Origin: Thermoanaerobaculia bacterium | GTDB lineage: Bacteria > Acidobacteriota > Thermoanaerobaculia > UBA5066 | Direction: 5' to 3' | Length of the DNA stretch: 64,000 nt | NCBI GenBank assembly: GCA_963809425.1 | Contig: CAWEJK010000009.1 | Coordinates: forward strand, 319,982 to 383,981 | Shown: piece by piece, positions 1-64,000 of the stretch | Layout of the letters: each line of letters starts with the position of its first letter | How positions within the stretch are numbered: the stretch's first letter is position 1 | Notes under the pieces: model-generated | What the model was told of the DNA's origin: nothing | Databases searched by the model: none | Seen by the model: the letters and a program-made list of their open reading frames with translations, nothing else | Translations under genes and position numbers: made by a program

Positions 1-1
1 G

Positions 2-950
2 GAAGCGACGCTCGTTCAGGCCTCGCGGCGCGCCGCCCTTCGGGCCCGCCGCGACGCGGGCCGCCTCGAGGCTCCGCCGTCCGAGAAACGCCGCGGCCGC
101 GTGCCGTTCCGGCTCGCGCCCGGAGGCCGGCAGGAGCTCGCGATCGTGTGGAAAAACCTTCTCGCCTGGAAACGCACGAGCCTCGCCCGCCAGGCCGTCT
201 TCCTGGGATTTCTCGCGGCCGCGTTCTTCGCGGCGTCCGCCCTGCTGACGGCGCCCTCCGCGGACTCCGCGGCCGGGATCGCGAGCATGACGTGCCTCGG
301 AACAACCGCTCTCCTCGCCCTCGTCACACCTCTCGGCTTCCGGATCGACCTGCGCGGCGATCTCGAGTACGCCGCGGTCCTCAAGACCTGGCCGCTCCCC
401 GCCGAGCGGCTCGTCGTCGCGGAGCTTTCCGCGCCGGCCCTCGTCGCGGTCCTCTACAGCTGGGGAGGCATCGCGATCGCCCTCGCGATCGCGGCGGGTC
501 GTGCGGCGCGTGCCGCATTTTTCGGAACGGTCGTGGCGGCGCCGCAGGGTTCTTTCCTGCGGTTCGAAGTGATCGTGCCCGTCGCCTTGACGGTGGCCGT
601 CCTGCTGCCGAGCTTCGTCGCGCTCGCGCTCGTGGTCCAGAACGCGTCCGTTCTCGCTTTTCCGGCCTGGTTCCCGGCGGGCCGCAAGCGCGCCGTCGGT
701 CTCGAGCAGTCGGGCCTCCGCGTGCTGTCGTTCCTCGGCACGTCTCTCGTTCTCGCCGTCGCCCTCGTCCCGGCGGCGCTCGTCGCCGGGCCGCTGATCT
801 TCTTTACCTTCAGGCCCCTCGGCTTACTGGTCCCTGTTCATCGGCGCCGTTCTCGCGGGCCTGACGGTCCTCGCCGAAGCGGCCGGAGGGGTCGTCCTCC
901 TCGCCCGTCTGTTCGAGCGATTCGATCCGGCTCGGGACCTCGGTTCCTGA
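2..950 (+). CDS. Polytopic membrane protein, putative ABC-type exporter permease. The 5' end runs off the window and there is an apparent +1 frameshift near 797-830.
   Basis: Frame of ORF 101..1642 is open back to base 2. It translates as a multi-TM protein (IVWKNLLAW..., many hydrophobic helices). Near 826-829 (a CCCC run) the hydrophobic reading continues in the +1 frame (SAYWSLFIGAVLAGLTVLAEAAGGVVLLARLFERFDPARDLGS, stop at 948-950), while the original frame turns into R/P-rich junk. The span is 949 nt, which is 3n+1. Confidence 0.4.
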
Positions 951-979
951 AAGTCCGTTTTCTGACAGAATACGCGGCC

Positions 980-1642
980 ATGCCGAGTCCGCTCTCCCTG
1001 CCCGTGCGCGACGCCCTCGAGCTCATCGCGGAATCGAAGGCTCCGGCGTACGGGATGGACCGCCACGACCGCATCGTCTTCTGGAACGAAGGCGCGGAGA
1101 AAGTTCTCGGCTGGTCCACGGAGGACGTCCTCGGAAAGGCGTGCTTCGACGTCCTCGCCGGCCGGGACGTCTTCGGCAACCTCTACTGCACGAAGGAGTG
1201 CCCCGTCGTCGGGTCCGTCATCGCCGGCGATGACGTGCGGCCCTACCTTCTCGAGGTGAAGAAGAAGGGATCGGGCTCCGTGAAGCTCATCGTCCGCGCC
1301 GTTCCGCTGCCCGCGGCGGGTCCGTCGTTCGCGGTGCTCATGCACTTCCTCGAGACGGAGGGACCGGAGCTCGACAACCTGGTCTCGTTGCTGAGGTCGG
1401 CCGTGCGCGCGCCGGCCGGTCTCCCTCCCGTCGATCCTCCGATTTCCGTTTCGCCGCTCAGCGGGCGCGAGAGGGAGATCGTGATGCTGCTCTCGAACGG
1501 CTATGCGGCGCTCAACATCGCGGCGAAGCTGAATCTGTCGCACGCGACGGTGCGAAACCACATCCAGAACGTCCTCCGGAAGCTCGAGGTGCACAGCCAG
1601 GTCGAGGCCGTCGCGCTCGCGTTCCGGCGCGGCTGGATCTGA
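980..1642 (+). CDS. PAS-sensor / LuxR-family helix-turn-helix transcriptional regulator
   Basis: An internal ATG at 980 begins MPSPLS. A PAS-like segment follows (DRHDRIVFWNEGAEKVLGWSTEDVLGKACFDVL). The C-terminus is a LuxR/GerE HTH (REREIVMLLSNGYAALNIAAKLNLSHATVRNHIQNVLRKLEVHSQVEAVALAF). The portion of ORF 101..1642 upstream of 980 belongs to the permease reading frame. Confidence 0.7.
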   Translation: MPSPLSLPVRDALELIAESKAPAYGMDRHDRIVFWNEGAEKVLGWSTEDVLGKACFDVLAGRDVFGNLYCTKECPVVGSVIAGDDVRPYLLEVKKKGSGSVKLIVRAVPLPAAGPSFAVLMHFLETEGPELDNLVSLLRSAVRAPAGLPPVDPPISVSPLSGREREIVMLLSNGYAALNIAAKLNLSHATVRNHIQNVLRKLEVHSQVEAVALAFRRGWI

Positions 1643-1663
1643 CCTCCGGATCCCGCCTCTTCT

Positions 1664-2611
1664 TCAGGTCGCGGGGCGGATTCCCGTTTGGAGGGCTTCG
1701 AGGAAGCCGGCGCGCGCGAACGCGCGGGAGTCCTCCCGCCGCTCGAGGCTCATGCTGCCCCGTACCTCCTCGAGCGAGGTATGGCCGTGGGTCTCGAGCC
1801 ACTTCTCGATCTCCCGGCGCACGACCTTCAGGTGGCCGGGACCGTTCTGGAGAAGAGCCGAGACCATCTGCACGACGTCCGCGCCGGCGAGAATCGCCTT
1901 CAACGCATCGGCGCCGGTATGGACGCCGCCCGTCACGGCGAGGGACAGGTCCACGCGGCCCGAGATCATCGCGATCCAGTAAAGGCGTGAGAGCAGCTCG
2001 GTCGAGCTCGAGAGGCGCAGGTCCGGCTTCACTTCCTGCGTCTCGAGGTCGATGTCCGGCTGGTAGCTCCGGTTGAAGAGGACGAGCCCGTTCACGCCGA
2101 TCTCCTCGAACTGCCGCGCGAGCGACGCGATCGAGGAAAAATACGGAAAGATCTTCACGGCGACCGGGATCGACACGAGCGAGCGCACGGTCCGAACCGT
2201 GTCGAGGGTGTACGCCTCGAGCGTCGCGCCGCTCGTCCAGAGATTCGTGGACAGGTGGTAGATGTTCAGCTCGAGCGCGTCGGCTCCGGCCTGCTCGAGG
2301 AGTCCCGCGAACGATGTCCAGCCTTCCTCGGTCGTCCCGTTGAGCGACGCGACGACCGGAACATGGACCGATTCCTTGACCCGGTTCAGGTGCTCGAGGT
2401 AGCCGACGGGATCCGTGGGTGTGCGCTGGGTGCGGAGGGGGTCGGCCGTGATCTGTTCCTCGAAGAGCGAGTGGAGCACGATGGCCGGCGCGCCCGCATC
2501 CTCGAGGCGCAGGATCGAATCGAGATTCGCGGTGAGGGGGCCCGCTCCCGCGACGAGCGGGTTCGCCAGCCTGAGCCCGAGGTAGGTTGTCGTGAGATCC
2601 ACTGCATTCAA
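1664..2611 (-). CDS. Class-1 dihydroorotate dehydrogenase-like FMN oxidoreductase (DHOD/DHPD TIM-barrel family)
   Basis: 315 aa with a typical DHOD family N-terminus (LANPLVAGAGPLTANLDSILRLEDAGAPAIVL) and C-terminal glycine-rich FMN-phosphate segment (VTGGVHTGADALKAILAGADVVQMVSAL). It is the last gene of the cytochrome operon. Confidence 0.7.
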   Translation of the reverse strand: MNAVDLTTTYLGLRLANPLVAGAGPLTANLDSILRLEDAGAPAIVLHSLFEEQITADPLRTQRTPTDPVGYLEHLNRVKESVHVPVVASLNGTTEEGWTSFAGLLEQAGADALELNIYHLSTNLWTSGATLEAYTLDTVRTVRSLVSIPVAVKIFPYFSSIASLARQFEEIGVNGLVLFNRSYQPDIDLETQEVKPDLRLSSSTELLSRLYWIAMISGRVDLSLAVTGGVHTGADALKAILAGADVVQMVSALLQNGPGHLKVVRREIEKWLETHGHTSLEEVRGSMSLERREDSRAFARAGFLEALQTGIRPAT

Positions 2612-2667
2612 AGAATGGCGCCTGTCAATTCACAACCCCATGATGCACATGTTTCAAAACGGAGCGG

Positions 2668-4131
2668 TCACTTGACGCCGAGCTCCGCGAGCACCTTCGG
2701 GTTCGCCTCGTCCTGCGCGAGCACGGCGTGGCAGGCGTCACACTCGGCCGAGATCACACGCCCGTCGGCCGCCTTGTGGCTGCCGTCGTGACAGCGAAAG
2801 CAGCCCGGGAAGTCCTCGTGGCCGAGGTGGTTCGGGTGCGTTCCCCAGGAGATCTTCATGTTCGGCCAGACGTTCCGGCCGTAGATCTTCTGGACCTCGC
2901 GCACCGCGGACTCGACGGTGGCGCGTCGGGCCTGGTAGACGTCCGGGTACTTCGTCTTGTAGAACTCCGTGAGGTCCGTGTCCATGCGTTGGAAGGCCTC
3001 CTCGCGGGTCGGGTACGCAATCTTGAGCACCTCGAGCGATTTCTTGTGGATGAACGGCAGGTCGGGGTTGATGCGGCCCAGGGCCATCGCCTCGTTCACC
3101 GCGCGCTCGGGAAGCTGGAACGCGTGCGTCGGCCGGTTGTGGCAATCGATGCAGTCCATCGTGCGCAGCTCGGCTTTCGGCGCCGCGGGCCCGGCCTTGG
3201 CCTCTTTCGGCGTCTCGGTCGACGCGTACTCCACCGACTTCCCGTCGTCCCCGAGGTACGTCACGGAGTCGATGACCTCGCGGCGCGGGCTCGTCGTGAG
3301 GTACGAGATCCGCTCCTTGTCGTCGAAGTGCCGCCCGTGGATGCCGACCGCCCTGGATCCCATGCGGCCGCCGAGCTTGAGCAGAAGGACGGTCTTCGTC
3401 GGCGTGTTCTTCTCGTCGTCGCCGAATTTCGAGATGATCTTGAGCCGGTCTCCGGTGAATTTCTGCGGCCAGTGGCACTGCTCGCAGGTGGCGCGCGCGG
3501 GCCGAAGCGTGTGCACGGGCGACGGGATCGGGCGCGCGTAGGTTCCGAACGCGACCGCGATGACCTGCCGCACGCCGTCGACCTTCGCCTTGACGACCCA
3601 GGGCGCGCCGGGTCCGATGTGACAGCTCGCGCACGCGATCCGCGAATGCGGCGAGTCGAGGTATGCCGTGTACTCGGGCGCCATCACCGTGTGGCACGTC
3701 AGGCCGCAGAAACGGGAGGAGTCCATGTACTCGACCCCCATATAGGCCGAGAGGCTCAGGATCACGACGTTGACCACCGTGAGGCCGGCGATGAGGATGA
3801 CCGCGCGGCGGAGGTTCGCGTCCCCGAGGTCCACCTTCGGATATTCCGTGGGAAGCGTCCCCTCCCGGCGCAGCCGGCGACGCTCGAAGAAAATCCCGAC
3901 GGGGATGAGAAGAAGACCCACGAGGAAGAAGAACGGCAGGACGAGGATGAAGACGATGCCCGAGTACGGATGGACGGGCTTCGAGTTCATCGTCTCGAAG
4001 AGCCAGAATCCGACGAGCGTCACCGCGGCGCTCGTCGTGAGTCCGACGCCGATCTGCGAAACGCGGTTCCGCCCCAGATAGAAGAGTGGCCTCAGCCACC
4101 CCGAAAGGGGGCCGGATTTCGCCTCGGTCAT
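2668..4131 (-). CDS. Membrane-anchored multihaem c-type cytochrome (NapC/NirT/ImcH-like), putative quinol dehydrogenase
   Basis: 487 aa with three N-terminal hydrophobic helices. Five canonical CxxCH motifs are present (CASCH, CEQCH, CIDCH, CFRCH, CDACH) plus one CGLTCH (CX3CH) motif. Confidence 0.8.
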   Translation of the reverse strand: MTEAKSGPLSGWLRPLFYLGRNRVSQIGVGLTTSAAVTLVGFWLFETMNSKPVHPYSGIVFILVLPFFFLVGLLLIPVGIFFERRRLRREGTLPTEYPKVDLGDANLRRAVILIAGLTVVNVVILSLSAYMGVEYMDSSRFCGLTCHTVMAPEYTAYLDSPHSRIACASCHIGPGAPWVVKAKVDGVRQVIAVAFGTYARPIPSPVHTLRPARATCEQCHWPQKFTGDRLKIISKFGDDEKNTPTKTVLLLKLGGRMGSRAVGIHGRHFDDKERISYLTTSPRREVIDSVTYLGDDGKSVEYASTETPKEAKAGPAAPKAELRTMDCIDCHNRPTHAFQLPERAVNEAMALGRINPDLPFIHKKSLEVLKIAYPTREEAFQRMDTDLTEFYKTKYPDVYQARRATVESAVREVQKIYGRNVWPNMKISWGTHPNHLGHEDFPGCFRCHDGSHKAADGRVISAECDACHAVLAQDEANPKVLAELGVK

Positions 4132-4153
4132 GTGGTTCCTCCGCGAAGAATGA

Positions 4154-4909
4154 TCAGGACAAGAGAGCGTACAGCGTCAGGGTCACGAGGAGAAGTCCGA
4201 GCAGCACCGCCGTCGTACCGATGATCCGCCCGCGCTTCAGGATCTCCGGGCCGGGCGCCGGCGCCGCGATTTCCTCGAGCGCGCCGTCCGCGACGAGGCG
4301 GGCATATTCGGCGGGACGCTCGTGCCGGACCTCGTCCAGGGGCAGAACTCCCGTGAAAATGACCGTGTCCATCGGGAACTTCTCGGGCCGAAGGTGCCCG
4401 TTGAAGAAATGAACCGTGAAGATGAAAACGGTGGCGAGAAGCGCCTCCTCGCCGTGAATGAGGAGCGCCACGTTGAAGAGATCCCCGGGCAGGAAGCGAG
4501 CCCAGAACCTCGGGAACCAGAGGATGAGGCCCGAGCCGCCGATGATCCCCATTCCCCAGAACACGGCCCAATAGTCGAATTTTTCCCAGTAGGTGAAGCG
4601 GTCGAACTCGGGCCGCGGGCCCCTGCCGACGAACCAGCGCACGTGTCCGACGAGCTGCTTGAGATCCTCGAGGCGCGGCACCATCGAGCGCGCACCCCAG
4701 AGGAGGCCGTAGTCGCGGTCGCGGAAGATCCTCTTCAGGAGGCGCGCGAGGTGCAGGCCGAACGTGAGCAGCATGCAGATGGCGAAGACGCGGTGCAGGA
4801 AGCCCGCCGCCTGGAAGCCTCCCACGACCCGCGAGAGTTTCGCGGCCCACGCGCGCTCGGAGAAGAGAAGCGGGAGCCCCGTGAAGGAGAGCCCGAGGAA
4901 GCTCGCCAT
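4154..4909 (-). CDS. Dihaem cytochrome b membrane subunit (Ni/Fe-hydrogenase/FdnI-type cytochrome b family)
   Basis: 251 aa with 4-5 predicted TM helices and conserved His-containing helices (FLHRVFAICMLL, LIHGEEALLATVFIFTVHFFNGHLRPEK). It sits directly upstream of an 11-haem cytochrome, as in Geobacter Cbc complexes. Confidence 0.6.
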   Translation of the reverse strand: MASFLGLSFTGLPLLFSERAWAAKLSRVVGGFQAAGFLHRVFAICMLLTFGLHLARLLKRIFRDRDYGLLWGARSMVPRLEDLKQLVGHVRWFVGRGPRPEFDRFTYWEKFDYWAVFWGMGIIGGSGLILWFPRFWARFLPGDLFNVALLIHGEEALLATVFIFTVHFFNGHLRPEKFPMDTVIFTGVLPLDEVRHERPAEYARLVADGALEEIAAPAPGPEILKRGRIIGTTAVLLGLLLVTLTLYALLS

Positions 4910-5010
4910 CAGGAGGACGTGGAGCGAGCGGTCGTACCCGTCGAACCGGCGGACCCAGCCCGTCGTCGCCGCCTACTCGGCGGCCGGAGGTGCGGGAGAC
5001 TCTTCGGGCA

Positions 5011-6252
5011 TCACGCTTCTCCCCCCCTCTTCGCATCGGCGTCCCGGCGCGCCTTCACCGAGCGCGGGAACCAGAGCACGGTGTGGATCCCGAAGAAGGC
5101 GAAGACGCCCACGAGCAGGATCTTCATGAAGAGCGAGGTCGCCCAGAGCAGCTGGCTTCGTCCCCGGTCGTGCGTGTCGGCGTGCGGGTCGTATTTCGCG
5201 AAGCTCGCTCCGACGCCGGGATGACATTTCTGGCAGGTCGCGACGCGCTTCGCGGGCCCGACGGACGAGCGCGCGTCGCCGGCCGGGTGAATCTCGTGCG
5301 CCGTGTGGCAGTCCGCGCAGGTCGCCACGCGGGTGAAGCCCATCGCGCTGACCTGACCGTGATAGGTGTCGCGATAGGTCTTGAGCTGGCGCTCGTGACA
5401 GCCGCCGCACTCATGGAGGATCTGGAGGCGCCGGACCTCGGGAGCCGCCGTGATCGCGTGCGCGGTATGGCAGTCGGCGCAGACGGGCACCTTCAGGTTG
5501 TTCTTCGCGAGCTGCTCGCCGTGGATCGAGGTCGCGTACTCGTCGAGAATCTTCGAGTGGCACGTGCCGCAGGTCGCGGGGATCTTCGATCGAAACACGA
5601 GGCTCTCGGGATCCGTCCTCGGATCGCGGATGGCATGCGCCCCGTGGCAGTTCGCGCAGTTCGGCGCGACCGCGAGCCCGCTCTTCTCGAGCGCCTTGCC
5701 GTGGATGCTGTCGTGGAAGAGGGCGGGCTGGTTCACCGCGGGTCCGCCCGCGCCCGGCACCACCGCGATGTTCGCGTGGCACCTCAGGCAGGTCGTCGGG
5801 AGATTGAAGTGATTCGTCCGCGAAGCGGGGTCCTTCGACGGCCGGATGTCGTGGATCCCGTGGCAGTCCGTGCAGGTCGCTGCCTTGCTGGCCTTCGATT
5901 TCCCGCGCTCTGCGGCATGCACGCTCTTCCGATACTCCTCGACCTCCGACGCGTGGCAGGAGGCGCAGTCGACCGGGGCGAGCTTCTCGGCGTGGGGAAA
6001 ATCCGTCGTCCGGGCCAGGTCCTGGTGGCAATCGACGCAGGCGGCACCGGCGGCCCCGTGCACGGAGTCGCCGAACGCTTTCTTGTCCACGAAAAGGGAG
6101 GACCCATCTGCCCTCTTGGCGGATGGGTCCTCGTGGCAGGCGAGACAGTCGTCGTTCGGCGGGAGGCTTCGGGGCGGCGGCGGGGCCGCCGCCCGGAGGG
6201 GGGCGGCCGTGAACAGAAACGCGGCGAGTACGCCCCCGAGCCTCATCCGCAT
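5011..6252 (-). CDS. Undecahaem c-type cytochrome with signal peptide and C-terminal transmembrane anchor
   Basis: 413 aa with an N-terminal signal peptide (MRMRLGGVLAAFLFTAAPLRAAA) and 11 CxxCH motifs (CLACH, CVDCH, CASCH, CTDCH, CLRCH, CANCH, CGTCH, CADCH, CGGCH, CADCH, CQKCH). A C-terminal hydrophobic helix (LLWATSLFMKILLVGVFAFFGIHTVLWF) precedes a basic tail. Confidence 0.8.
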   Translation of the reverse strand: MRMRLGGVLAAFLFTAAPLRAAAPPPPRSLPPNDDCLACHEDPSAKRADGSSLFVDKKAFGDSVHGAAGAACVDCHQDLARTTDFPHAEKLAPVDCASCHASEVEEYRKSVHAAERGKSKASKAATCTDCHGIHDIRPSKDPASRTNHFNLPTTCLRCHANIAVVPGAGGPAVNQPALFHDSIHGKALEKSGLAVAPNCANCHGAHAIRDPRTDPESLVFRSKIPATCGTCHSKILDEYATSIHGEQLAKNNLKVPVCADCHTAHAITAAPEVRRLQILHECGGCHERQLKTYRDTYHGQVSAMGFTRVATCADCHTAHEIHPAGDARSSVGPAKRVATCQKCHPGVGASFAKYDPHADTHDRGRSQLLWATSLFMKILLVGVFAFFGIHTVLWFPRSVKARRDADAKRGGEA

Positions 6253-6256
6253 CGAT

Positions 6257-6586
6257 TTACTTGGACGCGGGATCGCCGGGGTTCGTCCCCTTCTTGAGCT
6301 CGTCGCCGTTCGACACGCCGTCTCCGTCGCTGTCCAGCTTCTCGAGAGCGACGAAATCGTACTTGCCGTCCTTGCCCTTCACCTTGTTGAGGTCCGCGCC
6401 GAACTTGTTCACGGCGGCCTCGCCCTTCTTCGGCATGGCCTTCGTGTGGCAGGACCCGCATTTGACCTTTGAGTCGGGATACTTCTTCAGAACTTCCTTC
6501 TGGAGATCCATCGCGGCGAACGCCGAGCCCGCGACGAGCGCGGCGGCCGAGGCGAGGGTGACGACTGCGAGACGTGTCTTATTCAT
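6257..6586 (-). CDS. Secreted monohaem cytochrome c with an acidic DxDGDG segment
   Basis: 109 aa with a signal peptide (MNKTRLAVVTLASAAALVAGSAFA) and a single CGSCH motif. The C-terminal segment (LEKLDSDGDGVSNGDELKKGTNPGD) resembles a calcium-binding loop. Confidence 0.7.
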   Translation of the reverse strand: MNKTRLAVVTLASAAALVAGSAFAAMDLQKEVLKKYPDSKVKCGSCHTKAMPKKGEAAVNKFGADLNKVKGKDGKYDFVALEKLDSDGDGVSNGDELKKGTNPGDPASK

Positions 6587-6599
6587 GTCGCTGTTTCCT

Positions 6600-8537
6600 T
6601 CAGGGGCGCCACTTGAGGTAGACGCCGATTCGATTCGCGCGGAAGCTGCTCGATGCGATCTGATAGTCGAGATAGCGGTCGACAGACCACTCGCCGATGA
6701 GTCCGACGTTCGCCGTCGCGTCGAAGTCGACGCGGGCGCCGCCGCGATAGAGACGGTATTCGTAAGTGCCCTCGTTCGCGAAGCGGGTCCAGAAGCCGTC
6801 GATGGCCAGCTTGTCGAACTTGACGCCCAGGCCGGCTTCCAGGAGCTCGCCGTCTTCCTTGTTGACGGAGTCGAACGTCGTGAAGTCCTGCGGAGCGCGG
6901 ACGGGGATCCTGCTGTCGGCCTGCATCTTGCCGTAGGCCCCGTGGAGCCGCAGCATCTTGACCGGCGTGATCGTGACGTCGCCCGTGTACTGGCGCGACG
7001 TGCCCTTGGAGTTGATGAGAAGCGTGTCGTTCTTCTGGTCGACCCAGAGACCGGTTGCGCCGAGCGTGAGCCACGGGAAGCCCTTCCAGGTGGCGCGCAC
7101 GCGCTCGCGGTTGCGGCTCGTGAAGTCGGTCCTGAGAACCGCCACGTCCGCGTCGTCCCACGACACCTCGCCCGCGATGAAGAATCCGCCCGCCGCGTAC
7201 GTGAGGGCGCCCTCGTAACGGTTGATCGTGCGGTCGAAGTTCCCGCCCTGACCGCCCGGGACGACGATCTCGGCCGGATCCTCCGAGACGACGAGGTTCT
7301 GCTGCGTCTGCGACCATCCGGCGCGGATGCCGAAGGGCCCGAAGACCTTCGCGGACGCCTGGACGTCGTAAACGTCTTCCGTGCGCTCGATGGAGTTCTT
7401 CGCGTTCAGCAGCGTCTGGAGGTCGGCGAGCGTGAAGCCCGTGAACGTCGTGGTGCCGCTGTACAGGGTGCTCACGAGGTCCTGGCCGTCCCACGTGGCG
7501 TTGCGACGGACGAAACCGCCCGTCACGTCGACGCCCTCGAGGGCGTGCCACTCGACGCGCGCGCCGGCTCGCCAGACGGAGTTCTGGACGCGGGACGACG
7601 CACTCTCGGTGAGGCCGGTGAAGAAGCGCGAGATGGGGAACGACACGAGGGAGCCGGAAGCGCTCTCTTTTTCCGTGTCGTCTCCGGACGCGTTCGCCTT
7701 GACGTAGAAGCCGATCAGCTGAAGGGAATCGGTCGCGAAACCGCGCAGGAACACCGAGGTCGTCGGGGTGTTGATGTCGGTGACGCTCGTGCGTGAGTAG
7801 GAAGAGAGGTTCAGGTTCTTGTCGAGCACAGGACCCGGGTTGTTGCCGGCGCCCGCCCCGTTGAGGAGGCTGAGCGTCTCGGTCTCCCGGTAGCGGCGCC
7901 AGCCCTGGAGAAACTCGCCCGACACCGGTCCGGCGCGGAAGCCGGCGCCGACGCGGATCTCCTGGTCGTGGACCTTGAGATCCTGCCCGAGGCGAAATTC
8001 ATCCTGGCCGAGAAAGGTCGTCGAAAATCCCGGACCCTTCAGCTTGTTGGACGTGTACCCGACGAGAGGCGTGACGACGGCCCCGGGCAGAAGCTCGAGG
8101 TTGAGGTCCACCATGTCCCGGGTCCGATCCCAGGTCTGCTGACCGACCGGCGCGCCGAGCGGATTCGCGAAGCCGGCGAGCGCGCTGAACTGATCGAGGT
8201 GGCGATAGGAGGCACGGAGGCGATAGGCGCCCGTGAGGCCCGCATCGAGCCTCAGGGACCCGGCGGGGCCGGCCCCGAGCTCGGAGCCGTCGATCCGGAG
8301 GCGGTCGAGAATCGGGAATCCGTTCGTTTTTCCGTCCTCGCCGATGTGGATGCTGCGCACGAGAACCCCTTCGCTCTCGTTGATCTGAGAGCGATAGGAC
8401 TCTTCGCTGCCGCTGAGAGTGAGAAAGCGGTAGCCCACCTCGATGTCGAACGGAATCGCCTGGGCACGGGCGACGCCGGCCGAACCGAGGACGGAGGCGA
8501 GAGCGGCGACGAGGAAGGCGGAGCGGAATGTTCGCAT
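6600..8537 (-). CDS. Outer-membrane beta-barrel protein, MtrB/PioB-like porin partner of the decahaem cytochrome
   Basis: 645 aa with a signal peptide (MRTFRSAFLVAALASVLGSAGVARAQA). The sequence has alternating beta-strand-like character with many aromatic strand ends and C-terminal ...YLKWRP. It lies immediately downstream of the MtrA-like gene (stop 8548, start 8537), the same order as mtrA-mtrB. Confidence 0.6.
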   Translation of the reverse strand: MRTFRSAFLVAALASVLGSAGVARAQAIPFDIEVGYRFLTLSGSEESYRSQINESEGVLVRSIHIGEDGKTNGFPILDRLRIDGSELGAGPAGSLRLDAGLTGAYRLRASYRHLDQFSALAGFANPLGAPVGQQTWDRTRDMVDLNLELLPGAVVTPLVGYTSNKLKGPGFSTTFLGQDEFRLGQDLKVHDQEIRVGAGFRAGPVSGEFLQGWRRYRETETLSLLNGAGAGNNPGPVLDKNLNLSSYSRTSVTDINTPTTSVFLRGFATDSLQLIGFYVKANASGDDTEKESASGSLVSFPISRFFTGLTESASSRVQNSVWRAGARVEWHALEGVDVTGGFVRRNATWDGQDLVSTLYSGTTTFTGFTLADLQTLLNAKNSIERTEDVYDVQASAKVFGPFGIRAGWSQTQQNLVVSEDPAEIVVPGGQGGNFDRTINRYEGALTYAAGGFFIAGEVSWDDADVAVLRTDFTSRNRERVRATWKGFPWLTLGATGLWVDQKNDTLLINSKGTSRQYTGDVTITPVKMLRLHGAYGKMQADSRIPVRAPQDFTTFDSVNKEDGELLEAGLGVKFDKLAIDGFWTRFANEGTYEYRLYRGGARVDFDATANVGLIGEWSVDRYLDYQIASSSFRANRIGVYLKWRP

Positions 8538-8547
8538 CGGCCTGTCC

Positions 8548-9459
8548 TTACTTCAGCAGCTGCGGCGAGCGCTGGGAACCGTGCACGGCGATGTGACAGG
8601 TCGTGCAGTTCTTGTAGCGCGGCAGCGAGATATTGTGGAAAGAAGGCGGCTGCGAGCCCAGAGTCCCCTTCGCGAGCGTCGAGTGACACTCGAGACACTG
8701 CGAGGCGATCGTGGCCCTCTGCAGCTGGTGGGGATACGAGGAGCCATGCGGGATGTGGCAGCTCGTGCAGTCGCCGGCGACACCGTTGACGTGGGGATAG
8801 ACGAACGGACCGCGCACTTCCGCGTGACAGGAGACGCAGCCGGGCTCACCCGCCCGGGTCTCGCGCACCGCGTGCTTGGCCGAACGGCCGTGCGGGTCGT
8901 GGCAGGACACACAGGAGAGCGCCCCTTCTTTCAGCCTGTGTGCGTACGGAAGCGTCCGGAAGGAGGACGCCGCGTCCTGATGGCAGGTCGCGCAGAGCCG
9001 CGTCGGCTCGGACACGAGCAGGTTCGCCTGCTTCGGGCTCGACTTGTGGATCGCGTGGCACGAGAGGCAGTTGACCGCCTCGGACGACGCATGAACTCCC
9101 GTCTTGAACGACGAGCGCTCCGCGGACTGCTTGTGACAGGTCGCGCACGTCTCGGCGCCGGTACGGCCATGGAGCGTCCGGATGAGGGTCTTGTCCCCCC
9201 CGGCCTCCATGTGCTTCGTCCCGTCGCCGTGACACGTGGCGCAAACCTCGTTGCCCAGGGCGCCCTCGTGGGCGGCGCCGTAGGCACGCGTGTGGGGATT
9301 ACCCGCGAAAATCTTGGCCTCGTCGTGGCAGTCGGCGCACGCGGGGCCGGCCTCCACCTTCGCGGGAGCCGGGCTGGCTGGGGCCTGGGCCGTGGCCACC
9401 CCCGCCGTGAGCACGGCGAGGGCGGCGGCGGCGAATGCCCCGGGCGAGAGGTGTTTCAC
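8548..9459 (-). CDS. Periplasmic decahaem c-type cytochrome, MtrA/DmsE/PioA family
   Basis: 303 aa, GTG start, with signal peptide and exactly ten CxxCH motifs (CADCH, CATCH, CATCH, CLSCH, CATCH, CVSCH, CVSCH, CTSCH, CLECH, CTTCH). About 30 aa per haem is characteristic of the MtrA family. Confidence 0.8.
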   Translation of the reverse strand: MKHLSPGAFAAAALAVLTAGVATAQAPASPAPAKVEAGPACADCHDEAKIFAGNPHTRAYGAAHEGALGNEVCATCHGDGTKHMEAGGDKTLIRTLHGRTGAETCATCHKQSAERSSFKTGVHASSEAVNCLSCHAIHKSSPKQANLLVSEPTRLCATCHQDAASSFRTLPYAHRLKEGALSCVSCHDPHGRSAKHAVRETRAGEPGCVSCHAEVRGPFVYPHVNGVAGDCTSCHIPHGSSYPHQLQRATIASQCLECHSTLAKGTLGSQPPSFHNISLPRYKNCTTCHIAVHGSQRSPQLLK

Positions 9460-9471
9460 GGCCTCTACTCG

Positions 9472-11598
9472 TTACCGCGCGTGAACTTTCGCGACGTCGA
9501 GATCGGTTCCGGTGCCGTGGCAGGTTCCGCAGGCCTCGGCAGGAGCGGTCGGGTCTTTCGGGAAGAACGCCGTGTTGAGGAATGCGTGCGCGGCGACGTC
9601 GCGGCTGTCATGGCAGCCGGTGCATGCGGCAGTCGCCGAGCCGCGCGGGGAGAAGAAGTCGCGATCGGTGACGACCGGAACGTTCGTGAGCGGGAGCGGG
9701 AGCGCGTAGCTGGCCGCGTTCACGTGGCAGGCGAGGCAGTTCCGGCGGTCGCCGGGGTACAGAACCTCGTTGAAGCTGGCCCCGGTGCCGGAGTTGCCGA
9801 AGATCGTGAAGTCCTGCGTCAGATTCTCGCCCGTGTGGATGCGGTGGATCATGCGCGCGAACTCGATCGACTCGCCGGGGGCGTCCTCGGGCTTGGCACG
9901 ACGGGCAAGGTCGGTGCCGTTCGGGTTGTGGCAGATGACACAGTGCTCGATCGTGATGCGCTGGTTGCCGTGCGAGAAGAGGACCTTGAGGTCCTGGTGG
10001 CACGAGTTGCACTTCGTGAGAGAGACGACCGTCCTGCGCGGAACGACCGTCGTGCCCGTGACCGCGAAGGAAAACGGCTGGTTCGGGGCGCCCTCGTTGA
10101 CCGAGGTCGGGCCATTCGTCGGGGCCGGGTTCAGCACGATCGGGCGGCGCGTGTCGATCGAGACGGTGTACGAGCCCTTGGCCGCGGCCGGGAGGGCGTT
10201 CGTGAACGTGTATGTCGCGGTGCCCGTGGCCGCGTCATAAGTGACCGGTGTCCCGCCCGTGGGCGGAATGGCCGGGCTCTCACTGAACGGCTGGCCGTTC
10301 GCGGCCATGCCGGCGTTCGTGTAGTCGGTCGTCGGTCCGCCGAGTTTGATGCTGAGGGAGCCGTTCGAGGAGGTCTTGTAGATAGTCGGGTCGACGAACG
10401 AGCCGTCGCCGTTCTTGAGCTGGAATTTCACGGTGATCTTCTTGCCGGGGCCCGCGTTCGAAACCGAGAGGATCGTGGCCGTGTAGCCCTTGAGCTGGGC
10501 CGAGTGGAGCGGAACGACGTGGGCGTTCTTGATGCCGGCGTCCCACTCGACGTCGCCCTGGGGCTTATGGCAGTCCACGCACGTGCCGTCCGCGGCCGGT
10601 CCGACGTTCGAGTGGTTCGCGCCCGTGACGAAGTTCACGTCGCTGTGGCAGGAGCCGCAGGCCGCGATCGAGGGCTTCGTGTACCAGCTGTCTCCGCCGA
10701 CCGCCGTCTTGTCGTGGCAGGACTCGCAGTTGCGGATGTCCTGCGGGTACGTCATGCCCGGAACGACCTCCTCTTCCAGCCCCGCGTGGATGCGGTGCCA
10801 GAAGACCTGGCCGTTGTACCGGCCGCGGTCCTCGCCCGGCTCGCCGCCCGAGCCGGCGATCAGGCCCGTCATGTTGTTCGGGTTGTGGCACATCGTGCAC
10901 GTCTTGAGGTCACGGTAGTTGCCGCCGTGCAGCGCGAGCGGGTCGTGGCACTGGTTGCACTTCGCGAGCTTCGAGGCGTTCCACGTCGTCGCGACCGCGT
11001 TCGTGGACGGGACGAAGTCCAGGTACTGCGGCACCGCGTAGTACTGCTTGCCGATGATGTCGGTCGTGTTGCGCGCGCCCATGACGGCGAGCGTGTGCGG
11101 CTTCGTCGCGTCCATCGTCGCCGGGAGGGCGTTCGCGAACGTGTACTTGTAGTGGCCGGTCTCGAGCTCCTGGAATGTGCCCGTGTTGTCGCGGCCCGGG
11201 TTCGCGTTCTTGGCTGGGTCCGCGTTGAAGCCGATGTAGTTCGTGTAGTACTTCTTCGTCGCGTCCCAGACGGCCGGGATGAACCGGATCGAGATGACGC
11301 CCGGCGTCAGAAGGCCGTTGCGGTCCAGGGGTCCCTTCAGGTCGTCGGTCATGAAGATCTCGACGACGGGCTTCTGGCCCGCCGCGAAGTTCGTGACCGA
11401 GGCGATCTTCAGGTTGAAGCCCGGGCGGATGTACGTGAGCTGGTCCGGCGCGAGGAAGGCTTCCTTCTGGGTGGACGCGTAGGCCACCGGAACGTCGGCC
11501 GCCGCCGGGGTATGGGGGCTGGTGCGCGTCACGGGCGTCATGGGCACCGCGACGAGACCAGCGAGGAGAGTAAGAGCCGTACGTGATACCAGTGACAT
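9472..11598 (-). CDS. Large secreted/outer-surface decahaem c-type cytochrome, OmcA/MtrC-like
   Basis: 708 aa with an AAGGAGG ribosome-binding site 7 nt upstream of the ATG at 11598 and a signal peptide. Ten CxxCH motifs fall in two penta-haem groups (CNQCH, CTMCH, CESCH, CGSCH, CVDCH; then CNSCH, CVICH, CLACH, CTGCH, CGTCH). A T/S/G-rich beta-domain separates the two groups. Confidence 0.7.
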   Translation of the reverse strand: MSLVSRTALTLLAGLVAVPMTPVTRTSPHTPAAADVPVAYASTQKEAFLAPDQLTYIRPGFNLKIASVTNFAAGQKPVVEIFMTDDLKGPLDRNGLLTPGVISIRFIPAVWDATKKYYTNYIGFNADPAKNANPGRDNTGTFQELETGHYKYTFANALPATMDATKPHTLAVMGARNTTDIIGKQYYAVPQYLDFVPSTNAVATTWNASKLAKCNQCHDPLALHGGNYRDLKTCTMCHNPNNMTGLIAGSGGEPGEDRGRYNGQVFWHRIHAGLEEEVVPGMTYPQDIRNCESCHDKTAVGGDSWYTKPSIAACGSCHSDVNFVTGANHSNVGPAADGTCVDCHKPQGDVEWDAGIKNAHVVPLHSAQLKGYTATILSVSNAGPGKKITVKFQLKNGDGSFVDPTIYKTSSNGSLSIKLGGPTTDYTNAGMAANGQPFSESPAIPPTGGTPVTYDAATGTATYTFTNALPAAAKGSYTVSIDTRRPIVLNPAPTNGPTSVNEGAPNQPFSFAVTGTTVVPRRTVVSLTKCNSCHQDLKVLFSHGNQRITIEHCVICHNPNGTDLARRAKPEDAPGESIEFARMIHRIHTGENLTQDFTIFGNSGTGASFNEVLYPGDRRNCLACHVNAASYALPLPLTNVPVVTDRDFFSPRGSATAACTGCHDSRDVAAHAFLNTAFFPKDPTAPAEACGTCHGTGTDLDVAKVHAR

Positions 11599-11835
11599 CG
11601 TCAGCCTCCTTGCCGGAAATGAATTTGCGAAACGTTAACGAACAGACGTTCGAAGGAAGTGGCCGTTTTCATCCGATGGTCAGAGTAGGAGCAAGGCCAT
11701 ACCGAAGCTTTGATTCAGTTGCATCAAATTACTGCAAGGTACAAGCTTGGGGTTTGTCCGGCACATATTGATCAGAAAGAGGTAATCTCCTCCGAACAGC
11801 AGGTCCGCTTCTCGGAACTCTCGTTGGAGTACCTT

Positions 11836-13509
11836 ATGCGGCGTTTCCGCAACGCATTGCTCGCACTTGGACTTCTCGCGGCGTTCGTGCTGCCGGCCCG
11901 GGCCGACGATGCCTTTCTCCGGAGTGGAACGCTCTCCGTCGGGGTGGCCGACGACTTTTTGAACCAGAAAGCCGAATTCCAGTACGAGCTCCGGACGGAC
12001 GACGGGGAAACCCTCCGCCTTCGCTTCACGGAACCCCCGGAGGGACTCCGGACGGGAGACCGGCTCGCCGTCCACGGGCGCGCCCGCAATGGGGGCTTCG
12101 ACGTCGACGAGGTCGAGCCGCTCGTGGATTCTCGCGCTCCTCTTTCGCCTCCTTCCTCCCGCGAGGCCCTCAGCGCCTGGACCGTCGGTGCCAAACGCGT
12201 GCTCGTCATCCTGGTGAACTTCACGAACGACACCTCGCTGAACGGAACGACCGTCACGAACGCCCAGAATCTCTTCTTCGGCGCCGGCTCGAGCGTGGCG
12301 CGCCTCTACAACGAGGCCTCCTACGGCCTCGTCTCGATGACGGGCGACGTCGCCCTCGTCACGGCCACCGTCGTGAAGCCCACGACGTGCGCCACGGGCA
12401 CGATCCAGTCGCAGGGGAACACGCAGGCCGCGGCGGCCGGCTACAACCTGGCGAGCTACAACTTCGTTCTCTGGGTCTTTCCGGGGATCGGCGCGTGCGG
12501 CTGGAACGGGCTCGGGTACGTGGGCGGGTCGGGCGCGTGGATCAACGGCACGGGGTCGATGGGCCTGCTCGTCGCTGCCCACGAGCTGGGCCACAACTTC
12601 GGCGTCTACCACGCGCACTCGTGGGACTGCGGGGCCGTTCCGATCGCGCCCTCGGGCTGCTCGCGGAGCGAATACGGCGACCGATTCGACGTCATGGGGA
12701 ACTCCCGCGCGGGACACTTCAACGCGCAGTTCAAGGACACCTTCGGATGGCTGCCGGCCGGCTCCGTGAGGGTCCACGGCGGCGGCTCCGCGACGTACAC
12801 GATCGGCGCCCTCGAGGCGCCGGGCGAGTCCGCGTACGCCGTGAGGATCCCGACGGCGATGGCGGGCCGCACGTACTGGATCGAGTGGAGGAACCGGACC
12901 GGCTTCGACGCTCCGGAGCCGGCCACGATCCTGAACGGCGGGCTCATCCGGCTCGCGCCGAGCGCCGTCGGCGGGACCGACCTTCTCGACATGAAGCCCG
13001 CGACGGCGACGTTCGACGACGCCGAGCTCGACGTCGGCGCGACGTTCACGGACCCCGAGCTGTCGCTCACGATCACGGCGCTCTCGAAAACGGCGACGTC
13101 GCTGACGGTTCAGGTGAACTATGCCGCGCCGCCCCCCGCGTCGCTGTTCCACACCTTGACGCCGTGCCGCGTCCTCGACACGCGGAACCCGAGCGGCACG
13201 TACGGCGGTCCGGCGCTCTTCGCGGGCCAGGCCCGCTCGTTCGTGGTCCGCGGCCGCTGCGGCGTGCCCGCGACGGCGAAGTCCATCGCCGGGAATCTCA
13301 CCGTCACGGCCGCCTCGGCCGCCGGCTCGATCCGTCTCGTCCCGGGCGGCGCGCCGGTCACGGGCACGTCCACTTTGAACTTCCAGGCGGGCCAGACCCG
13401 CGCGAACAACGTCGCGATGGCGCTTGGCCCGAGCGGCGACGTCGTCGTCGACGGTCTCCCGACCGGAACCGCGCACGTCATCCTGGACGTCGTCGGCTGG
13501 TTCGAATAA
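11836..13509 (+). CDS. Secreted zinc metallopeptidase, gametolysin (M11)-like HEXXHXXGXXH
   Basis: Internal ATG at 11836 precedes a signal peptide (MRRFRNALLALGLLAAFVLPARA). The motif AAHELGHNFGVYHAHSW matches the HExxHxxGxxH zincin signature. Confidence 0.7.
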   Translation: MRRFRNALLALGLLAAFVLPARADDAFLRSGTLSVGVADDFLNQKAEFQYELRTDDGETLRLRFTEPPEGLRTGDRLAVHGRARNGGFDVDEVEPLVDSRAPLSPPSSREALSAWTVGAKRVLVILVNFTNDTSLNGTTVTNAQNLFFGAGSSVARLYNEASYGLVSMTGDVALVTATVVKPTTCATGTIQSQGNTQAAAAGYNLASYNFVLWVFPGIGACGWNGLGYVGGSGAWINGTGSMGLLVAAHELGHNFGVYHAHSWDCGAVPIAPSGCSRSEYGDRFDVMGNSRAGHFNAQFKDTFGWLPAGSVRVHGGGSATYTIGALEAPGESAYAVRIPTAMAGRTYWIEWRNRTGFDAPEPATILNGGLIRLAPSAVGGTDLLDMKPATATFDDAELDVGATFTDPELSLTITALSKTATSLTVQVNYAAPPPASLFHTLTPCRVLDTRNPSGTYGGPALFAGQARSFVVRGRCGVPATAKSIAGNLTVTAASAAGSIRLVPGGAPVTGTSTLNFQAGQTRANNVAMALGPSGDVVVDGLPTGTAHVILDVVGWFE

Positions 13510-13530
13510 GAGGCCGCCGGGCGGTCCCGG

Positions 13531-14805
13531 TCAGGTGACGGCCGGACCCTCGTCCGCGAAGCGCCGCCAGCGCTCCTCGTCGAGCACACGCCGGAACCGC
13601 GCGACCGCTTCGACGAGGTCGGAAAACCGCGTCGCGAGCGGCGAGAGCCCGAAACGGATCAAGTCGGGCGGCCGGAAGTCGGGAATGACGTTCATCTCCC
13701 CGATGAGCGCGCGGTCTACGGCGAGGCCCTCGGGGTGGCCGAACGAGACGTGCGCGCCGCGCCGCGCGGCGTCGCGCGGCGAACGCAGCGTCACGCCGCG
13801 CGTTTCGAGAGCCGACTCCCACAGGCGCACGAGGAACTCCCCGAGGGCCACGGTCTTCTTCCGGGCCGGCTCGATACCCGCCTCGAGCGCGAGGTCGACA
13901 CCCGCCTCCGCGCCGACGAGCGAAAGGATCGGCGGCGTGCCCACGAGGAACCGCGAGATGTCCCGCGCCGGCTCGTACCCGTCCCGGAACGAGAAGGGCT
14001 CGTGGCGCGAGAACCAGCCGGGAATCGGGTTCTGAAGAGTCTCCTGCAGCGCGCGGCGCACGTAGAGAAAGGCGGGCGCGCCCGGCCCTCCGTTCAGGTA
14101 CTTGTACGTGCAGCCGACCGCGAGATCCGCGCCGGACGCCTCGAGGTCGACCTGGACCGCGCCGACGGAATGGCTGACGTCCCAGAGAACGAGCGCGCCT
14201 TTCGCGTGGGCGCGCGCCGTGACCGCCGGGAGGTCGTGGAGGAATCCGCTCCTGTAAGCGACGTGCGACAGCGACACGAGCGCCGTGTCCTCCGTGATGG
14301 CTGCGCCGAGATCCGCGTCGTCGATCGCGATGCCGTCGCGCGACGGGACGACGACGACGCCGTGTCCCGCCTCCAGGAGGGCCGCCGCGCCTTCGAGGAC
14401 GTAGAGATCCGACGGAAAGTTCAAAGCGTCCGTGACGATCGTGCGGCGTCCGCGCCGCGCCCGGAGCGCCGCCACGGCGAGCTTGAAGAGATTCACGCTG
14501 GTGCCGTCGGACACGGCGACCTCGCCGTCCCCCGCGCCGAGGAGACGCGCGAGCTTGTCGCCGACGCGGCGCGGCGCGTCCACCCACCCGTCGTTCCAGC
14601 CCCGAACGAGGCGCGCGCCCCATTCCTCCTGGACGGCGCGCCCGACGAGAGCCGCCGACCTCTTCGGCAACCGCCCGAGCGAATTGCCGTCGAAATAGAG
14701 GAGGTCCTCGTCGTCGAACACGAACTCGTCGCGGAAGCGCGCAAGCGGGTCCGCGCGGTCGAGCGACCGGGCCTCCTCGCGGAGCGCTTCCCAGGGAATC
14801 GTCAA
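13531..14805 (-). CDS. kynU: Kynureninase-like PLP-dependent enzyme (aminotransferase class V fold)
   Basis: The N-terminal ~175 codons of ORF 13531..15321 are R/G-rich junk overlapping hemL. The real protein starts at a TTG whose last base overlaps the hemL TGA stop (TTGA, 14802-14805). Kynureninase-type motifs are present (LLYFDGNSLGRLPK, ...VGCTYKYLNGGPGAPAFLYV). Confidence 0.55.
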   Translation of the reverse strand: MTIPWEALREEARSLDRADPLARFRDEFVFDDEDLLYFDGNSLGRLPKRSAALVGRAVQEEWGARLVRGWNDGWVDAPRRVGDKLARLLGAGDGEVAVSDGTSVNLFKLAVAALRARRGRRTIVTDALNFPSDLYVLEGAAALLEAGHGVVVVPSRDGIAIDDADLGAAITEDTALVSLSHVAYRSGFLHDLPAVTARAHAKGALVLWDVSHSVGAVQVDLEASGADLAVGCTYKYLNGGPGAPAFLYVRRALQETLQNPIPGWFSRHEPFSFRDGYEPARDISRFLVGTPPILSLVGAEAGVDLALEAGIEPARKKTVALGEFLVRLWESALETRGVTLRSPRDAARRGAHVSFGHPEGLAVDRALIGEMNVIPDFRPPDLIRFGLSPLATRFSDLVEAVARFRRVLDEERWRRFADEGPAVT

Positions 14806-16163
14806 CCGCCGGCCGGAAGTGAAAAGGCCGCTCTCAGCCCGGCTTCGTGAGCCTTCACGGTGGCCGCGACGTCGCGTGCCGTGTGCGCGGTCGAGACGAA
14901 CATCGCTTCGAACTGCGCCGGAGCCACGAAGACGCCGCTCCGGAGCAGCGCGTGGAACCAGCGCTTGAACGCTTCGAGGTCGGACTTCTTCGCGTCGTCG
15001 AAGTTCTTCACGGGGCCCACGGTGAAGAACGGCGTCAGGATCGATCCCACGCGGTTGATCGAGACGCGGTCCTGGACGCCGAGCTTCTTCGCGGCGGCGT
15101 TCAGCCCGCGTTCGAGCTCCTTCGCGGTCTTCTCGAGCTTCACGTAGACGGCGGGCGTCAGGCAATCGAGCATCGCCTTCCCCGCCGCCATCGCGAGCGG
15201 GTTCCCGGAGAGCGTTCCGGCCTGGTACACGGGGCCGTCCGGCGCGATCCGCGCCATGAGGTCCGCGCGGCCGCCGTAGGCGCCGACGGGCAGTCCCCCG
15301 CCGATGATCTTGCCGAGGCACGTCAGGTCGGGCCGGATCCCGTACAGCTCCTGCGCTCCGCCTCTCGCCACCCGAAAGCCGCTGATGACCTCGTCGAAGA
15401 GCAGCAGCGCTCCTTCGCGGTCCGCGATGCGGCGGAGGCCCTCGAGAAAGCCCGGGGCAGGCGCCACGACGCCCATGTTCGCGGCGATCGGCTCGACGGC
15501 GATGACGGCGATGCGCTTCGGATGCGCCCGAAAGAGGTCCTCGACGGACTCCAGGTCGTTGTAACGCGCGGTCAGCGTGAGGCCGGCGAGAGAGCTCGGG
15601 ACGCCGGGCGAGCCCGGAATGCCGAGCGTCGCGAGACCCGAGCCCGCCGAAACGAGAAACGAGTCGGCGTGCCCGTGGTAGCAGCCCGCGAACTTCAGGA
15701 CGAGGTCGCGGCCCGTGGCGCCGCGCGCGAGGCGCAGCGCGCTCATCGCGGCCTCCGTTCCCGAGGACACGAACCGCACCTTCTCGATCGACGGGAAGGC
15801 CTTCGTGACGCGCTCGGCGAGCTCGACCTCCCCCTTCGAAGGCGCGCCGTAGGACGTGCCGCGCGGCAACGCCCTGCGGACCGCCGACAGGACCGGCCCG
15901 TACGCGTGCCCGAACACGAGCGGCCCGTACGACATGACCCAGTCGACGTACCGGTTCCCGTCCGCGTCGATCAGGGTCGCGCCGCGGCCCTTCTTCACGA
16001 AGAACGGCTGGCCGCCCACGGACGCGAACGAGCGCACCGGCGACGACACGCCGCCTGGCATGCGTTTCTTGGCTCGTTCGAAGAGCGCTTCGGATTGAAG
16101 AGTTCTGCGGTGACGCTTTCGACCGGTAGTGGCGCTTCGTGCTGATTTATCGCTCATCGTCAT
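14802..16163 (-). CDS. hemL: Glutamate-1-semialdehyde 2,1-aminomutase
   Basis: 453 aa with family hallmarks (ALFERAKKRMPGGVSSPVRSF, ...DEVISGFRV...). The exact start within the first ~30 codons is uncertain. Confidence 0.9.
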   Translation of the reverse strand: MTMSDKSARSATTGRKRHRRTLQSEALFERAKKRMPGGVSSPVRSFASVGGQPFFVKKGRGATLIDADGNRYVDWVMSYGPLVFGHAYGPVLSAVRRALPRGTSYGAPSKGEVELAERVTKAFPSIEKVRFVSSGTEAAMSALRLARGATGRDLVLKFAGCYHGHADSFLVSAGSGLATLGIPGSPGVPSSLAGLTLTARYNDLESVEDLFRAHPKRIAVIAVEPIAANMGVVAPAPGFLEGLRRIADREGALLLFDEVISGFRVARGGAQELYGIRPDLTCLGKIIGGGLPVGAYGGRADLMARIAPDGPVYQAGTLSGNPLAMAAGKAMLDCLTPAVYVKLEKTAKELERGLNAAAKKLGVQDRVSINRVGSILTPFFTVGPVKNFDDAKKSDLEAFKRWFHALLRSGVFVAPAQFEAMFVSTAHTARDVAATVKAHEAGLRAAFSLPAGG

Positions 16164-16372
16164 GTCGCATTTCTTTCTGCTATGCGGCGGCCGCTTTGCG
16201 GCCGCCGACGGAAGTCAATCTCTGCCCGAATGTCCGGTGTCAAGGGCGCGCTCGCGCGCCGCGCAGCGGTCACCGACCCTTGACATCGGACATTCGGGAG
16301 CACATTCGTTTCTTCGGGTGGCCGCGAATGCGGCCACCGATAGCAGGAACCCCCTCTTTCTTCCCTCTTCTT
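16164..16372. repeat. ~210-bp palindromic MITE/REP-like intergenic element (copy A) between hemL and hemB
   Basis: Terminal inverted repeat CTGCTAT...ATAGCAG. Internal GC hairpins are GCGGCGGCCGC-TTT-GCGGCCGCCG and GGTGGCCGC-GAAT-GCGGCCACC. The central long hairpin is CCCGAATGTCCGG-TGTCAAGGG-[32 nt]-CCCTTGACA-T-CGGACATTCGGG. The element is flanked by pyrimidine tracts (TTTCTTTCTG and CTCTTTCTTCCCTCTTCTTCTAAG). The core is ~85% identical to copy B at 44222-44436. Confidence 0.6.
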
Positions 16373-17344
16373 CTAAGCCAGCCACTCGGCGGCTTCCTTC
16401 GCGTGATACGTGAGGATGAGGTCCGCGCCCGCGCGCCGCATCGACGTGAGGATCTCGAGCGTCACGCGCTTGCCGTCGATCCAGCCGTTCGCCGCCGCGG
16501 CCTTCACCATCGCGTACTCCCCGGACACGTTGTAGCAGGCGACGGGCACGTTCGTGGCCTCCTTCGCCGCGCGGACGACGTCGAGGTACGCGAGCGCGGG
16601 CTTGACCATCACGAGGTCGGCGCCCTCCTCGACGTCCGAGAGGATCTCCTTCACGCCCTCGCGCACGTTCGCCGGATCCATCTGGTAGGAGCGCCGGTCG
16701 CCGAAGGAGGGGGTCGACCCGGCGGCCTCGCGGAACGGGCCGTAGAACCCGGACGCGTACTTCGCGGCGTACGCGAGGAGCGCGACGTCGCGAAATCCCC
16801 CGCCGTCGAGCTTCGCGCGGATCGCGCCGACGCGCCCGTCCATCATGTCGGAAGGCGCGACGACGTCCGCGCCCGCCGCCGCGTGCGCGAGCGCCTGCGC
16901 CGCGAGGAGAGGCAGCGTCGCGTCGTTGTCCACGGTGCCCTCGGCGAGCGCGCCGCAGTGGCCGTGGTCCGTGTACTCGCACAGGCAGACGTCCGTCATG
17001 ACGACCGTGGCCGGGCTCTCGGCCTTGATCGCCCGCACCGCCCGGCAGACCGGGCCCTCGGGATCGGCGCCCGAAGTGCCCATCGCGTCCTTGCGCTCGG
17101 GAATCCCGAAAAGGATCACGGAGAGGACGCCGAGGGAGGCGAGGCCCTTCGCGTCTTTCGCGGCCAGGTCGGCCGAGACCCGGTCGACGCCCGGCATCGA
17201 CGGCACCGGCTGCCGCACGCCGCGTCCCGGCACGACGAAGAGCGGCGCGATGAAGTGCGACGGAGCGAGAGACGTCTCCCGCACGAGCGTCCGCAGGCTC
17301 TCGGAGCGCCGCAGGCGGCGGTAGCGGTGGAGGGGAAAGCTCAT
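16373..17344 (-). CDS. hemB: Porphobilinogen synthase (delta-aminolevulinic acid dehydratase)
   Basis: Internal ATG (MSFPLHRYRRLRRSESLRTLVRE...) is the genuine start; the upstream 40 codons are junk. Conserved active-site lysine regions are present (VAPSDMMDGRV, ...YQMDP...). The start overlaps the hemD stop (ATGA at 17341-17344). Confidence 0.9.
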   Translation of the reverse strand: MSFPLHRYRRLRRSESLRTLVRETSLAPSHFIAPLFVVPGRGVRQPVPSMPGVDRVSADLAAKDAKGLASLGVLSVILFGIPERKDAMGTSGADPEGPVCRAVRAIKAESPATVVMTDVCLCEYTDHGHCGALAEGTVDNDATLPLLAAQALAHAAAGADVVAPSDMMDGRVGAIRAKLDGGGFRDVALLAYAAKYASGFYGPFREAAGSTPSFGDRRSYQMDPANVREGVKEILSDVEEGADLVMVKPALAYLDVVRAAKEATNVPVACYNVSGEYAMVKAAAANGWIDGKRVTLEILTSMRRAGADLILTYHAKEAAEWLA

Positions 17345-18102
17345 CGTATTTCCTTCCGGAGGAGGGCGAGGAGTTCGGAGAGGCGCGCGTGGGCGGGAAC
17401 CAAAGGCGTGGGCAGCCCCCGGGCCGTGACGGCCTTCGCGGTCTCGGGCCCGAGCACGCCCCATCTTAACGGCGGGAGAGACGCGGCCGGCGCGGCCAGG
17501 GCGGCGAGAAGCGCGTCGAGACCCGCCGTCGAGCCCACGGCCACGGCGGCGAACCGTCTGGCACGGAGGTCGGAGAGGATCGACGGATTCATCTCGGAGG
17601 CGGAGAGAGGACGTTTTTCGTAGACCACGGGGGCGACGAGCTGAATGCCGAGCGCACGAATTCCCTCGAACGCCTCCGGGGCCGAATCCGAGCCGTGTGG
17701 CCAGAGGAGGCGCATGTGCGAAGGAGCAGGGGACTTCTTCAGGTAGGCGATGACGCCCGCGGCTCCCGGTATCTCGGGAACGACGATCGGCGCCGCGTTC
17801 TGGGTCGAGGCCGCGGCGCGGCGTCCCGGGTCGCTGCCCCCCATGATCACCCTTCTCAGCAGCTCCCCGGTGCCCTCGCCGACCGCCAGCATCTGCGCGA
17901 ACGACGAGCGAAAGAGCGGAAGAAGAAACCCGATCGTCTCCTTCGACGAGACGACGAGCGTCGCGCCATCCGTGTCGAACGCGAGCGCCTCGGCAATCCC
18001 CTGGGGGCGCGGCGAGACGGCGTGCGTGTAGAGAACGGTCACGTCCCCCGAGAAGGCGTCTTCGGATCCGGCGGCGCCGGAGCGAAGGAGAAGGATCCTC
18101 AC
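17341..18102 (-). CDS. hemD: Uroporphyrinogen-III synthase
   Basis: 253 aa, GTG start, HemD-like length with weak family similarity. Position in the hemA-C-D-B order supports the call. Confidence 0.65.
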   Translation of the reverse strand: MRILLLRSGAAGSEDAFSGDVTVLYTHAVSPRPQGIAEALAFDTDGATLVVSSKETIGFLLPLFRSSFAQMLAVGEGTGELLRRVIMGGSDPGRRAAASTQNAAPIVVPEIPGAAGVIAYLKKSPAPSHMRLLWPHGSDSAPEAFEGIRALGIQLVAPVVYEKRPLSASEMNPSILSDLRARRFAAVAVGSTAGLDALLAALAAPAASLPPLRWGVLGPETAKAVTARGLPTPLVPAHARLSELLALLRKEIR

Positions 18103-18130
18103 GGCGCGAGGATACCCAGTCGCGAGCGCA

Positions 18131-19175
18131 TCACGGAGTCGTCGCTCGCGCCGCGTCGATGAGCCGCGCAGCGCCGCGCGCGAGGAGGCGCTCGGCGAGC
18201 TGGCGGCCCAGGGAGGAGGAGAAAGAAGAAGAGGAAGAGAAAGAGGAAGAGGAAGATTTCTTAGAAGGAAGAGAGAGGGGAACCTGTGGCAGAGGCGTGC
18301 TCAAATCTTCTTCCAGGCATTCGCGCCCATCGAGTGAGAGCACGCGGCCCACGAGCTTCAGCGTGCGATTTCCCTCTTCACCTTCTAAGAATCCTCGAGC
18401 GCCGACAGGCGCTCGACATCCCCCTCTTAGAACAAAACAGAAGCTCTCTCTCGGCCTCCGCCGCAACTCGTGAGCTGAAATCGTCCATTTGTTCCAGCGC
18501 CGCGATCGTCTCGGCGTCGTCCGCCCGGCAGCCGATGCCGAGCGCGCCCTGCGCCGGCGCGCCGAGCATCTCGTCCCGCTCGAGCCGGCGCGTGATGACG
18601 CCTCCCCTGTCGAGCCTGTCGAGGCCCGCGCACGCGAGGATGAGCGCGTCGGCGCGGCCCTCCTCGAGGCGCTGGAGGCGCGTGTCGACGTTGCCGGCGA
18701 TCGCGACCGTCACGAGGTCGGGCCGGATTCGGAGGAGCTGCGACACGCGCCGGGGCGACGACGTGGCCACGCGCGCGCCGGGTGGAAGCGCGCTCACGCT
18801 CGTCACGCCCGCGTGACGCGAGGCGACGACGAACGCGTCGCGCGCGTCCGCGCGTCTCGGCACGGCGGCGAGCCGGACGCCCGCGGCCACGACCGTGGGG
18901 ACGTCCTTGAGGGAGTGGACCGCGAAGTCGATCTCGTTCGCGAGGAGCGCCTCGTCGAGCGCGCGCACGAAGACGCCCGCGGCATCGCCTCCGGGAGGGG
19001 CCTTGCCCTCGCTGGAGAGCTGGTCCCCCTGGGTGCGGATGATGACGGTCTCGACGGGGCGGCCCGAGATCCGGGAAAGCTCCGCCGCGAAGGCTCCCGA
19101 CTGCGCGCGGGCGAGCGCGCTGGCGCGCGTGCCCATCCGGAGCGGCCGCGTCGGGACGGCGGGAGCCGCCGTCAT
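18131..19175 (-). CDS. hemC: Hydroxymethylbilane synthase (porphobilinogen deaminase), disrupted by an apparent +1 frameshift at a C5 run (18420-18424). It carries an ~18-aa Ser-rich insertion near the C-terminus.
   Basis: The N-terminal 250 aa lie in the frame of ORF 18378..19463 (MTAAPAVPTRPLRMGTRASALARAQS...). The conserved GGCRAPVGA...LGRQLAERLLARGAARLI C-terminus lies in the frame of ORF 18131..18466. The span is 1045 nt, which is 3n+1. The ATG at 19173-19175 overlaps the hemA TGA stop (ATGA). Confidence 0.8.
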
Positions 19176-20443
19176 TTGGAGCTTTCGTCGAGGCGGAACA
19201 GGGCGCGCACGGCCGCGGCGCGCTCCAGGCGCTCCGAGCTGTCGCCTTCCTTCAGGCCGACCGTCGGATCGTGGAGGATGTGGGCGACGAGCGTCTCCGT
19301 GAGCCGCTCGACCGCGGCGCGGTCGGGCGCGCTCAGCGCCGCGAGCTTGCCGGAGTGCTTGTCGAGCTCGGCGCGCCGGATGCTCTCGAGCTTCTCGCGA
19401 AGCCCGCGCACGACGTCGGTCTGCAGGAGTCCGCTGCGCCAGTCCTGGAACTTCAGGACGCACTCCTCGACGATGGTCTCCGCGCGCGGCACTTCGCCCG
19501 CGCGGGCCCGCGCGTTCTCGGCCGCCATCTCCTGCAGCGCGTCGAGGTCGTAGCGGTAGACGTCCGCAAGCTCGCCGACCTCGAGTTCGACGTCGCGCGG
19601 CACGGCCAGATCGAGGACGAGAAGCGGTCCGCGGCGCGGCGCCGCGTGGAGCGCGGTGCGAAGCGCCCCGGCCGTCAGGACGGGCTCGGTCGCATTCGTG
19701 GCGGAGAGAACGAGGTCCACGCCCGCCGCCGCCCGGGCGCGGTCATCCCACCGCACGGCACGCCCCCGGCTGGCCGCGGCGAGAGCCTCGCCCCTTTCGT
19801 GCGAGCGGTTCGTCACGAGGATCTCCGAGACGCCGTCCTCCGCGAGGAGGCGGGCCGTGAGCTCGGCGGTCTCGCCCGCCCCGATGAGGAGGACCTTTCG
19901 GCCCTTCAGCGACTCGAAGACGCGCGCCGCGAGGCCGAGCGCGAGACCGGCGACCGAGGTGGGCTTCTGGCCGAGCGCCGTCTCCGCCCGCACGCGTTTG
20001 CCGCATTCGAGAGCGCTCATGAACAGCCGGTTCATCACCGTTCGGATCGTTCCGGCCGCCGTCGCGAGGCGGTGCGCCTCGCGGATCTGCCCGAGGATCT
20101 GCGCCTCTCCGACGACCATGGAGTCGAGGCCCGCCGCGACGCGGAAGAGATGGCGCACCGTCGCGTCGCCGCGGCCCGAGAGCGCCGCCTGCCTCAGGAC
20201 CGCGTCGTCCACGCGGTGGAAACGCGAGAAGAATCCCGCGAGCGCGTCGAAGCTGTCCTCGTGCACGGCGATCCCGTAGATCTCGGCGCGGTTACAGGTG
20301 GACACGATCGCGCCTTCCGACAGGATGTGCTCCGCGAACAGGCCGTCGAGCGCCTCACGCGCCTTCTCGGGCGTGAAGGCGAGTCTCTCTCTCAGGTCGA
20401 GAGGCGCCGCGCGATGGTCCCAACCGACGAAGAGGAGGTTCAT
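19172..20443 (-). CDS. hemA: Glutamyl-tRNA reductase
   Basis: The genuine start is MNLLFVGWDHRAAPLDLRERLAF at 20443. Family motifs are present (STCNRAEIYG, GAGETAE NAD-binding). The ~250 upstream codons of ORF 19172..21247 are junk overlapping hemX. Confidence 0.9.
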   Translation of the reverse strand: MNLLFVGWDHRAAPLDLRERLAFTPEKAREALDGLFAEHILSEGAIVSTCNRAEIYGIAVHEDSFDALAGFFSRFHRVDDAVLRQAALSGRGDATVRHLFRVAAGLDSMVVGEAQILGQIREAHRLATAAGTIRTVMNRLFMSALECGKRVRAETALGQKPTSVAGLALGLAARVFESLKGRKVLLIGAGETAELTARLLAEDGVSEILVTNRSHERGEALAAASRGRAVRWDDRARAAAGVDLVLSATNATEPVLTAGALRTALHAAPRRGPLLVLDLAVPRDVELEVGELADVYRYDLDALQEMAAENARARAGEVPRAETIVEECVLKFQDWRSGLLQTDVVRGLREKLESIRRAELDKHSGKLAALSAPDRAAVERLTETLVAHILHDPTVGLKEGDSSERLERAAAVRALFRLDESSK

Positions 20444-21282
20444 GACGTGAAGTCGTGCAGCTTGCTGACGAAGAGGTTTACGGCGGTGTACGAAAGAAGC
20501 ACGAGCAGGAACCCCGCGACCGACAGCCGCGCCGTCGAGACGGGAGCCGCGCCGCGGTGCGCGCGCAGGATCACGAAAATGTAGAACGCGAGCGTCGCGA
20601 GCGCGAACCAGATCTTCGGATCGAGCGCCCACAGCGGATGCTCGCCCTTCCACATGCGCGACGCCCAGAAGAGCCCGAGGAAAAGCCCGACCGCGAGGGC
20701 GAGGACACCGAGAGAGAGCGACGTGCGGTTCGCGCGCTCGAGGTACGAGAGGCTCGGGAGCCGCGAGGCCGGACCCGAGAAGGCGCGCTTCTTCAGCGAT
20801 CGGCCGACCCACAGATACAGGAGCGACAGCGCGCACGCGACCGCGAACGCGGCGTACGCGAGCATGTTCAGCGTGACGTGCAGCGCGAAGACCGGGCCCT
20901 TCAGCTCGGGCGCGTCCGCGTGGACGGGCGACGTCAGGGACACGGAGAGGAGCAGGAACGCGAGGGCCGCGGGCATCAGGAACGGGCCCAGGGACCGGTC
21001 CCGGTGCCGTAACTCGAGGACGATGTTCAGGACCGCGAGAAAGAACCCGAAGAGCTTCATCGAGCCGAGGAGGTCGCGGTACGGAACCGTGTGGAGCGCG
21101 GCGGACCGCGCGTAGAGCGTGCCGAAGTTGAAGGCGGCGCCGAGGACTGCGAACGCGGTCGCCGCCCGGCCGATCGCCTGGTGCGTCCGGAAGAGCGACG
21201 TCGTGTAGAGAACCGCCGACAGGGAATAGGCCACGAGGGCCGCCCAACCGAGCGTCGTCGCGAGCTGCGCGGCATCCGTCAC
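20440..21282 (-). CDS. hemX: CcsA/ResC-like cytochrome c assembly membrane protein (HemX-type, as in Bacillus hemAXCDBL)
   Basis: Polytopic membrane protein with a W/aromatic-rich CcsA-like C-terminus (LFWASRMWKGEHPLWALDPKIWFALATLAFYIFVIL). Its stop overlaps the hemA start. The start is assigned to the GTG at 21282 (VTDAAQLATTLGW...) and is uncertain. Confidence 0.6.
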   Translation of the reverse strand: MTDAAQLATTLGWAALVAYSLSAVLYTTSLFRTHQAIGRAATAFAVLGAAFNFGTLYARSAALHTVPYRDLLGSMKLFGFFLAVLNIVLELRHRDRSLGPFLMPAALAFLLLSVSLTSPVHADAPELKGPVFALHVTLNMLAYAAFAVACALSLLYLWVGRSLKKRAFSGPASRLPSLSYLERANRTSLSLGVLALAVGLFLGLFWASRMWKGEHPLWALDPKIWFALATLAFYIFVILRAHRGAAPVSTARLSVAGFLLVLLSYTAVNLFVSKLHDFTS

Positions 21283-21362
21283 GGCCGCGATTATAGGAAC
21301 CCCGTGAGAACGACGATTTCGTGCGGATGCATCAGGCGCCCCGAACCGGCTCGCGCGGCCGA

Positions 21363-21379
21363 TGCTAACCTCCCGCGCC
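21363..21379 (+). promoter_or_regulatory. Conserved 17-mer TGCTAACCTCCCGCGCC abutting the hemE start codon
   Basis: Near-identical copies lie immediately 5' of the hemN GTG (28169-28184) and in the hemN 5' duplicate (26260-26276). A variant GATGCTAATCTCGACACGCC lies at 58284-58303. Confidence 0.3.
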
Positions 21380-22423
21380 ATGCCCGATGCCGCACGGCGT
21401 CCGTCGCGCCAGCGTTTCCTCGATGCGGCCTTCGGGCGTCCGACGGACGTCCCGCCGGTGTGGCTCATGCGCCAGGCCGGCCGCTACCTGCCCGAATATC
21501 GCGACGTCCGCAAGCGCCTCAAGTTCCTCGAGCTGTGCGCCGACGTGCCGGCCGCCATCGAAGTGACGCTCCAGCCGTTCCGGCGTTTCGGGATGGACGG
21601 CGTCGTCTTCTTCTCCGACATCCTCATCCCGCTGCCGCCGATGGGCATCGAAGTCCAGCTCGACGAGGGAGGCCCGAAGCTCCCGAACCCGATCCGCACC
21701 GCCGCCGACGTCGCGAAGCTCCGGGAATTCGACCCGCACGTCGAGACCGCGTTCGTGATGGACATCCACCGCGGCATCAGGCGCATCGTCCACGACGACG
21801 CGGCCACGATCGGCTTCTGCGGGGCGCCGTGGACGCTCGCGACGTACGCGATCGAGGGCGGCTCCTCGAAGTCGTTCACGGCGGTCAAGACGATGATGCA
21901 TCGCGAGCCGAAGGTGCTCGAGGGCCTGCTCGCGAAGCTGGCCGACGCGTGCGGCCGGTACCTCGCGGCGCAGATCGAGTCGGGCGCGGACCTCGTGCAG
22001 ATCTTCGACTCGTGGGCCGGTGAGCTCTCGCGCGCCGACTACGACCGATTCGCGCGCCCCGCGACCGAGCGGCTCCTGTCGCACCTGCCGCGGCGCGGGC
22101 AGGTGCCCGTCGTCCACTTCGCCTCGGGCTCGTCGCACCTCATCGACTCGTTCGCCCGGATGCCGGTCGACGTGCTCTCGATCGACTGGAAGCTTCCGCT
22201 CGACGAGGCGCGCAAGCGCGCGCACGGCAAGGCGCTGCAGGGCAACGTCGATCCGGGCCTCCTCCTCGGAACGCCGGAGGGAGTCCGGGAAGCCGTGTAT
22301 GCCGCGCGGCGGGCGGCGGGCCCGACCGGTCACATCGTGAACCTCGGACACGGCATCCTGCCGCCCACGCCGATCGAGAACGTCGCCGCGTTCGTCGCGG
22401 CGGCGCGCGCCCCGCTGCCGTAG
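21380..22423 (+). CDS. hemE: Uroporphyrinogen decarboxylase
   Basis: URO-D signature PPVWLMRQAGRYLPEY. The second in-frame ATG at 21380 is preferred over the ORF-track start at 21362. Confidence 0.9.
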   Translation: MPDAARRPSRQRFLDAAFGRPTDVPPVWLMRQAGRYLPEYRDVRKRLKFLELCADVPAAIEVTLQPFRRFGMDGVVFFSDILIPLPPMGIEVQLDEGGPKLPNPIRTAADVAKLREFDPHVETAFVMDIHRGIRRIVHDDAATIGFCGAPWTLATYAIEGGSSKSFTAVKTMMHREPKVLEGLLAKLADACGRYLAAQIESGADLVQIFDSWAGELSRADYDRFARPATERLLSHLPRRGQVPVVHFASGSSHLIDSFARMPVDVLSIDWKLPLDEARKRAHGKALQGNVDPGLLLGTPEGVREAVYAARRAAGPTGHIVNLGHGILPPTPIENVAAFVAAARAPLP

Positions 22424-22438
22424 CGCGCGCAGCTGGCG

Positions 22439-23062
22439 TCACTCCGCGATGTCCGTCTCCGTCGAACCGGCGGGGGTCGCGCGGAAAACAAGAGGCACGG
22501 ACCCAAGGCGGATTTCGTCGCCGTCCGCAAGCGCCGTGGGCCCGGCGATCCGGCGCCCACGAACCCAGGTGCCGTTCTTGCTGCCGAGATCCTCCAGCGT
22601 GGCCACGTCTCCCGAAACGACGATCCGCGCATGGCGCCGCGAGATGGACTTCATCGAGATTACGATGGACGCGTCGTCGTCCCGCCCCAGCACGTTCTCG
22701 CCCGGCAAGAGCTCGAATTCCCGGGCCAGGTGGGTCACGCGAAACCGTGCGGCGGGCGCGACGAACGCGTCGAAGCGAAAGGCGTAGCCGAATCCGTAAA
22801 CCGTCTTGAGGAATCGGGGGCTCCGCGCATCCTCGCGGATGGCGGCCCGTACTTCGGAGACGAGGCTCTTGAGGTTCGATTCCTCAACGAAGAGGCTCGG
22901 CCAGAGCGACTCATAGAGGCTCGCCTTGGAAACGGCCTTCGGGGCGTGCCCGATGAGCAGTTCCAATAAGCGGAAGGCCTTCGGGGAGAGATGGACTGGC
23001 ACTTTTCCGCACCGCAGCTCTCGAGCCTCCGCATCGAACAGAAACTCGCCGAATCGGATCAT
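22439..23062 (-). CDS. Transcriptional regulator with N-terminal OmpR/PhoB-type winged-helix DNA-binding domain and C-terminal FHA domain (EmbR-like architecture)
   Basis: The N-terminus is trans_reg_C-like (PKAFRLLELLIGHAPKAVSKASLYESLWP...TVYGFGYAF). The C-terminus is FHA-like (ENVLGRDDDASIVISMKSISRRHARIVVSGDVATLEDLGSKNGTWVRGRRI). Confidence 0.7.
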   Translation of the reverse strand: MIRFGEFLFDAEARELRCGKVPVHLSPKAFRLLELLIGHAPKAVSKASLYESLWPSLFVEESNLKSLVSEVRAAIREDARSPRFLKTVYGFGYAFRFDAFVAPAARFRVTHLAREFELLPGENVLGRDDDASIVISMKSISRRHARIVVSGDVATLEDLGSKNGTWVRGRRIAGPTALADGDEIRLGSVPLVFRATPAGSTETDIAE

Positions 23063-23143
23063 CGAAACCTACCAGATCCCTACCATTTGCTCACGACTTC
23101 CAGCGCGCGGGGAATGCACGTTGTCGGCAGAAAGGAGAACGCC

Positions 23144-23821
23144 ATGAATCTTCAACGAAACCGCGCGCCCGCTCTTCTTCTCTCGCTGCTCTTCCTGCTC
23201 GTTTCTCCGGCGATGCTAGCGCAGGCCATGAGGGCCGAGAACGACGACGTCCAGCTGCCGGAGGTGGTCACGGAAGGGCAGCTGCTCTTCGAGTTCGTCG
23301 GGCAGGTCTCGAACTTCACCCCGACCACCTCCGCGCAGTATGGGTACTTCACGTGGGTCAGAGGCATCGACACCCTGTTCTCGGGAAGCCCGGCGAACGA
23401 GACGTCGGCACGGTTTACGTTCTACCGCGAGATGACGAACGTCGCCGTCGTCGTCAACGGGACGCTCAAGATCATCTCCCGCGAGGGGACCACGACGCTC
23501 TATCTACAGCCGTCCGGCGGCGCCACGTTCTCGAATCCCGACTCGTTCAGGGCCGGCACGCCCATCCAGACGTCTCACTCGCACCAGCAGGTCATCGTCG
23601 ACACCGTGACCTCGGCTTTCACGGTGGTCAACTTCGAAACGGTCACGGCGACGCCGCGATTCATGCTCGACGGACACGACACGACTCTGGGCCGTGTCGG
23701 AGACGTTTACCGCACTTCCAAGCAGGGCCACCTCTTCTCGCCGAGCCCTGCCGGCTATTTCAGCGGCTACTCCGTCAGCGTCTCCCGGACGACGGGCGGC
23801 AGGGGCGCGATTCAGGAATAG
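23144..23821 (+). CDS. Secreted hypothetical protein
   Basis: An AAAGGAGAA ribosome-binding site precedes the ATG at 23144. Signal peptide is MNLQRNRAPALLLSLLFLLVSPAMLAQA. No recognisable domain. Confidence 0.5.
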   Translation: MNLQRNRAPALLLSLLFLLVSPAMLAQAMRAENDDVQLPEVVTEGQLLFEFVGQVSNFTPTTSAQYGYFTWVRGIDTLFSGSPANETSARFTFYREMTNVAVVVNGTLKIISREGTTTLYLQPSGGATFSNPDSFRAGTPIQTSHSHQQVIVDTVTSAFTVVNFETVTATPRFMLDGHDTTLGRVGDVYRTSKQGHLFSPSPAGYFSGYSVSVSRTTGGRGAIQE

Positions 23822-23833
23822 GGCCGCCCGAGC

Positions 23834-26236
23834 TCAGGACGGAAACCCGACGCGCTTGATCAACGCTTCGAAGCGGGGGTCGGAACGGATCGGCTCCCAG
23901 CGCAGGTCCCGCTTGAGCCAGACGAGCCAGTGGGTTCGTTCCTCGACTGCCTTGTCCAGCCAGGCGAAGGCCTGATCCTTGTCGCCCAGCGCCGCATGAA
24001 CGAGAGCAACGGCGTAGGCGGTTACGTACTCTTTTTTCGACCGCGCCTCCAGGTTGGAGAGAACCTGGAGCGCTTCCTGGCGCTTGCCCTGGATCCCGTA
24101 GACATACCCGATTCCCGCGACCGTCGGCACCCACTCCTTGAGCGGTCCGGTCGCCTGGTATTCGGCGATGGCCTGGTCGTAAAGACCCTTCGCCTGATAG
24201 ACCCGCCCGAGAAAGAGATGCGCGGGCGGGTACTGGGGGTTCATTTCGAGGGCCTTTCGCAATTCCTCCGCCGCCTGGTCCTGCTCGTGGCTGTAATGAA
24301 GAAGGAAACCCATGTCCGACTCGATCGGGACGGAGAGGGGATCGAGCTCGTGCGCTCGCTGGATCTGGGCGCGTGCTTCGGGAAGGCGCCCGGTCGCAGT
24401 CAAGAGGTAGGCGTACCAGTCGTGGGCCGTCGCGTAGTTTGAATTCAGCTCGATGGCTCGCCGAAATTCGCTTTCGGCTCCGGCCCAGTCCCAGTCGAAA
24501 TAGAACTTGACGTAGGCGAGCGACGCGTGCGGCTCGGCGAGCGTGGCATCGATCTCGAGCGCCCTCTCAGCGGCCGATCGCGCCTTGGGAAAAACCTCTC
24601 GGGGCGCGAGAAGGCTCAAGTAGCCGAGCTGAGTGTAGGAGTCGGCGATCCCCGAGTACGCCACCGCATAGGCCGGATCGACGTCCAGGGCCTGCTGGAA
24701 GAACCCGATCGCTTTCTTCAGGTCTTCGCCGCCGCGCTTATTCCAGAAATACCGCCCCTTCACATAGGCCTCGAAAGCGGCCGGGTCGACGCTCCTGGTC
24801 TTCGCGAGCTGCACCAGCTCCGGTGAAGCCAGCTCGAGCCGGCCGGCGCGGGCGATCGCCCCCGCAATTTCACTTTCCAGGGCGACCACGTCGCCGAGGT
24901 CGCGCTCGTACGTCTGAGCCCAGAGGTGCTTGTCCGACGCTCCGTCGATGAGCTGGGCCGTCACGCGGACCTTCCCGTCCGCGCGCGAGACCGATCCCTC
25001 CACGACCGCCTCGACGCCGAGCTCCTTTGCGATCTCGGGCAGTCGTTTTTTCGTGTCGCGGTACGACATGACTGAAGTTCGGGAGGTGACGCGGAGCCCG
25101 CTGATTCGGCCGAGACGGCCGATCAGCTCTTCGGTAATACCGTCGGCGAAATACTCCTGGCTCGGGTCACCCGAAAGATTCTGAAGGGGAAGCACGGCGA
25201 CCGATCGGATAGCGGCGCCCTTCCCACCGCCAGTCAGGCGGTTTCGCAATCCGCCGATGTCGAAGATGGCAAAGAGCGCAACGGCCAGGACGATTACGCC
25301 CGCTGCGATGGCGGCAGCCCGACCGCGGCGCACCGCCGGTCCCGCCGTCGCGACGCCGGACATCTGAATCGCCGAAGCCGACGTCGACGCAATCTCGCGG
25401 AGCGCGTAGGTCAGATCGCGGGTCGACTGAAACCTCTCGTCAGGGGCCTTCTCCAGGCAGCGCGTGATGACGCGCGCGAGCGCGAGCGGGATCGTCTTCC
25501 CCGATTCCGCGAGATCCGGCGGTGACTCCTTGAGGATGGCCGCCATCGTGTCGGCGCTGGTCTTGCCCGGGAACGCCCGCCTGCCTGTCACCATCTCGTA
25601 GAGCACGGATCCGAACGAGAAAATGTCGCTCCGCGGGTCCACCGGAAGCCCGCGGACCTGCTCGGGAGACATATAGGTGGCCGTCCCCATGACCGTTCCG
25701 GGCTCCGTCGCCGTTACCGTCGCGAGAGCGCTTTCGGCCCCGACGGCGGCATCCGGCTCGTGCCGCGCCAGACCGAAATCGAGAATCTTCACGCGCCCGT
25801 CCTCGGTCAGAAAGACGTTCTCGGGCTTCAGGTCGCGGTGGACGATGCCCCGCGCATGTGCCGCCGCGAGCCCATCGGCGATCGAAATGGCGATCTCCGT
25901 CGCCTTGCGCCACGCGAGGGACTCCCGATCGAGGCGAGCGCGCAGCGTCTCACCGCGGAGGAGCTCAGTGACCGAGTAGCAAACGTCGCCTTCGATCCCA
26001 AAGTCGTGGATCGCAAGGATGTTCGGATGGGACAGTGCCGCGACTGCGCGTGCTTCGCGTTCGAAGCGGGCGATCGCCGCCGAGTCCGAGATGAGATGCT
26101 CGCGGAGCACCTTGACGGCGACCTCACGGCCGAGACGCGTGTCACGCGCCCGGTAGATGGTGCCCATTCCCCCTGAGCCCAGCTCGCCGAGAACCTCATA
26201 GGGCCCGAACCGAGCGCCTGCGGGCAACAATTCCAA
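23834..26236 (-). CDS. Ser/Thr protein kinase with TM segment, TolB-N-like periplasmic module and C-terminal TPR repeats
   Basis: Hanks kinase motifs are present (GSGGMGTIYRA, VAVKVL, HRDLKPENVFL, DFGLAR, GTATYMSPEQ). A TM helix (AAIAAGVIVLAVALFAIF) and TPR-like C-terminal repeats follow. The start is assigned to the TTG at 26236 (LELLPAGARFGPYEV); the upstream ~175 codons of the ORF are junk. Confidence 0.8.
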   Translation of the reverse strand: MELLPAGARFGPYEVLGELGSGGMGTIYRARDTRLGREVAVKVLREHLISDSAAIARFEREARAVAALSHPNILAIHDFGIEGDVCYSVTELLRGETLRARLDRESLAWRKATEIAISIADGLAAAHARGIVHRDLKPENVFLTEDGRVKILDFGLARHEPDAAVGAESALATVTATEPGTVMGTATYMSPEQVRGLPVDPRSDIFSFGSVLYEMVTGRRAFPGKTSADTMAAILKESPPDLAESGKTIPLALARVITRCLEKAPDERFQSTRDLTYALREIASTSASAIQMSGVATAGPAVRRGRAAAIAAGVIVLAVALFAIFDIGGLRNRLTGGGKGAAIRSVAVLPLQNLSGDPSQEYFADGITEELIGRLGRISGLRVTSRTSVMSYRDTKKRLPEIAKELGVEAVVEGSVSRADGKVRVTAQLIDGASDKHLWAQTYERDLGDVVALESEIAGAIARAGRLELASPELVQLAKTRSVDPAAFEAYVKGRYFWNKRGGEDLKKAIGFFQQALDVDPAYAVAYSGIADSYTQLGYLSLLAPREVFPKARSAAERALEIDATLAEPHASLAYVKFYFDWDWAGAESEFRRAIELNSNYATAHDWYAYLLTATGRLPEARAQIQRAHELDPLSVPIESDMGFLLHYSHEQDQAAEELRKALEMNPQYPPAHLFLGRVYQAKGLYDQAIAEYQATGPLKEWVPTVAGIGYVYGIQGKRQEALQVLSNLEARSKKEYVTAYAVALVHAALGDKDQAFAWLDKAVEERTHWLVWLKRDLRWEPIRSDPRFEALIKRVGFPS

Positions 26237-26259
26237 ATCCTGAAGGCATTCTACGCCGG

Positions 26260-26359
26260 TGCTAACCTCGCGCCCGCGAGCGCCATTCCGATCCGACTCG
26301 GCGGCGAGACGCTCCCGATGACCACGGAGCTGTTCGACAAAGACAACGTCCAGTCTTAA
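26260..26359 (+). pseudogene. Decayed ~100-bp duplicate of the hemN 5' end, including the TGCTAACCTCGCGCCCG motif
   Basis: 26260-26355 is ~90% identical to 28169-28265. The copy reads (A)SAIPIRLGGETLPMTTELFDKDNVQS then stops. The GTG start is mutated to GCG. Confidence 0.6.
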
Positions 26360-26423
26360 GGACGATTCGTCAATATTGCGTCCGGCACGATCCGTGCTGT
26401 ACGTCACAAAACCGGAGGCCCCG

Positions 26424-28064
26424 ATGAAGAACTCAACGGTTGCCGGCCTGGTGCTTCTCCTCGCCGCACCTGTCCAGGCGCAGACACCGAACGCCCCGCG
26501 CCCCGTGAAGGGCTCCGTCGAGGCCGTCGCCGCCGAGGTCGAAGTGCTCGTCGTCGACAGGAAGGGCACGCCGGTCGACGGCCTCACGAGGGACGACTTC
26601 AGGCTCTTCGTGAACGGCAAGGAGATGCCGCTCGACTGGTTCGAGGCGCCGCCGGCGCCGGGCGCTTCCGCGACGCCTTCCGTTCCCGTTGCTCCAGCCG
26701 CGGCGGCGGCTCCGCCGGCAACGGCGTCGACGCTTTCGTCCCGCGCCCACAGCACGGTCTTCGTCATCTCATCCCTCCACGTCGACGCGGGCGCCCAGAG
26801 AGCAGGCCTCGATGCCCTGCGCGCGTATGCGGACCGCCTGCCGGACGGCGAACAGGCCTCCGTCTATCTCCTGGACAACGGCGCTCGCCGCCTCGTGGGA
26901 TTCACGAGCGACCGCAAGGTGCTGAAGAAGGCGATCGAACGGCCGAAACGAATCCTTCCGTCGTCGTACGCCTTCGACGCGCGGGACGACGAGTGGGTCG
27001 GCCGCTCGCGCCAGATGCTTCGAAACCTCGGGACCGTTTTCGACGGCCTCGCGAGCCGGCCCGAATCGAAGACGGTCGTCATGCTCACGGGCCCGCTCTG
27101 GCCCACGGGAAACATCGTCCCGCCGAGCGGCGCGAGCCTTTTCAAGGGGTCGCACGCCGCCCCCGCGGGCGGCCCCAGGTCTTCGGCCAGCCCTCTCGAC
27201 ACGGCCGGCGCGGTCACGCATTACAGCAACCCGGTGACGACCCGAGGCGAGCGCCAGTGGAACTTCCTGGGGGAGGCCAGAGACCTCGAGAACCAGGCTT
27301 TCCTCGCGCGCGCCACGGTCGTCGCGCTCGACCCGAGCGGCATCCTCGCGCCGGCCGGACAGGCCGACTCGAAGGAGCCCGACAACCGGGACCTTCTCGC
27401 GGCGGGCGATTCGTGGGAGTTTCGGAACGACACGTTCGCCTTGATCGCGGAGGCGACGGGCGGCTCCCGCCTCGGGTTCTCGAACAAGCCCGTCGACCTC
27501 ATCCTCGGCGCGTCGCGCCTCCTCGCAAGGCGTTACCGCCTCGGCTTCACGCCGCCGGACGGGACGTCCGCGCGGCGGGACATCCGCGTGGAGATGGCGC
27601 GCCCCGGCCTCGTCGTGCGCACGGCGAGCGGCCAGCGCTCCCTGACGGCCGAGACCGCCGCGCGCGCGCGCTTCTCGGGACTCCTCCTTTCGTCGGATGC
27701 GCCCCAGGGTGACTTCACGATCGCGGTCGAGATGAAGTCCCGGGTCTCGAAACGCACGGACGACGCGCTCCCCTTCGACATCCTCGTGCCCGTTTCCGGC
27801 GTCTACGCCGAGGAGCGGGGCGAGAGCAGGCGGGCGGAGCTGGAGCTTCTCGTCTCGGCGGTCGACGGCGAGGGACGCGCCTCGGAGCCGATCGTCATCC
27901 CGTTCTCCGTCGAGCTCGACACGGCGGCGGCCCGGGACGGCGCCTTCTTCCGCAAGGACTCGAGCTTCAGCATCGACAAGCGCTGGAAGGGGCGCCTGTT
28001 CGTCGGCGTGCGCGACACGGCCACGAACCGCCTCGGGGCGGTCGCGATGCCGATCGGAGGCTGA
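26424..28064 (+). CDS. Secreted VWA-domain protein (paralog of 59848..61482)
   Basis: A GGAGG ribosome-binding site lies 6 nt before the ATG at 26424. Signal peptide is MKNSTVAGLVLLLAAPVQAQ. The protein shares a VDG(K/L)...F(V/F)... VWA-like core and a conserved C-terminal block (...DTATNR(L/I)G...) with 59848..61482. Confidence 0.5.
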   Translation: MKNSTVAGLVLLLAAPVQAQTPNAPRPVKGSVEAVAAEVEVLVVDRKGTPVDGLTRDDFRLFVNGKEMPLDWFEAPPAPGASATPSVPVAPAAAAAPPATASTLSSRAHSTVFVISSLHVDAGAQRAGLDALRAYADRLPDGEQASVYLLDNGARRLVGFTSDRKVLKKAIERPKRILPSSYAFDARDDEWVGRSRQMLRNLGTVFDGLASRPESKTVVMLTGPLWPTGNIVPPSGASLFKGSHAAPAGGPRSSASPLDTAGAVTHYSNPVTTRGERQWNFLGEARDLENQAFLARATVVALDPSGILAPAGQADSKEPDNRDLLAAGDSWEFRNDTFALIAEATGGSRLGFSNKPVDLILGASRLLARRYRLGFTPPDGTSARRDIRVEMARPGLVVRTASGQRSLTAETAARARFSGLLLSSDAPQGDFTIAVEMKSRVSKRTDDALPFDILVPVSGVYAEERGESRRAELELLVSAVDGEGRASEPIVIPFSVELDTAAARDGAFFRKDSSFSIDKRWKGRLFVGVRDTATNRLGAVAMPIGG

Positions 28065-28168
28065 GGATGCGCGCTCGCGCCGCCGCGTGCCCGGGCGGTG
28101 ACGGTCCTCGAGTGAGCGCGGCCCCGACCTCCTGATGCAATTGAAGGACGAGACTCCGTCGCGACGAG

Positions 28169-28184
28169 TGCTAACCTCGCGCCC
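28169..28184 (+). promoter_or_regulatory. TGCTAACCTCGCGCCC motif immediately 5' of the hemN GTG start
   Basis: Same motif as 21363-21379 and 26260-26276. Confidence 0.3.
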
Positions 28185-29612
28185 GTGAGCGCCATACCGA
28201 TCCGTCTCGGCGGCGAGACGCTCCCGATGACCACGGAGCTGCTCGAGAAGTACAACGTCCAGGGTCCCCGCTACACGTCCTATCCGACGGCGCCCGAGTG
28301 GACCGACAAGGCCCCCGCGGACGCCGAGGCCGCCTGCGCGCGGGCGAACGCGAAGAAGTCGCCGGTCTCGCTGTACGTCCACCTCCCCTTCTGCGACGAG
28401 CAGTGCTGGTTCTGCGGCTGCTTCATGAAGGTCGTCCCGAAGCCCGATCGCGCCGGCGAGTCGCGCGACGAGATCGAGCCGTACCTCGCGGACCTCCACC
28501 GGGAGATCGAGGTCCTCGCCTCGCGCATCGACCGCTCGCGCCCCGTGAAGCAGATCCACTGGGGCGGCGGCACCCCCACGTACCTCTCGCCGCAGCAGGC
28601 GGACAGCCTCGCGACGCATCTCCTCGACACGTTCCGCCCCGCCGCGGACGCCGAAGTCTCGGTCGAGGTGGACCCGCGCGTGACGTCGAAGGAGCACCTC
28701 GCGGTCCTCCGCAGGCGCGGCTTCAACCGCGTCTCGATGGGCGTGCAGGACTTCGACCCCGAAGTGCAGGAGCTCGTGAACCGCGTCCAGCCCTTCGAGA
28801 TGACGAAGGCCCTCGTCGACGACGCGCGCGCCCTCGGCTACAGCTCCGTGAACCTCGACATGATCTACGGCCTCCCCGGCCAGAAACGCGCCGGGTTCGA
28901 GAAGAGCGTCGAGCAGATCCTCTCGCTGCGCCCGGACCGCGTCGCGATGTACTCCTACGCGCACGTCCCGTGGCTCAAGCGGCCCCAGCGCGTCCTCGCG
29001 GCGCACCTGCCGGAAGGCACCGAGAAGTTCGCGATCTTCGTCTCCGGCATCGAGCGCTTCGTCGCGGCGGGCTACGTCTACATCGGCATGGACCACTTCG
29101 CGCTGCCCCACGACGAGATCGTGAAGGCGCAGCGGGACCGCACGCTCCACCGCAATTTCCAGGGCTACACGACGCACGCGGGGTGCGACCTGTACGGGCT
29201 CGGCGTCTCGGCGATCGGCTCGATCGACGACATGTACGTCCAGAACACGAAGGACTACGCCGACTACCACCGGGCGACGGAGGAAGCGCGCTTCTCGACC
29301 GTGAAGGGCCACCGGTTGACGCCGGCCGATTTCCTGAGGCGGGACGTCATCACGCGGCTCCTCTGTCACTGCGTCATCGACAAGCGTGCGATCGAGCGTG
29401 CCTGGAGACTCTCCTCGTTCGACGAGACGTTCGCCTCGGCCGTGGCACGGCTCCCCGAATTCGTCCTGGACGGGATGGTCGCACTGACGCCCGACGAGAT
29501 CCGCGTGACGACGCTCGGGCGGATCTTCATCCGGAACGTCGCCATGCTGTTCGACGAGTACTTCGAGAAGAAGGCTCCGACGGCGCCGAAAATCTTCTCT
29601 CGTACCCTGTGA
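28185..29612 (+). CDS. hemN: Oxygen-independent coproporphyrinogen III oxidase (radical SAM)
   Basis: Family motifs YNVQGPRYTSYPTAPEW and the radical-SAM cysteines (LYVHLPFCDEQCWFCGC) are present; 475 aa. Confidence 0.9.
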   Translation: MSAIPIRLGGETLPMTTELLEKYNVQGPRYTSYPTAPEWTDKAPADAEAACARANAKKSPVSLYVHLPFCDEQCWFCGCFMKVVPKPDRAGESRDEIEPYLADLHREIEVLASRIDRSRPVKQIHWGGGTPTYLSPQQADSLATHLLDTFRPAADAEVSVEVDPRVTSKEHLAVLRRRGFNRVSMGVQDFDPEVQELVNRVQPFEMTKALVDDARALGYSSVNLDMIYGLPGQKRAGFEKSVEQILSLRPDRVAMYSYAHVPWLKRPQRVLAAHLPEGTEKFAIFVSGIERFVAAGYVYIGMDHFALPHDEIVKAQRDRTLHRNFQGYTTHAGCDLYGLGVSAIGSIDDMYVQNTKDYADYHRATEEARFSTVKGHRLTPADFLRRDVITRLLCHCVIDKRAIERAWRLSSFDETFASAVARLPEFVLDGMVALTPDEIRVTTLGRIFIRNVAMLFDEYFEKKAPTAPKIFSRTL

Positions 29613-29652
29613 GCGGTTCGGCAGGGGCGATATTGAATTTCTTAGAAGGCGA

Positions 29653-30639
29653 ATGAGCGACCGTCTCGGGGTTCTCCTCGTCCAGCTCGGCGGGCCCGCC
29701 TCCCGGGCCGAGCTTCGACCGTTTCTCTATGAGCTATTCGTAGACCCTGAAATCCTCGGAATCAAGTTCACCCCTCTGCGCCGCCTCGTCGCCTGGACGA
29801 TCGCGACGACGCGCGCGCCGAAGTCGGCCGCGATCTACGAGCGCATCGGATGGTCGCCGATCCGCCGCTGGTCCGAGACGCAGGCGCGCCTCCTCGAGGC
29901 CGAGCTCGCGAAGCGGTCTGCGGGAGCAGGCTCCCCGCCCGTCGTGCGGATCGGGATGACGTGCTCCTTTCCGTTCGTCGAGGACGCGCTCCTGGACCTC
30001 CGCAAGGAAGGCGCCACGCGCCTCCTCGTTCTGCCGCTCTATCCCCAGTACTCCGTGACGACGACGCGCGGGTCGTTCAACCGGGTGACGAGCGCCCTCG
30101 CGAAGCTCGGCTGGAGTCCCGAACGGACAAACGCGCCCGACGCCTGGTACGACGAGCCCGGCTTCGTCGCCGCGCACGTCGCCCGCATCCGCGCCGCGGC
30201 CGCCACGCTGCCCGACGCCGATCCGTCCCGGACGGTCGTGCTCTATTCCGCGCACTCGCTGCCGGTGAAGACGGTCGAGACGCAGAAGGACCCGTATCCC
30301 CGCCACATCGAGGCAACCGTGAGGGTGATCGACGCGGCGCTCGGGGGCCGCACCCGCTCGCGCCTCGGCTATCAGTCGAAGGTCGGCCCGGTGCCGTGGC
30401 TTGGACCGTCGACGCCCGAGGTCCTCGCGGAGCTCGCGAAGGACGGCGAGAAGCAGGTGCTCGTCGTGCCGGTCGCGTTCGTGTCCGATCACGTCGAGAC
30501 GCTTTACGAGATCCGCCTCCTCTTCGGGGGCGCGGCGGCGCGCCTCGGAATTCCCCACTACGTCGTCGCCGAAGGGCTCAACGACCACCCGGAGTTCATC
30601 CGGGGTCTCGCGGACGTCGTCCGGAAGGCGGCCCCGTGA
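29653..30639 (+). CDS. hemH: Ferrochelatase
   Basis: 328 aa with family motifs (GVLLVQLGGP, ...LPLYPQYS..., ...VPVAFVSDHVETL). Confidence 0.9.
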   Translation: MSDRLGVLLVQLGGPASRAELRPFLYELFVDPEILGIKFTPLRRLVAWTIATTRAPKSAAIYERIGWSPIRRWSETQARLLEAELAKRSAGAGSPPVVRIGMTCSFPFVEDALLDLRKEGATRLLVLPLYPQYSVTTTRGSFNRVTSALAKLGWSPERTNAPDAWYDEPGFVAAHVARIRAAAATLPDADPSRTVVLYSAHSLPVKTVETQKDPYPRHIEATVRVIDAALGGRTRSRLGYQSKVGPVPWLGPSTPEVLAELAKDGEKQVLVVPVAFVSDHVETLYEIRLLFGGAAARLGIPHYVVAEGLNDHPEFIRGLADVVRKAAP

Positions 30640-32048
30640 CGCGCGTCGTCGTCCTCGGGGGCGGGATCGCCGGCCTCACGGCCGCGTTCCGGCGGGCGGG
30701 CACGGGCGAGACGGTGGTCCTCGAGGCCGGGCCCCGCGCGGGGGGCTCGATCCGGACGATCCGGGAGGACGGATTCACCCTCGAGTGCGGACCGAACACG
30801 CTGCGCACGACGGAAGCCGCCGAGCGCCTCCTCGCCGATCTCGGCCTCGAGCCGGAGACCGTCAAGGCAGACGGCAAGGCTCCGCGGTGGATCGTGCGCG
30901 GCGGGTCGCCCCGCGCGGTCGTGCCCGGGCCGGCGGCGCTGTTCAACACGGTCTTCACGGCGAAAGGAAAGCTGCGCCTCCTCAAGGAGCCGTTCGTCGC
31001 GCCGAGGCCCGCGACTCTCGGCGACGAAAGCGTCCACTCGTTCTTCGCGCGCCGCTTCGGCGAGGAAGCCGCCCTCTACGGCGCGGGACCGATGGTCTCC
31101 GGGGTTTACGCGGGCGACCCGCGCGCGCTTTCGATCCGCTCGGCGTTTCCGCGCCTCTGGCTGGCGGAGGGAAGATCCGGAAGCGTCATAAGGGATTTTC
31201 TTAGAAGGAAAGAGAAGAAAGTAGATGCGCCGAAAGAAGGTGCAAAGGCCGGTCCGCAGCGCGCTCCGGCGCGCCATCGGGCTCGGACCCTGACGTTCGG
31301 GGGCGGCCTCTTCACCCTCATAGAAAGTCTTCAGACCCGCTTGAGCGCGCGACCCGGGTGCCGCCTCGAAACGAACGCGGGCGCAGTCGCGATCGAGGGT
31401 CCTTTCCCTTCCCCCGGCCCGCGCTGGCGCGTCCGCACGGCCGACGGCCGCGCCTTCGACGCGGATGTCCTCGTCTCGACGCTTTCGGCCCCTCAGACCG
31501 CGCGGCTCTTCGGCGACGTCCTGCCGCGCTCCGCCGCCTCCCTCGCCGCCGTGCCGTACTCCCCGGTGACGGTCGTCCTCGCGGCCTATCGGGCTCCGGC
31601 GTCGCCGGCCGACGCGCCGCGCGGGTTCGGCGGGCTCATCCCGCAGGTGGAGGGGTTCCGCTCCCTCGGAATCCTCTATCCCGCGTCGCTTTTCACGGGC
31701 CGGGCGCCCGAAGGCTTCGTGCTGACGACGTCGTTCCTCGGCGGCGCGCTCGACCGCGCGTTCGCGGGCGCGCCGGACGCCGATCTCCTCGCGGTGGCGG
31801 GCTCCGAAGTGGCCCGTTTCTTCCCGCGGCTCGGTCCGCCTTCGCGCTCGTGGATCGTGCGGTGGCCCGAGGCGATCCCGCAGATGCCGCTCGGCCATCA
31901 CCGCACGCTCGCGGCCCTCGACGCGGACCTCGCGGCCCTCGAGGCCGTGGCTCCCGGAGCACTTTTCGTGACGGGAGGCTTCCGCGACGGCATCGCGCTC
32001 GGCGAACGCATCGCGTGCGGCGAGGCGATCGGCATGGCGCTCACGTAG
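30636..32048 (+). CDS. hemY: Protoporphyrinogen oxidase (FAD, HemY-type)
   Basis: The GTG at 30636 overlaps the hemH TGA stop (GTGA). The FAD fold motif VVVLGGGIAGLTAAF is present. The upstream part of ORF 29850..32048 is junk. A K/E-rich stretch (RRKEKKVDAPKEGAKAG) is encoded by a polypurine tract at 31187-31245. Confidence 0.85.
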   Translation: MTRVVVLGGGIAGLTAAFRRAGTGETVVLEAGPRAGGSIRTIREDGFTLECGPNTLRTTEAAERLLADLGLEPETVKADGKAPRWIVRGGSPRAVVPGPAALFNTVFTAKGKLRLLKEPFVAPRPATLGDESVHSFFARRFGEEAALYGAGPMVSGVYAGDPRALSIRSAFPRLWLAEGRSGSVIRDFLRRKEKKVDAPKEGAKAGPQRAPARHRARTLTFGGGLFTLIESLQTRLSARPGCRLETNAGAVAIEGPFPSPGPRWRVRTADGRAFDADVLVSTLSAPQTARLFGDVLPRSAASLAAVPYSPVTVVLAAYRAPASPADAPRGFGGLIPQVEGFRSLGILYPASLFTGRAPEGFVLTTSFLGGALDRAFAGAPDADLLAVAGSEVARFFPRLGPPSRSWIVRWPEAIPQMPLGHHRTLAALDADLAALEAVAPGALFVTGGFRDGIALGERIACGEAIGMALT

Positions 32049-32054
32049 GATCCC

Positions 32055-32124
32055 GAGAGCAGGAAGCAGGAAAGAAAGAGGAAAAGAAAGAAAGACAAAG
32101 ATGCTTAGAAAGGAAAGAGGGAGG
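32055..32124. repeat. Polypurine tract (~70 nt, about 90% A/G on the plus strand) containing GATGCTTAGAAAGGAAAGAGGG
   Basis: Sequence AGAGCAGGAAGCAGGAAAGAAAGAGGAAAAGAAAGAAAGACAAAGATGCTTAGAAAGGAAAGAGGGAGG. It is related to the tracts at 18214-18262, 31187-31245, 55545-55600 and 44225-44250. Confidence 0.6.
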
Positions 32125-33930
32125 CCTCGCGGCCTCGGGCGCGGGGCTCGCGGGCTTTCAGCGGTCGCGCTCGCCGCGCTCCTGCTCTCGTTTCTTTCAT
32201 TCGCAGAATCCTCTTTCTCTCTCTCCCCCCATTCTTTCGATATCGACCGCAGCCCCCTGCGCGAGCACGTCGAAGCCGCCGCCAAGCGCGCGCGCTTCGA
32301 GGCCGCCGCCCGGGCGCGCGCCCTCGCCGGAGCCGTCCCGCCCTCGGTCGAGGGAACCGACCGGGGCCTCGACGTCCTGTCGTACGACATCTCCTTCGAC
32401 GTCGACCCCGCGATCCGGTTCCTCTCGGGCACGACCGTGATCCGCGTCGCGGGCTTCGCTCCCCGGACGACCGCCCTCGCGCTCGACCTCGACGACGCGT
32501 TCGCCGTGTCGTCGGTCAGGCGCGACGGGCTCGACGTGACCGCGGCGCACGCCGGAGGGAAGCTCGTGATTCCGTTCGAGCCGCCGCTCGGCGTCACGGA
32601 CCGCGCGACCCTCTCCGTCTCCTATCGCGGCATTCCCCCGGGGGCGTCCGCCCTCGACTTCCGGCTGCACCCGAGCGGATGGGCGGCGACGAGCGTGGCG
32701 GAACCGTTCCTCGCCCGCACGTTCTGGCCCTGCGTGGACGACCCGAGAGACAAGGCCGTCGCCACCGTCCACGCGACCGTCCCGGCCGGCTACGTCGTGG
32801 CGTCCGCGGGCACGGTCTCCGTCGCCGACGCGGACGGCGGCCGGAGAACGTATACGTGGAGGCTCCCGCAGGCGATCCCGACGTATCTCGTATCGCTGAA
32901 CGTCGCGAACTACGAGACCGTCGAGGATGCCTACAAGGCGATGGACGGGCGCATCATGCCGATCCGCTCGTACCTCCTGCCCGAGAACGCGGCCGCGAAC
33001 GCGCCCCGGCTCTCCGAGATCAAGAACCACATCTCGGTCCTCGCGTCCCTCTTCGGCGAGTACCCGTTCGTGGACACGAAGTACGGGATCGTCTCGGCGT
33101 TCTTCTCGGGCGGAATGGAGCACCCGACGTTGACGTCCATCGGCGAGAACATCCTCTCGGACGTCTCGCGCAACATCACGATCCTCCTCGTGCACGAGCT
33201 CGCGCACCAGTGGTGGGGTGACAGGGTCACGATGCGGACGTGGGACGACATCTGGCTCAACGAAGGCTTCGCGACGTACGGCGAGGTCCTGTACCTCGAG
33301 AAGGCGCAGGGCAGGGATCCGGGCCCGACGCTGCGCGCGTCCTACGACGACGGGCTCTACGGCGGCCGACTCGCGCAAGCGGTCGTCGCCGACCCCGCGG
33401 ACCCCTTCCGGTTCACCGGCGCCGTCTACAACAAGGGCGGCTACTTCCTCCACATGCTGCGCCGCCTCGTCGGCGACGACGCCTTCTTCTCGGGGCTGCG
33501 CGCGTACGGCGACGCGCACGCCTGGGGCACCGCGACGCGCGGCGAGCTGCGGGCGCTCTTCGAGGAGAGGACGGGCCTCGACCTCAAGCAGTTCTGGGAC
33601 CAGTGGCTCGAAACGCAATTCCGGCCGACCTTCCGGGCGACGTTCCAGACCTCCCTCGACGCCTCGACGGTGACGCTCACGATCACGCAGACGCAGGGCC
33701 ACACCGTCGTCCATCCCGCCGCGGGTCCGAACGACAAACCGTTCTACGTCTTCCCGCTTCCCGTGCGCATCACGCACCTCGACGGGACGACGTTCGACGC
33801 GACGGTGAACCTCGACGGCGTTTCGACGATCGTCGCCGTGCCGAATCCATCCAGGAAGCTCGTCGCGGGAATCCAGCTCGATCCCGGCACGGACATCCTG
33901 AAGATCGTGGAGTCGACCGGACCGGCGTGA
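32101..33930 (+). CDS. Secreted M1-family zinc aminopeptidase (aminopeptidase N-like)
   Basis: Gluzincin motifs VHELAHQWWGDRVT and WLNEGFATY are present, with a signal peptide. The N-terminal codons overlap the polypurine tract, so the true start may lie further downstream. Confidence 0.8.
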   Translation: MLRKERGRPRGLGRGARGLSAVALAALLLSFLSFAESSFSLSPHSFDIDRSPLREHVEAAAKRARFEAAARARALAGAVPPSVEGTDRGLDVLSYDISFDVDPAIRFLSGTTVIRVAGFAPRTTALALDLDDAFAVSSVRRDGLDVTAAHAGGKLVIPFEPPLGVTDRATLSVSYRGIPPGASALDFRLHPSGWAATSVAEPFLARTFWPCVDDPRDKAVATVHATVPAGYVVASAGTVSVADADGGRRTYTWRLPQAIPTYLVSLNVANYETVEDAYKAMDGRIMPIRSYLLPENAAANAPRLSEIKNHISVLASLFGEYPFVDTKYGIVSAFFSGGMEHPTLTSIGENILSDVSRNITILLVHELAHQWWGDRVTMRTWDDIWLNEGFATYGEVLYLEKAQGRDPGPTLRASYDDGLYGGRLAQAVVADPADPFRFTGAVYNKGGYFLHMLRRLVGDDAFFSGLRAYGDAHAWGTATRGELRALFEERTGLDLKQFWDQWLETQFRPTFRATFQTSLDASTVTLTITQTQGHTVVHPAAGPNDKPFYVFPLPVRITHLDGTTFDATVNLDGVSTIVAVPNPSRKLVAGIQLDPGTDILKIVESTGPA

Positions 33931-33945
33931 GCCTCTGCCCGGCGC

Positions 33946-35079
33946 TCAGGCTCCCTCCGCGACCGCCCCCCGCACCGCCGCGATCACCTCGTCCACCTGC
34001 GCGTCCGTCATCGCGGGCCAGAGCGGAATCGTGATCGTCGAGTCGCCGATGCGCTCGGCGTTCGGGAACATGCCGCGGCGGAAGCCGAAGCGCTCCTGGT
34101 AGAACTTCGTGAGGTGGACGGCGCGGTAGTTCACGGCGACGCCGACACCGCGCGCCTGGATTCCCGCGAGAACGGCGTCCCGTTTCGCGGGATCGACCCA
34201 GATCGTGAAGAGGTGCCGGCCCGACGTCATGCCCTCGGGCACGACCGGGAACGACACTCCGGGCGTCTCGCGGAACGCCGCCTCGTACTTTCGGCAGATC
34301 TCCTCGCGGCGTGCGAGCCGTCCCGCGAGCTTCGGGAGCTGCGGCAGGAGAAGCGCGGCATTCACGTCCGACAGGTTGTACTTGTATCCGAGGCGCTCCA
34401 TGTCCCAGTGCTGGTATTTCCCGGCATAGCGGTCGGCGGCGTTCTTCGACATCCCGTGCGAGCCGAGCTGCCGGAGCAGAGTCTTCTTCGCGCCGTCGCG
34501 GGCCGTGATCGCGCCGCCTTCGCCGCACGTGAGGTTCTTCGTCGCGTAGAAGCTGAAGCAGCCGTAGTCGGCGAGCTGTCCGGGCCCGAAGCCGTCGCGC
34601 CGCCCCTCGACGCAGTGCGCGGCGTCCTCGACGAGCACGAGGCCGCGCCGGTTCGCGATGGCCCGGAGCGCCACCATGTCGGCCATGAGACCGTACAGGT
34701 CGACCGCGATGATGGCCCTCGTGCGCGGCGTGATCGCGGCCTCGACGGCGGCGGGGTCGATGTTCGCGGTCGCGGGGTCGACGTCGACGAAAACGGGGGT
34801 TCCGCCCGCGTACACGATGGCGTTCGACGAGGAGAGGAACGTCATCGGCGTCGTGACGACCTCGTCGCCCGGGCCGATGCTCGCCGCGAGCATCGAAAGA
34901 TGGAGAGCAGCCGTGGCGTGCGCCGTGCAGACGACCGCGGCCACGCCGAGAAACTCCTCGAACGCGGTCTCGAACGCGTAGACCCTCTGTCCCGTCGTCA
35001 GGAAGAGCGAGTCGAGGACGGCGCGGACGGCCGACTTCTCGTCCTCGCCGAGGGAGTGCCGATAGAAGTCGACGGCCAT
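33946..35079 (-). CDS. DegT/DnrJ/EryC1/StrS-family PLP-dependent sugar aminotransferase
   Basis: 377 aa with family segments (TTGQRVYAFETAFEEFLG, ...FSFYATKNLTCGEGGAI...). Confidence 0.8.
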   Translation of the reverse strand: MAVDFYRHSLGEDEKSAVRAVLDSLFLTTGQRVYAFETAFEEFLGVAAVVCTAHATAALHLSMLAASIGPGDEVVTTPMTFLSSSNAIVYAGGTPVFVDVDPATANIDPAAVEAAITPRTRAIIAVDLYGLMADMVALRAIANRRGLVLVEDAAHCVEGRRDGFGPGQLADYGCFSFYATKNLTCGEGGAITARDGAKKTLLRQLGSHGMSKNAADRYAGKYQHWDMERLGYKYNLSDVNAALLLPQLPKLAGRLARREEICRKYEAAFRETPGVSFPVVPEGMTSGRHLFTIWVDPAKRDAVLAGIQARGVGVAVNYRAVHLTKFYQERFGFRRGMFPNAERIGDSTITIPLWPAMTDAQVDEVIAAVRGAVAEGA

Positions 35080-35086
35080 GCGTGCC

Positions 35087-36211
35087 TCAGCGCGCCACGG
35101 CGGGCGCCAGTCCGGCGAAGGCGTCGAGCGTCTCTTTCACGGCGCGCGCGGCGTCTTTCGGAAGGCCCGAGCCTGCCCCCGGCCACTCGGCGACGATGGG
35201 CCGAAGACCCTGCTGGCGGAGGACCTCGATGCCGCGCCGGCCCGCTGCGAGCTCGGCCGGCGGGGCGTCGCGCGAGAACCCCAGGAAGAGCCGCGTCCCG
35301 CGGAGCCCTGCCGGATTCGGCGCGGTCCCCGGGTCGAACGGCCCGCCGATGGACCCGACTCCCGCGAACGTGCCGGCGGGCTTGCGGGCGGCCACCCGGA
35401 TGGCTTCCGTTCCGCCACGTCCGACTCCGACGAGAAAAACGGGAAGCTTCGGGTCGGACGCCTTGGCCCGGGCCGCGGCGACGGCCGCCTCGACCGCCTT
35501 TTCGGCTCGCTCGGCCGACCCCCAGCCGAAGCGCCTCTTCGCCGAGCGCCCGGGGCCGCGCGGCGCCGCCACGAGCAGGTGATGCGAAAGCGCGACGTCG
35601 GTGAACGGGCCGCTCACGGTGAAGGGATCCGACTCCTTGTCGTGGAGAAGGAGGAGGACGGCGAGCGCCTTCTCCTTCGGCAGAAGGAACACGCCTTCCT
35701 TCACGACGGCGGCGTCCCCCGCGGCGCGGTTCTTCGCGGCGCCCGACACGATCGCGGCGAACCGCGGCTTGCCTCGGAGCGGGCCGAGGTCGGGATCCTT
35801 CTCGAGCGAGACGCCGTCGTCGAAACCGGCGGCGATCGCCCTGTCGAGCCGGGAAAGGGCCTGATCGGCGCGGCCCGAACGGGCGTCGAGACAGGCGAGG
35901 TTGTATGCCGCCGAGGGAAGCTCGCCGCGCTTCCACGCCTGCTCGAAGAGGGCGCGGGCGCGGTCGAGCTGGTTCGCGTTCACGGCCGCGAGCGCGAGGC
36001 GCTCGAGCTCGAAGGGATCGGCCACTCCTCCCTCGAGGACGCGCACGTCCTCGACCTTCGCCGGGGAGCCGCCCTTCGGAGCCGTGCTTCCCGTGGTGAC
36101 GAGGAGTCCTGGCGCCGTGGCGGGCGCGGGCGTGCGGGTCTGGGAACGAGCGGAGAGCGCGAGGACGACGGAAACCGCGAGCGCGAAGAAACCGGAGAGA
36201 ACAGCCTTCAT
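35087..36211 (-). CDS. Secreted protein with TPR-like N-domain and alpha/beta-hydrolase (esterase/depolymerase-like) C-domain
   Basis: An internal ATG precedes the signal peptide MKAVLSGFFALAVSVVLALSA. The body reads ...FLVGVGRGGTEAIRVAARKPAGTFAGVGSIGG.... It lies in the same open frame as the upstream ALDH, with no intervening stop. Confidence 0.45.
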   Translation of the reverse strand: MKAVLSGFFALAVSVVLALSARSQTRTPAPATAPGLLVTTGSTAPKGGSPAKVEDVRVLEGGVADPFELERLALAAVNANQLDRARALFEQAWKRGELPSAAYNLACLDARSGRADQALSRLDRAIAAGFDDGVSLEKDPDLGPLRGKPRFAAIVSGAAKNRAAGDAAVVKEGVFLLPKEKALAVLLLLHDKESDPFTVSGPFTDVALSHHLLVAAPRGPGRSAKRRFGWGSAERAEKAVEAAVAAARAKASDPKLPVFLVGVGRGGTEAIRVAARKPAGTFAGVGSIGGPFDPGTAPNPAGLRGTRLFLGFSRDAPPAELAAGRRGIEVLRQQGLRPIVAEWPGAGSGLPKDAARAVKETLDAFAGLAPAVAR

Positions 36212-37777
36212 TCGATCGATTGTAAGGCCGGTCGATCGACGGGAGAGCGGCGTCAGACCGGGCGGCGCAGCTTCGCGGCGAGAGTTCGCCGGTACAGGAG
36301 CCGCATCGCGGCGCGAAGAACCGCTGAGTACGCGCGGGTCGTACGGAAAGGCGAGGTTCTTCGCGAGGAAGCGATCCACGGGCGCGAGGAGCGGGCGCCG
36401 CATCGTGACCGCCTCGACGCGCGTCCACTGCCGCAGGCCTTCGATTCCGTGACGGAAACCGAGCCCGCTCGCCCGCCAGCCGCCGAGAGGAGACTCCACG
36501 ACGAAGTAGTTCACGAGGACGTCGTTCACGATCGCCTGGCCGGAGTGCAGGCGGCGCGCGAACGCCTCGGCCTCGCCGGGCGGTCCGAAGACCGTCGCGT
36601 TGAGACCGAGGTGCGTGTCGTTCGCGAGCTCGAGCGCCTCGGCGTTCTCCCAGAAGCGCATGACGGGAACGAGGGGACCGAACGTCTCCTCGCGCATGAC
36701 CTCCATGTCGTGCGTCGCGCCCGACAGGACCGTTGGCTCGAAGAAGAGGCCGGGGCCGCTTCCCCGGCGCGCGCCGCCGACGAGGACGCGCGCACCTTTC
36801 GCGACCGCGTCGGCGATCTGCCGCTCGACGACCTCGAGCTGGCGCGCGAACGTCACCGCGCCGAGGTCGTGAGAGCCCCCGGCGGGATCCGGCGGGCTCT
36901 GTCGGAGCGCCGCCACGCGCGCGACGAGGAGCTGTTCGAAACGGTCCGCGACGGAGGCGTGCACGTAGATGCGCTCCGTGCGGATGCAGACCTGGCCCGA
37001 GTGGATGAAGCTCGACCACGCCGCCGCCTCGGCCGCCCGCTCGAGATTCGCGCCCGGGAGGACGACGAACGGCGACTTTCCGCCCAGCTCGGCCACGCAT
37101 GGAATCAGACGTTCGCCGCAGCGCGCCGCGATCTTCCGCCCCGTCGCCACGGAGCCGGTGAACATGACGGCGTCCGAGAGATCCACGAGCGCGGCTCCCG
37201 CGGCGCCCCGCCCCGTCACGACCTGGAAGACGTCCGGCGGATTTCCCGCTTTCACCCAGAGGTCGATGAGGACGCGCGACGTGAGCGGCGTGATCTCCGA
37301 CGGTTTGAGGACGACCGTGTTGCCCGCAAGCAGCGGCGCGACGGCGTCGGCCGCGTTGTTCAGGATCGGAAAGTTCCAGGGACCGATGACGCCCACGACG
37401 CCGAGCGGGTGCCGCACGAGGCGGGTCTTCTTCGTGAGGAAGAGGAGCGGGTTCCGGGTCTCCTCGGCAAAGGCCCGGCGCGACAGGCGCGCCATCGCCC
37501 GGATGAGCTCGCACAGATAGAGGACCTCGATCCCTTCGGCCTCGTGACGCGGCTTGCCGCTCTCCCTCACGAGCGTCTCGGGAACGAGGGGCGTGTCGAG
37601 AACGAGGTCCCGCCACCGGAAGAGCGCGTCGACGCGCTCTTCGAGCGGCCGGGCGGCCCACGCCGGGGCTGCCGCGCGGGCGCGCGCGACCGCCTCGCCG
37701 ACCGCCGCCGCGTCGAGATCGGGAACCTCGCCCAGGAGCTCGCCCGTCGCGGGGGAATGCACGCGAATCACGCGCAC
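36212..37777 (-). CDS. Aldehyde dehydrogenase (NAD(P)+); 3' boundary undefined because no in-frame stop precedes the next gene
   Basis: GTG start. ALDH motifs are present (GPWNFP, ...VAELGGKSPFVV..., catalytic Cys in IHSGQVCIRTERIYV, EETFGP). Confidence 0.75.
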
Positions 37778-37784
37778 ATCCTAC

Positions 37785-39693
37785 TCAACGGAACGGCCCG
37801 GCCGGATACTGGATTTTCCGAAGCGTGGGTGGCCACGCGGCGATCGGCGACTCGGCAAGGCGCGCGTACTCCCGGCGCGGGCTCAGGGCGAGCACCTGCC
37901 CGAGGATCTGTCGCGCGAGCGCCTCGTTCCCCGTATCGCGTGCCGCGAGGGCGAGCACGATCCCGAGGTCCGGCGTGCTCCTCTGGGCGGAAGGCAATGC
38001 CTTCATGAAGTCGCGCAGCGCCTCGCGCCGGCCAGCCAGGCGGTAGCCCTCGGCAAGAGCGGTGATCGTTTGCGGCGAAGGAACGCGCCGGTAGAGCTCC
38101 TCGCCGAACTCGATCGCCCGGTCGCCGCGGCGCATGTCCTGGGCGCGGAGAGTCTGGTCGTAGAGGCAGTCGATGAAGGCGAGCACGGTGTCCGTCTGGC
38201 TGGCGCTCCGCGTAAGCGACATGCCGAGATGAGGCCAGCGGAACGGAGACGTCATGAAGACGAGCGCGCTCGGCGGGATCGCCTCCTCCGGCGTCGCGCC
38301 GATCTCCTGCCCCGCCACGTCCGTCCGCCACGGCGGCGTCCGCAGGGCCGCGAGGACGTCGCCTCCGGCGAGCCGCTTCCCGAGGAGCCACGCGTTGGCC
38401 CGCAGCGGCGAAAGCGCCGCGCGGTTCGCGACGTCGTGGATCGGGAGGAGCCTCACGCCGCCCGCCGGGTCGGGCTCGGTCGCGAAGGCCGGAAACGCCC
38501 GCGCCTCGTCAGCCGTCAGCGTGCGCGGCTTGACCGTCGCGTAGTACCACGTGAGGACCGCGTCGGGCTGCAGAGCGCCCAGGGCGTTCACGGCGACGCC
38601 GATTCCGAAGAGAACGCGAAAGGCGACCGGCGGGATCGGCGCCGCGACGACCACGGCGAGCGCGGCGAGCAGCGGGACGAGAGGCACGAGTAGCCGCGGG
38701 CCCCAGCCCGACGTCCCGTCCCAGGACCACCACGCCGCCGTCGTGACGAGGAGGAAGAGAGAGAAGCCGGCGAGCGCGAGCGCGAGGACGCGCCGCTCGC
38801 GGGCAAGCCGCAGGAACCCCAGGATGGCGAGAAGGGCGAGCGGGAAGAAGAGAAAGAGGCCCTTGTTCGCGCCCACCGTCAGACGCCACAGGCCGTCGAG
38901 CACGGCGTGGCTGAAGCGCTCTCCCTGATACGAGGCGAACGGGCGTCCGAAGCGCACGATCTCGAAGGCAAGCCAGAGAGCGGCGAACGGCGCGGCACCG
39001 GCGAGGAACGCCAGCGTGCGCGAACCTCGCTTCCCGCGCGGCGCCTCGAGGAAGACGACGACAAGGACGAGGGGCAGGAGAACGACGAAAATGGACTTCG
39101 TGAGAAGAGCGAAGCCCGCGAGCGCCCCGGCACCGGCCGCGAGGGGTCCCGGGCGCCGCGCGTCCGGGTGCCCCGCGAGCGCCGCGCACGCGAAGGCGCC
39201 GCCGACGCAGGCGGCCTGGAGCGGCTCGGACCAGTCCGACGACACGTAGGCCCACAGCGGCGAAGCGAGCGCCGTCGCGAGAACGGCCCGCCGGACGCCC
39301 GCAGCGCCCGCCCCGCAGGCGCGGGCCAAGAGGCCCGCCGCGAGAGCCGCGAGGAGGACGAAAATGATCTGCTCGAGGACGAAGAGCGTCTGGGACGCCC
39401 CGGTTCCAAACGCGTTCTCGAAAGCGCCCGCAACGGCCGCGACCGGCGCGCGGACGAACGACGGTCCCATCCCGTAGCGGGTCACGGCGTCGCCCGCGGG
39501 TCTCAGGATGTCGACCGGATGGCCGAGCGCGATGCCGATCTCGGAGAGCGCGGCCATCGCGTACGCCGTGCGCGTCATGATCTGGCCGTCCGTGACGAGG
39601 CCGAAGACCCGTTCGTCCGCCGTGAGGGCGAGGACGAAGGCCGAAAGGCCGAGCGAGAAGAGGAGGGGGCGGCGTTCGGCGAACCGGCGCCAT
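37785..39693 (-). CDS. GT39/ArnT-like polytopic glycosyltransferase with C-terminal TPR repeats; start disrupted by an apparent +1 frameshift at a G5 run (39666-39670)
   Basis: The ATG at 39693 is in the frame of ORF 38509..39693. The membrane protein body (RRPLLFSLGLSAFVLALTADERVFGLVTDG..., many TM helices, TPR-like tail) is in the frame of ORF 37785..41690. Removing one C from CCCCC joins them as MAPVRRTPPLLFSLGLSAFVLAL. The span is 1909 nt, which is 3n+1. Confidence 0.5.
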
Positions 39694-39700
39694 GAGCGCG

Positions 39701-41690
39701 CTAGATCGTCACTTGGATCGGGAGGATGACCGTCTGGAGCCCCTCGAACTGGAGGCGGCGCTGCACGGCGAACGGCGTCTGGTTGTGGAGAAGCCGGTTC
39801 GCCAGGTTCTCGTTCGGGAAGATCAGCTTCGACGCGAAGAAGACCGGCCGGTCGTACCGCTCCTTGACCTTGTGGCAGAGCTCGACGATCTCGTCGAGGA
39901 GGTCCGTGCCGATCGAGGAATAGTGCTCGGCGTGCATTCCGAGGCCCTCCGCGAACTCGACGTACCGGTGGAGATCCTGCTCCGTCTCCCGCGCGAGGTT
40001 CTTCGACCTCGCTCGCGCCCTTGAACTTCGCCGAGTCGAGGACGCCCACCGAAAGGAAGATGGCGTTCGTGAAGTAGCGCGGGAAGTACTTCTGGACCTG
40101 GAGGAGCGAATGGATCCCGAGCCCGTTGAAGCCCGAGACGAGGAAGACCGCCGTCGGGGTGTTGCGGAGAGGGGGCGCGGCGGCCTTCTTCGTGATTCCC
40201 GAGTCTCCGGGTTTCGGCTTGGGCAGCGTCGTGAGCACGTCGTCGGCGCGCTTCATCAGGAGACGGATCGAGTTGTAGTGGCGGCGGATTCCGAGGCACA
40301 GCGCGACGACCGCGCCCGTGATGACGACCGTCATCCACGCGCCTTCCCGGAACTTCAAGGCCGTCGAGACGATGAGAATCGTCACCGAGATGAAGAGACC
40401 GGCCCCGTTCACGGCGAAGCGCCGCCCCCAGGTGCGATCCGACTTCCGGACCTTCCACCAGTGCACGCACATCCCGAGCTGGGAGAGCGTGAACGTCAGG
40501 AAGACGTTGATCGAGTACATGAGGACGAGAACGTGGATCGAACCGCGCGCGTACACGAGCATCCCGATCGCGGCCGCACCCATGAGAATCACGCCGTTCT
40601 GCGTGACGAGCCGCTCCGAGAGCAGGCTGAAGCGGTGCGGCACCCACGAGTCGATCGCCATGTTCGCGAGGACGCGCGGACCCGCGAGGAAGCTCGACTG
40701 CGCGGCCACGAAGAGAAGCATGCCCTCCGAGACGAGAAGCACGAAGACGAACGCGGCCGAAACGGCGCCCGCGCCGAAAAGCTCTCGCGAGAGGATCTGG
40801 TAGAGCGCCGCGTTCAGCGTCGTGCCCTCGGCCCGTCGAGCATTCGCGAGGAGGTAACAGAGGATCAGCCCGCCCGCCATGAACGAGAGCGAGACCGCCA
40901 TGTACGCCATCGTGCGCTTGCCGGTCTTCACGCGCGGCTCACGCAGGATCTGGAGGCCGTTCGAGACGGCCTCGATCCCGGTGTACGTGCCGCCTCCGAG
41001 AGAGAACGCCTTCAGGAGGAGCATGACGGTGCCCCACGCGCCGAGCTCGACCCACGTCGATTGCGTCTCCCGCGCCGTCTGCGCCACGAGCTCGGGAACC
41101 GCGCCGACGTGGCGGAACACGCCGAACAGCACGATCCCGACGTGCGTCACGAGAAACGCGAGAAAGATCGGGAGCAGCACCTGGATCGACTCGCGGACCC
41201 CGCGCAGGTTCAGGACGACGAGGACGACCACGGATACCACGGCGTAGACCAGCTGGCGGGCCGGGGACACCGCGCCGAAGAACGAGCAGAGCGCCGCGAC
41301 GCCCGCGGCGCACGACGTCGAGATCGTGAGGACGTAGTCGATCAGGAGCGCGGCGCCCGAAACGAGCCCGGCCTTCTCGCCGAGGAGGTGTGTCGCGACG
41401 AGGTAGCCGCCGCCTCCCGACGGGAACAGCTCGATGAGCTGCGCGTAGGACCCCGAGATCAGGACGACCGTGAGCGCGGTGGCGACCGCGAGGAAGACGG
41501 CGAGGTGCGTGTGCGTGCCGAGGGCGAGAAACGCCTCTTCCGGGCCGTACGCGGAGGACGACAGCCCGTCCGCCCCCAGGCCGACCCACGCGAGGAAGGC
41601 GACCAGGGACATCTGATGGAAAATCTGTGGGTCGAGGGGATCGCGGCTCTTCCCGAGAAAGAACCTCTTTGTGAGTTCCCGGAAAGGCAC
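39701..41690 (-). CDS. APC-superfamily amino-acid/cation permease with cytoplasmic C-terminal domain; apparent frameshift near 40000-40020
   Basis: The N-terminal 560 aa form a polytopic permease (…LAWVGLGADGLSSSAYGPEEAF…). The C-terminal domain continues in the frame of ORF 39701..39937 (...MHAEHYSSIGTDLLDEIVELCHKVKERYDRPVFFASKLIF...), ending at the TAG at 39701. The span is 3n+1. Confidence 0.6.
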
Positions 41691-41749
41691 GGTTCGCGCG
41701 AGTATATCGAACCAGCCATGAAGCGTTCTAAACGCTACAATCGGGCCGG

Positions 41750-43414
41750 ATGACCGTCCCCGCGGGGAAATTCTCCGACCACCTGACCGAAGTCTACTTC
41801 ACCGACCTGAAGCTCCCGCACGCCGTGAGCGCGGGCATCGCGGGCTGTGGATTCATCCGGGCGACGCCCATCCAGGCCGCGACGCTCCCCATCCTCCTCG
41901 CCGGACGGGACGTCGCCGCGCAGGCGCAAACCGGGACGGGGAAGACCGCCGCCTACCTCATCGCGATCTTCACGCATTTCGTGCGGACGAGGCGCTCCAG
42001 GCCGTCGCCGAACCCGCGCGCGCTCATCGTGGCGCCGACGCGCGAGCTGGCCGTGCAGATCCAGGAGGACGCAAAGGCGCTCGGACACTTCCTCAAGCCC
42101 CGCATCGTGACCGTCTTCGGCGGCATCGACTACGGCCGCCAGCGCGACCAGCTGCGCGCGGGCTGCGACCTTCTCATCGGAACGCCCGGGCGGCTCCTGG
42201 ACTACGAGCAGCAGGGCGCGACCTCGTTCGGAGAGGTGGAATCGCTCGTCGTCGACGAGGCGGACCGCCTCTTCGACCTCGGTTTCATCAAGGATCTGCG
42301 GCGCATCCTGCGGCGCTGCCCGCCGCCCGGCCGCCGCCACTCGATGCTCTTCTCCGCCACGCTCTCGCTCCGCGTGATGGAGCTGGCGTACGAGCACCTG
42401 AACGACGCGCGGAAAATCGAGATCCGGCCCGAGCAGATCACGGCCGACCGCGTCACGCAGGTCCTCTACCACGTCTCGCAGCGCGAGAAGATCCCGCTTC
42501 TCCTCAACCTCCTGCGCCGGGAGGGCGTCGAGCGCACGATGCTCTTCGTGAACACGAAGCGCTTCGCCGAGCGCCTCGTCTCGAACCTCGAGCGGCACGG
42601 CTTCAAGATCGGCGCGCTCACCGGGGACATCCCGCAGCCGCGGCGCCTCAAGATCCTCCAGGACTTCAAGAGCGGCGTCCTTCCCCTGCTCGTCGCGACG
42701 GATGTCGCGTCGCGCGGGCTCCACATCGACGGCGTCACGCACGTCATCAACGTGGACCTTCCGCAGGATCCCGAGGACTACGTCCACCGGATCGGGCGCA
42801 CCGCGCGCGCCGGCCAGGCCGGAAAGGCGATCTCGCTCGCGGACGAGGACTACGTCTTCTCACTCGACGCGATCCAGCGCCTCATCGGCATGAAGATTCC
42901 GGTCGAGTTCGCCGACGACAAGCTCTTCGCCGCGGCGAAACCGGCGCCCGCCGTGAAGCCGGCGGCGCCGAGGAGCCCTGCAAAAGAAGAGAAGACGGCG
43001 CCTCCGGCGCCGGAGATTTCCTCGAAGGTGGTAGAGGCGGCGGTGGCGCTTCCCGCCCGGCCGCGCGCGACGGCAGCGGCGCAGCCCGAACGCGTCACGG
43101 AGCGCGAGCCGGCCGCTGCGGCTCCATCCGCTTTCGAGGAAATCCCCGTCTCTCTCCCCTCTCCCGTTTCGGCATTCGCAGAATCTTCTTCCGAATCTTC
43201 TTCCGACCCATCTTCCGAAGAATCCCCGGCCCTTCCCGCCGATTTCTGGACGCGCGAGGCGTTCGGCCTCGCGGTGCCGCCGGGCGGATTCGGGACCGAG
43301 CCCTCGGAACCTCCGCTGCCGCCCCCGGATCTCCGCGTCGCGCCTCCGAAGCGCCGCAGGCGGCGCCGCGGGCGCCGCGTGGCGGGCCGCGTCGAAGCGG
43401 GCGCGCCGGCCTGA
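41750..43414 (+). CDS. DEAD-box ATP-dependent RNA helicase with low-complexity S/E/P-rich C-terminal tail
   Basis: Motifs Q (GFIRATPIQ), I (AQTGTGKT), II (DEAD), III (SAT) and VI (HRIGRTARAG) are all present. Confidence 0.9.
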   Translation: MTVPAGKFSDHLTEVYFTDLKLPHAVSAGIAGCGFIRATPIQAATLPILLAGRDVAAQAQTGTGKTAAYLIAIFTHFVRTRRSRPSPNPRALIVAPTRELAVQIQEDAKALGHFLKPRIVTVFGGIDYGRQRDQLRAGCDLLIGTPGRLLDYEQQGATSFGEVESLVVDEADRLFDLGFIKDLRRILRRCPPPGRRHSMLFSATLSLRVMELAYEHLNDARKIEIRPEQITADRVTQVLYHVSQREKIPLLLNLLRREGVERTMLFVNTKRFAERLVSNLERHGFKIGALTGDIPQPRRLKILQDFKSGVLPLLVATDVASRGLHIDGVTHVINVDLPQDPEDYVHRIGRTARAGQAGKAISLADEDYVFSLDAIQRLIGMKIPVEFADDKLFAAAKPAPAVKPAAPRSPAKEEKTAPPAPEISSKVVEAAVALPARPRATAAAQPERVTEREPAAAAPSAFEEIPVSLPSPVSAFAESSSESSSDPSSEESPALPADFWTREAFGLAVPPGGFGTEPSEPPLPPPDLRVAPPKRRRRRRGRRVAGRVEAGAPA

Positions 43415-43423
43415 GCCGGGCCG

Positions 43424-44221
43424 ATGCCGTACGCGAGTCTCGGCGGGCACCGCTTCTACTACGAAGTCGGCGGCGAAGGCGAGACGGTGCTGCTCCTGCA
43501 TGGCTCGTTCGCCGACGCGGATCTCCTCGAGGCGCCCGCCACCGCGGTCTCTTCGGGCTTTCGCGCGCTGCGTTTCGATCGAAGGGGGCACGGGCGCTCG
43601 AGCGACGCGCCGGAACCTCTTTCGCTCGCGGACGAAGCGGCGGAGATGGCGGCCCTTCTCGACTGGTTCTCGGCGGAGAAGACGCATCTGCTCGCCCACG
43701 ACGACGGAGCCGAAGTCGCGATCCAGTTCGCGCTCGACTTCCCGGCCCGGACGCTCTCCCTCGCGCTCCTCGCTCCCACGCTGGAGGGGTTTCCGTGGAA
43801 AGACGAGACGCTCGCGGCCCGGCGCGACCTTCTCTCGGCTTTCGCGCGCTCGCCGCGGGCGGCGATCGAGGAAAAGTGGCTCGCCTCGCCGGCCTTCGAC
43901 GTGGCGCGCGCGCTCGAGGGGCCGTTCGAGCGCCTTCAGGTCGTCTACGGCCGGGCACGCGTCGCGGGCGGGTCGCTCGCGCGTCCCCCGCACACCGGGC
44001 CGACGCAGGCCGAGAGACTCGGCGCGATTCGCACGCGCACCGTCGTCCTCGTGGGCGACCGCGAGGACCCCGAGCGGCTGCGCTGCGCGGCCGCGATCGT
44101 CCAGGGGATTCACGGGGCGGAGGGGACGACGTTCGCCGGCGCGTCCCGCTTTCTCCACATGGAGGACCCGCGCCACGTCATGCGGCGGCTGACGGACTTC
44201 TACATTCCGCCAGAGGAATAG
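43424..44221 (+). CDS. Alpha/beta-fold hydrolase
   Basis: 265 aa with HGSFAD and a GxSxG-like nucleophile elbow region (LAHDDGAEV). Confidence 0.65.
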   Translation: MPYASLGGHRFYYEVGGEGETVLLLHGSFADADLLEAPATAVSSGFRALRFDRRGHGRSSDAPEPLSLADEAAEMAALLDWFSAEKTHLLAHDDGAEVAIQFALDFPARTLSLALLAPTLEGFPWKDETLAARRDLLSAFARSPRAAIEEKWLASPAFDVARALEGPFERLQVVYGRARVAGGSLARPPHTGPTQAERLGAIRTRTVVLVGDREDPERLRCAAAIVQGIHGAEGTTFAGASRFLHMEDPRHVMRRLTDFYIPPEE

Positions 44222-44436
44222 TCCAAGAGAAGAAAGAGAGAGAATACTTTCTTCTGCTATCGGTGGCCGCGTGCGCGGCCACCGGAAGGAAAAACGTGTT
44301 GCCGGGCGGCGGCTGTCAAGGACGCGCTCCGCGCGCCGCGTAGCGGTCGAAGATCCTTGACAGCCCTCGCCCGGCCCAGATTCATTCCCCGGCGGCGGCG
44401 AACTGCGGCGCCGATAGCAGAAATGAATTCTCTCTC
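44222..44436. repeat. ~215-bp palindromic MITE/REP-like element (copy B) between convergent hydrolase and rho genes
   Basis: CTGCTAT / ATAGCAG termini. GGTGGCCGC-GTGC-GCGGCCACC hairpin. Core CTGTCAAGGACGCGCTCCGCGCGCCGCGTAGCGGTCGAAGATCCTTGACAG. Purine/pyrimidine-tract flanks AGAGAAGAAAGAGAGAGAATAC and AAATGAATTCTCTCTCTTAGAGG. Confidence 0.6.
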
Positions 44437-45889
44437 TTAGAGGATGCTCTTCAGGAACTCTTTGTTCGTCTTCGTTTTCCCGAGCTTCGAGAGCAGGAGC
44501 TCCATCGCGTCGATGGGCTTCACCGAGGAAAGGGCCCGACGGAGCTTGTGGATCTTCGGCAGCTCGTCCGGCGTCGTAGAGCTTCTCCTCCTTGCGGGTG
44601 CCGGAGGCCGGGATGTTGATGCACGGGAAGATGCGCCGCTCGAAGAGGCCCCGGTCGAGGATGATCTCGCTGTTTCCCGTGCCCTTGAACTCCTCGAAGA
44701 TGACGTCGTCCATGCGGCTGCCGGTGTCGATGAGGCACGTGGCGATGATCGTGAGCGAGCCGCCGCCCTCGTGGTTCCGCGCGCCGCCGAAGAAGCGGCG
44801 GGGCTTCTCCATCGTACGGGCGTCCATGCCGCCCGAGAGGATGCGGCCGCTGCCGCGCTGCTCGTTGTTGTAGGCGCGGCTCATGCGCGTGATCGAGTCG
44901 CAGAAGATGACGGCGTCGTGCCCGATCTCGACGAGGCGCTTGGCCCTCTCGAAACAGGCTTCCGAGACCGCGATGTGGTGGGCGGCGTTCAGATCGCTCG
45001 GCGACGCGACGACCTCGCCCGTGATCGACCGCTGCATGTCCGTCACTTCCTCGGGCCGCTCGTCGACGAGGAGCATGAAGATCTTCACGTCCGGATTGTT
45101 CTTCGCGATGGCGTTCGCCATCGTCTTCAGCAGGAAGGTCTTTCCGGCTTTCGGGGGCGCGACGATGAGACAGCGCTGACCGCGGCCGATCGGGGCGACG
45201 AGGTCGAGGACCCGGCCCGAGATCTCTTCCGGCGCGGTCTCCATCCGAAGACGCTCGTCCGGATCGACCGAGATGCCCTTGTGAAACTGGATGTACTTGC
45301 CGCGATATTCCGCGGGATCCAGGCCTTCGATCGCCAGGATCTTCTGGACCATCGGACCCTTCGGTCCTCGTGACACGGCCTCGGCCTCCACGAGGAGCCC
45401 GTCCTCGAGATCTTCCGACTCCACGAGGAACTTCGGAAGGAAGGGATCCCCCCGCTCCGCGAAGTAGGTCTCGGACGAGACGAGCGTCCCGGAATGGTCG
45501 CCGTGCAGCTTGACGATGCCGCTGACCGTCGTGCGCGGTTGCTGGGCGGCGGCCACCGGCTCGACACGAGCCGCGTACCGGCCGCGCGCTTCCGGCGAGA
45601 CGGCCTCGGCGACGTTCGTGACACCGCCTTCGCCCGGGCCACCGGGCCCTCGCCCGCGGCCGCGGCGGCGCCGGCGGCGCCGCCGCCGGCGGAACGGATC
45701 GAACGCGCCCCCCTGGGACGCATCGCCCTCGCCGGCCGGCTGCCCTTCGGTCGAGCCGCCCTCCAGGGCCTCGCCCTCGTCGCTTTCACGACTGTCTCCA
45801 CCTGGGGAATCGGCTTCGAATTCGCCCTCAGCGTCGACCGCCTGCGGGTCGTCGTCGGGCGCCGTCAGGACTCTGTCCTTCGGGTCCAT
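44437..45889 (-). CDS. rho: Transcription termination factor Rho (with acidic/RG-rich N-terminal extension); apparent frameshift near 44570-44600
   Basis: Start at ATG 45889 (MDPKDRVLTAPDDDPQA), 14 nt downstream of a GGAGG ribosome-binding site; the RNA-binding (KLHGDHSGTLVSSETYFAERGDPFLPKFLV) and ATPase (APIGRGQRCLIVAPPKAGKT, ...FPCINIPASGTRKEEKL) domains are present. The conserved C-terminus (LTTPDELPKIHKLRRALSSVKPIDAMELLLSKLGKTKTNKEFLKSIL, stop at 44437) is in a different frame from the ORF-track reading. The span is 1453 nt, which is 3n+1. Confidence 0.85.
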
Positions 45890-46220
45890 CTCACTCAATC
45901 GGTCCTCCGGGGTTGGCTCCTCGTACCGAGCCAACGGACTTCCCTCGTGGCCTCCGGTCGGAGACGGCGTTCCATGGTGAACGCACGGGTCTTCCGGACT
46001 TCGGGCCCCTGACTTGGGTTCTCCCTGGCGGGGCGGCGCGGTTTCGTCGGCTTGTCGGCTTCGCTCGCCGTTCCGGTGCCGGTTCACGGCGCCGTGGGGC
46101 TCCGACGTTCGAGGCCGCCCTGCAGAAAGGAATGCTACGCCAACCGTCCGGGGCGCGTCAATCCGGCCACTTTCCGCGACAAACGGGGCGGAACGGACCG
46201 TGCATCCGGGGGTCGCTACA

Positions 46221-48857
46221 ATGCCCGACGTGACACGCATGAAGTCTCCCCGTCGTTTCCTTCGATTCGTGGTCGCGCCTGTCGTCCTTGCCGCGCTTCC
46301 AGCCCTCGGACAGACCCCGACGCCGACACCGACTCCGACACCCACGCCGAGCGCCACGCCGACGCCGACTCCGTCCGGGACGCCGACCCCCACTCCCGCT
46401 CCAACGGCGCGCCCCGTCTCGGCCGGCTCCGAGGTCTGGACGTTCACCGGCGCGGGGAACTACGACGGCTCGAACCTCGTCAAGGACTCGAGTGGCGCGA
46501 TCTGGGCCGTGTCCGCCGCGGAAAACGCGATCTCCCGCATGTCCGCGGACCGCACGAAGCTCTCGCGCTGGATCATGGCGAAAGACAGCGCCCCGAGCTC
46601 GCTTCTCCCCGACTCCGACGGTACGTTCTGGGTGACGGAGCTCGGCGGCTTCAAGGTCGCGCATTTCGACCCCGCGAGCGGGAACGTCACGGAGTACGTG
46701 GACGGCGCACGGCGCCCCACGGCCCTCCTAAAACGGCCCGACGGCAAGTTCTGGCTGCCCGAGACCGGCGGCCTGCTCGCGCTGTTCGACCCCGCCGTCC
46801 CGAACTTCGTCTATTACCAGACGCCGGGCGTCATCTACCTCTCCTATCCCTGGCAGGACGCCGATGGCACGCTCTTCTCGCTCGACTTCGTCTACGGGAT
46901 GATCGTGCGCTGGGCGCCCGACCTGTCGACGTCGCGTGTCTGGACGATTCCGACGACGTCGTTCTCCCCTTCGAAGATCGTGCGCCTCGCCGACGGCAAG
47001 CTCTGGATCTCCTTTTTCAACTCGGGGGAAATCGGGCGGTTCGACGACCAGACGGGCACGCTCGACATCTTCACGCTGAATGCGGGCTCCTTCCCCTTCG
47101 ACCTTCACAACTATCGCGGGCTCGTCCTCTACTCCGACCTCGGCGGTCAGGTCGGCTTCCTCGATCCGGCGAAGGTCGCCCCGTCGTCCTCGACGACCCT
47201 GACGCAGGCGGACGTCGTGCCGGTCGTGCGCTCGACCTTGCCGACGACGGCCGTCACGACCACGCTCCCGTTCGACGAGCAGGACATGATCCCGCCCTTT
47301 TCGGTGCTCGACGCGGGAAGCAGCGAGGCTCCCGGCCTGGCGCAGATTCTCGTGAACGGCGGGAGCGCGCTCTGGGGACTCCTGATCGACGAGGTGCGGG
47401 GCCGCATCTTCTTCGGAACGATCGGCGCGATCGGCATCCTGGGACCCCCGCCGCAGATCGACGTCCGGGACCTGTACCTCGCCTCCGCGTCCGCCGCGGC
47501 CTTCTCTTCGGAACCCGCCCGCGCGTACCGCACCGGCATCGTCACCTGGAACCGTGGGACGCCCGACGCCACGGGGGCGACGAAGACCCTCAACAGCATC
47601 CAGCGGATCCTGCCCGACGGGTGGATCGCCGGGCTGTCGGGAACCGCGACGACGGCGGTGCCGGCCGGAACGCTTCTCGCGCAGGAGGACGTCGTCGGCA
47701 CCGCCATGGACTCCGCCGGCGTCTTCGGCGGCCTTCAGATCACGTCGGACGTTCGCGACGACGCGTTCGCGTGGTCGCGCGTCTCGCTGCCGGCTCCCGG
47801 CGGCGGGACCCTGGGGTTTGCCGCGAACGCCGTGAAGGACGCGGTCGGACTCGGCGCGGGCGACACGGGCTTCCTGTTCGCCTCCCCGGACGCGGCGCAG
47901 CGCACGATCGCGGGGCTCCTCGTGACGCAATCGTCGAGGGGAACGCTCTCGATCGTCGACGCGAGCGGCGCAACGAGGGCCACCACCGCGTACGACTGGC
48001 CCGGCGGTTATCGGGTCCAGCGCACCTCGATCTTCGATTCCTTCGGCCTCCCGCCCCTCCCGTCCGCGCGCATCGTCTGCAAGGTCACGACGGGGCGTGT
48101 GCTGCTTTTCGGCACCGCCGTCGATCCGGTGAGCGGCGACGGGGCGAACCTCGACACGATCGGAGCCGCCGCCTTCTCCGCCGGGCTCCAGATCACCGGC
48201 TTTGCGCGCGGCGGGGGACTGTCGTCCACACTCCAGGTTTTCAACCCCGGGGCCGACCCGGCGCACGTCAACCTCTCCCTCCGCGTGGCCCAGCCCGTGG
48301 ACGGGCCCGCGCTCTCGCCGGCCCCGTTTTTCACGACGGCCACCGTGCCTCCGGGAGCCGTGGCGACGCTCGACCTGAGCGGCGCCGGGTCGACGGTCAC
48401 CGGTACGCTCGACGTCTACTCGGACCAGTCCGTCGCGGCCTTCGCGACGTTCCGCACGGCCCTGCCTTCGGGCGGAAACGCCGTCTTCACGGCCCCCGCC
48501 GTGTTCTTCGCGTCTCCCACGGGGGTCTCCCCCGGATCGCGCGGCGTCTTCCTCGCGGCCACGCAGAACGACTCGTTCTCGTCGACGATTCAGCTCACGT
48601 CGACGTCCCCGAATCCCGGCGACGTGACCGTGAACTTCGTGGGCGCCGACGGGACGGCCACCGGCAGCCGCACCGTGACCGTTCCTCCCTGGGGCGTCGT
48701 CTCTCTTCCGGGCTCGCCGGCCGGCGTCGCCACCGATCTCGGGCGCGTGGACGTCGTCCCGGCCGACGGCACGACCCCGTTCCTCATGGTCCTTCTCCGG
48801 CAGGACAGCAAGACGCTCGATACGGACATCATTCTGCCGCTCGTGACCGCGAAATAA
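46221..48857 (+). CDS. Large secreted protein with (Thr-Pro)n linker and beta-propeller-like body
   Basis: Signal peptide (MPDVTRMKSPRRFLRFVVAPVVLAALPALG) is followed by QTPTPTPTPTPTPSATPTPTPSGTPTPTPAPT. The remainder has repeated aromatic/Gly-rich beta-strand character. No recognisable enzyme motif. Confidence 0.5.
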   Translation: MPDVTRMKSPRRFLRFVVAPVVLAALPALGQTPTPTPTPTPTPSATPTPTPSGTPTPTPAPTARPVSAGSEVWTFTGAGNYDGSNLVKDSSGAIWAVSAAENAISRMSADRTKLSRWIMAKDSAPSSLLPDSDGTFWVTELGGFKVAHFDPASGNVTEYVDGARRPTALLKRPDGKFWLPETGGLLALFDPAVPNFVYYQTPGVIYLSYPWQDADGTLFSLDFVYGMIVRWAPDLSTSRVWTIPTTSFSPSKIVRLADGKLWISFFNSGEIGRFDDQTGTLDIFTLNAGSFPFDLHNYRGLVLYSDLGGQVGFLDPAKVAPSSSTTLTQADVVPVVRSTLPTTAVTTTLPFDEQDMIPPFSVLDAGSSEAPGLAQILVNGGSALWGLLIDEVRGRIFFGTIGAIGILGPPPQIDVRDLYLASASAAAFSSEPARAYRTGIVTWNRGTPDATGATKTLNSIQRILPDGWIAGLSGTATTAVPAGTLLAQEDVVGTAMDSAGVFGGLQITSDVRDDAFAWSRVSLPAPGGGTLGFAANAVKDAVGLGAGDTGFLFASPDAAQRTIAGLLVTQSSRGTLSIVDASGATRATTAYDWPGGYRVQRTSIFDSFGLPPLPSARIVCKVTTGRVLLFGTAVDPVSGDGANLDTIGAAAFSAGLQITGFARGGGLSSTLQVFNPGADPAHVNLSLRVAQPVDGPALSPAPFFTTATVPPGAVATLDLSGAGSTVTGTLDVYSDQSVAAFATFRTALPSGGNAVFTAPAVFFASPTGVSPGSRGVFLAATQNDSFSSTIQLTSTSPNPGDVTVNFVGADGTATGSRTVTVPPWGVVSLPGSPAGVATDLGRVDVVPADGTTPFLMVLLRQDSKTLDTDIILPLVTAK
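46312..46400 (+). repeat. Tandem ACNCCGAC(N) hexanucleotide-type repeat encoding the TP linker
   Basis: ccgacgccgacaccgactccgacacccacgccgagcgccacgccgacgccgactccgtccgggacgccgacccccactccc. Confidence 0.5.
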
Positions 48858-48876
48858 GGGAAGGTAAGGAGAATCG

Positions 48877-49785
48877 ATGCAACCGAATCTCCGGAGTGCC
48901 GCGTGCGTAGCGGCGGTTCTCCTCGCGTGGCGTGCTCCGATCGCCGCCCAGGAAGGCATCAAGGGCGTCGCCACGGACGTCGGGAACCGCTTCATCAATA
49001 CGAACACTCCCCTCACGAACGACCCGGGGGTCTTCGAGGTCGTCATCACGCACCGCTTCGACCAGCCGGTCAAGGATGCCGCCGGCAGCAACCTCTGGGG
49101 ACTCGACGGCGCCGCCGAGATCGGCCTCGGCGTCGAATACGTGCCGCTTCGGAACGTCGCGGTGCAGATCTACCGTGCCCGTTCCCATGCCGACTACGAG
49201 TTCGCCGCGAAGATCACGCTCTTCACGCCGACGAAGGACGTCCCGATCGGCATCGGCGCCCGCGGGGGCGTGAACTGGCTTTCAGGCTCCGACCTCGCGG
49301 GCTCCGGCCTCCGGAAGCAGTCCGGCGGCTTCGGGCAGCTGCTCGTCTCGGCCACGCTTCTCGACCGCGTGACGATCGCGACGGCGCCCACCTACGTCCA
49401 GCGCACGCCGATCCAGTCGAAGGTCTGGAGCGTTCCCGTGATGGCCCAGATCAGATTGACGAAGTCCGTCGCCCTCATCGGCGAGTTCATCCCGAGGTCG
49501 AAGGCCGACCTGAAGGGATTCGACGTCGGAACGGGCACGTTCGTCGACGTGGCTCCCGTTTACCAGTGGTCGGTCATGCTCGAGAAAGCCGTCTTCCACC
49601 ACAGGTTCGGGCTCTATCTCGGCAACACGGTCGCGTCCACCGTCGACCAGATGGTGGGCGGCGATTTCGGCGCGGCCCGCACACTCGACCAGGGCGGCAA
49701 CAGAGTCGTCGTCGGCGGTGTCACCGACCGGAACATCCACTTCGGTTTCAACGTGACCCGGAGCTTCGACTTCCCCGCGAAGTAG
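48877..49785 (+). CDS. Secreted/outer-membrane hypothetical protein
   Basis: AAGGAGA ribosome-binding site; signal peptide MQPNLRSAACVAAVLLAWRAPIAAQ; beta-rich composition. Confidence 0.45.
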   Translation: MQPNLRSAACVAAVLLAWRAPIAAQEGIKGVATDVGNRFINTNTPLTNDPGVFEVVITHRFDQPVKDAAGSNLWGLDGAAEIGLGVEYVPLRNVAVQIYRARSHADYEFAAKITLFTPTKDVPIGIGARGGVNWLSGSDLAGSGLRKQSGGFGQLLVSATLLDRVTIATAPTYVQRTPIQSKVWSVPVMAQIRLTKSVALIGEFIPRSKADLKGFDVGTGTFVDVAPVYQWSVMLEKAVFHHRFGLYLGNTVASTVDQMVGGDFGAARTLDQGGNRVVVGGVTDRNIHFGFNVTRSFDFPAK

Positions 49786-49851
49786 GAGCCGGAACGGAAA
49801 GGGGCCGCCCCCGAGGGAGCGGCCCCGCCGATTCGAGCGCGAAGTCGAACG

Positions 49852-52800
49852 CTAGAACGAGACGCGCGCCCCCCACTTCAGCTGGTAGCGCGAGCGGAGG
49901 TCGCTCGTGCTGTATTGCCGGTCCACGTTGACCGCGTTCGCATTGACCGTGTAGATCGGCTTGCCCGTGGCCGAGTCGATCCCCGAATAGTTGAGCGCGG
50001 TGTACGTCTGGAAGTTGACGAAACGGAGGAGCCCCGAGTTGCTGTCGATCAGATTGATCAGGTTCAGGACGTCGAAGGTGAGCTGCACCCGGACCACCGA
50101 GATCGGCAGCTCCACGTCGTAGTGGAAATCGAGCGAATGAAGCCACGGGGCGTCGAGCGCGTTGCGCGGCAGCGATCCGGCCGCGGTACTTGTCGAGGCC
50201 CGTCGTCGAGAGGAACGTGTTCCACGTCTCTTCGGTCGGAGCCCCCGCGCCCCTCCAGACGATGTCGCTGTAATTCGTCGGCACGAAGATCTGGTCGTTG
50301 CCCGAGGCTCCGTCCTTGTTCGGGTCACCGCCCATCAGGATCGAGTAGGGCTGCCCCGACTGCGCGAAGTAGACGAGCCCGACGTTGTGGTTCAGAGGGC
50401 CCGTCCGGAAGGCCTGCGACACGACGAGGTTGAAGCGATTCGGCACGTCGAAGAAGGAGCGCGTGAGCTGCTGGGTATCGATGTCGCCGTTCCCCGTCTG
50501 GAACTGCCAGTTCGAGTACGCCACGCTGGAGGTCCCCTCGAACGCGGCCTTCGCGTTCATGTAGGCGTACGTCCCGTTGACATAGAGACCGAAGGGGAAG
50601 CGCTTCTCCAGCTGCACGACGAGGTTCTGCTGCTCGCCCTTGGACGTGTTCGAAAGGAAGGTGACGTCGGAGAACGAGGTGCTGGAGTTCTTGTAGATGG
50701 GCGCGCCCCAGAACGTCGTGGTGCCGGACGGGACCTTGTTCCTGTTGTAGTAGAAGATGTCCTGCAGCGTCTTCGTGAACATCGCCTCGATGCTCCCGCG
50801 GATCCCGAACGGGAGCTCGCGGTCGTACGCCAGGGTGGCGCGAAGAACCTGGGGGAACTTGAAATTGGGATCGATGGTGTCGACCGAGACGGCGCCCGAT
50901 CCGGGCGGGAAGTTCTTCGGCGGGTTGTTCGGATCCGGGTTGAAGGTGACGTTCGTCGAGCTCAGGCCCGTGATCTCGATTCCGGTGCCGCCGTAGGCGT
51001 TGGAGATCCAGACGAACGGCGTGCGGCCCGCGAAGACGCCGACGCCGCCGCGCACCTGATCCTTGCTCGATTCGCTCGGGGTCCAGTTGAAGCCGAGGCG
51101 GGGCGAGATCATGAGCTCGTTGTTCGGGACGTTGCTCGTGTCGATCCCGAAGGTGCTGTTGACGAGCGGGTTGAAGGTCGGCTGGTCCGTGAGCCGCGGG
51201 AGATCGGCCCGGATGCCGAGGTTCAGCGTGAGGCGGTTGTTGAGCCTCCACTGGTCGCCCACGTAAAGGCCCCACTGCTGGGCACCGAACTGGGTCGGCC
51301 GGCGCGGATCGGCTCCGTTCGCGAACTTGACCTGGTACCGGGCCGCCTTGCCGGCGTCGAGGTCGTCGATGCTGTTGAAGAAGTACGTTCCGTAGACGTC
51401 CTGGATGAAGAGGTTCTCGAACTTGAAGAACTCGTCGTGAGTTCCGAGCGTGATCGTGTGGTTCCCCTTGATGAGCGTGAAGTCGTCGGTGATTTCGAGA
51501 ATGTTCTGGTTCAGCGAGTTCGCTCCGGACGAGCGCTCGGTCCCGGCGACGAGGTTGTAGGTCCCGCCGCCGGTGCAGCTCGTGTTCGGCGATTTGCAGA
51601 CGTAGACCGACGGGAAGGACACCGGCACGGCACGGGCGTCCCGGATCGTCTGGTAGCCGACGCGGCCCTGGTTGAACGAATCGGCGCCGAAGACGCTGTT
51701 GACCTGCAACACCCCCGAGTTCGTCTTGTCGGTGATCGCGTACCCGGCCGTCTCGAACGTAAAGGCGCTGGAGCTGCGGCTCTGAGAAATGATGTCGCTC
51801 AGGGCGTCGATGTAGTTGTACCGGAACGTCACCTGGTTGGAAGGCGTGGCGTTGAGGTCGAGCCGTCCGAACAGCATGGGGGTGCTGTTCGTCCTCTGGT
51901 TCGTGTCCCCGAGTCCGCCCGGGTTGTAGCCGTACTTGCTGGTCAGGATGCTCTTGAACCGGGCCGCCCCAGCCGGGTCGCCGTACGTGTTGCTCGTCGA
52001 GCCGTCGGCGGACCCGCCGGTCGGAGCCGAGAGCTTGTTCCTCTCGCCGCTGACGAAGAAAAAGAGATTGTCTCTCAGGATCGGTCCGCCCACGCGGGCG
52101 CCGATCTGGTCCGAGTTGAAGGAAGCGAGCGGCTTGTCGAGCGCATCGCCGCTGGCCTGCGGGACCTTGCTGCTGATGTAGCTCTCGTTCCGCTTCGAGC
52201 CGTAAACGGATCCGTGAAAGTCGTTCGACCCGCTCCGCGTGACCGCGTTGATCGCGCCGCCCGTGAACCCGCCCTGCTTGACGTCGTAGGGCGACACGGC
52301 GACCTGGATCTCCTGGATCGTGTCCAGCGAGATGGGCTGCGTGTCCGTCTGGCCGCCCGGGGTGCCGGTCGCGGCGAGCCCGAACAGGTCGTTGTTGACG
52401 GCGCCGTCGATCTGGATCGTGTTGTAACGATTGTTCTTTCCCGAAATGGAGATCTGGGTTTGCGTCGAATCGAAGGCCGCCACGTTGACGTAGGGGCTCA
52501 CCCGGGCGAAGTCCTGGAACTGCCGCCGAATGGTCGGCAGGGACTTGATCTCGGCGTCCGAGACCGACTGGGAGGATCCCATCCGGTCCGGGCTGATCAG
52601 CGGCATCGACTCGGCCGTCACGGCGACGGTCTCCTGCACGCCCTCGAGGTCCATCTCGAACGTCAGGTTCCGCTTTTCTCCAAGACCGATTTCAATGCCG
52701 TTCTGGGTAGGGGTCTTGAAACCGCTGAGCTTGGCGGAAACCGCATACGGGCCGCCGACGCGGACGTTCAGGATGTTGAAACGCCCGTTCGCCCCGGTGA

Positions 52801-52999
52801 CGGCGGTGTAGTGCGTGCCGGTGGGCACGTGGAGGGCCTCCACCGTGACGCCGGGCAGGGGGCTCTTGTCCGACTTCATCGTCACGAGCCCCTGGAGACC
52901 TCCGGCGGTCTCCTGGCCCATCGCCGCCGTTGCGACCCCCAGGGCGCAAACGACAGCCAAGGCGATCAGCACACCTGGTGATTTCGGTCGATCTTGCAT
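49852..52999 (-). CDS. TonB-dependent outer-membrane receptor with N-terminal carboxypeptidase-regulatory-like domain; apparent frameshift near 50160-50175
   Basis: A GAGGAG ribosome-binding site precedes the ATG at 52999 (MQDRPKSPGVLIALAVVCALGVATAAMG). Plug-region motifs are present (…ISGKNNRYNTIQIDGAVNND…). The canonical C-terminus (...DLRSRYQLKWGARVSF, ending in Phe) is in the frame of ORF 49852..50328. The span is 3n+1. Confidence 0.75.
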
Positions 53000-53086
53000 G
53001 CTCACTTCTCCTCTCATCGAAATACGTAAATGGGTATTTTGGAAACTACGGGCTGAGACGCATGGCGTGGATTTCATTCGATTTCG

Positions 53087-54763
53087 TCATTGGCGCGCCG
53101 GGACCTCGGGGGCCCAGCCGGCGTCCGGCGCGACGACCCAGTTGTGGTCCGACTGCGGGCGTATGTGGCCGACCTTCCGAAGCCGCTCGATGAGGAGCTC
53201 GCGGATCTCGTCGGGAATCTCCTTGACGACCCTGGCGCCCTTGAGCGCCTTGTATCCGCCCGAGCCCTGGGCCCGGTAGGAGTTCACCGCGAGCGTGAAC
53301 CGGTCCGACGGCTGCACGGGGCGTCCGCGGTAGGCGAGGTCCTTGATACGCGAGCCCGGAGGCGCGGTCGGGTCGATGCGGTACGTCGCGCCCTGAATGA
53401 CATCGAAGTTGTAGGGGATCATCCCTTCCTTCGGCTTCAGGACGAGCCGGCCGGCCTCCCACGCCGCGCTCCCGTAGAACTCGGCGGCGTGCTCGAGGCA
53501 GGCCTTGAGGGTCGCCCCGTCGATCTCGATCGCGACGAGCGCGTTCTCGTACGGATAGAGCGTGTAGACGTTTCGGACCTTGATCGGGCCCTTGCGGAAG
53601 CCCTCGAACCGCCCGGGGAGAAGCGACGTCATCGAGAGGTCCGCCCCGGTGGCGTCCCGCATCGTGTCGTTCACGAAGTCGAGAAGCGCCGTGTCCTCGA
53701 GCCGGGCGCGCGCGCCCGGGAAATCCTCCTCGGCGACTGCGACCTGCTCGTCCATGTAGGCACGCGCCTCGGCGTCATGGGGCGCCGCGATCGCGGCTAC
53801 GACGGGATCCGTCGCGACGGAGGCGTCCGAGGGAAGAAGCGCGGCGGAAACGTCCGCGACGCTCACCTTCCCGCCGGACGTCTCGAACGTGACGTCCACC
53901 CGCGCGAGAACGTCGCCCCAGCGGCCCGGCTGGATCATCGGAACGCCGTTGAGCCGCGTCAGCGGTATGCGCCGGTGGGTGTGCCCCGTCAGGAGAAGGT
54001 CGATCCCGGGGACCTTCGAGAGCGCGACGACGCGGTTCTCGTCGTTCGTGCCGTCGGGCTCGCCCGTCTTCAAGTCGACCTCCGGCCCGCTGTGGATGAG
54101 CGCGACGACGAAGTCGCACTTCTCCTTCACGCGCAGGACGGGCACGAGGCGGGCGGCCGCCTCCACCGGGTCCTCCCAGCGCAGGCCGGGGCGGTTGCGC
54201 GCGGGCTCCCAGTTCGGAATGTTCGGCGTCGTGAGGCCGAGAACGCCGATCCGGATACCCGCGACGGTCTTCACGAGGTACTCGGGGAACGCGGCGGAGC
54301 CGTCCGAGACGTTCCGCGTGTTCGAGGACAGCCAGGGAAACGCGGACTCCTTCTGCGCCTTGCGCAGAACCGCGAGCCCGAAGTTGAACTCGTGGTTCCC
54401 GACGGACATCGCGTCGTACTTGAGGGCGCTCATCGCCTCGGCCATCGGGTCGGGACCCTTCGAGGAGTCCTTCGCGTGCAGGAACTCGATCGGCGTGCCC
54501 TGGATCGTGTCGCCCGCGTCGAGAAGGAGGACGTTCGGCGTTTCCTTGCGGATCGCGGCGACGCGCGAGGCGACGCGGGCCAGGCCCTCGTCCGCGGGCC
54601 GGGCGCGCTGGTAGTCCCACGGCAGGAGGTGGCCGTGCAGGTCGGTCGTCTGCAGGATCGTGACGGCGACCCGGTCCGCTCCGGCCAGGGAACCCACGGC
54701 CAGAAACGCGGCCGAAGCGGCAACCGCGAGCGCGCGACGCACAAAGCGGAAAGAGAGCCTCAA
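53087..54763 (-). CDS. Bifunctional 2',3'-cyclic-nucleotide 2'-phosphodiesterase/5'-nucleotidase-family metallophosphoesterase (secreted)
   Basis: Metallophosphatase motifs are present (ILQTTDLHGHL, LLDAGDTIQGT, GNHEFNFG, GHTHRRI) together with a 5'-nucleotidase C-terminal domain. The TTG start at 54763 is uncertain. Confidence 0.7.
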   Translation of the reverse strand: MRLSFRFVRRALAVAASAAFLAVGSLAGADRVAVTILQTTDLHGHLLPWDYQRARPADEGLARVASRVAAIRKETPNVLLLDAGDTIQGTPIEFLHAKDSSKGPDPMAEAMSALKYDAMSVGNHEFNFGLAVLRKAQKESAFPWLSSNTRNVSDGSAAFPEYLVKTVAGIRIGVLGLTTPNIPNWEPARNRPGLRWEDPVEAAARLVPVLRVKEKCDFVVALIHSGPEVDLKTGEPDGTNDENRVVALSKVPGIDLLLTGHTHRRIPLTRLNGVPMIQPGRWGDVLARVDVTFETSGGKVSVADVSAALLPSDASVATDPVVAAIAAPHDAEARAYMDEQVAVAEEDFPGARARLEDTALLDFVNDTMRDATGADLSMTSLLPGRFEGFRKGPIKVRNVYTLYPYENALVAIEIDGATLKACLEHAAEFYGSAAWEAGRLVLKPKEGMIPYNFDVIQGATYRIDPTAPPGSRIKDLAYRGRPVQPSDRFTLAVNSYRAQGSGGYKALKGARVVKEIPDEIRELLIERLRKVGHIRPQSDHNWVVAPDAGWAPEVPARQ

Positions 54764-54871
54764 GACGGTGACCGTCTTAACACTACCGCAAGGGGGGATC
54801 AAGAATGCGAATTGCTTATTTCCCCGATCCACGTTTCCACCCTGACGACCTCGCGGGTATCCTCCGCCCTC

Positions 54872-55540
54872 ATGCCGGCGAAGCGTCTCCCGCCCGCGCC
54901 CGTCCCCGACGCGCTCGCCCGCCTCGAGCACCTTTACGGCGACGCGGGCTGCTCGCTCGATTTCGGACGGCCGCTCGAGCTCCTCGTCGCGACGATTCTC
55001 TCGGCACAGTGCACGGACGCGCGCGTGAACCTCGTGACGCCCGAAGTCTTCAGGCGATTCCCAGACGTGGCCGCGCTTGCCACGGCGCCTCCCGGCGCCC
55101 TCGAGGAGGTCATCCGCTCGACGGGTTTCTTCAACGCGAAGGCGAAGTCCCTGCGCGGGATGGCGCGGGCGCTCGTCGAGAAGCACGCCGGCGAGGTCCC
55201 GCGCACGATGGAGGCGCTTCTCGCCCTGCCCGGCGTGGGACGCAAGACGGCGAACGTCGTTCTCGGAAACGTCTGGGGCACGCCCGACGGCGTTGTCGTG
55301 GACACCCACGTCGGCCGGCTCGCGCGGCGTCTCGGCTGGACGCGCGAGACCGATGCCGTCAAGGCCGAGCGGGATCTCAACGCGATCATCCCGAAGGAGA
55401 GATGGACCTGGATTTCCCATGCCCTCATCCAGCACGGCCGCCGCATCTGCACCTCGCAGCGCCCGAAGTGCGACCTCTGCACGCTCGCGGACACCTGTCC
55501 GAAGGTGGGCGTGGTCTCAAGAGAGACAAATGGAAACAAA
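54872..55540 (+). CDS. nth: Endonuclease III (DNA glycosylase/AP lyase, [4Fe-4S]); 3' end uncertain because there is no in-frame stop before the repeat region
   Basis: HhH-GPD motif LPGVGRKTANVVLGNV, catalytic Lys/Asp region, and the Fe-S cluster motif CTSQRPKCDLCTLADTC are present. The frame then runs through 55541-55766 into tdk without a stop. Confidence 0.8.
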
Positions 55541-55760
55541 GCTGCTAAGAAAATTGGAGGAAAAGAGAAAGAGAAGATTTCTTTGAAAGTGAAGAGGGCA
55601 GCGGCCACAGGCGCGGTGCGCCGAGTTCGGCATGCGAAACGCCCTCCGCGCCTTCTGAGAAGTCCCCGGTTCCGAACGCGCGGCCGCAGGCCGCGTGCAG
55701 AACTCCCGTTCCCCTCGCGCGGCCGAAGGCCGCGCGCAAGTCTTTCTCCCGCAAAGGACC
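55541..55760. repeat. Polypurine tract plus GC-rich hairpin region (element C) between nth and tdk
   Basis: AAGCTGCTAAGAAAATTGGAGGAAAAGAGAAAGAGAAGATTTCTTTGAAAGTGAAGAGGG is followed by the hairpins CGCGCGGCCGCAGGCCGCGTGC and CGCGCGGCCGAAGGCCGCGCGC, then GTCTTTCTCCC. It shares the GAAGATTTCTT(A/T)GAAGG motif with 18239, 31190 and 29635. Confidence 0.4.
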
Positions 55761-55766
55761 CTCCCG

Positions 55767-56381
55767 ATGACACCACCCGGAGTCGGTTCCATCGAAGTGA
55801 TCTGCGGCTCGATGTTCTCGGGCAAGTCCGAGGAGCTGATTCGCCGCCTGACGCGCGCGCAGATCGCGCGGCGCCGCGTGCAGGTGTTCAAGCCGAGGAT
55901 CGACGACCGCTACTCGGAAGTCGAGGTGGTCTCGCACGGGGGCCTCCGGCTCGTGGCCGTCGCCGTCGCGAACTCTGCCGACGTGTTCGAGAGGACCGAC
56001 GCGCGCACGGAAGTCGTGGGGCTCGATGAAGTTCAGTTTTTCGATGCCGGAATCGTCGACGTCGCGAGCCGCCTCGCCGACCTCGGCAAGCGGGTCATCG
56101 CCGCAGGCCTCGACCAGGACTATCTCGGTAGGCCGTTCGAGCCGATGCCCGCGCTCATGGCGGCCGCCGAAGAGATCACGAAAACGCGCGCCATCTGCGT
56201 GCGCTGCGGCGCGCCCGCGAGCCGCACCCAGCGCCTCGTGGACTCGAAGGAACGCGTCGTGGTGGGCGCCGCAGGCCTGTACGAAGCGCGCTGCCGGCGC
56301 TGCTTCGAGCCAGGCGTCGCCTCGGTCGAGGGCTCGCTCCCATTTCCCGAAGACGGGGACGGGACTCGCTCAAACCCCTGA
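55767..56381 (+). CDS. tdk: Thymidine kinase
   Basis: The internal ATG at 55767 is preferred over the ORF-track start at 55695. P-loop GSMFSGKSEEL and the C-terminal zinc ribbon (CVRCGAP...RCRRCF) are present. Confidence 0.85.
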   Translation: MTPPGVGSIEVICGSMFSGKSEELIRRLTRAQIARRRVQVFKPRIDDRYSEVEVVSHGGLRLVAVAVANSADVFERTDARTEVVGLDEVQFFDAGIVDVASRLADLGKRVIAAGLDQDYLGRPFEPMPALMAAAEEITKTRAICVRCGAPASRTQRLVDSKERVVVGAAGLYEARCRRCFEPGVASVEGSLPFPEDGDGTRSNP

Positions 56382-56694
56382 CGCGGCGAGGCTTCGGATG
56401 AAACGCAGAGCTTCTGTGGGTTTCCCTGTGAATTCCGGTGTGCAAAAAGCCGAGGATTCCTCGCCGATGCGTTCTTCGGGACTTTGCACACGTTTGGGTG
56501 CAAACCCCGAAGTTGTTTTCTGACAGCTATTTGCGCTCTCGACGCCAGGTAAAGACCGCGCAAACCCTTTTTCCGTGCGGCTTCCGGCGAATTACACAAT
56601 GGCGAGACGGCTCTCCATGCGGTTCGGAGCTTCTCGCGACTCTCCAAACCCGCATGGAATGCCGGTTTGGCGCGGTTCCGGGCCGCAGCCGGAC

Positions 56695-58275
56695 TCACCA
56701 GGCCGTTGTCTCATGATGCTCGCCGAAGACCGAACGCAGGGACTCCACGATCTCTCCGAGCGTGACGAGATCCGTCACCGCTTCCAGCATCGGCGGCAGG
56801 ACGTTTCGCCCCTCGCTGGCCGCTTCGACGAGCGCCGCGCGCCGTCTTTCCACGGCAGCCGCATCGCGGCGCGCGCGCAGCGCATCGAGGCGCGCGACCT
56901 GATCGGCCTCCACGCCCGGATCGACCACGAGAGTCGGTATCGCCCGGGCTTCCGGCGAGGCGAACGCGTTGACGCCGACGACGACCTGCTCTCCCCCCTC
57001 GATCGCGCGCTGGGCACGCCACGCGCTCTCCTGGATCTCGCGCTGGAAGAACCCGGCCTCGATCGCCTTCAGGGCGCCGCCCATCGCGTCGATTTTCCGG
57101 ATGAGAGCGCCGGCTCCGTCGACGAGGCCCGCCGTAAGGGCTTCGATCGCCCACGAGCCTCCGAGCGGATCGACGACGCGCGCGACCCCCGTCTCGTGCG
57201 CGATGACCTGCTGGGTGCGGAGCGCGAGGAGCGCGGAGGCCTCGGTGGGAAGCGACAGGGCTTCGTCCTTTCCATTCGTGTGGAGCGACTGCGTCCCGCC
57301 GAGGACCGCCGCGAGGGCCTGGATCGCGACGCGGACGACGTTCACGTCGGGCTGCTGCGCGGTGAGCGTCGAGCCCGCCGTCTGGGTGTGAAAGCGCATC
57401 GCCGCCCCGCGCGGGTCCACGATCCCGAACCGCTCGCCCACGAGCCGCGCCCAGAGGGTCCGCGCGGCGCGGAACTTCGCGATCTCCTCGAGGAAATCGT
57501 TGTGAACGTTGAAGAAGAAAGACAGCCGGGGCGCGATCGCGGCGGGGTCGAGGCCCGCGGCGCGCGCCGCGGCGAGGTACTCGAGCCCGTCCGCGAGCGT
57601 GAACGCGATTTCCTGCACGGCCGTCGCCCCGGCCTCCCGGATGTGGTACCCCGAGATGGAGATCGTGTTCCAGCGCGGGACGTTCTCCAGACAGAACGCG
57701 AAGACGTCCGTCACGAGACGCATGGATGGTTTCGGTGGAAACGCGTACGTCCCCCGGGCCGCGTATTCCTTGAGGATGTCGTTCTGGATCGTTCCCGAAA
57801 GCTTCTGCCAGGAGGTTCCGCGGCCTTTCGCGACCGCGAGGAGAAACGCGAGGAGGATCGACGCGGTCGCGTTGATCGTCATGGAGATCGACACGGCGTC
57901 GAGCGGAATACCGTCGAGGAGCGTTTCCATGTCCTCGAGGGACGCGACGGGAACGCCGACCTTGCCGACCTCGCCGCGCGCGAGCGCGTGGTCCGAGTCG
58001 AAGCCGATCTGGGTCGGGAGATCGAAGGCCACGGAAAGGCCCGTCTGCCCACGGTCGAGAAGAAACCGGTATCGGCGGTTCGACTCTTTCGCGCTCGAAA
58101 ATCCCGAGTATTGCCGCATCGTCCAGAGCTTCGTGCGGTAGCCTCCGGGGAGAGGCCCGCGCGTGAAGGGGGCCACTCCCGGAAGGGAAGGCGCCCAGTC
58201 GGGCGGGACGTCCTCCGGACGGTAGACCGTCCTGAGGGGCAGACCGGGGGCCGCGGGCTCCGTGAAATCGCTCAT
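56695..58275 (-). CDS. Methylmalonyl-CoA mutase-family catalytic (N-terminal, substrate-binding) subunit, lacking a fused B12-binding domain
   Basis: The internal ATG at 58275 ([23 protein letters not shown]) is preferred; the upstream 370 codons of ORF 56695..59388 are junk. The MCM TIM-barrel sequence is present (...[53 protein letters not shown]...). The protein ends after the barrel, about 526 aa. Confidence 0.8.
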
Positions 58276-58374
58276 GACCCCGATGCTAATCTCGACACGC
58301 CGTGGTTTGAAAGGGCGGCGGGAGCGACGCGCAATCCGCGCTCCGGGCGGCTTCGTGTCAAACTCTTCGCGGCC

Positions 58375-59811
58375 GTGGCACGCACGCTCAGCGGAAACCT
58401 CGACACGTTCTCCCTCGCCGACCTTCTTCAGTGGCTGGAGATCAACGCTCTCTCCGGCCGCGTGACGGTCTGGCGCGGAGAGGTTCTGCGCACGATCGAC
58501 CTCAAGGGCGGGGCGATCGTCTTCGTCTCCTCGTCCCTGCCGAACGAGCGGCTCGGCATCTACCTGACGCGCCGGAGGATCCTGTCCGAGGCCGCGGTGT
58601 ACGAGCTTCTCGCCGAGAGCTTCGCGACCGGCAAGAACCTCACGCGCCTCATCCTGGAGCGCGACCTCCTCGCACGCGAGAAGCTCGCCGAGGCCGTCGA
58701 GGGCCTCGCGATGAAGATCCTCCTCGACCTGTTCCAGTGGGCGGGCGCCTCGTTCGAATTCGACCCGCTCTTCAAGATCGAGGACCTGATCCGGATCCAC
58801 CTGTCGTTGCGCGGGCAGGTTCTCGCGTTCCACGGCGCCAAGGCCATGGACGACTCCCGCGTGAACGTCGGAACCGCCACCGGTGCGGACGAAACGGGCG
58901 CGCGCTGGGAGAGGGAGTTCAAACCGGACGCGCTCGCCTCCCTGTTCTGGACGATCCTCGAGGGCCTTCCCGGCGAGGTGCCCGCGCCGGCCGCTCTTCG
59001 CGAGGCGTTCCAGGGCTTCACCTCGTTCGCGAACCGCGTCCACAAGCGGCTGCGCGAACCCGCGCGGCTTTTCCCGATCTACGACGACACGGCCACGATG
59101 CTGCGGGCGTCCCTCGACGAGGGCGGGGATCCCGAGCGCCTCGTCCAGGTCGCCGCGCTCGACCCTTTTCTCACCATCGATCTCCTGTACCTCGCGAACT
59201 CGCTGCGCACGGAGCCGGCCGAGCTGATCGGGACGGCTCGGGAAGCGGTCCGGGTCGCGGGACCGCCGGCCATCCGGCGCTTCGCCGGCCTCCTCGCGGA
59301 CGCGGGGTCTCCGAAGGTGCCGTCGGAGGAGAAGATGGAGCGCGTCGTCAGGCGCTCGGCGCTGTCCACCGCGGTGGCCAGCTCGCATCTCGCCGAGGAG
59401 TTCGGCCTCGAGCGGGAGGACGCGTACACGCTCGGGCTCCTCGAGCCTCTCGGCAGCTACGAGCTCCTCAAACTGTTGATTTCGGTGGCTTTTCCGCCGG
59501 GGCCAATTCGCGCCGCCGCCCTTTCGCGCTTCCGGGCGGCCGCGGGCCGCGTCCTGGCCCGGAAATTGAATCTCCCCCAGACGGTCGAGGATGTTCTCGG
59601 CTCGAGCGGGCGCGTCACGATGAAATGCCCGGTCGTCGAACGGATGATCTTTCTCGCCAAGCAGGCCGCTCCCTCGGAACAGATCGGACAGGAGTGGTCG
59701 AGCGACGATCCGCGACTGACGGAGCAGGTCGTCGCCCTCACCGCGCGCCGTGAGCGGTGCGATGTGATTTCCCGGGATGCGGCGATGCTGCGAGACATCC
59801 TGCAGCTTTGA
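58375..59811 (+). CDS. DUF4388 (PatA-N-like) domain signalling protein with C-terminal HDOD-like domain
   Basis: The motif [45 protein letters not shown] is typical of DUF4388. The C-terminal ~250 aa are helical with HDOD-like character. The GTG start at 58375 is uncertain. Confidence 0.4.
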
Positions 59812-59847
59812 GCTTCACTCTTCTCACTTCTTTCACCGAGGTCACCC

Positions 59848-61482
59848 ATGAACGTCGCCCGTCTTCCGCGGCCCGTCTTCGCCCTGCTTCTTCTCCCCGC
59901 CCTCTCGTCCGTGGCGGACGCGGTCGACGCCCCTCTCCGATCCCCGGGCGTGCGCGCGGCCGTCGACGTCACCGTGATGGACCTCGACGTGGTCGCGAGG
60001 GGGAAAGACGGCCGGAACGTGCCGGACCTCACGCGAGCCGAAATCTCGGTGACGGTGGACGGCAAGCCGCTTCCGCTCGACTATTTCGCCCGGATCGAAT
60101 CGGGCCAGCTCCACGGCCCGGACCTCGCGACCGCGTCGCCGGACTTCATCCTCGAGACGACCGCGGCGGGCCCCGACCGGTACGTGCCGCGCCAGTTCCT
60201 GGTTTTCTTCGACGACGAGCACCTCCTGCCGACCGACCGCAAGCGCGTCATCGAAGGTCTTCGCGATTTCGTCACCCGGCTTTCCCCCTCGGACAGCATG
60301 GCGATCCTGTCGTACAACAGCTCGTCGCACGTCATCACCCCGTTCACGAGCTCCAAGGAGACCCTTCTCGACGGCCTCTCGCGCCTCGAGCACGTCGCCT
60401 CGCGGGGGCTTCACTGGGAATCGCAGTTCCGCCAGGACGTGAATCTCGCGCGGCGATCGCGCGCGTCGACCCGTGACGCCATCATCCGGAGCTATGCCGA
60501 CCAGATCAGAAGCCGCGAGAAAGGCACGCTCGACGAGCTCAAGCGCGCGTTCGCGGCTCTCGCGGCGCGCTCCGGCAAGCGCGTGGCGTTCTGGGTCTCG
60601 AGCGGGATCGAGCTCCGGCCCGGGCAGACGTTCGCCCAGGCCCTCGCTTCGTCGCCGTTGAACCAGTTCGAGGTTTCCGTCGCCGAGGACTTCCGCGCCG
60701 TCGTCGCCGAGGCAAACCGGTCCGGCATCACCGTGCACGCGCTCGACGCGCGCGGCCTCGCGACCGACACGGACGCCTCCGAGCCGGATGCTCCCGTCGT
60801 GTCCTCGTTTTCGGCCGACGTGAATCGCCGCGAGGCGCTCGCAGGCCTCGCCGAAGAAACGGGCGGAATCCTCGTCCGGAATCGCAACACGTTCGGCGGT
60901 GCCCTCGAGCGCATCTATCAGGAGTCGGCGAGCTACTACTCGATCGGGGTCACGCTCACATCCCTCGACCCGAAGAAGACCGACCACACGGTGCGGGTCA
61001 CGTCGACGCGTCCGGGCGTGACGGTTCGCGCGCGCCGCGCTTACGGCGCGAAGACCGCGGACGCGAGCGCCCGCGACCGTATGGAGCTCGCGCTCGTGAC
61101 GCCGGACGCAAGCGGCGAGTTCCCCGTCACGCTCGCGATCGGCCCCGCGAAAAAGGGAGGCGGTATCGGGCGCCGGCTCGCGCCGTTCAAGGTCTCCGTC
61201 CCCCTCTCCGCGTTCACGTTCCTCGACGAGGGACAGAAGAAGAAGGCGGTCGTGGACGTCTCTCTCGCGGCCGTCGAGGACAGCGGCGCGCGTTCGAACG
61301 CGGTTCCGGATCGCAAGACGATCCTCGTGGACGCGTCGGCCCTCGCGAAGGCCGAGCACGAACCGTTCGTGTACACGGGCGAGGTCAAGTCCCGCAAGGG
61401 CAACATGCGGTTCGTGGCGACCGTGCGAGACGTGGCGACGAACCGCATCGGCGTCGGCTCGGCGAGCGTGAGGGTCGAGTAG
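59848..61482 (+). CDS. Secreted VWA-domain protein (paralog of 26424..28064)
   Basis: Signal peptide MNVARLPRPVFALLLLPALSSVADA. It shares the architecture and conserved blocks (VDGKPLPLDYF, ...ATNRIG...) with 26424..28064. Confidence 0.5.
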   Translation: MNVARLPRPVFALLLLPALSSVADAVDAPLRSPGVRAAVDVTVMDLDVVARGKDGRNVPDLTRAEISVTVDGKPLPLDYFARIESGQLHGPDLATASPDFILETTAAGPDRYVPRQFLVFFDDEHLLPTDRKRVIEGLRDFVTRLSPSDSMAILSYNSSSHVITPFTSSKETLLDGLSRLEHVASRGLHWESQFRQDVNLARRSRASTRDAIIRSYADQIRSREKGTLDELKRAFAALAARSGKRVAFWVSSGIELRPGQTFAQALASSPLNQFEVSVAEDFRAVVAEANRSGITVHALDARGLATDTDASEPDAPVVSSFSADVNRREALAGLAEETGGILVRNRNTFGGALERIYQESASYYSIGVTLTSLDPKKTDHTVRVTSTRPGVTVRARRAYGAKTADASARDRMELALVTPDASGEFPVTLAIGPAKKGGGIGRRLAPFKVSVPLSAFTFLDEGQKKKAVVDVSLAAVEDSGARSNAVPDRKTILVDASALAKAEHEPFVYTGEVKSRKGNMRFVATVRDVATNRIGVGSASVRVE

Positions 61483-61695
61483 AGCCTGTTCGAATCCATT
61501 CCCGTGGATTGAGATTCAATATCTGGCACGCGCTCTCGCGGGCGAACTAGGTATTCGCGCCTTCATCACGCTCCTGGGCCATCTCGAACCATGGCCTCGT
61601 CCTTGCGAAGCGCAGACGCGCATTTTTGAATGTTGCGATTCCAGTTCTCGAGTGTCGGCGTGCCGGTTCAATTGACGAATGGATGGAGGATTCGC

Positions 61696-64000
61696 ATGAA
61701 GAAACTCTGCCTCGCTTTGCTTCTCGTCGTCCTGTGCTCCGGGGGAATGGCCCTGGCGCAAGCAGGCGGCAGCCTCACCGGAACGATCGAAGGCATCGTC
61801 AAGGTCGGTGACAACCCCGTCCCCGGCGCCCTCGTGACGATCGCTTCGCCCGCCCTCCAGGGCAAGCGCTCGATCGCGACGGGGACGAATGGCGACTACA
61901 TCTTCCGCCAGCTTCCTCCCGGCACGTACGCCGTCACGTTCGCCCTGACCGGCATGAAGACGGTCCAGCGCTCGGTTCCCGTCACCCTCGGCGGAACGTC
62001 GCGGCAGGACGCGACGCTCGATGTCTCCGCGGCCGCCGACCGTGACCGTCTCGGGCGCGAGCATCGCCGCCGAAGCAGGAGAAGGCCGCGGTTCACAGCT
62101 CGACCTTCAGCGGCGAGACGATTCAGAATCTCCCGGTCGCCCGCACCCTCGACGCGATCGCCTCGCTCGCGCCCGGGCTGACGACGAACACGCCGAACGC
62201 GACTCCGGCCAGCTCTCGATCTCCGGCGCGTTCGCCTACGACAACAAGTTCCTCCTGAACGGCGTCGACATCAACGACAACCTGTTCGGGACCGCGACGA
62301 ACCAGCTCGTGATCGAGGAAGCGGTCCAGGAAACGCAGGTCCTGACGTCGAACATCTCCGCGGAATACGGCGGGTTCTCGGGCGGCATCATCAACGCGAT
62401 CACGAAGAGCGGCGGCAACGTCTATTCCGGATCGGCGCGCGTCGATTTCGCGAACCCGAACTGGCAGGCGTACAACCCGAACGAGGCGAAGAACCAGGTC
62501 TCGCGTCCGTCGGACCTCTCCGAGGCGTACTCCGCCACGGTTGGCGGGAAGATCATCACCGACCGCCTCTGGTTCTTCCTGGCCGGCCGCTACATCAGCC
62601 AGACGGCGAGCACGCCACGTTGCCGCTCACGAGCGAGGCGGTGTCCACGCCGACGACGGAACCCCGCGCTCGAGGGCAAGCTGACCGGCAACATCAACGA
62701 GAGTCATACGCTGCAGTTCGACTACACCTGGTCGAACAACAAGGCGACGAACCTCCCCCCGTTCGACTTCACGGCCGAGAGCGGCGCCGACTTCGTGAGC
62801 GGGGAGCAACCGACGAACCTCTGGGTCGGCCTCGTACAACGGCGTCTTCACGCCGGCGCTCCTCGGGAGCCTCCGCTACTCCGAGAAGAAATTCCAGTTC
62901 AAGGGACAGGGCGGCACCGTGACCGATCTCGTGGCGGGCTCGCCCTTCCTGTCCGACGCCTCCGGAACGCAGGACTTCGTCCACTACCACGCGCCGTACT
63001 TCGACGCGACCGACCCGGAAGACCGCAACAATCGCGACATCGCGGGCAGCCTTTCGTACTACCTCTCCGCGGGAAGGCTCGGCAACCACGAGCTGAAGGT
63101 CGGGGTCGACATCTACACGTCGATCCACACGGGCGGCAACTCCCAGTCGCCCACGAACTTCGTCTTCTACACGGACTACAAGACGGACGCGGCGGGGAAC
63201 CCCGTCTTCGACGCGAATCACCACCTCATCCCGACGTTCGTTCCCGGCACCTCCCTTCTCCAGAATTGGATCGCATCGCGGGGCGCGGAGGCGGACCTGA
63301 AGACGAACGCGTTCTACGTCAACGACTCGATGCGCATCGACCGCTTCTCGTTCAACATCGGATTTCGCTACGAGACCGTGAAAGGCACCGGGCCCGGCGG
63401 CTCGACGATCACCGACACCCATGCGTTCGTCCCGCGGCTCGGAGCCGTGTGGGACGTCAAGGGGGACGGCCGCTACCAGGTCGGGGGCTCGTACGGTCAG
63501 TACGCCGGGAAGTACAACGACTCGCAGTTCAATCAGTCGACGGTCGTCGGGAACCCGAGCCTCATCTTCGGCGTGTACACCGGTCCCGCCGGTGAGGGCT
63601 ACGGCTTCGCGCCCGGCTTCGACAGCGCGAACTACGAGACCTTCTTCGCGAGCTTCCCGCTCGCGAACGTCTTCTTCGGCACGAACGTCTCGGCGCCGAT
63701 TACGACGGAATTCACGCTGAGCGCGGGCGGGAAGCTCACCCCGACGCTCACCGCCGCCATGACGTACGTCTGGCGCGACACGAAGAACTTCGTCGAGGAC
63801 TTCATCGACAACCCGACGGCCTCGGGCAAGACGGAGATCATCAACGACGGCGTCGACTACGGAACGTTCGACAACAAGTACATCCGCGAACTCGGACGTC
63901 CCGAAGCGTCGCTACCAGGCGCTGCTGTTCCAGACGGCCTTCTCCGGCATTCGGGACCTCCAGCTCCAGGCGAGCTACACGTACATGCTGAAGTTCGAAG
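61696..64000 (+). CDS. TonB-dependent receptor-like outer-membrane protein (carboxypeptidase-regulatory-like N-domain, plug, barrel), 3'-partial; at least five apparent frameshifts
   Basis: Signal peptide MKKLCLALLLVVLCSGGMALAQA. CarbopepD_reg-like motif GDYIFRQLPPGTYAVTF. Plug motifs (FSGETIQNLPVARTLDAIASLAPG, LSISGAFAYDNKFLLNGVDINDN) and barrel segments are spread over all three plus frames (shifts near 62040, 62205, 62610, 62830, 63900). Confidence 0.6.

Follow-up and report, generated by a model that had tools for sequence, protein, structure and literature searches.

A stretch of 64,000 nucleotides from a Thermoanaerobaculia bacterium (the window) contains two spacers that consist wholly of a palindromic repeat of about 210 bp, which raises the question of what this repeat is and how it came to lie there. 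Copy A makes up the entire spacer between hemB and hemL (16164-16372), both genes being on the minus strand, and copy B the entire spacer (44222-44436) between the stop codons of an alpha/beta hydrolase gene (44219-44221) and of the convergent rho gene (44437-44439). An earlier reading of the sequence alone had reported the repeat with these two copies and gene contexts; both points were confirmed, the contexts by NCBIfam identification and synteny. On balance, the two loci are probably copies of a low-copy, non-autonomous, nested-palindromic interspersed element of a REPIN-, BIME- or MITE-like kind.

The element measures about 170 bp from tag to tag and about 210 bp counting the GA/TC-rich outer tracts (Table 1). 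In each half, a GA-rich tract and a CTGCTAT tag are combined with a local GC hairpin, a spacer with mismatches, an arm of variable sequence and an invariant stem. This stem of 8 bp (P1, TGTCAAGG/CCTTGACA) caps a tip of about 33 nt with three mini-hairpins. The pattern TGTCAAGG-N20-45-CCTTGACA matched the window twice, in copies A and B only, against zero expected matches (100 shuffles). The cores of A and B differ at 7 of 49 positions (about 86% identity), so sequence is conserved as well as structure, as had been claimed. The adjoining arms (12-14 nt) are wholly different in sequence between A and B, yet complementary within each copy. The termini, hairpin and core listed as shared parts in the sequence-only reading are present in both copies, but their arrangement is not the same: the GGTGGCCGC hairpin is on the right side in copy A and on the left side in copy B. 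In the outer arms the plus strand of A matches the minus strand of B, while in the core plus matches plus, so that from A to B the core is inverted with respect to the arms. The 48-nt core, suggested to be the recognition end of a mobile element, proved to be its centre.

Table 1. Position and anatomy of the two element copies in the window.
Feature	Position	Strand	Remarks
Copy A, whole hemB-hemL spacer	16164..16372	.	Element and short leader for the new hemL start; nhmmer match 16167-16380, E=3e-47
A, left tag CTGCTAT	16177-16183	+	
A, local GC hairpin H1	16185..16207	.	GGCGGCCGC-TTT-GCGGCCGCC, hairpin letters 16186-16206; helix 1
A, left spacer, type 2	16208..16224	.	..GTCAATCTCTG; mismatched internal loop with 16299-16315
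A, left variable arm	16225..16237	.	CCCGAATGTCCGG; pairs with 16286-16298
A, core	16238..16285	+	P1 TGTCAAGG 16238-16245; tip 16246-16277; CCTTGACA 16278-16285; mini-hairpins a GCGCGC..GCGCGC, b CCGC-GCA-GCGG, c GGTC-ACC-GACC
A, right variable arm	16286..16298	.	TCGGACATTCGGG
A, right spacer	16299..16315	.	Reverse complement of type 1 (AGCACATTCGTTTCTTC)
A, local GC hairpin H2	16316..16339	.	GGTGGCCGC-GAAT-GCGGCCACC, hairpin letters 16317-16338; helix 5
A, right tag ATAGCAG	16340-16346	+	
A, purine-rich tract	16347..16372	-	Minus-strand reading TAGAAGAAGAGGGAAGAAAGAGGGGGTTC; hemB stop codon given by its first triplet, 16373-16375
Copy B, entire hydrolase-rho spacer (convergent genes)	44222..44436	.	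nhmmer match 44224-44438, E=5e-60
B, left purine-rich tract and TTTCTT	44222..44253	+	TCCAAGAGAAGAAAGAGAGAGAATACTTTCTT
B, left tag CTGCTAT	44254-44260	+	
B, local GC hairpin H1	44261..44284	.	GGTGGCCGC-GTGC-GCGGCCACC, hairpin letters 44262-44283
B, left spacer, type 1	44285..44300	.	GAAGGAAAAACGTGTT
B, left variable arm	44301..44313	.	GCCGGGCGGCGGC; pairs with 44363-44375
B, core	44314..44362	+	P1 44314-44321, three mini-hairpins, CCTTGACA 44355-44362; core orientation as in A, arms opposite
B, right variable arm	44363..44375	.	GCCCTCGCCCGGC
B, right spacer	44376..44388	.	Reverse complement of type 2 (CCAGATTCATTCC)
B, H2, degenerate GC hairpin	44389..44413	.	CCGGCGGCGGCGAACTGCGGCGCCG
B, right tag ATAGCAG	44414-44420	+	
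B, right AAAT and pyrimidine-rich tract	44421..44436	+	AAATGAATTCTCTCTC; inverted counterpart of the left tract, directly at the rho stop codon

A structural pattern detected 25 loci in ten species-representative MAGs of the Thermoanaerobaculia/Acidobacteriota (1-7 per genome), and at least 23 full copies were counted beyond A and B; since the pattern required an intact P1 and one intact tag, decayed copies are under-sampled in this set. The element is dispersed at non-homologous loci, and five B-type copies at unrelated loci of one MAG are 88-93% identical to copy B. The full element is confined to the Thermoanaerobaculia and related Acidobacteriota. What had been announced as a repeat family on two copies is therefore a truly dispersed one and not a local duplication. 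Chance resemblance, duplication within one genome or an assembly artefact could point to an unrelated genome-scan match (L031, Verrucomicrobiae), which was rejected as a cross-phylum member and proved to be an assembly foldback, and to the at least one probable indel error of the window, located in rho. With zero matches expected by chance in the window, 25 independent loci in ten MAGs from different projects and sequencing technologies, an orthologous copy of the hemB-hemL element in L029 and covariation controls that were clearly passed, this explanation is already refuted and its probability negligible.

The tag CTGCTAT/ATAGCAG was found in nearly all copies, with CTTATAT, CTGATAT and CAGCTAT as variants. 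The unit of tag plus hairpin occurred 40 times inside elements and once outside (537 kb). The outer ends are inverted, with a GA tract and GATTTCT on one side and AGAAATC and a TC tract on the other, and are also common to a second element family. Half-elements (L008 at 1863, L025 at 2743, and L026) were considered as lying beside an autonomous partner; they were simple truncations located beside ordinary promoters or genes.

Each window element folds far better than its shuffles on either strand (z −6.5 to −10.9). Across the family, 49 base pairs were compared: 96.9% of the cells were paired (85.5% in shuffles), and compensatory double changes were present in 22 pairs (12.6 in shuffles), whereas slid registers gave only 32-51% pairing. 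The three mini-hairpins of the tip covary as well. The stems are thus kept by compensatory change, the outcome of a covariation check that the earlier reading had proposed. Among the Thermoanaerobaculia copies no strand bias was found in G.U pairs or folding energy, and the wobble-pair strand test against core orientation, arm type and direction of transcription showed no significant bias.

The inner segments exist in both orientations. Core and arms were in the two relative orientations in eight against seven copies by automated calls, and in about ten against eight by reading; all four combinations of arm and core orientation relative to transcription occur. Differences were also observed between copies whose orthology was checked: the whole interior is flipped between L001 and L006, the arm subfamily and arm order differ between L008 and L024, and L026 differs in orientation from L002, L019 and L027. 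As the inversions are found at several nested levels, ordinary recombination or template switching between inverted repeats suffices to explain them. The inverted terminal repeats of parvoviruses and AAV are terminal palindromes with flip and flop forms, and offer an analogy, as small internal palindromes cap their long stem and occur in either orientation to it; the palindrome of the element differs in being internal to a chromosome and not the end of a replicon.

The conserved tip sequence with its three covarying mini-hairpins, together with the TTGACA hexamers on both strands of the window copies, could be taken for a small structured RNA or an antisense RNA gene with its own promoter at these hexamers, and a small RNA was among the functions first suggested for the core. 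The hexamers are real, but no usable −10 for them was found in either window copy by a consensus scan (TAnnnT 16-18 nt downstream), nor was an intrinsic terminator (a GC-rich stem-loop with a T/U run directly after it) in either copy on either strand. No match to Rfam 15 was obtained at the gathering threshold in the window or in 20 loci of the wider superfamily described below; at relaxed E-values only spurious plant miRNA hairpin models appeared, far below threshold. Core and arms are found in both orientations relative to the neighbouring genes, and the wobble pairs lack strand asymmetry. None of this pointed to a dedicated small-RNA gene, which we consider highly improbable.

The insertion sites were compared with their empty counterparts. 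In L168, L169, L170 and L172, of which the HemL proteins are 77-94% identical to that of the window, hemB and hemL overlap (TGATG) without a spacer. In the window and in L029 this junction is filled, giving hemB a new TAG stop and HemL a new N-terminus of 14 residues. The insertion is compound, consisting of the element and a new hemL leader of 60 nt. No direct repeat was recognisable between filled and empty sites and the outer GA/TC tracts vary in length, which leaves the true ends of the element fuzzy. Four relatives lack copy B at their syntenic hydrolase-rho loci. Both window loci are thus polymorphic for presence or absence when compared with their orthologous sites, and the element is an insertion relative to empty sites, which fits the non-autonomous mobile element among the earlier suggestions. 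The exact hemB-hemL junction is occupied by two different element families in different lineages, a pattern suggestive of cassette replacement or conversion rather than of random transposition. About 11 copies are located between convergent genes, 13 between tandem genes and one between divergent genes: the element inserts where genes end and at junctions between cistrons, and can provide a stop codon there.

This strong 3'-end bias, with one of about 25 copies between divergent genes, would also be expected of an RNA or DNA structure that acts in cis under host selection, having been copied to a handful of sites and having persisted for its usefulness, for instance as a bidirectional transcript-end hairpin serving as 3' stabiliser, as an insulator of convergent genes or as a translational decoupler. 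Four insertion sites are common to species with flanks only 73-81% identical, the elements being at least as conserved as the flanking genes, and both the compensatory changes in the stems and the very stable folds predicted for both strands, suiting convergent transcription, agree with such a role. Against it, the element has no U-tract and is not a canonical intrinsic terminator, and termination would be harmful inside the essential operon that holds copy A. Close relatives do without the element at both window sites, a mere stabilising hairpin needs neither an invariant 8-bp P1 nor a conserved tip sequence, and self-correcting palindromes can look conserved without selection. We consider a host-selected structure an unlikely explanation.

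No transposase, relaxase or integrase was identified among the 26 ORFs of the window by a Pfam scan, nor by tblastn, and no RAYT gene (IS200/IS605-like Y1 transposase) is present in the 64 kb; that no transposase is nearby had been stated correctly. An autonomous element with matching outer ends was not seen in about 1.4 Mb of loci.

REP sequences carry GTAG or CGTC tags (Di Nocera et al. 2013, PMC3733652), and REPINs are REP dimers (Bertels and Rainey 2011, PMC3116915). The element resembles REPINs and enterobacterial BIMEs in its two head-to-head GC-rich hairpins (stems of 9-10 bp, loops of 3-6 nt), each with an unpaired outer tag, which can fold separately or as one large stem-loop around a structured spacer. 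Its copies likewise lie mostly downstream of genes, form subfamilies and heterodimers, and mostly lack an adjacent transposase. It differs in the tag (CTGCTAT/ATAGCAG) and in the GA/TC-rich outer tracts, in a copy number of 1-7 per genome (strict pattern) against tens to thousands, and in a hairpin unit that is essentially never alone, where REPs occur as singletons and dimers. Its spacer is a conserved hairpin of about 100 nt with an invariant tip shared across phyla. With MITEs (Correia/NEMIS, ERIC, RUP, Nezha) it shares the size class of about 100-250 bp, the overall inverted repeat, the intergenic or intercistronic insertion with presumed co-transcription, the ability to supply stop codons or alter gene ends, and the polymorphism between relatives. 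For the element, no terminal inverted repeat matching a known IS could be defined and no target-site duplication was detected; unlike MITEs, it contains nested local hairpins, and its centre, not its ends, is most conserved. Resemblances to attC, dif/Xer, CRISPR, retrons and Y-RNA were dropped, as their defining motifs or neighbouring genes are absent. A literature search (repeats of Thermoanaerobaculia/Acidobacteria, the literal TGTCAAGG/CCTTGACA motifs, Frpo) found no description of the element.

Several observations count against the mobile-element reading. Target-site duplications are not definable at the fuzzy ends, and a mobilising enzyme was neither found nor connected with the element. 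In contrast to classical REPs, the tagged hairpin almost never stands alone. Copy number is low, and about 185 kb of the relatives' syntenic DNA contained no copy. The four conserved sites could mean host-level selection rather than selfish persistence. The two families in the same hemB-hemL junction, with their look of replacement or conversion, fit random transposition less well.

The core had been presented as a property of this family; its tip is not lineage-specific, being a module common to hairpins near relaxase and integrase genes in many other bacteria. This superfamily was defined by P1 (TGTCAAGG/CCTTGACA) enclosing hairpin a, hairpin b (CCGC-NNN-GCGG) and a short hairpin c, and by complementary arms that an internal loop interrupts 13-17 bp from P1. 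Both window copies fit the definition, with the loop kept at 13-15 bp. Hairpin c (GGTC-N2-3-GACC), outside the search pattern, is also common to the window copies and the relaxase-associated members. At least 120 metagenomic hairpins and three from viral contigs have P1, hairpin b and the same architecture, where about one is expected by chance. In 18 cases the hairpin closely follows a TrwC/MobF relaxase gene on its 3' side, often with an integrase and a tRNA gene downstream; the relaxases belong to two clades that are only about 28% identical. One such hairpin of an integrative mobilisable element, adjoining a TrwC-type relaxase, is that of JBATVK010000148 (L173, core 14281-14326). The tip was also found beside HUH relaxase genes in other Acidobacteriota.

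These associations may point to another origin, in which the central hairpin acts as single-stranded DNA and derives from conjugative or mobilisable elements, the Thermoanaerobaculia copies being dispersed orphan derivatives on which a relaxase or RNA polymerase may still act. It could be a promoter or priming site for RNA polymerase of the Frpo/sso type, with TTGACA as −35 in the duplex and the −10 in a pre-melted loop, or an inverted repeat next to a MobF nick site (oriT). Frpo of the F plasmid, ssi of ColIb and ssoA of rolling-circle plasmids are single-stranded DNA promoters or single-strand origins. One arm of the relaxase-adjacent hairpins often reads TTGACA-N16-TAYGCT. Of 126 superfamily hairpins, 26 have TANNNT at a distance of 16-18 nt from TTGACA, whereas other spacings are represented by 0-4; the TANNNT sits in the mismatched internal loop. 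G.T pairs are biased to the strand that shows TTGACA-N16-TAYGCT. These members thus resemble Frpo and sso in a long imperfect hairpin with a −35 in the stem and a −10 in a mismatched loop 16-18 bp away, on conjugatively transferred DNA, a compatibility of architecture only. We know of no sequence similarity between the two groups, and to our knowledge no tip of three hairpins has been described for Frpo or sso. Hairpin b as equivalent of the CS-6 (TAGCG) of ssoA was rejected because its loop varies (GAA, GCA, GTA, TTC, TAC). A tRNA gene adjoining the promoter-like arm was likewise rejected; none is immediately downstream, and the tRNA genes are integration sites further off.

A MobF (TrwC/TraI) oriT combines the inverted repeat IR2 with a GTGT/GTCT motif about 8 nt away, at which the cognate relaxase nicks; in R388 the spacing is 8 nt and the nick sequence GTCT/ATAGC (PMC4176350). 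In the relaxase-adjacent hairpins, a short single-stranded motif, the putative nick, likewise follows the hairpin in the 3' direction, close to a TrwC-family relaxase gene. Some arms read CCGTCT/ATCC, which resembles the R388 nick, and the hairpin-plus-tag geometry of the window element is what HUH enzymes recognise. The superfamily hairpin is much larger, however, and GTCT/AT is placed 12 nt past the inner stem instead of 8. It is restricted to a single arm group, the motif varying between groups, and was absent in that geometry from the window copies, in which the tag is on the outer side of the local hairpins and no relaxase is found.

Further points disagree with action as single-stranded DNA. 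The window copies have neither an acceptable −10 nor a strand bias; their neighbours are core genes of the chromosome, and neither a relaxase nor an integrase was identified in the 64 kb. The TTGACA-N16-TAYGCT arm, as double strand, is no more than an ordinary promoter of the downstream xis-int genes, and the orientation of the arms to the relaxase differs between the relaxase clades. No BLAST match was obtained in PLSDB plasmids, either for the element or for a relaxase-associated hairpin. As an account of the window copies this derivation is quite improbable. A broader proposal, which we put forward tentatively and hold to be rather improbable, is that the TGTCAAGG-tipped hairpin is an undescribed, phylum-spanning single-stranded DNA signal of MobF-type integrative mobilisable or conjugative elements, the Thermoanaerobaculia repeats being miniature chromosomal derivatives of it. 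Such a signal may belong to their oriT, or may be a hairpin ahead of xis-int at which RNA polymerase provides priming or early expression.

In the interspersed element, our preferred reading, two head-to-head tagged GC hairpins (CTGCTAT-C followed by a 9-10 bp stem), like a REP dimer, flank a long central hairpin, the tip of which (TGTCAAGG, three mini-hairpins, CCTTGACA) is a module that it has in common with hairpins of integrative mobilisable or conjugative elements. As to its movement and the part played by its tip, we infer the following. The element may now and then spread as a single-stranded hairpin on which an enzyme from another locus acts in trans; the most economical guess is recognition of hairpin plus tag by an HUH-type enzyme (RAYT, IS200/IS605 or relaxase-like). 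Copies would exchange segments by ectopic conversion, and intrastrand template switching or recombination between the inverted arms could keep the arms complementary while flipping the segments they enclose. Once inserted, the element is probably co-transcribed with its neighbours as a very stable RNA hairpin, which would be tolerated inside operons as it has no U-tract terminator and may incidentally protect 3' ends.

The finding explains the two odd spacers of the window and establishes a repeat family for a class of Acidobacteriota of which little is known. Palindromic insertions have entered an essential hem operon whose genes are normally coupled in translation, and have rewritten a stop and a start codon there. 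The nested inversions form a natural data set on palindromes that keep their arms complementary without selection. The most conserved part of the family is linked to an apparently undescribed hairpin module of environmental contigs (at least 120), a subset of which lies between relaxase and integrase genes. Should this module turn out to act as an oriT component, as a priming site or as a promoter on single strands, mobilisable elements of uncultured bacteria could conveniently be recognised by it, and the family would exemplify a transfer signal turned genomic repeat. Orphan sites recognised by a relaxase or RNA polymerase could in that case seed chromosomal mobilisation or element-driven rearrangement.

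Direct reading of the two regions confirmed the sequence-only description of copies A and B as palindromes with shared termini, local hairpins and a common core, and added detail. From the outside inwards, each half of the element (family 1) comprises 10-35 nt of purine-rich sequence, often beginning at the adjacent gene's stop codon, then (A)TTTCT, the heptamer tag CTGCTAT, a local GC hairpin (stem 9-10 bp, loop 3-6 nt), a spacer of 13-17 nt, an arm of 12-14 nt and the octamer TGTCAAGG. The two octamers, TGTCAAGG and CCTTGACA, pair as stem P1, and the 32-33 nt enclosed fold into three mini-hairpins, a (GCGCGC-TCC-GCGCGC), b (CCGC-NNN-GCGG) and c (GGYC-GAA-GRCC). Sites of the form TGTCAAGG-N20-45-CCTTGACA occur twice in the 64 kb, in copies A and B only, versus none in 100 shuffles. 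The folding z-scores of the copies lie between -6.5 and -10.9 for each strand, in RNA and in DNA folding alike. When the two strands of each copy were aligned, an arrangement overlooked in the earlier reading emerged: core A+ resembles core B+, yet the outer arms of A+ resemble those of B-, so that from one copy to the other the core is inverted with respect to the arms. By consensus scan, neither copy holds a sigma-70-like promoter or a hairpin-plus-T-run terminator, and no transposase, integrase or relaxase was found within the 64-kb window.

Positions of the elements and of features discussed in the text (window coordinates unless a locus is named; L numbers are loci fetched from other genomes, MAGs, viral or metagenome contigs; window genes identified by NCBIfam and synteny tables of relatives)
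Feature	Position	Strand	Remarks
Copy A, hemB-hemL spacer	16164-16372		209 bp
hemB	16373-17464	minus	
hemL	14802-16163	minus	
HemL N-terminal extension	16101-16163	minus	MTMSDKSARSATTG
Copy B, hydrolase-rho spacer	44222-44436		215 bp
alpha/beta hydrolase gene	43424-44221	plus	
rho stop codon	44437-44439	minus	
rho, shifted part	44437-44660		1-nt insertion near 44572
Spurious ORF	42860-46447		1195 residues
Family-2 element	18209-18293 with 18353-18396		
Family-2 element	29608-29670		
Family-2 element	31166-31249		
Family-2 element	32046-32130 with 32177-32247		
Family-2 element	55501-55609		
Direct repeat	26259-26353 and 28168-28262		95 nt, 93% identical, 1.9 kb apart; one at radical-SAM gene start
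Multihaem cytochrome cluster beside hem operon	2668-11634		NapC/NirT-like, paired CXXCH, MtrC/MtrF-like domains; ordinary gene content
Assembly foldback	L031, 7400-7800		
DDE transposase element	L042 and L043, 10805-12134		
Hairpin on viral contig	L047, 8249-8299		
Mobilisable element	L173, 10001-16202		hairpin core 14281-14326

The family was searched in one genome per bacterial species with the pattern CTGCTAT-N40-65-TGTCAAGG-N26-40-CCTTGACA, the core interior being left free; the collection was scanned without the window organism's own genome. This yielded 38 loci, versus about seven expected by chance from base counts. Clear relatives with full anatomy account for 25 of them and occur in 10 MAGs, labelled Thermoanaerobaculia or Acidobacteriota and in one case Acidithiobacillales, labels that may be wrong. 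The others are apparently chance matches, besides one assembly foldback: the candidate in L031, from a Verrucomicrobiae long-read MAG, folds back perfectly on itself over more than 400 nt, centred on TGTCAAGG...CCTTGACA, and was rejected as almost certainly an assembly chimera and no relative. Family 1 is low-copy, with one to seven strict-pattern matches per genome. An nhmmer profile found no further full copies in the fetched loci and no family-1 copies in about 185 kb of syntenic DNA of relatives; three half-copies outside the window are simple truncations. Because the family-1 pattern demands an intact P1 and one intact tag, and the superfamily pattern described below an intact P1, the apparent motif invariance and the copy numbers are biased. 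Five copies in MAG SMAG_U16405 are 88-93% identical to copy B and lie at unrelated loci, and dispersal has therefore taken place within one genome.

RNAalifold on 23 full copies predicted pairing in both local hairpins, in the arms and P1, and in hairpins a and b. Compensatory double changes were seen in 22 of the 49 predicted pairs (12.6 after shuffling) and in 114 cells (29 after shuffling), and 96.9% of cells were paired, against 85.5% in the shuffled control. With registers slid by 1-3 columns only 32-51% of cells paired. The covariation signal is clear against these controls.

Copy A is an insertion relative to the empty site of relatives. Among five hem loci fetched via HemL homologues, four (HemL identity to the window 94, 88, 87 and 77%) have hemB and hemL overlapping as ...GAGTGGCTGGCGTGATGCGAAAGCG..., stop TGA over start ATG, with zero spacer. 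The element is found at this junction in the window and in the orthologous locus L029, which shares 81% identity with the window across 5.3 kb. Window hemB now stops at the TAG opening the GA tract (GGCT TAG AAGAAGAGG), and HemL has a new start and an N-terminal extension of 14 residues. This extension is lineage-specific and its DNA arrived with the spacer; a similar one (MSEKSARSA..) occurs in the fifth relative, L171, and the relatives with overlapping genes begin MRKR... At its hemB-hemL junction L171 carries another palindromic element, a GA tract with ATTTTCTTAGAAGGGTGAA ... TTCACCTTCTAAGGAAAT, followed by the same new hemL leader as in the window.

The element in L171 belongs to a second family, family 2, which is commoner than family 1 and consists of a GA-rich tract and GATTT(T)CTTAGAAGG(T/G)GAAGAGGG with the inverted partner CCTTCTAAGAA. 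A further 16 copies were found in 537 kb of Thermoanaerobaculia loci. One window copy fills the hemC-hemD spacer, where the genes of relatives overlap or abut, and in L040/L041 the family occupies the hydrolase-rho spacer. The presence of different elements at the same junction, together with the outer end of GA tract and GATTTCT common to both families, points to conversion between copies or to insertion by the same machinery.

The hydrolase-rho spacer is a recurrent landing site. Family-1 copies were never found in the syntenic helicase-hydrolase-rho regions of relatives, which hold instead another gene, a 120-bp family-2 element, an IS5-like insertion or a DoxX gene. In another Thermoanaerobaculia lineage (L042, L043) the spacer carries an IS5/IS1182-like element that has a DDE transposase and a CTAG duplication. 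Conversely, species with flanks only 73-81% identical have four other insertion sites in common, so some family-1 copies are old. Window rho has a 1-nt insertion compared with two orthologues (TACGACGCCGGACGAG against TACGACG-CGGACGAG), which puts the last ~45 codons out of frame, the shifted frame being open through copy B and giving a spurious ORF. This is a sequencing indel or a real frameshift, likely the former; since the window thus has at least one likely indel error, single-base indels between copies, for example the one in copy A's hairpin a, call for caution.

Family 1 resides at gene 3' ends: by a crude codon-position test of the flanks, about 11 contexts are convergent, 13 tandem and one divergent. 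Between tandem genes, core and arms occur in all combinations of orientation with respect to transcription. Two non-complementary spacer types, reading ..GAACGTGTT.. and ..GAATCTGG.. towards the core, form an internal loop and thereby make the arms polar. Both core orientations relative to this polarity were found (about 10 versus 8 by reading, 8 versus 7 by an automatic rule), even inside single arm subfamilies (L017 and L024 versus L018 and L028; L015 versus the B subfamily). At orthologous sites, the entire interior between the tags is flipped in L001 versus L006, L008 and L024 differ in arm subfamily and have the opposite arm order, and the orientation of L026 is the reverse of that in L002, L019 and L027. 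Neither G.U counts nor folding energies indicated a strand preference, whether strands were defined by core, arm type or transcription.

Two apparently chance genome matches (Beijerinckia and a Pseudobdellovibrionaceae MAG) bore core-like hairpins on unrelated arms, and a wider core search was therefore run with TGTCAAGG-N10-22-CCGC-NNN-GCGG-N5-14-CCTTGACA, for which base counts predict about one chance match. It hit three viral contigs and at least 120 metagenome contigs, with a GC content of 0.36-0.73 among the matches listed. All listed matches share a hairpin a whose sequence is free, the CCGC/GCGG hairpin and a short c, which is often GGTC-N2-3-GACC as in the window, though absent from the pattern. 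Their arms are complementary and extend into hairpins of 120-140 nt. Some arm groups have homologous flanks and represent the same locus in related genomes; others, without flank homology, are dispersed repeats. The hairpins had no Rfam match, no match in annotated plasmids and no description in the searchable literature. Convergent genes on one viral contig (L047, GC 0.48) are separated by a TGTCAAGG-tipped hairpin whose two arms are, by sequence, near-consensus promoters (TTGACA-N16-TATAAT and TTGACA-N18-TACAAT).

ORF clustering identified one recurrent neighbour, a TrwC/TraI-type MobF relaxase of 900-930 residues (NCBIfam MobF, E=1e-65). In 18/18 such loci the hairpin sits on the 3' side of this ORF, mostly 50-90 nt from its end, although the relaxases fall into two clades only ~28% identical; next there is usually a tyrosine integrase and a tRNA gene. 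Locus L173 (Acidobacteriaceae MAG JBATVK010000148) is the compact end of an integrative mobilisable element, with a TrwC-type relaxase, a 433-residue ORF, the hairpin, an HTH/Xis-like ORF, a tyrosine integrase and tRNA-Glu, and no type IV secretion genes within 10 kb. At four loci of a dispersed arm group (L052, L070, L127, L138) an IS110-family transposase lies ~40 nt from the hairpin. IS110 transposases are RNA-guided and the family is known to target repeated palindromes; the proximity suggests that TGTCAAGG-tipped hairpins serve as IS110 targets.

In the relaxase-associated hairpins one arm reads TTGACA-N16-TAYGCT, and G.T/G.U pairs are biased towards the strand bearing it. Among the 126 listed hairpins, 26 have TANNNT at 16-18 spacing, versus 0-4 at other spacings, and the hexamer falls in a mismatched internal loop. 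Here, too, the core occurs flipped with respect to the arms (L095 versus the main group), and its orientation relative to the relaxase is evenly divided (9 versus 9). The tip in mobilisable elements has three possible readings. The duplex may be an ordinary xis-int promoter with a palindromic upstream region, or the hairpin may act as a single-strand promoter or priming site of the Frpo or sso type. It may also be part of oriT, as GTCT/AT, carried by the R388 nick site (PMC4176350), occurs in one arm group, but with a spacing that differs from R388. The -10 and the strand bias are absent from the window copies; if the module has a single-strand function, these copies are probably degenerate derivatives.

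The palindromic element of family 1 is dispersed and insertion-polymorphic, its structure is under constraint, and it sits at gene ends and shows nested inversions. Among known kinds, REP dimers (REPIN/BIME) and hairpin MITEs come closest to it. Like family 1, REP dimers have head-to-head tagged GC hairpins, a structured spacer and a bias to positions downstream of genes (PMC3733652, PMC3116915). Their tags are GTAG or CGTC, versus CTGCTAT, and unlike REPs the family-1 hairpin unit was not found alone, its copy number is low and no RAYT is known. Of MITE features, neither a target duplication nor an autonomous relative was found for family 1. As family 1 fails the defining REP tests and these two MITE features were not found, it is filed as a new sort of interspersed palindrome, outside every named family. 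Recombination or template switching between inverted repeats would produce both the complementary, subfamily-specific arms and the flips nested at several levels; neither an invertase nor selection on RNA is needed for either. HUH enzymes recognise a hairpin-plus-tag geometry such as that of family 1, and HUH relaxase genes of the same phylum have the central module next to them; the most economical guess is therefore that the element would spread via a single-stranded intermediate, handled in trans.

Follow-up and report, generated by a model that had tools for sequence, protein, structure and literature searches.

The 64,000-nt stretch of DNA analyzed here (the window) carries a cluster of heme-biosynthesis genes, one of which, hemC, has a 55-nt polypurine tract (18205-18259) on its non-coding strand. 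This raises the question of whether the tract and its relatives in the cluster reflect the protein, a mobile sequence or a signal at the nucleotide level. We know of essentially nothing on how heme synthesis is regulated in Acidobacteriota. A concrete, testable handle on it is provided by a motif that many species keep, in spite of codon bias, at corresponding codons of hemC, hemD and hemY and at operon junctions.

The serine-rich linker of HemC

A preliminary description of this DNA had reported a purine-rich, in-frame serine insertion adding about 18 residues to HemC. The sequence quoted there was found at 18205-18280 on the plus strand, and its minus-strand reading, PLSLPSKKSSSSSFSSSSSFSSS, lies between the SLDGRE and LGRQLAERLL segments of HemC. 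The insertion is thus real, its size being corrected to ~20 aa against relatives that lack it.

18131-19175, minus strand: hemC (hydroxymethylbilane synthase), split by one extra T at ~18432-18436 (TGTTCT versus TGT CTA in relatives)
18205-18259, minus strand: (TCY)n serine-codon run, whose plus-strand image is the polypurine tract; encodes SSSSSFSSSSSFSSS, the variable part of the HemC linker

Seen from the opposite strand, the tract is a run of UCU/UCC serine codons, attached to one copy of a longer motif (copy D, described below). All 15 serine codons of the run are TCT or TCC; nine are TCT, a codon that accounts for 5% of serine codons in 13 window genes (P ~1e-8 for the run). It is a codon-homogeneous repeat, as a slippage-generated low-complexity linker requires, and the distance from SLDG to LAERLL varies from 27 to 71 aa among 105 HemC clusters, a length polymorphism at a fixed site. 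In the AF2 model of P0001, which is of moderate quality as a whole (mean pLDDT 69), residues 299-312 have pLDDT values <50 and no secondary structure, and the linker loop is placed between a strand (286-294) and a helix (308-338). The linker is accordingly predicted to be disordered and to connect the final beta-strand of domain 3 with the C-terminal helix.

A Ser-rich linker occupies the same place in HemC of 13 Thermoanaerobaculia orthologs. Empty and filled versions at different sites were not found among the sequences compared. Relative to distant HemC proteins (L008, E. coli), D plus the Ser run is an insertion; no obvious direct repeat of the kind left by target-site duplication flanks it, the low-complexity flanks making this hard to judge. 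L009 and P0031 carry the motif and its run as a tandem duplicate. We read the Ser run as a slippage-prone extension of a cis element.

Mammalian HMBS has its own 29-residue insert in domain 3, at what we take to be the same loop. The HemC linker resembles this insert and coding microsatellites in being a codon-pure, length-polymorphic repeat in a disordered loop, and differs from them in that its run is joined to a motif that is conserved and non-repetitive, and keeps its strand purity across species.

The preliminary description also called the A/G-rich tracts conspicuous, and rightly so: five tracts of >=30 nt with >=90% purine or pyrimidine occur in the window (starting at 18205, 32054, 32208, 38826 and 55546), where a purine/pyrimidine Markov model predicts 0.14 and gave at most two in 100 runs. 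This excess and the strand-pure composition are what one would expect if homopurine-homopyrimidine tracts acted as non-B DNA, via H-DNA, a triplex or an R-loop. The hemC tract is indeed homopurine-homopyrimidine; its best mirror arms, however, are no longer than 10-11 nt and contain one mismatch, the purine strand is broken by the TTTCTT core, and the hemD copies of the motif have no long tracts, which makes this reading highly improbable.

A motif recurring across heme-biosynthesis genes

The recurring unit is a motif of ~25-30 nt with the core ~GATTTCT-N-AGAAGG(T)GAAGAGGG; it is asymmetric, purine-rich on one strand and free at its central base. The sequence family noted earlier thus exists, the actual motif being longer and asymmetric and including a sense-strand hemC copy (18369-18397) that had not been listed. 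Its 11-mer TTCTTAGAAGG occurs exactly four times, at 18258(+), 18381(-), 29639(+) and 31198(+). The 14-mer GATTTCTTAGAAGG has a single exact occurrence in the window and eight matches at <=3 mismatches (1.5 expected; none of 100 shuffles reached eight), and all seven occurrences of CTTAGAA fall within 16371-32104, the heme cluster. A motif model gave 10 matches in the window and none in 1.94 Mb of control loci (other high-GC DNA); the ~10 matches in 64 kb cluster in ~10 kb. The copies in hemC are:

18252-18280, plus strand: motif copy D, GAAGATTTCTTAGAAGGAAGAGAGAGGGG, purine-rich on the plus strand; read in the hemC mRNA as CCUUCUAAGAAAUC (PSKK)
18369-18397, minus strand: motif copy M, CGAGGATTCTTAGAAGGTGAAGAGGGAAA, on the hemC sense strand; encodes GFLEGEEG at a beta-hairpin turn
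18415-18451, minus strand: island U, purine-rich (GAGAGAGAG..UCUAAGAGGGGGAUGU); encodes ERELLFCLRGGC

D and M score 33.7 and 33.5 with the position weight matrix (PWM), with nhmmer E-values of 0.0013 and 6e-5, and M is complementary to D over ~20-30 bp. In several relatives U is a sense-strand copy of the motif (TTTCTTAGAGGGGGA). Copies in or next to other heme genes are:

16357-16385, minus strand: copy at the hemB stop codon, GCTTAGAAGAAGAGGGAAGAAA; PWM score 20.9
17729-17754, plus strand: hemD partner copy, GGGGACTTCTTCAGGTAGGCGATGAC, degenerate in the window; the minus strand encodes YLKKS
17839-17867, minus strand: hemD sense-strand copy, GGGAGCTGCTGAGAAGGGTGATCATGGGG, encoding GELLRRVIM; PWM score 18.4, weak in the window and strong in relatives
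29633-29661, plus strand: hemN/hemH spacer copy, TTGAATTTCTTAGAAGGCGAATGAGCGAC, its ATG being the hemH start; nhmmer E=1e-4
31192-31220, plus strand: hemY sense-strand copy, GGGATTTTCTTAGAAGGAAAGAGAAGAAA, encoding DFLRRKEKK; PWM score 36.5
31303-31331, minus strand: degenerate hemY inverted partner, GCGGCCTCTTCACCCTCATAGAAAGTCTT on the plus strand, encoding GLFTLIESL; PWM score 16.4

The hemB-stop copy is followed by a palindromic intergenic element that reaches the hemL start; at this junction relatives have two purine-first copies and then an inverted one. Orthologs of the hemD sense copy, which coincides with a dip in GC at third codon positions (GC3), were found in 13 loci. The partner position carries GATTTTCTTAGAAAGTGAATGAC in relatives, where GC3 falls to 0.3-0.4, and both hemD copies lie within conserved helices. 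AGAAGG of the copy at 29633 stands where the hemH ribosome-binding site is expected; L004 and L087 have a weaker copy at an equivalent distance, a position deduced from spacing and not from annotation. The hemY copy is orthologous in L001, L003, L004 and L085, and its inverted partner lies 111 nt downstream (duplex -19.8 kcal/mol).

Further copies, some of them degenerate, were located at pepN, nth and a helicase gene:

32054-32124, plus strand: polypurine leader and motif copy over the start of pepN (M1 peptidase), AAAGATGCTTAGAAAGGAAAGAGGGAGG; score 31.0
32186-32239, minus strand: inverted partner and pyrimidine tract in the pepN signal-peptide region; PWM score 18.5, duplex -28.8 kcal/mol
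43011-43148, plus strand: degenerate pair in the C-terminal tail of a DEAD-box helicase, GGAGATTTCCTCGAAGGTGG ... CTTTCGAGGAAATCCCC; 37-nt arms, 73% complementary
55537-55667, plus strand: nth tail and nth-tdk spacer, with purine-rich copies at 55537 and 55573 (GAAGATTTCTTTGAAAGTGAAGAGGG); nhmmer E=0.013

The pepN-start copy is orthologous in L003 and L004. The nth set, with a variant core (TTTCTTTGAAAG) in the nth tail at 55545-55600 and an inverted partner at 55639-55667, is the strongest by model score outside the heme cluster and the only clear locus there in the 64 kb. All four related tracts listed previously (29630-29650, 31187-31245, 32055-32124 and 55545-55600) were located as named. 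The core had also been placed at the flanks of two palindromic elements; the pairs (43011/43112 and 55573/55639) are there, with degenerate cores.

In relatives, all 42 motif matches lie at orthologous sites in heme genes or at the pepN start, and none lies in non-heme flanks. The scoring script had counted 33 inside and nine outside; the nine were assigned, on the basis of their coordinates, to the 3' end of hemC, a part missing from the frameshifted query, so that the non-heme flank is somewhat below the 94.5 kb counted as outside by the script. Orthologous positions comprise the three islands of hemC, two sites in hemD, the hemB/hemL junction, hemY and the pepN start, among species whose HemC proteins are only 72-90% identical; some lineages also keep the hemN/hemH spacer motif. 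Because the motif is kept at the same places in several heme genes, it looks like a conserved DNA or RNA signal and not like a jumping element.

The preliminary description had suggested a mobile or recombinogenic family able to sit in frame within essential genes. The in-frame position within essential genes holds. A MITE- or RPE-like short palindrome inserting into genes would account for inverted arms with a defined outside-to-inside polarity, for the insertion of D plus the Ser run relative to L008 and E. coli HemC, for the tandem duplication in L009 and P0031 and for the intergenic palindromic relatives, and it has a precedent in Rickettsia palindromic elements (RPEs), in-frame short palindromic repeats of housekeeping genes found in surface loops that tolerate extra residues (PMC10969869). 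The likeness to RPEs lies in an in-frame repeat family within housekeeping genes; RPEs, however, are ~150-bp insertions dispersed in unrelated genes, whereas here the shared unit is ~25-30 nt, the DNA from arm to arm is the gene's own, several copies are substitutions, and the positions are orthologous and belong to one pathway. In particular, the M-D interior aligns with HemC of relatives lacking the motif (L008: ALVLRARVLSLDGAAMLEDE) and is, like the DNA between the hemD copies, native, conserved coding sequence; M and the copies in hemD count as substitutions, not as insertions, relatives have no copies in their non-heme flanks, and the ORFs scanned with Pfam yielded no transposase. With orthologous positions and a family confined to one pathway, mobility is very unlikely, and as judged from the sequences compared the copies appear not to have been mobile on the sampled time-scale. 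"Recombinogenic" finds no general support and applies locally, to the changes in Ser-run length and the tandem duplication in L009 and P0031.

The DNA-uptake sequences of Neisseria and Pasteurellaceae (DUS/USS) are short motifs that occur in several frames and on both strands, at ~1 per kb genome-wide, are conserved at orthologous sites and sometimes form inverted pairs at gene ends. Our motif is similar in overprinting coding sequence on both strands, in several frames and at orthologous sites, and at times in inverted pairs at gene ends; it differs in having no matches in the relatives' non-heme flanks and in falling short of a density of ~1 per kb. Rfam returned no family match for the motif elements, a literature search on the core sequence only eukaryotic STAT/GAS sites, and scans for consensus promoters and terminators nothing above chance.

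Rare codons at the motif copies are conserved

In 13 orthologs GC3 is ~0.9 across hemC and 0.1-0.5 at the three islands, U dipping to 0.3-0.5; hemD behaves alike at both of its motif copies. Rare codons are kept across these orthologs: AGA in 10/13, TGT in 9/13, GGA in 8/13 (U) and TCT in 9-10/13, where usage in the window is 2.7% for AGA, 4.8% for TGT and 5% for TCT. D is kept in 11 of 13 orthologs with the rare codons CCT TCT AAG AAA TCT, and is retained in L083 and L086, both of which lack M; in M, the codons GGA, GAA and GGT are conserved. Overall, the conserved island codons have 0.4-5% usage, whereas control segments use preferred codons. The motif copies are preserved as nucleotide sequence in the face of a strong GC3 codon bias. 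L004 retains the motif though its deposited sequence reads another frame, which an indel could explain, L004 probably being a long-read assembly. Since rare codons are conserved and L004 keeps the motif in another frame, we consider this a nucleotide-level feature and not one of the protein alone. Orthologs with the low-complexity peptide and no nucleotide motif would have spoken against the element of the preliminary description; the orthologs carry both peptide and motif.

A purely protein-level account, in which slippage made the Ser-rich linker and the motif recurs because short peptides (LLRK, PSKK, FLEGE) are favoured, would fit the disordered, variable and codon-homogeneous linker, as slippage predicts, its presumed match to the site of the mammalian HMBS insert, and the position of the hemY copy in a naturally basic loop. 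However, identical nucleotides encode different peptides depending on strand and frame (PSKKS, GFLEGE, LLRRV, FLRKS, MLRKE and, in L004, LLRN), there are copies outside coding sequence, at 29633 and in the intergenic pairs, and codons of 0.4-5% usage are conserved in 13 orthologs. For the motif this account is largely refuted, and we regard it as improbable.

Convergent copies and possible RNA pairing

Paired copies are arranged convergently in 34 cases and divergently in none, with inverted copies 66-154 nt apart; in a scan for inverted repeats of any kind, chance pairs of GC-rich sequence masked everything else. Predicted arm duplexes range from -18 to -48 kcal/mol. The hemD pair is degenerate in the window (11/25 Watson-Crick pairs), and some copies, such as that upstream of hemH, lack a good partner. 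hemC also contains a short hairpin:

18394-18415, minus strand: 9-bp hairpin, UCGAGCGCC-UGUC-GGCGCUCGA; encodes C-RAPVGAR at the cofactor-binding cysteine

In this hairpin 93% of alignment cells are paired versus 86.9% in shuffles (reached by 0/500), three pairs show compensatory changes at third codon positions, and eight cells are doubly changed versus 2.6 expected (0/500 shuffles); the two most robust measures, the numbers of pairs and of pair types with double changes, are not significant. The minimum free energy fold nests U, M and D, with a fold z-score of only -1.9. Helix 1 joins U to the 9 nt following D, with 88% of cells paired, and in the three-helix model 88% of cells are paired versus 52-63% when the helices are slid.

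Helix 1 is rich in G-U pairs, which are possible solely on the sense RNA. Strand asymmetry (G-U versus A-C) amounted to 143 versus 54 when counted per cell and to 13 versus 11 and 10 versus 8 per column; as the excess vanished per alignment column, we do not rely on this test. Covariation in the long arms does not exceed column conservation, the observed pairing being reached by 161/500 shuffles for hemD and 242/500 for the hemC M-D pair. RNAalifold did not return the arm pairing in the hemD region, where it was imposed by hand and then counted.

Because the long arms lack covariation although the hairpin covaries, a site at the DNA level has to be weighed. In that case a DNA-binding protein particular to the lineage, acting as a regulator of the pathway or as an architectural protein, would recognize the TTCT-N-AGAA palindrome, orient by its asymmetric flanks and bridge convergent sites 66-154 bp apart. 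A palindromic core with an unconstrained central base (the centre pair is unpaired in 9/14) is what a dimeric protein would give, and perfect 7-1-7 palindromes occur among the copies (e.g. ACTTTCTTAGAAAGT in L083); the arms are conserved without covariation, the one-pathway distribution resembles a regulon, and the cluster of the window encodes a winged-helix/FHA regulator and a Ser/Thr kinase. On the other hand, no copy lies in the promoter-bearing divergent region near 21.4 kb or upstream of hemN or hemA in the window; copies lie within genes, most of them deep inside, and at intra-operon junctions. The compact cluster of L004 keeps the motif while the regulator and kinase are apparently absent (as deduced from site positions, which give a shorter hemC-to-hemH spacing, L004 genes being unannotated), the purine-rich context is far wider than a protein footprint, and covariation in the hairpin and the many G-U pairs of helix 1 argue for single-strand pairing. 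We consider such a protein a serious though rather unlikely alternative.

The iron-control element recognized by Irr has the consensus TTTAGAA-N3-TTCTAAA, with AGAA/TTCT half-sites 3 nt apart, and occurs in promoters of iron and heme genes. It was rejected as a match to our motif, in which TTCT-N-AGAA has the opposite polarity and a 1-nt spacing at sites outside promoter regions.

Inverted repeats of 20-30 nt within genes could also serve as recombinase sites that flip a 70-130-bp segment and switch heme enzymes off. Intragenic invertons of this kind have been described, the biosynthetic gene thiC having one (PMC10028968), and the hemC segment has an open frame on its other strand (ORF 18159-18473). 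Yet the forward orientation alone was observed in 120 HemC clusters and 25 loci (assemblies, not reads), the predicted flipped peptide matches no HemC cluster beyond low-complexity matches, and no invertase was seen in the window, nor did the Pfam scan of its ORFs show a recombinase. The stretches in question are very short, and four essential genes of one pathway would all need flipping; we give this explanation hardly any credence.

A proposed cis element in heme mRNAs

We tentatively favour, with somewhat less than even confidence, the view that the motif is a lineage-specific cis element overprinted on coding sequence, with long-range pairing in heme mRNAs as the likeliest mechanism. In polycistronic heme mRNAs, purine-rich arms, which are Shine-Dalgarno-like (AGAAGGUGA), would pair with downstream pyrimidine-rich arms. 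In hemC this would produce a fold of three helices: one of U with the first bases of the CU run, one formed by the covarying hairpin at the codon for the catalytic Cys, and one of M with D. Such folds may tune ribosome access, translation speed or endonucleolytic processing of heme operon transcripts. Any CU run can pair with a GA run in many registers, so the Ser run would be free to lengthen and shorten through slippage or unequal recombination. Further candidates that were considered are sites for CsrA or Hfq, a Rho utilisation site within the CU run and an RNase E site (GA|UUU).

Structured RNAs of coding regions and anti-Shine-Dalgarno stems share with this system reduced synonymous variation, an SD-like purine arm and a pyrimidine arm in one transcript, and a covarying hairpin; the differences are that here Rfam has no match, the long arms do not covary and the motif is reused at ~10 places.

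A bolder proposal, which we regard as possible although doubtful, is that this is a new pathway-specific cis element: a ~25-nt motif within the coding sequence of at least five heme-biosynthesis genes, arranged as convergent purine/pyrimidine arm pairs, that would coordinate the expression of the heme pathway post-transcriptionally, one possible route being regulated mRNA duplexes over long distances that a trans factor cuts or masks. The Ser linker would then be a by-product of keeping the pyrimidine arm. The locus is also a clean example of nucleotide-level selection shaping a protein, here by making a variable Ser linker in an essential enzyme.

The hemC reading frame

In the window, hemC is broken into ORFs at 18378-19463 and 18131-18466, and P0068 is the same truncated HemC product. 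Orthologs are intact in >100 cases, and relatives read LLFCLRGGC across the break. Programmed +1 frameshifting was set aside, since relatives read through with one T fewer and in other assemblies the break falls at different homopolymers. The 1-nt frameshift, which lies just upstream of the Ser insertion, is probably an assembly indel. The assembly of the window is probably a long-read one, the platform being deduced. Low-GC islands coincide with apparent frameshifts in probable long-read assemblies, and annotators may therefore miscall hemC (and nth) as pseudogenes in such MAGs.

A heme-associated motif overprinted on coding sequence

Searching the window (GC content ~68%) confirmed the observation made in the preliminary description. 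The quoted purine-rich sequence lies at 18205-18280, and the minus strand reads PLSLPSKKSSSSSFSSSSSFSSS, inside HemC. Purine/pyrimidine tracts (at least 30 nt, at least 90% purine or pyrimidine) are indeed conspicuous, with five observed versus 0.14 expected, and the core recurs as claimed, a 14-mer with up to three mismatches yielding eight matches versus 1.5 expected. TTCTTAGAAGG occurs exactly four times, and all seven copies of CTTAGAA fall within 16.3-32.1 kb. With regard to the suggested H-DNA, the tract shows weak mirror symmetry.

The lineage, judged by the names of HemC homologs, is Thermoanaerobaculia, Acidobacteriota. The window carries two clusters of heme genes, one per strand:

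14802-16163, minus strand, hemL
16373-17347, minus strand, hemB
17341-18102, minus strand, hemD
18131-19175, minus strand, hemC
minus-strand heme group, hemA and a ccsA-like gene
21362-22423, plus strand, hemE
28227-29612, plus strand, hemN
29653-30639, plus strand, hemH
30636-32048, plus strand, hemY
32101-33930, plus strand, pepN (M1 peptidase), directly after hemY in the group

The hemA stop and hemC start overlap as ATGA (19172-19175), which suggests that the two genes may be translationally coupled. Because the hemC-to-hemH spacing is shorter in L004, a locus from a relative, the window seems to hold an extra ~5.7 kb between hemE and hemN, which includes the following genes:

22439-23062, winged-helix/FHA regulator
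23834-26767, Ser/Thr kinase with TPR repeats

The 5' end of hemN is duplicated in a 95-nt direct repeat (26259-26353 and 28168-28262, 93% identity), whose copies enclose an ORF without a Pfam match (26376-28064).

Using DNA loci from relatives (L001-L009, L081-L095), we defined the motif as approximately GATTTCT-N-AGAAGG(T)GAAGAGGG. It is asymmetric, longer than first seen and purine-rich on one strand, and its central base is free. Its sites in hemC, hemD, hemB/hemL, hemY and pepN occupy orthologous positions among relatives:

hemC copy M, sense strand, encodes GFLEGEEG
hemC copy D, opposite orientation to M, encodes PSKKS, followed by the Ser run
hemC U, a related purine island, at LRGGC
hemD, two sites, at LLRRV and F/YLRKS
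hemB stop and hemB/hemL spacer
hemY, at DFLRRKEKK, with a degenerate partner 111 nt downstream
pepN start, at MLRKE, with a pyrimidine partner 90 nt downstream
hemN/hemH spacer, copy spanning the hemH start codon, strong in the window

Because the motif sits at such varied sites, the same nucleotides give differing peptides on both strands and in several frames. The hemN/hemH spacer copy has a weaker counterpart in L004 and L087, at the equivalent distance from hemC, a position inferred from spacing. In the D copy of L004 the nucleotides are kept and the deposited sequence reads them in another frame (LLRN), which an indel in this probable long-read assembly could explain. L004 also contains two pepN-like gene starts (439-482 and 2620-2661), each with a tandem motif doublet (ATGCTCAGAA...ATGCTTAGAAAGG).

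The motif profile matched the window 10 times, but had no match across 1.94 Mb of other high-GC loci, most of them actinobacterial. Among ~229 kb from relatives it gave 42 matches, of which 33 were scored by the script within heme/pepN intervals; the other nine were reassigned by coordinate to the hemC 3' end, missed by the frameshifted query, leaving none in the non-heme flank (somewhat less than the 94.5 kb scored as outside). Strong copies outside the heme cluster of the window are confined to the nth tail and the nth-tdk spacer (55537-55667), with degenerate pairs at the tail of a DEAD-box helicase gene (43011-43148) and beside a palindromic element at 44.2 kb. Copies are absent upstream of hemN and from the divergent region around 21.4 kb.

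Adjacent copies form inverted pairs spaced 66-154 nt apart, 34 convergent and none divergent, representing ~6 independent sites; the purine-rich arm comes first, whichever the strand. For comparison we considered Rickettsia palindromic elements (RPEs; PMC10969869) and intragenic invertons (PMC10028968). MITE- or RPE-type insertion is excluded for the hemC and hemD pairs because their arms enclose conserved sequence native to the gene, and the mobile element initially proposed is not supported. No flipped (inverton) allele was found among 120 HemC clusters, and neither a family in Rfam nor a paper in the literature matched the motif. What the window carries is a conserved cis motif that is associated with heme genes, is overprinted on coding sequence and has a presumed function.

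The serine linker of HemC

On comparison of sequences, the Ser linker of HemC proves to be both old and variable as a protein feature. Full-length HemC from numerous related MAGs, 75-90% identical, has the pattern '...PSSPSKKS..SSSSS-LGR' at the same position; the length of the insert runs from next to nothing ('LLSKKIFLGR') to ~60 residues, and in some relatives the PSKK/PSEK unit is repeated 2-4 times. Across 105 clusters, nearly every SLDG-to-LAERLL distance between 27 and 48 residues occurs, as do 56, 57 and 71. AlphaFold models the segment in an intact ortholog (P0001) as a loop (pLDDT <50) that follows the final strand of domain 3 and precedes the C-terminal helix; this loop also holds an insert in mammalian HMBS.

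Codon usage indicates that these sites are more than a protein feature. As the mean of 13 orthologs, GC3 (third-codon-position GC) is ~0.9 along hemC and falls to 0.3-0.5 in U, 0.4-0.6 in M and 0.1-0.3 in D plus the run; hemD also dips, at both of its copies. Genome-rare codons are kept at motif sites (AGA in 10, TGT and GGT in 9 each and TCT in 9-10 of the 13 orthologs), and preferred codons are used in control segments. Across 13 window genes TCT accounts for 5% of Ser codons, yet the run uses nothing but TCT or TCC for its 15 serines. A codon-pure run that is also polymorphic in length is what slippage usually leaves behind, and the linker is a slippage-prone extension of the heme-associated motif. 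It also grows by unit duplication, since D and the Ser run are tandemly duplicated in some relatives (L009, 535-607; P0031; PSKE...PSKK and TSKK...PSEK...LSKN).

Pairing in the transcript or a site on DNA

Several points favour pairing in the RNA. The arms are predicted to form duplexes of -18 to -48 kcal/mol, and in the MFE structure predicted for the hemC region U and M are nested against D and the CU run. With a three-helix model, 88% of cells are paired, versus 52-63% when the model is slid; its helix 1 contains many G-U pairs, a type possible on the sense RNA only. The cofactor-binding/catalytic Cys codon (C-RAPVGAR, 18394-18415) coincides exactly with a GC-rich hairpin of 9 bp, which is 93% paired versus 87% in shuffles, a value reached by none of 500; its compensatory third-position changes affect the closing pair (U-A/C-G), the fourth (G-C/C-G/A-U) and the seventh (G-C/A-U). 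Against pairing, covariation in the long arms does not exceed what conservation gives, G-U versus A-C per column is flat, the hemC fold has a z-score of -1.9 and the pair-count measures of the hairpin are not significant. Certain copies lack a partner, D is kept where M is lost (L083, L086), and the palindromic core of the motif has a free central base, as expected for the site of a dimeric DNA-binding protein. From these points we therefore rank RNA pairing first, at somewhat short of an even chance, and a protein site at the DNA level second, as rather unlikely.

Frame breaks and neighbouring repeats

One extra T (18430-18440, minus strand) breaks hemC into two ORFs, TGTTCT replacing the TGT CTA of relatives, which read ...CTG TTT TGT CTA AGA... 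('LLFCLRGGC'). The deposited protein P0068 is the same truncated product, and two other truncated HemCs from long contigs (P0098, P0103) break elsewhere in the same low-GC island. No stop codon ends the nth (endonuclease III) frame (55490-55800, plus strand), which passes through the purine-rich tail of the gene and on into that for thymidine kinase; the other two frames do stop (TAA at 55546, TGA at ~55583). Several related MAGs bear 'MFD' isolate names, presumably from a long-read (nanopore) soil survey. These breaks are probably assembly indels in homopolymer-rich low-GC islands and not biology.

The palindromic intergenic element (~200 bp) is present twice (16164-16372 and 44222-44437). 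In each copy, outer CTGCTATCGG/CCGATAGCAG repeats lie beside GC-rich hairpins (GGTGGCCGC..GCGGCCACC), a further repeat, TGTCAAGG...CCTTGACA, lies inside, and the flanks are purine/pyrimidine-rich. Directly after its degenerate motif pair, the DEAD-box helicase gene (41750-43414) encodes a Ser/Glu-rich low-complexity tail by means of the repeats TCTTCTTCCGAA and TCTTCCGAAGAA at 43160-43230.

Follow-up and report, generated by a model that had tools for sequence, protein, structure and literature searches.

The motif that lies directly 5' of the start codons of hemE and hemN in the window (the whole stretch of 64,000 nucleotides that was analysed, with ~68% G+C) is, with a probability of about 0.85, an ordinary sigma-70-type extended -10 promoter that would make the mRNAs of both genes leaderless. 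RNA polymerase is predicted to start at, or 1-2 bases from, the A or G of the start codon, the expected transcription starts being the A of ATG 21380 (hemE) and the G of GTG 28185 (hemN), and translation would proceed without a Shine-Dalgarno (SD) sequence. In such an arrangement, the start codon would stand flush with the motif as a consequence of promoter geometry and not of an operator overlapping the start, and the TG extension would offset both the weak hexamer, which matches TATAAT at 3/6 positions, and the absence of a -35 element. The leaderless-mRNA promoter was one of the readings put forward in the first-pass annotation, and it is supported by the geometry of the element, by about ten like gene starts and by the free-n pattern of its conservation. 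From the sequence and by analogy with known systems, we infer the transcription start sites, the recognition by sigma and the leaderless translation of hemE and hemN.

Anatomy and context of the hemE and hemN elements

Both elements have the same layout, namely a TGn (extended -10), the hexamer TAACCT (-10) and a GC-rich stretch of 7-8 nt that runs up to the start codon (Table 1). The TG lies one base 5' of the hexamer, T1, A2 and T6 of the hexamer are present, and the hexamer ends 8 nt before the start codon at hemE and 7 nt before it at hemN, that is, within the 6-8 nt spacing of leaderless genes. No TTGACA-like hexamer is present 16-18 nt upstream, and a scan of 20900-28400 for consensus -35/-10 pairs gave 0 sites; such a scan cannot detect promoters that lack a -35 element, but its null result is still informative. 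Likewise, no GGAG, GAGG or AGGA is found 3-12 nt upstream of the hemE or the hemN start, in agreement with the earlier remark that no recognisable SD sequence is present.

Table 1. Coordinates of the genes, predicted promoters and other elements discussed in the text (window positions).
Feature	Position	Strand	Details
MtrC/MtrF-like gene	9472-11598	-	multihaem-cytochrome operon with several CXXCH proteins
Upstream box TGATGCAACTGAA	11714..11726	-	32 nt upstream of TACTCT (11687-11682), multihaem-cytochrome operon
hemD	17341-18102	-	HEM4; then hemB (ALAD), hemL (Aminotran_3)
Predicted leaderless promoter, hemD-hemB-hemL	18100..18114	-	TATCCT, cgcgcc (6 nt), GTG 18102
ccsA/hemX-like gene	20440-21282	-	then hemA, hemC
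Predicted leaderless promoter, hemX/ccsA-like-hemA-hemC operon	21280..21295	-	TATAAT, cgcggcc (7 nt), GTG 21282
Upstream box TGATGCATCCGCA	21322..21334	-	32 nt upstream of TATAAT, hemX-like-hemA-hemC operon
Predicted hemE promoter	21363..21379	+	TGC 21363-21365, TAACCT 21366-21371, 8-nt discriminator cccgcgcc 21372-21379
hemE, uroporphyrinogen decarboxylase, 347 aa	21380..22423	+	predicted leaderless; start conserved in relatives
FHA + OmpR-type winged-helix protein	22439-23062	-	hemE-hemN interval
Unknown protein	23144-23821	+	hemE-hemN interval
Ser/Thr kinase with TPR repeats	23834-26236	-	hemE-hemN interval
Duplicated hemN 5' fragment	26258..26353	+	promoter + 5' sequence equivalent to about 56 codons; compare 28167-28262
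Unknown 547-aa secreted-protein gene	26421-28064	+	hemE-hemN interval
Upstream box TGATGCAATTGAA	28133..28145	+	32 nt upstream of hemN -10
Predicted hemN promoter	28169..28184	+	TGC 28169-28171, TAACCT 28172-28177, 7-nt discriminator cgcgccc 28178-28184
hemN, oxygen-independent coproporphyrinogen oxidase, 475 aa	28185..29612	+	GTG start; conserved N-terminal peptide
hemH	29653-30639	+	3' of hemN
Protoporphyrinogen-oxidase-like gene	30636-32048	+	3' of hemH
Non-haem example, DEAD-box helicase	41736..41752	+	TACAAT, 8 nt, ATG
Further non-haem site	37769-37783	-	same architecture as 41736..41752
Further non-haem site	46217-46232	+	same architecture as 41736..41752
Further non-haem site	54858-54874	+	same architecture as 41736..41752
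Methylmalonyl-CoA mutase gene	56695-58275	-	predicted leaderless; MM_CoA_mutase match from residue 11
'Fourth variant' ATGCTAATCT	58283..58292	.	complement of the predicted mutase -10

The motif copies at the starts of hemE and hemN are present as had been described, both in position and in sequence: TGCTAACCTCCCGCGCC occupies 21363-21379, directly 5' of the hemE ATG 21380, and TGCTAACCTCGCGCCCG occupies 28169-28185, its final G doubling as the G of the hemN GTG 28185. The 17-mer TGCTAACCTCGCGCCCG occurs again at 26260-26276, where GTG is replaced by GCG. This copy, which had been reported as retained in a hemN fragment, does lie within such a fragment (26258-26353); since it is the first part of a 96-nt stretch duplicated from the 5' end of hemN, it is not independent, and the window contains two independent motif copies. 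The claim of three copies with a common core is thus correct for the exact 10-mer TGCTAACCTC, with 3 occurrences in the window vs 0.01 expected (at least 3 in 0/100 shuffles), but only two of the three are independent. The shorter string TGcTAACCT also occurs 3 times, and a looser search for the 17-mer (up to 3 mismatches) gave 3 matches vs 1.34 expected in the window, which alone is not significant. CNCGCGCC, which makes up the 3' half of the motif, is a generic GC-rich discriminator that is seen 3' of most -10 hexamers in the window, where like discriminators include TATCCTcgcgccGTG, TATAATcgcggccGTG and TACAATcgggccggATG.

A fourth variant, TGCTAATCTC at 58284-58293, had been listed beside the three copies; it is not a copy of the element but the reverse complement of the predicted TAGCAT -10 of the methylmalonyl-CoA mutase gene, ATGCTA at 58283-58288 being the complement of a TAGCAT that stands 7 nt 5' of ATG 58275 (-). 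This TAGCAT (-) overlaps a TAATCT (+) by 2 nt in the 99-nt spacer of two divergent genes, and the hexamer pair at 58283-58292 may be a bidirectional promoter. The DUF4388/HDOD gene at 58375 has neither an SD sequence nor a nearby -10, and the plus-strand TAATCT might or might not be its promoter hexamer.

The start codons of both genes were assigned by comparison with relatives. HemE shares 90% identity with its relatives over residues 1-347, and no in-frame start codon is found from 21380 to its conserved RFLDAAFG segment. The in-frame ATG 21362 within the motif was rejected as the hemE start, since it is missing from many relatives, which read cctgaTAACCT. Full-length relatives of HemN are encoded in other genomes, the closest being Thermoanaerobaculia MAGs (Acidobacteriota) with 83-89% HemN identity. 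The N-terminal peptide (V/M)SAIPIRLxGETLPM is kept in all 36 relatives, and the differences among L001-L003 between GTG 28185 and ATG 28227 fall mostly at third codon positions, which identifies GTG 28185 as the hemN start. ATG 28227 was accordingly rejected, as the 14 codons upstream of it are conserved as protein. An exact-protein look-up of HemN from either candidate start returned no matching record.

The motif is located within the complete haem cluster of the window, in which the hemX/ccsA-like-hemA-hemC and hemD-hemB-hemL operons also have predicted leaderless promoters (Table 1). In relatives and across the phylum, hemN lies directly 3' of hemE; the two genes overlap (GTGA) in L001, L085 and L087, are 53 nt apart in L083 and are separated by 5.7 kb in the window (22424-28168), and in other relatives this junction has taken up insertions that differ in size. 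Within the interval of the window, the duplicated hemN fragment differs from the intact copy at 8 of 96 nt (~92% identity, GTG -> GCG) and is situated between the Ser/Thr kinase gene (-) and the 547-aa gene (+), ~65 nt upstream of the latter, whose promoter it may now provide. A comparable case was observed in L095, where a 33-nt copy of that contig's own hemE promoter and first four codons (L095:3724-3756, cf. L095:1256-1290) lies ~100 nt upstream of an SD-led hemN; in both this copy and the hemN fragment of the window, the left boundary is situated 2-3 nt 5' of the motif's TG. Together, the two cases indicate that short promoter-bearing duplications occur in the clade, and promoters were apparently gained through such duplications when insertions parted hemN from hemE. 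Elsewhere in the window, a purine-rich, low-GC leader (agagcaggaagcaggaaagaaagaggaaaagaaagaaagacaaagATG, ~32056-32100, +) precedes a 609-aa gene at 32101 and is unusual against the 68% G+C of the window.

Conservation in relatives and the same layout at other genes

A metagenome scan with HemE yielded ~40 Thermoanaerobaculia contigs (72-94% protein identity); the clade DNA sample (374 kb) comprises haem-gene neighbourhoods only. Upstream of hemE, TAANNT is found in 36/37 unique regions and reads TAACCT in 34/36. The TG is present in 32/36, its n being C in 24, A in 8, G in 3 and T in 1, the start codon follows 6-10 nt 3' of the hexamer, and the flanks further upstream are unalignable. All 36 hemE and 18 hemN sequences, which were anchored on TAANNT, share T1, A2 and T6. 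Across the hemE relatives, the n of TGn is the only motif position that varies freely, and a free n beside a fixed TG and hexamer is what recognition by a sigma factor of the sigma-70 family predicts, and not what a dimeric operator does. In those relatives where 9-10 nt separate the hexamer from the start codon, the mRNA may carry a leader of 1-3 nt rather than be strictly leaderless. Furthermore, Terriglobia-like acidobacteria have TGCTATCAT, TGCTATGAT or TGTTATGAT 12-20 nt 5' of hemE, which suggests that an extended -10 at this gene is old in the phylum.

The hemN gene is preceded in 18 unique relatives by TG[C/G]TAACCT or gtgTAATCT, with 6-7 nt between the hexamer and the GTG (TG in 15/18); in L001, L085 and L087, this promoter lies inside the last hemE codons. 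The 13 other unique hemN sequences have no such promoter and show either a GTGA/ATGA overlap with the hemE stop together with a GAGG SD sequence, or a plain SD sequence. The hemN orthologues thus alternate between a predicted leaderless promoter of their own and SD-led coupling to hemE. At the hemX-like gene, TATAAT is present in 20/20 of the unique sequences listed and is followed by 6-8 nt and a start codon in at least 17/20.

The same layout is encountered well beyond hemE and hemN. Only 78 TANNNT hexamers occur in the window on both strands (128 kb), of which 9 stand at a spacing of 5-9 nt before coding-like ORFs (at least 90 aa), vs 0-4 in four control spacing bins. The genes with a spacing of 6-8 nt include: the haem genes hemN, hemE, hemD and the hemX-like gene; genes for a DEAD-box helicase, a HhH-GPD glycosylase, an aldehyde dehydrogenase, the methylmalonyl-CoA mutase and a Vgb-lyase-like protein; and the gene for a secreted protein starting at 36211. 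Altogether, about 10-12 of the ~45 genes of the window, mostly identified by Pfam and for the larger part unconnected with haem, have a TANNNT 6-8 nt before the start. SD-led genes (GGAGG) are also present, e.g. 4131(-), 11598(-) and 48877(+). Among the predicted leaderless promoters of the window, the TG extension is found only at hemE and hemN, whose hexamer is the furthest from TATAAT, a distribution that fits a TG compensating for a weak -10.

In the 374 kb of clade DNA, TANNNT shows a spacing peak at 6/7/8 nt of 10/18/30 unique N-termini over a background of 0-6. The control hexamers TSNNNT and TANNNS give no comparable three-bin peak, TANNNS reaching 16 at spacing 6 alone. At hemE and hemN, the hexamer spacing, the lack of an SD sequence and this controlled positional peak are all consistent with leaderless genes, and the layout that would produce leaderless mRNAs is common in this acidobacterial genome.

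A separate observation concerns the 894-aa ORF at 35087-37771(-), in which an aldehyde dehydrogenase domain covers residues 2-455 only. A TACAAT-N7-ATG at 36211, in the frame of this ORF, starts a signal-peptide-like protein of 374 aa, which is a separate, predicted leaderless gene in L001-L003; the dehydrogenase of L002 has 505 aa. Either the stop codon between two genes was lost, or the frame is shared by chance.

An upstream box and other readings of the motif

Three non-homologous promoters, namely those of hemN, of the hemX-like-hemA-hemC operon and of the multihaem-cytochrome operon, have the sequence TGATGCA-NN-yGmA 31-33 nt 5' of their -10 hexamer (Table 1). The spacing of 31-33 nt is common to all matches in the clade DNA (21 in 374 kb, 14 of them unique). 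Across relatives, the box is kept at both hemN and the hemX-like gene; hemE has no box at a fixed distance. Centred near -45 in promoters that lack a -35, the box may be the site of an activator or an UP-like element of a haem/cytochrome regulon, and it is a better candidate for a regulatory site than the flagged motif itself. The GATGCAT within it may resemble NsrR/Rrf2 half-sites, and no second half-site is present. In the cytochrome operon, an ORF of 23 codons (MKTATSFERLFVNVSQIHFRQGG, 11601-11672, -) begins 9 nt after TACTCT and ends just 5' of the MtrC-like gene; the AAGGAGG SD sequence of this SD-led gene lies within it, and its first ~14 residues are kept in L001, where the ORF has 15 codons. 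It could be translated as a leaderless upstream ORF, or it could be no more than a conserved 5' UTR.

With this box in view, a broader role for the motif can be entertained: TGnTAACCTC might be a tetrapyrrole-specific module, recognised by a sigma factor of its own or by a regulator whose site overlaps the -10, that spread by short promoter duplications and that, together with the TGATGCA box, would define an undescribed haem/cytochrome regulon in Thermoanaerobaculia. We consider this unlikely. It is also improbable that the 10-mer TGCTAACCTC is, besides or in place of a -10, the site of a haem, iron or oxygen regulator (a repressor that would occlude the promoter and start, or a dedicated alternative sigma factor) that would co-regulate hemE and hemN. 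In favour of such a regulator, the hemE and hemN promoters agree at all four 'free' positions and at the following C, TGNTAACCT, like the 10-mer, is confined within the 374 kb of clade DNA to the hemE and hemN promoters and their duplicates (~3 matches being expected by chance in 374 kb, by our own calculation), and the inner ACC of the hexamer with the following C is kept in 34/36 hemE and 15-16/18 hemN promoters. However, the TACAAT and TAGGAT of neighbouring promoters are unchanged in L001-L003, and since these promoters keep their own hexamers equally well, the conservation of the whole TAACCT needs no special factor. Moreover, the sole free position is the n of TGn, as recognition by sigma region 3 predicts, the hemX-A-C (TATAAT) and hemD-B-L (TATCCT) promoters of the same cluster lack the motif, and so do the 13 unique hemN orthologue sequences with SD-led starts.

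The shape of the element also differs from that of an operator. The 10-mer is a short asymmetric footprint with variable flanks, and a search for dyads or direct repeats around it found only GC-only 6-mers, including inverted repeats, that are not conserved in relatives. The suggestion of an operator overlapping the start therefore finds no support. As for iron, the IdeR/DtxR iron box has the consensus TTAGGTTAGGCTAACCTAA, a 19-bp palindrome of two 9-bp half-sites. The GCTAACCT of the motif equals the right half-site, and the haem/iron metabolism context is shared; by contrast, the left half-site agrees at 2/9 positions, the motif is non-palindromic, and its freely varying position among relatives is the C of GCTAACCT. 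The best matches to the full box are 10/19 (hemE) and 8/19 (hemN), the window contains no site within 3 mismatches of the box, and the iron box was rejected because only a half-site is present. A haem- or iron-responsive repressor, as had also been proposed, is thus unsupported, given that only half an iron box is found, that other haem promoters differ and that many hemN genes lack the motif. The analysis gave no indication of a special switch that senses haem or iron.

The likeness of the copies could also be purely historical, i.e. the product of a short duplication, with the motif lacking a present function at one or both genes. Promoter-bearing duplications are known in the clade, as described above for the window and L095, and the segments of hemE and of hemN from L001 (CCGrTGCTAACCTCsCGCGC) agree at 17/20 positions by our reading. 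A duplication accounts for the origin of the likeness but not for its retention: both copies are kept in dozens of genomes amid randomised adjacent intergenic DNA, and neither gene has an alternative SD or promoter signal. A functionless motif is accordingly very improbable. Under the extended -10 reading, the likeness would be due in part, probably, to descent through a short promoter-segment duplication and in part to how common TAnCCT-type hexamers with a C and a GC-rich discriminator on their 3' side are in the genome.

Least probable of all is an action of the motif in the RNA of longer transcripts, for instance as an ACCUCC/ACCUCG anti-SD look-alike that modulates ribosome access or hemE-hemN coupling: although the hemN copies of L001, L085 and L087 would lie within a would-be hemE-hemN mRNA, no SD-like pairing partner is found nearby, an Rfam scan of the whole window for structured RNAs gave zero matches at the gathering score, no promoter-like element was identified 5' of the hemE copy, and the conservation of TG, a free n and TAnnnT is the pattern of a DNA promoter and not of a base-paired RNA.

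Relation to known promoter types

In Proteobacteria, the FNR/Anr/Dnr-activated hemN promoters have a class II site, TTGAT-N4-ATCAA, centred at -41.5. The TGATGCA box resembles this arrangement in being a site at a fixed distance from a -35-less hemN promoter and in being common to cytochrome and haem operons, but its centre is near -45 and its sequence does not fit; the right arm of the FNR-type site agrees at 2-3/5 positions by our reading, and this family assignment was rejected.

Extended -10 promoters of the type TGnTATAAT are known from E. coli galP1 and from many Gram-positive and mycobacterial promoters. The hemE and hemN elements share with them the TG one base 5' of the hexamer, the free base between the two, the lack of a -35 and a weak -10. 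They differ in that TAACCT has 3/6 positions of the consensus, and the contact with sigma region 3.0 is a prediction.

The closest counterparts are the leaderless genes of Actinobacteria and Deinococcus-Thermus, predicted also for Acidobacteria. Such genes can be recognised by a TANNNT ~10 bp 5' of the start codon, and in the 3/3 Acidobacteria genomes examined, 9.7-19.4% of the genes were predicted to be of this kind (Zheng et al. 2011, PMC3160421). In Deinococcus deserti, 47% of the mRNAs have the AUG or GUG at their very 5' end (de Groot et al. 2014, PMC4007540), and the SigA -10 motif of M. smegmatis is TANNNT (Martini et al. 2019, PMC6448022). The genes described here share with this class the TAnnnT 6-8 nt before ATG or GTG, the lack of an SD sequence, the GC-rich genome, the low information of the middle hexamer positions and the switching of orthologues between SD-led and predicted leaderless starts, a switching also described by Zheng et al. 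2011 (PMC3160421). The hem cluster appears to be a clean natural case of such switching, hemN alternating in close relatives between SD-led coupling to hemE and a putative leaderless promoter of its own. The share of about 10-12/~45 genes compares with the 9.7-19.4% predicted for the three Acidobacteria. What sets hemE and hemN apart is the TG extension, which the other predicted leaderless promoters of the window lack.

For annotation, this means that about a quarter of the genes in this uncultured acidobacterial lineage appear to be leaderless, and with so many of them, gene callers that expect an SD sequence will misplace starts. In the present case, the start of hemN is GTG 28185 and not the ATG 14 codons on, and that of hemE is not the ATG inside the motif. 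In summary, the hemE and hemN elements, as far as their predicted architecture indicates, belong to a known kind, that of leaderless-mRNA promoters, with an added extended -10.
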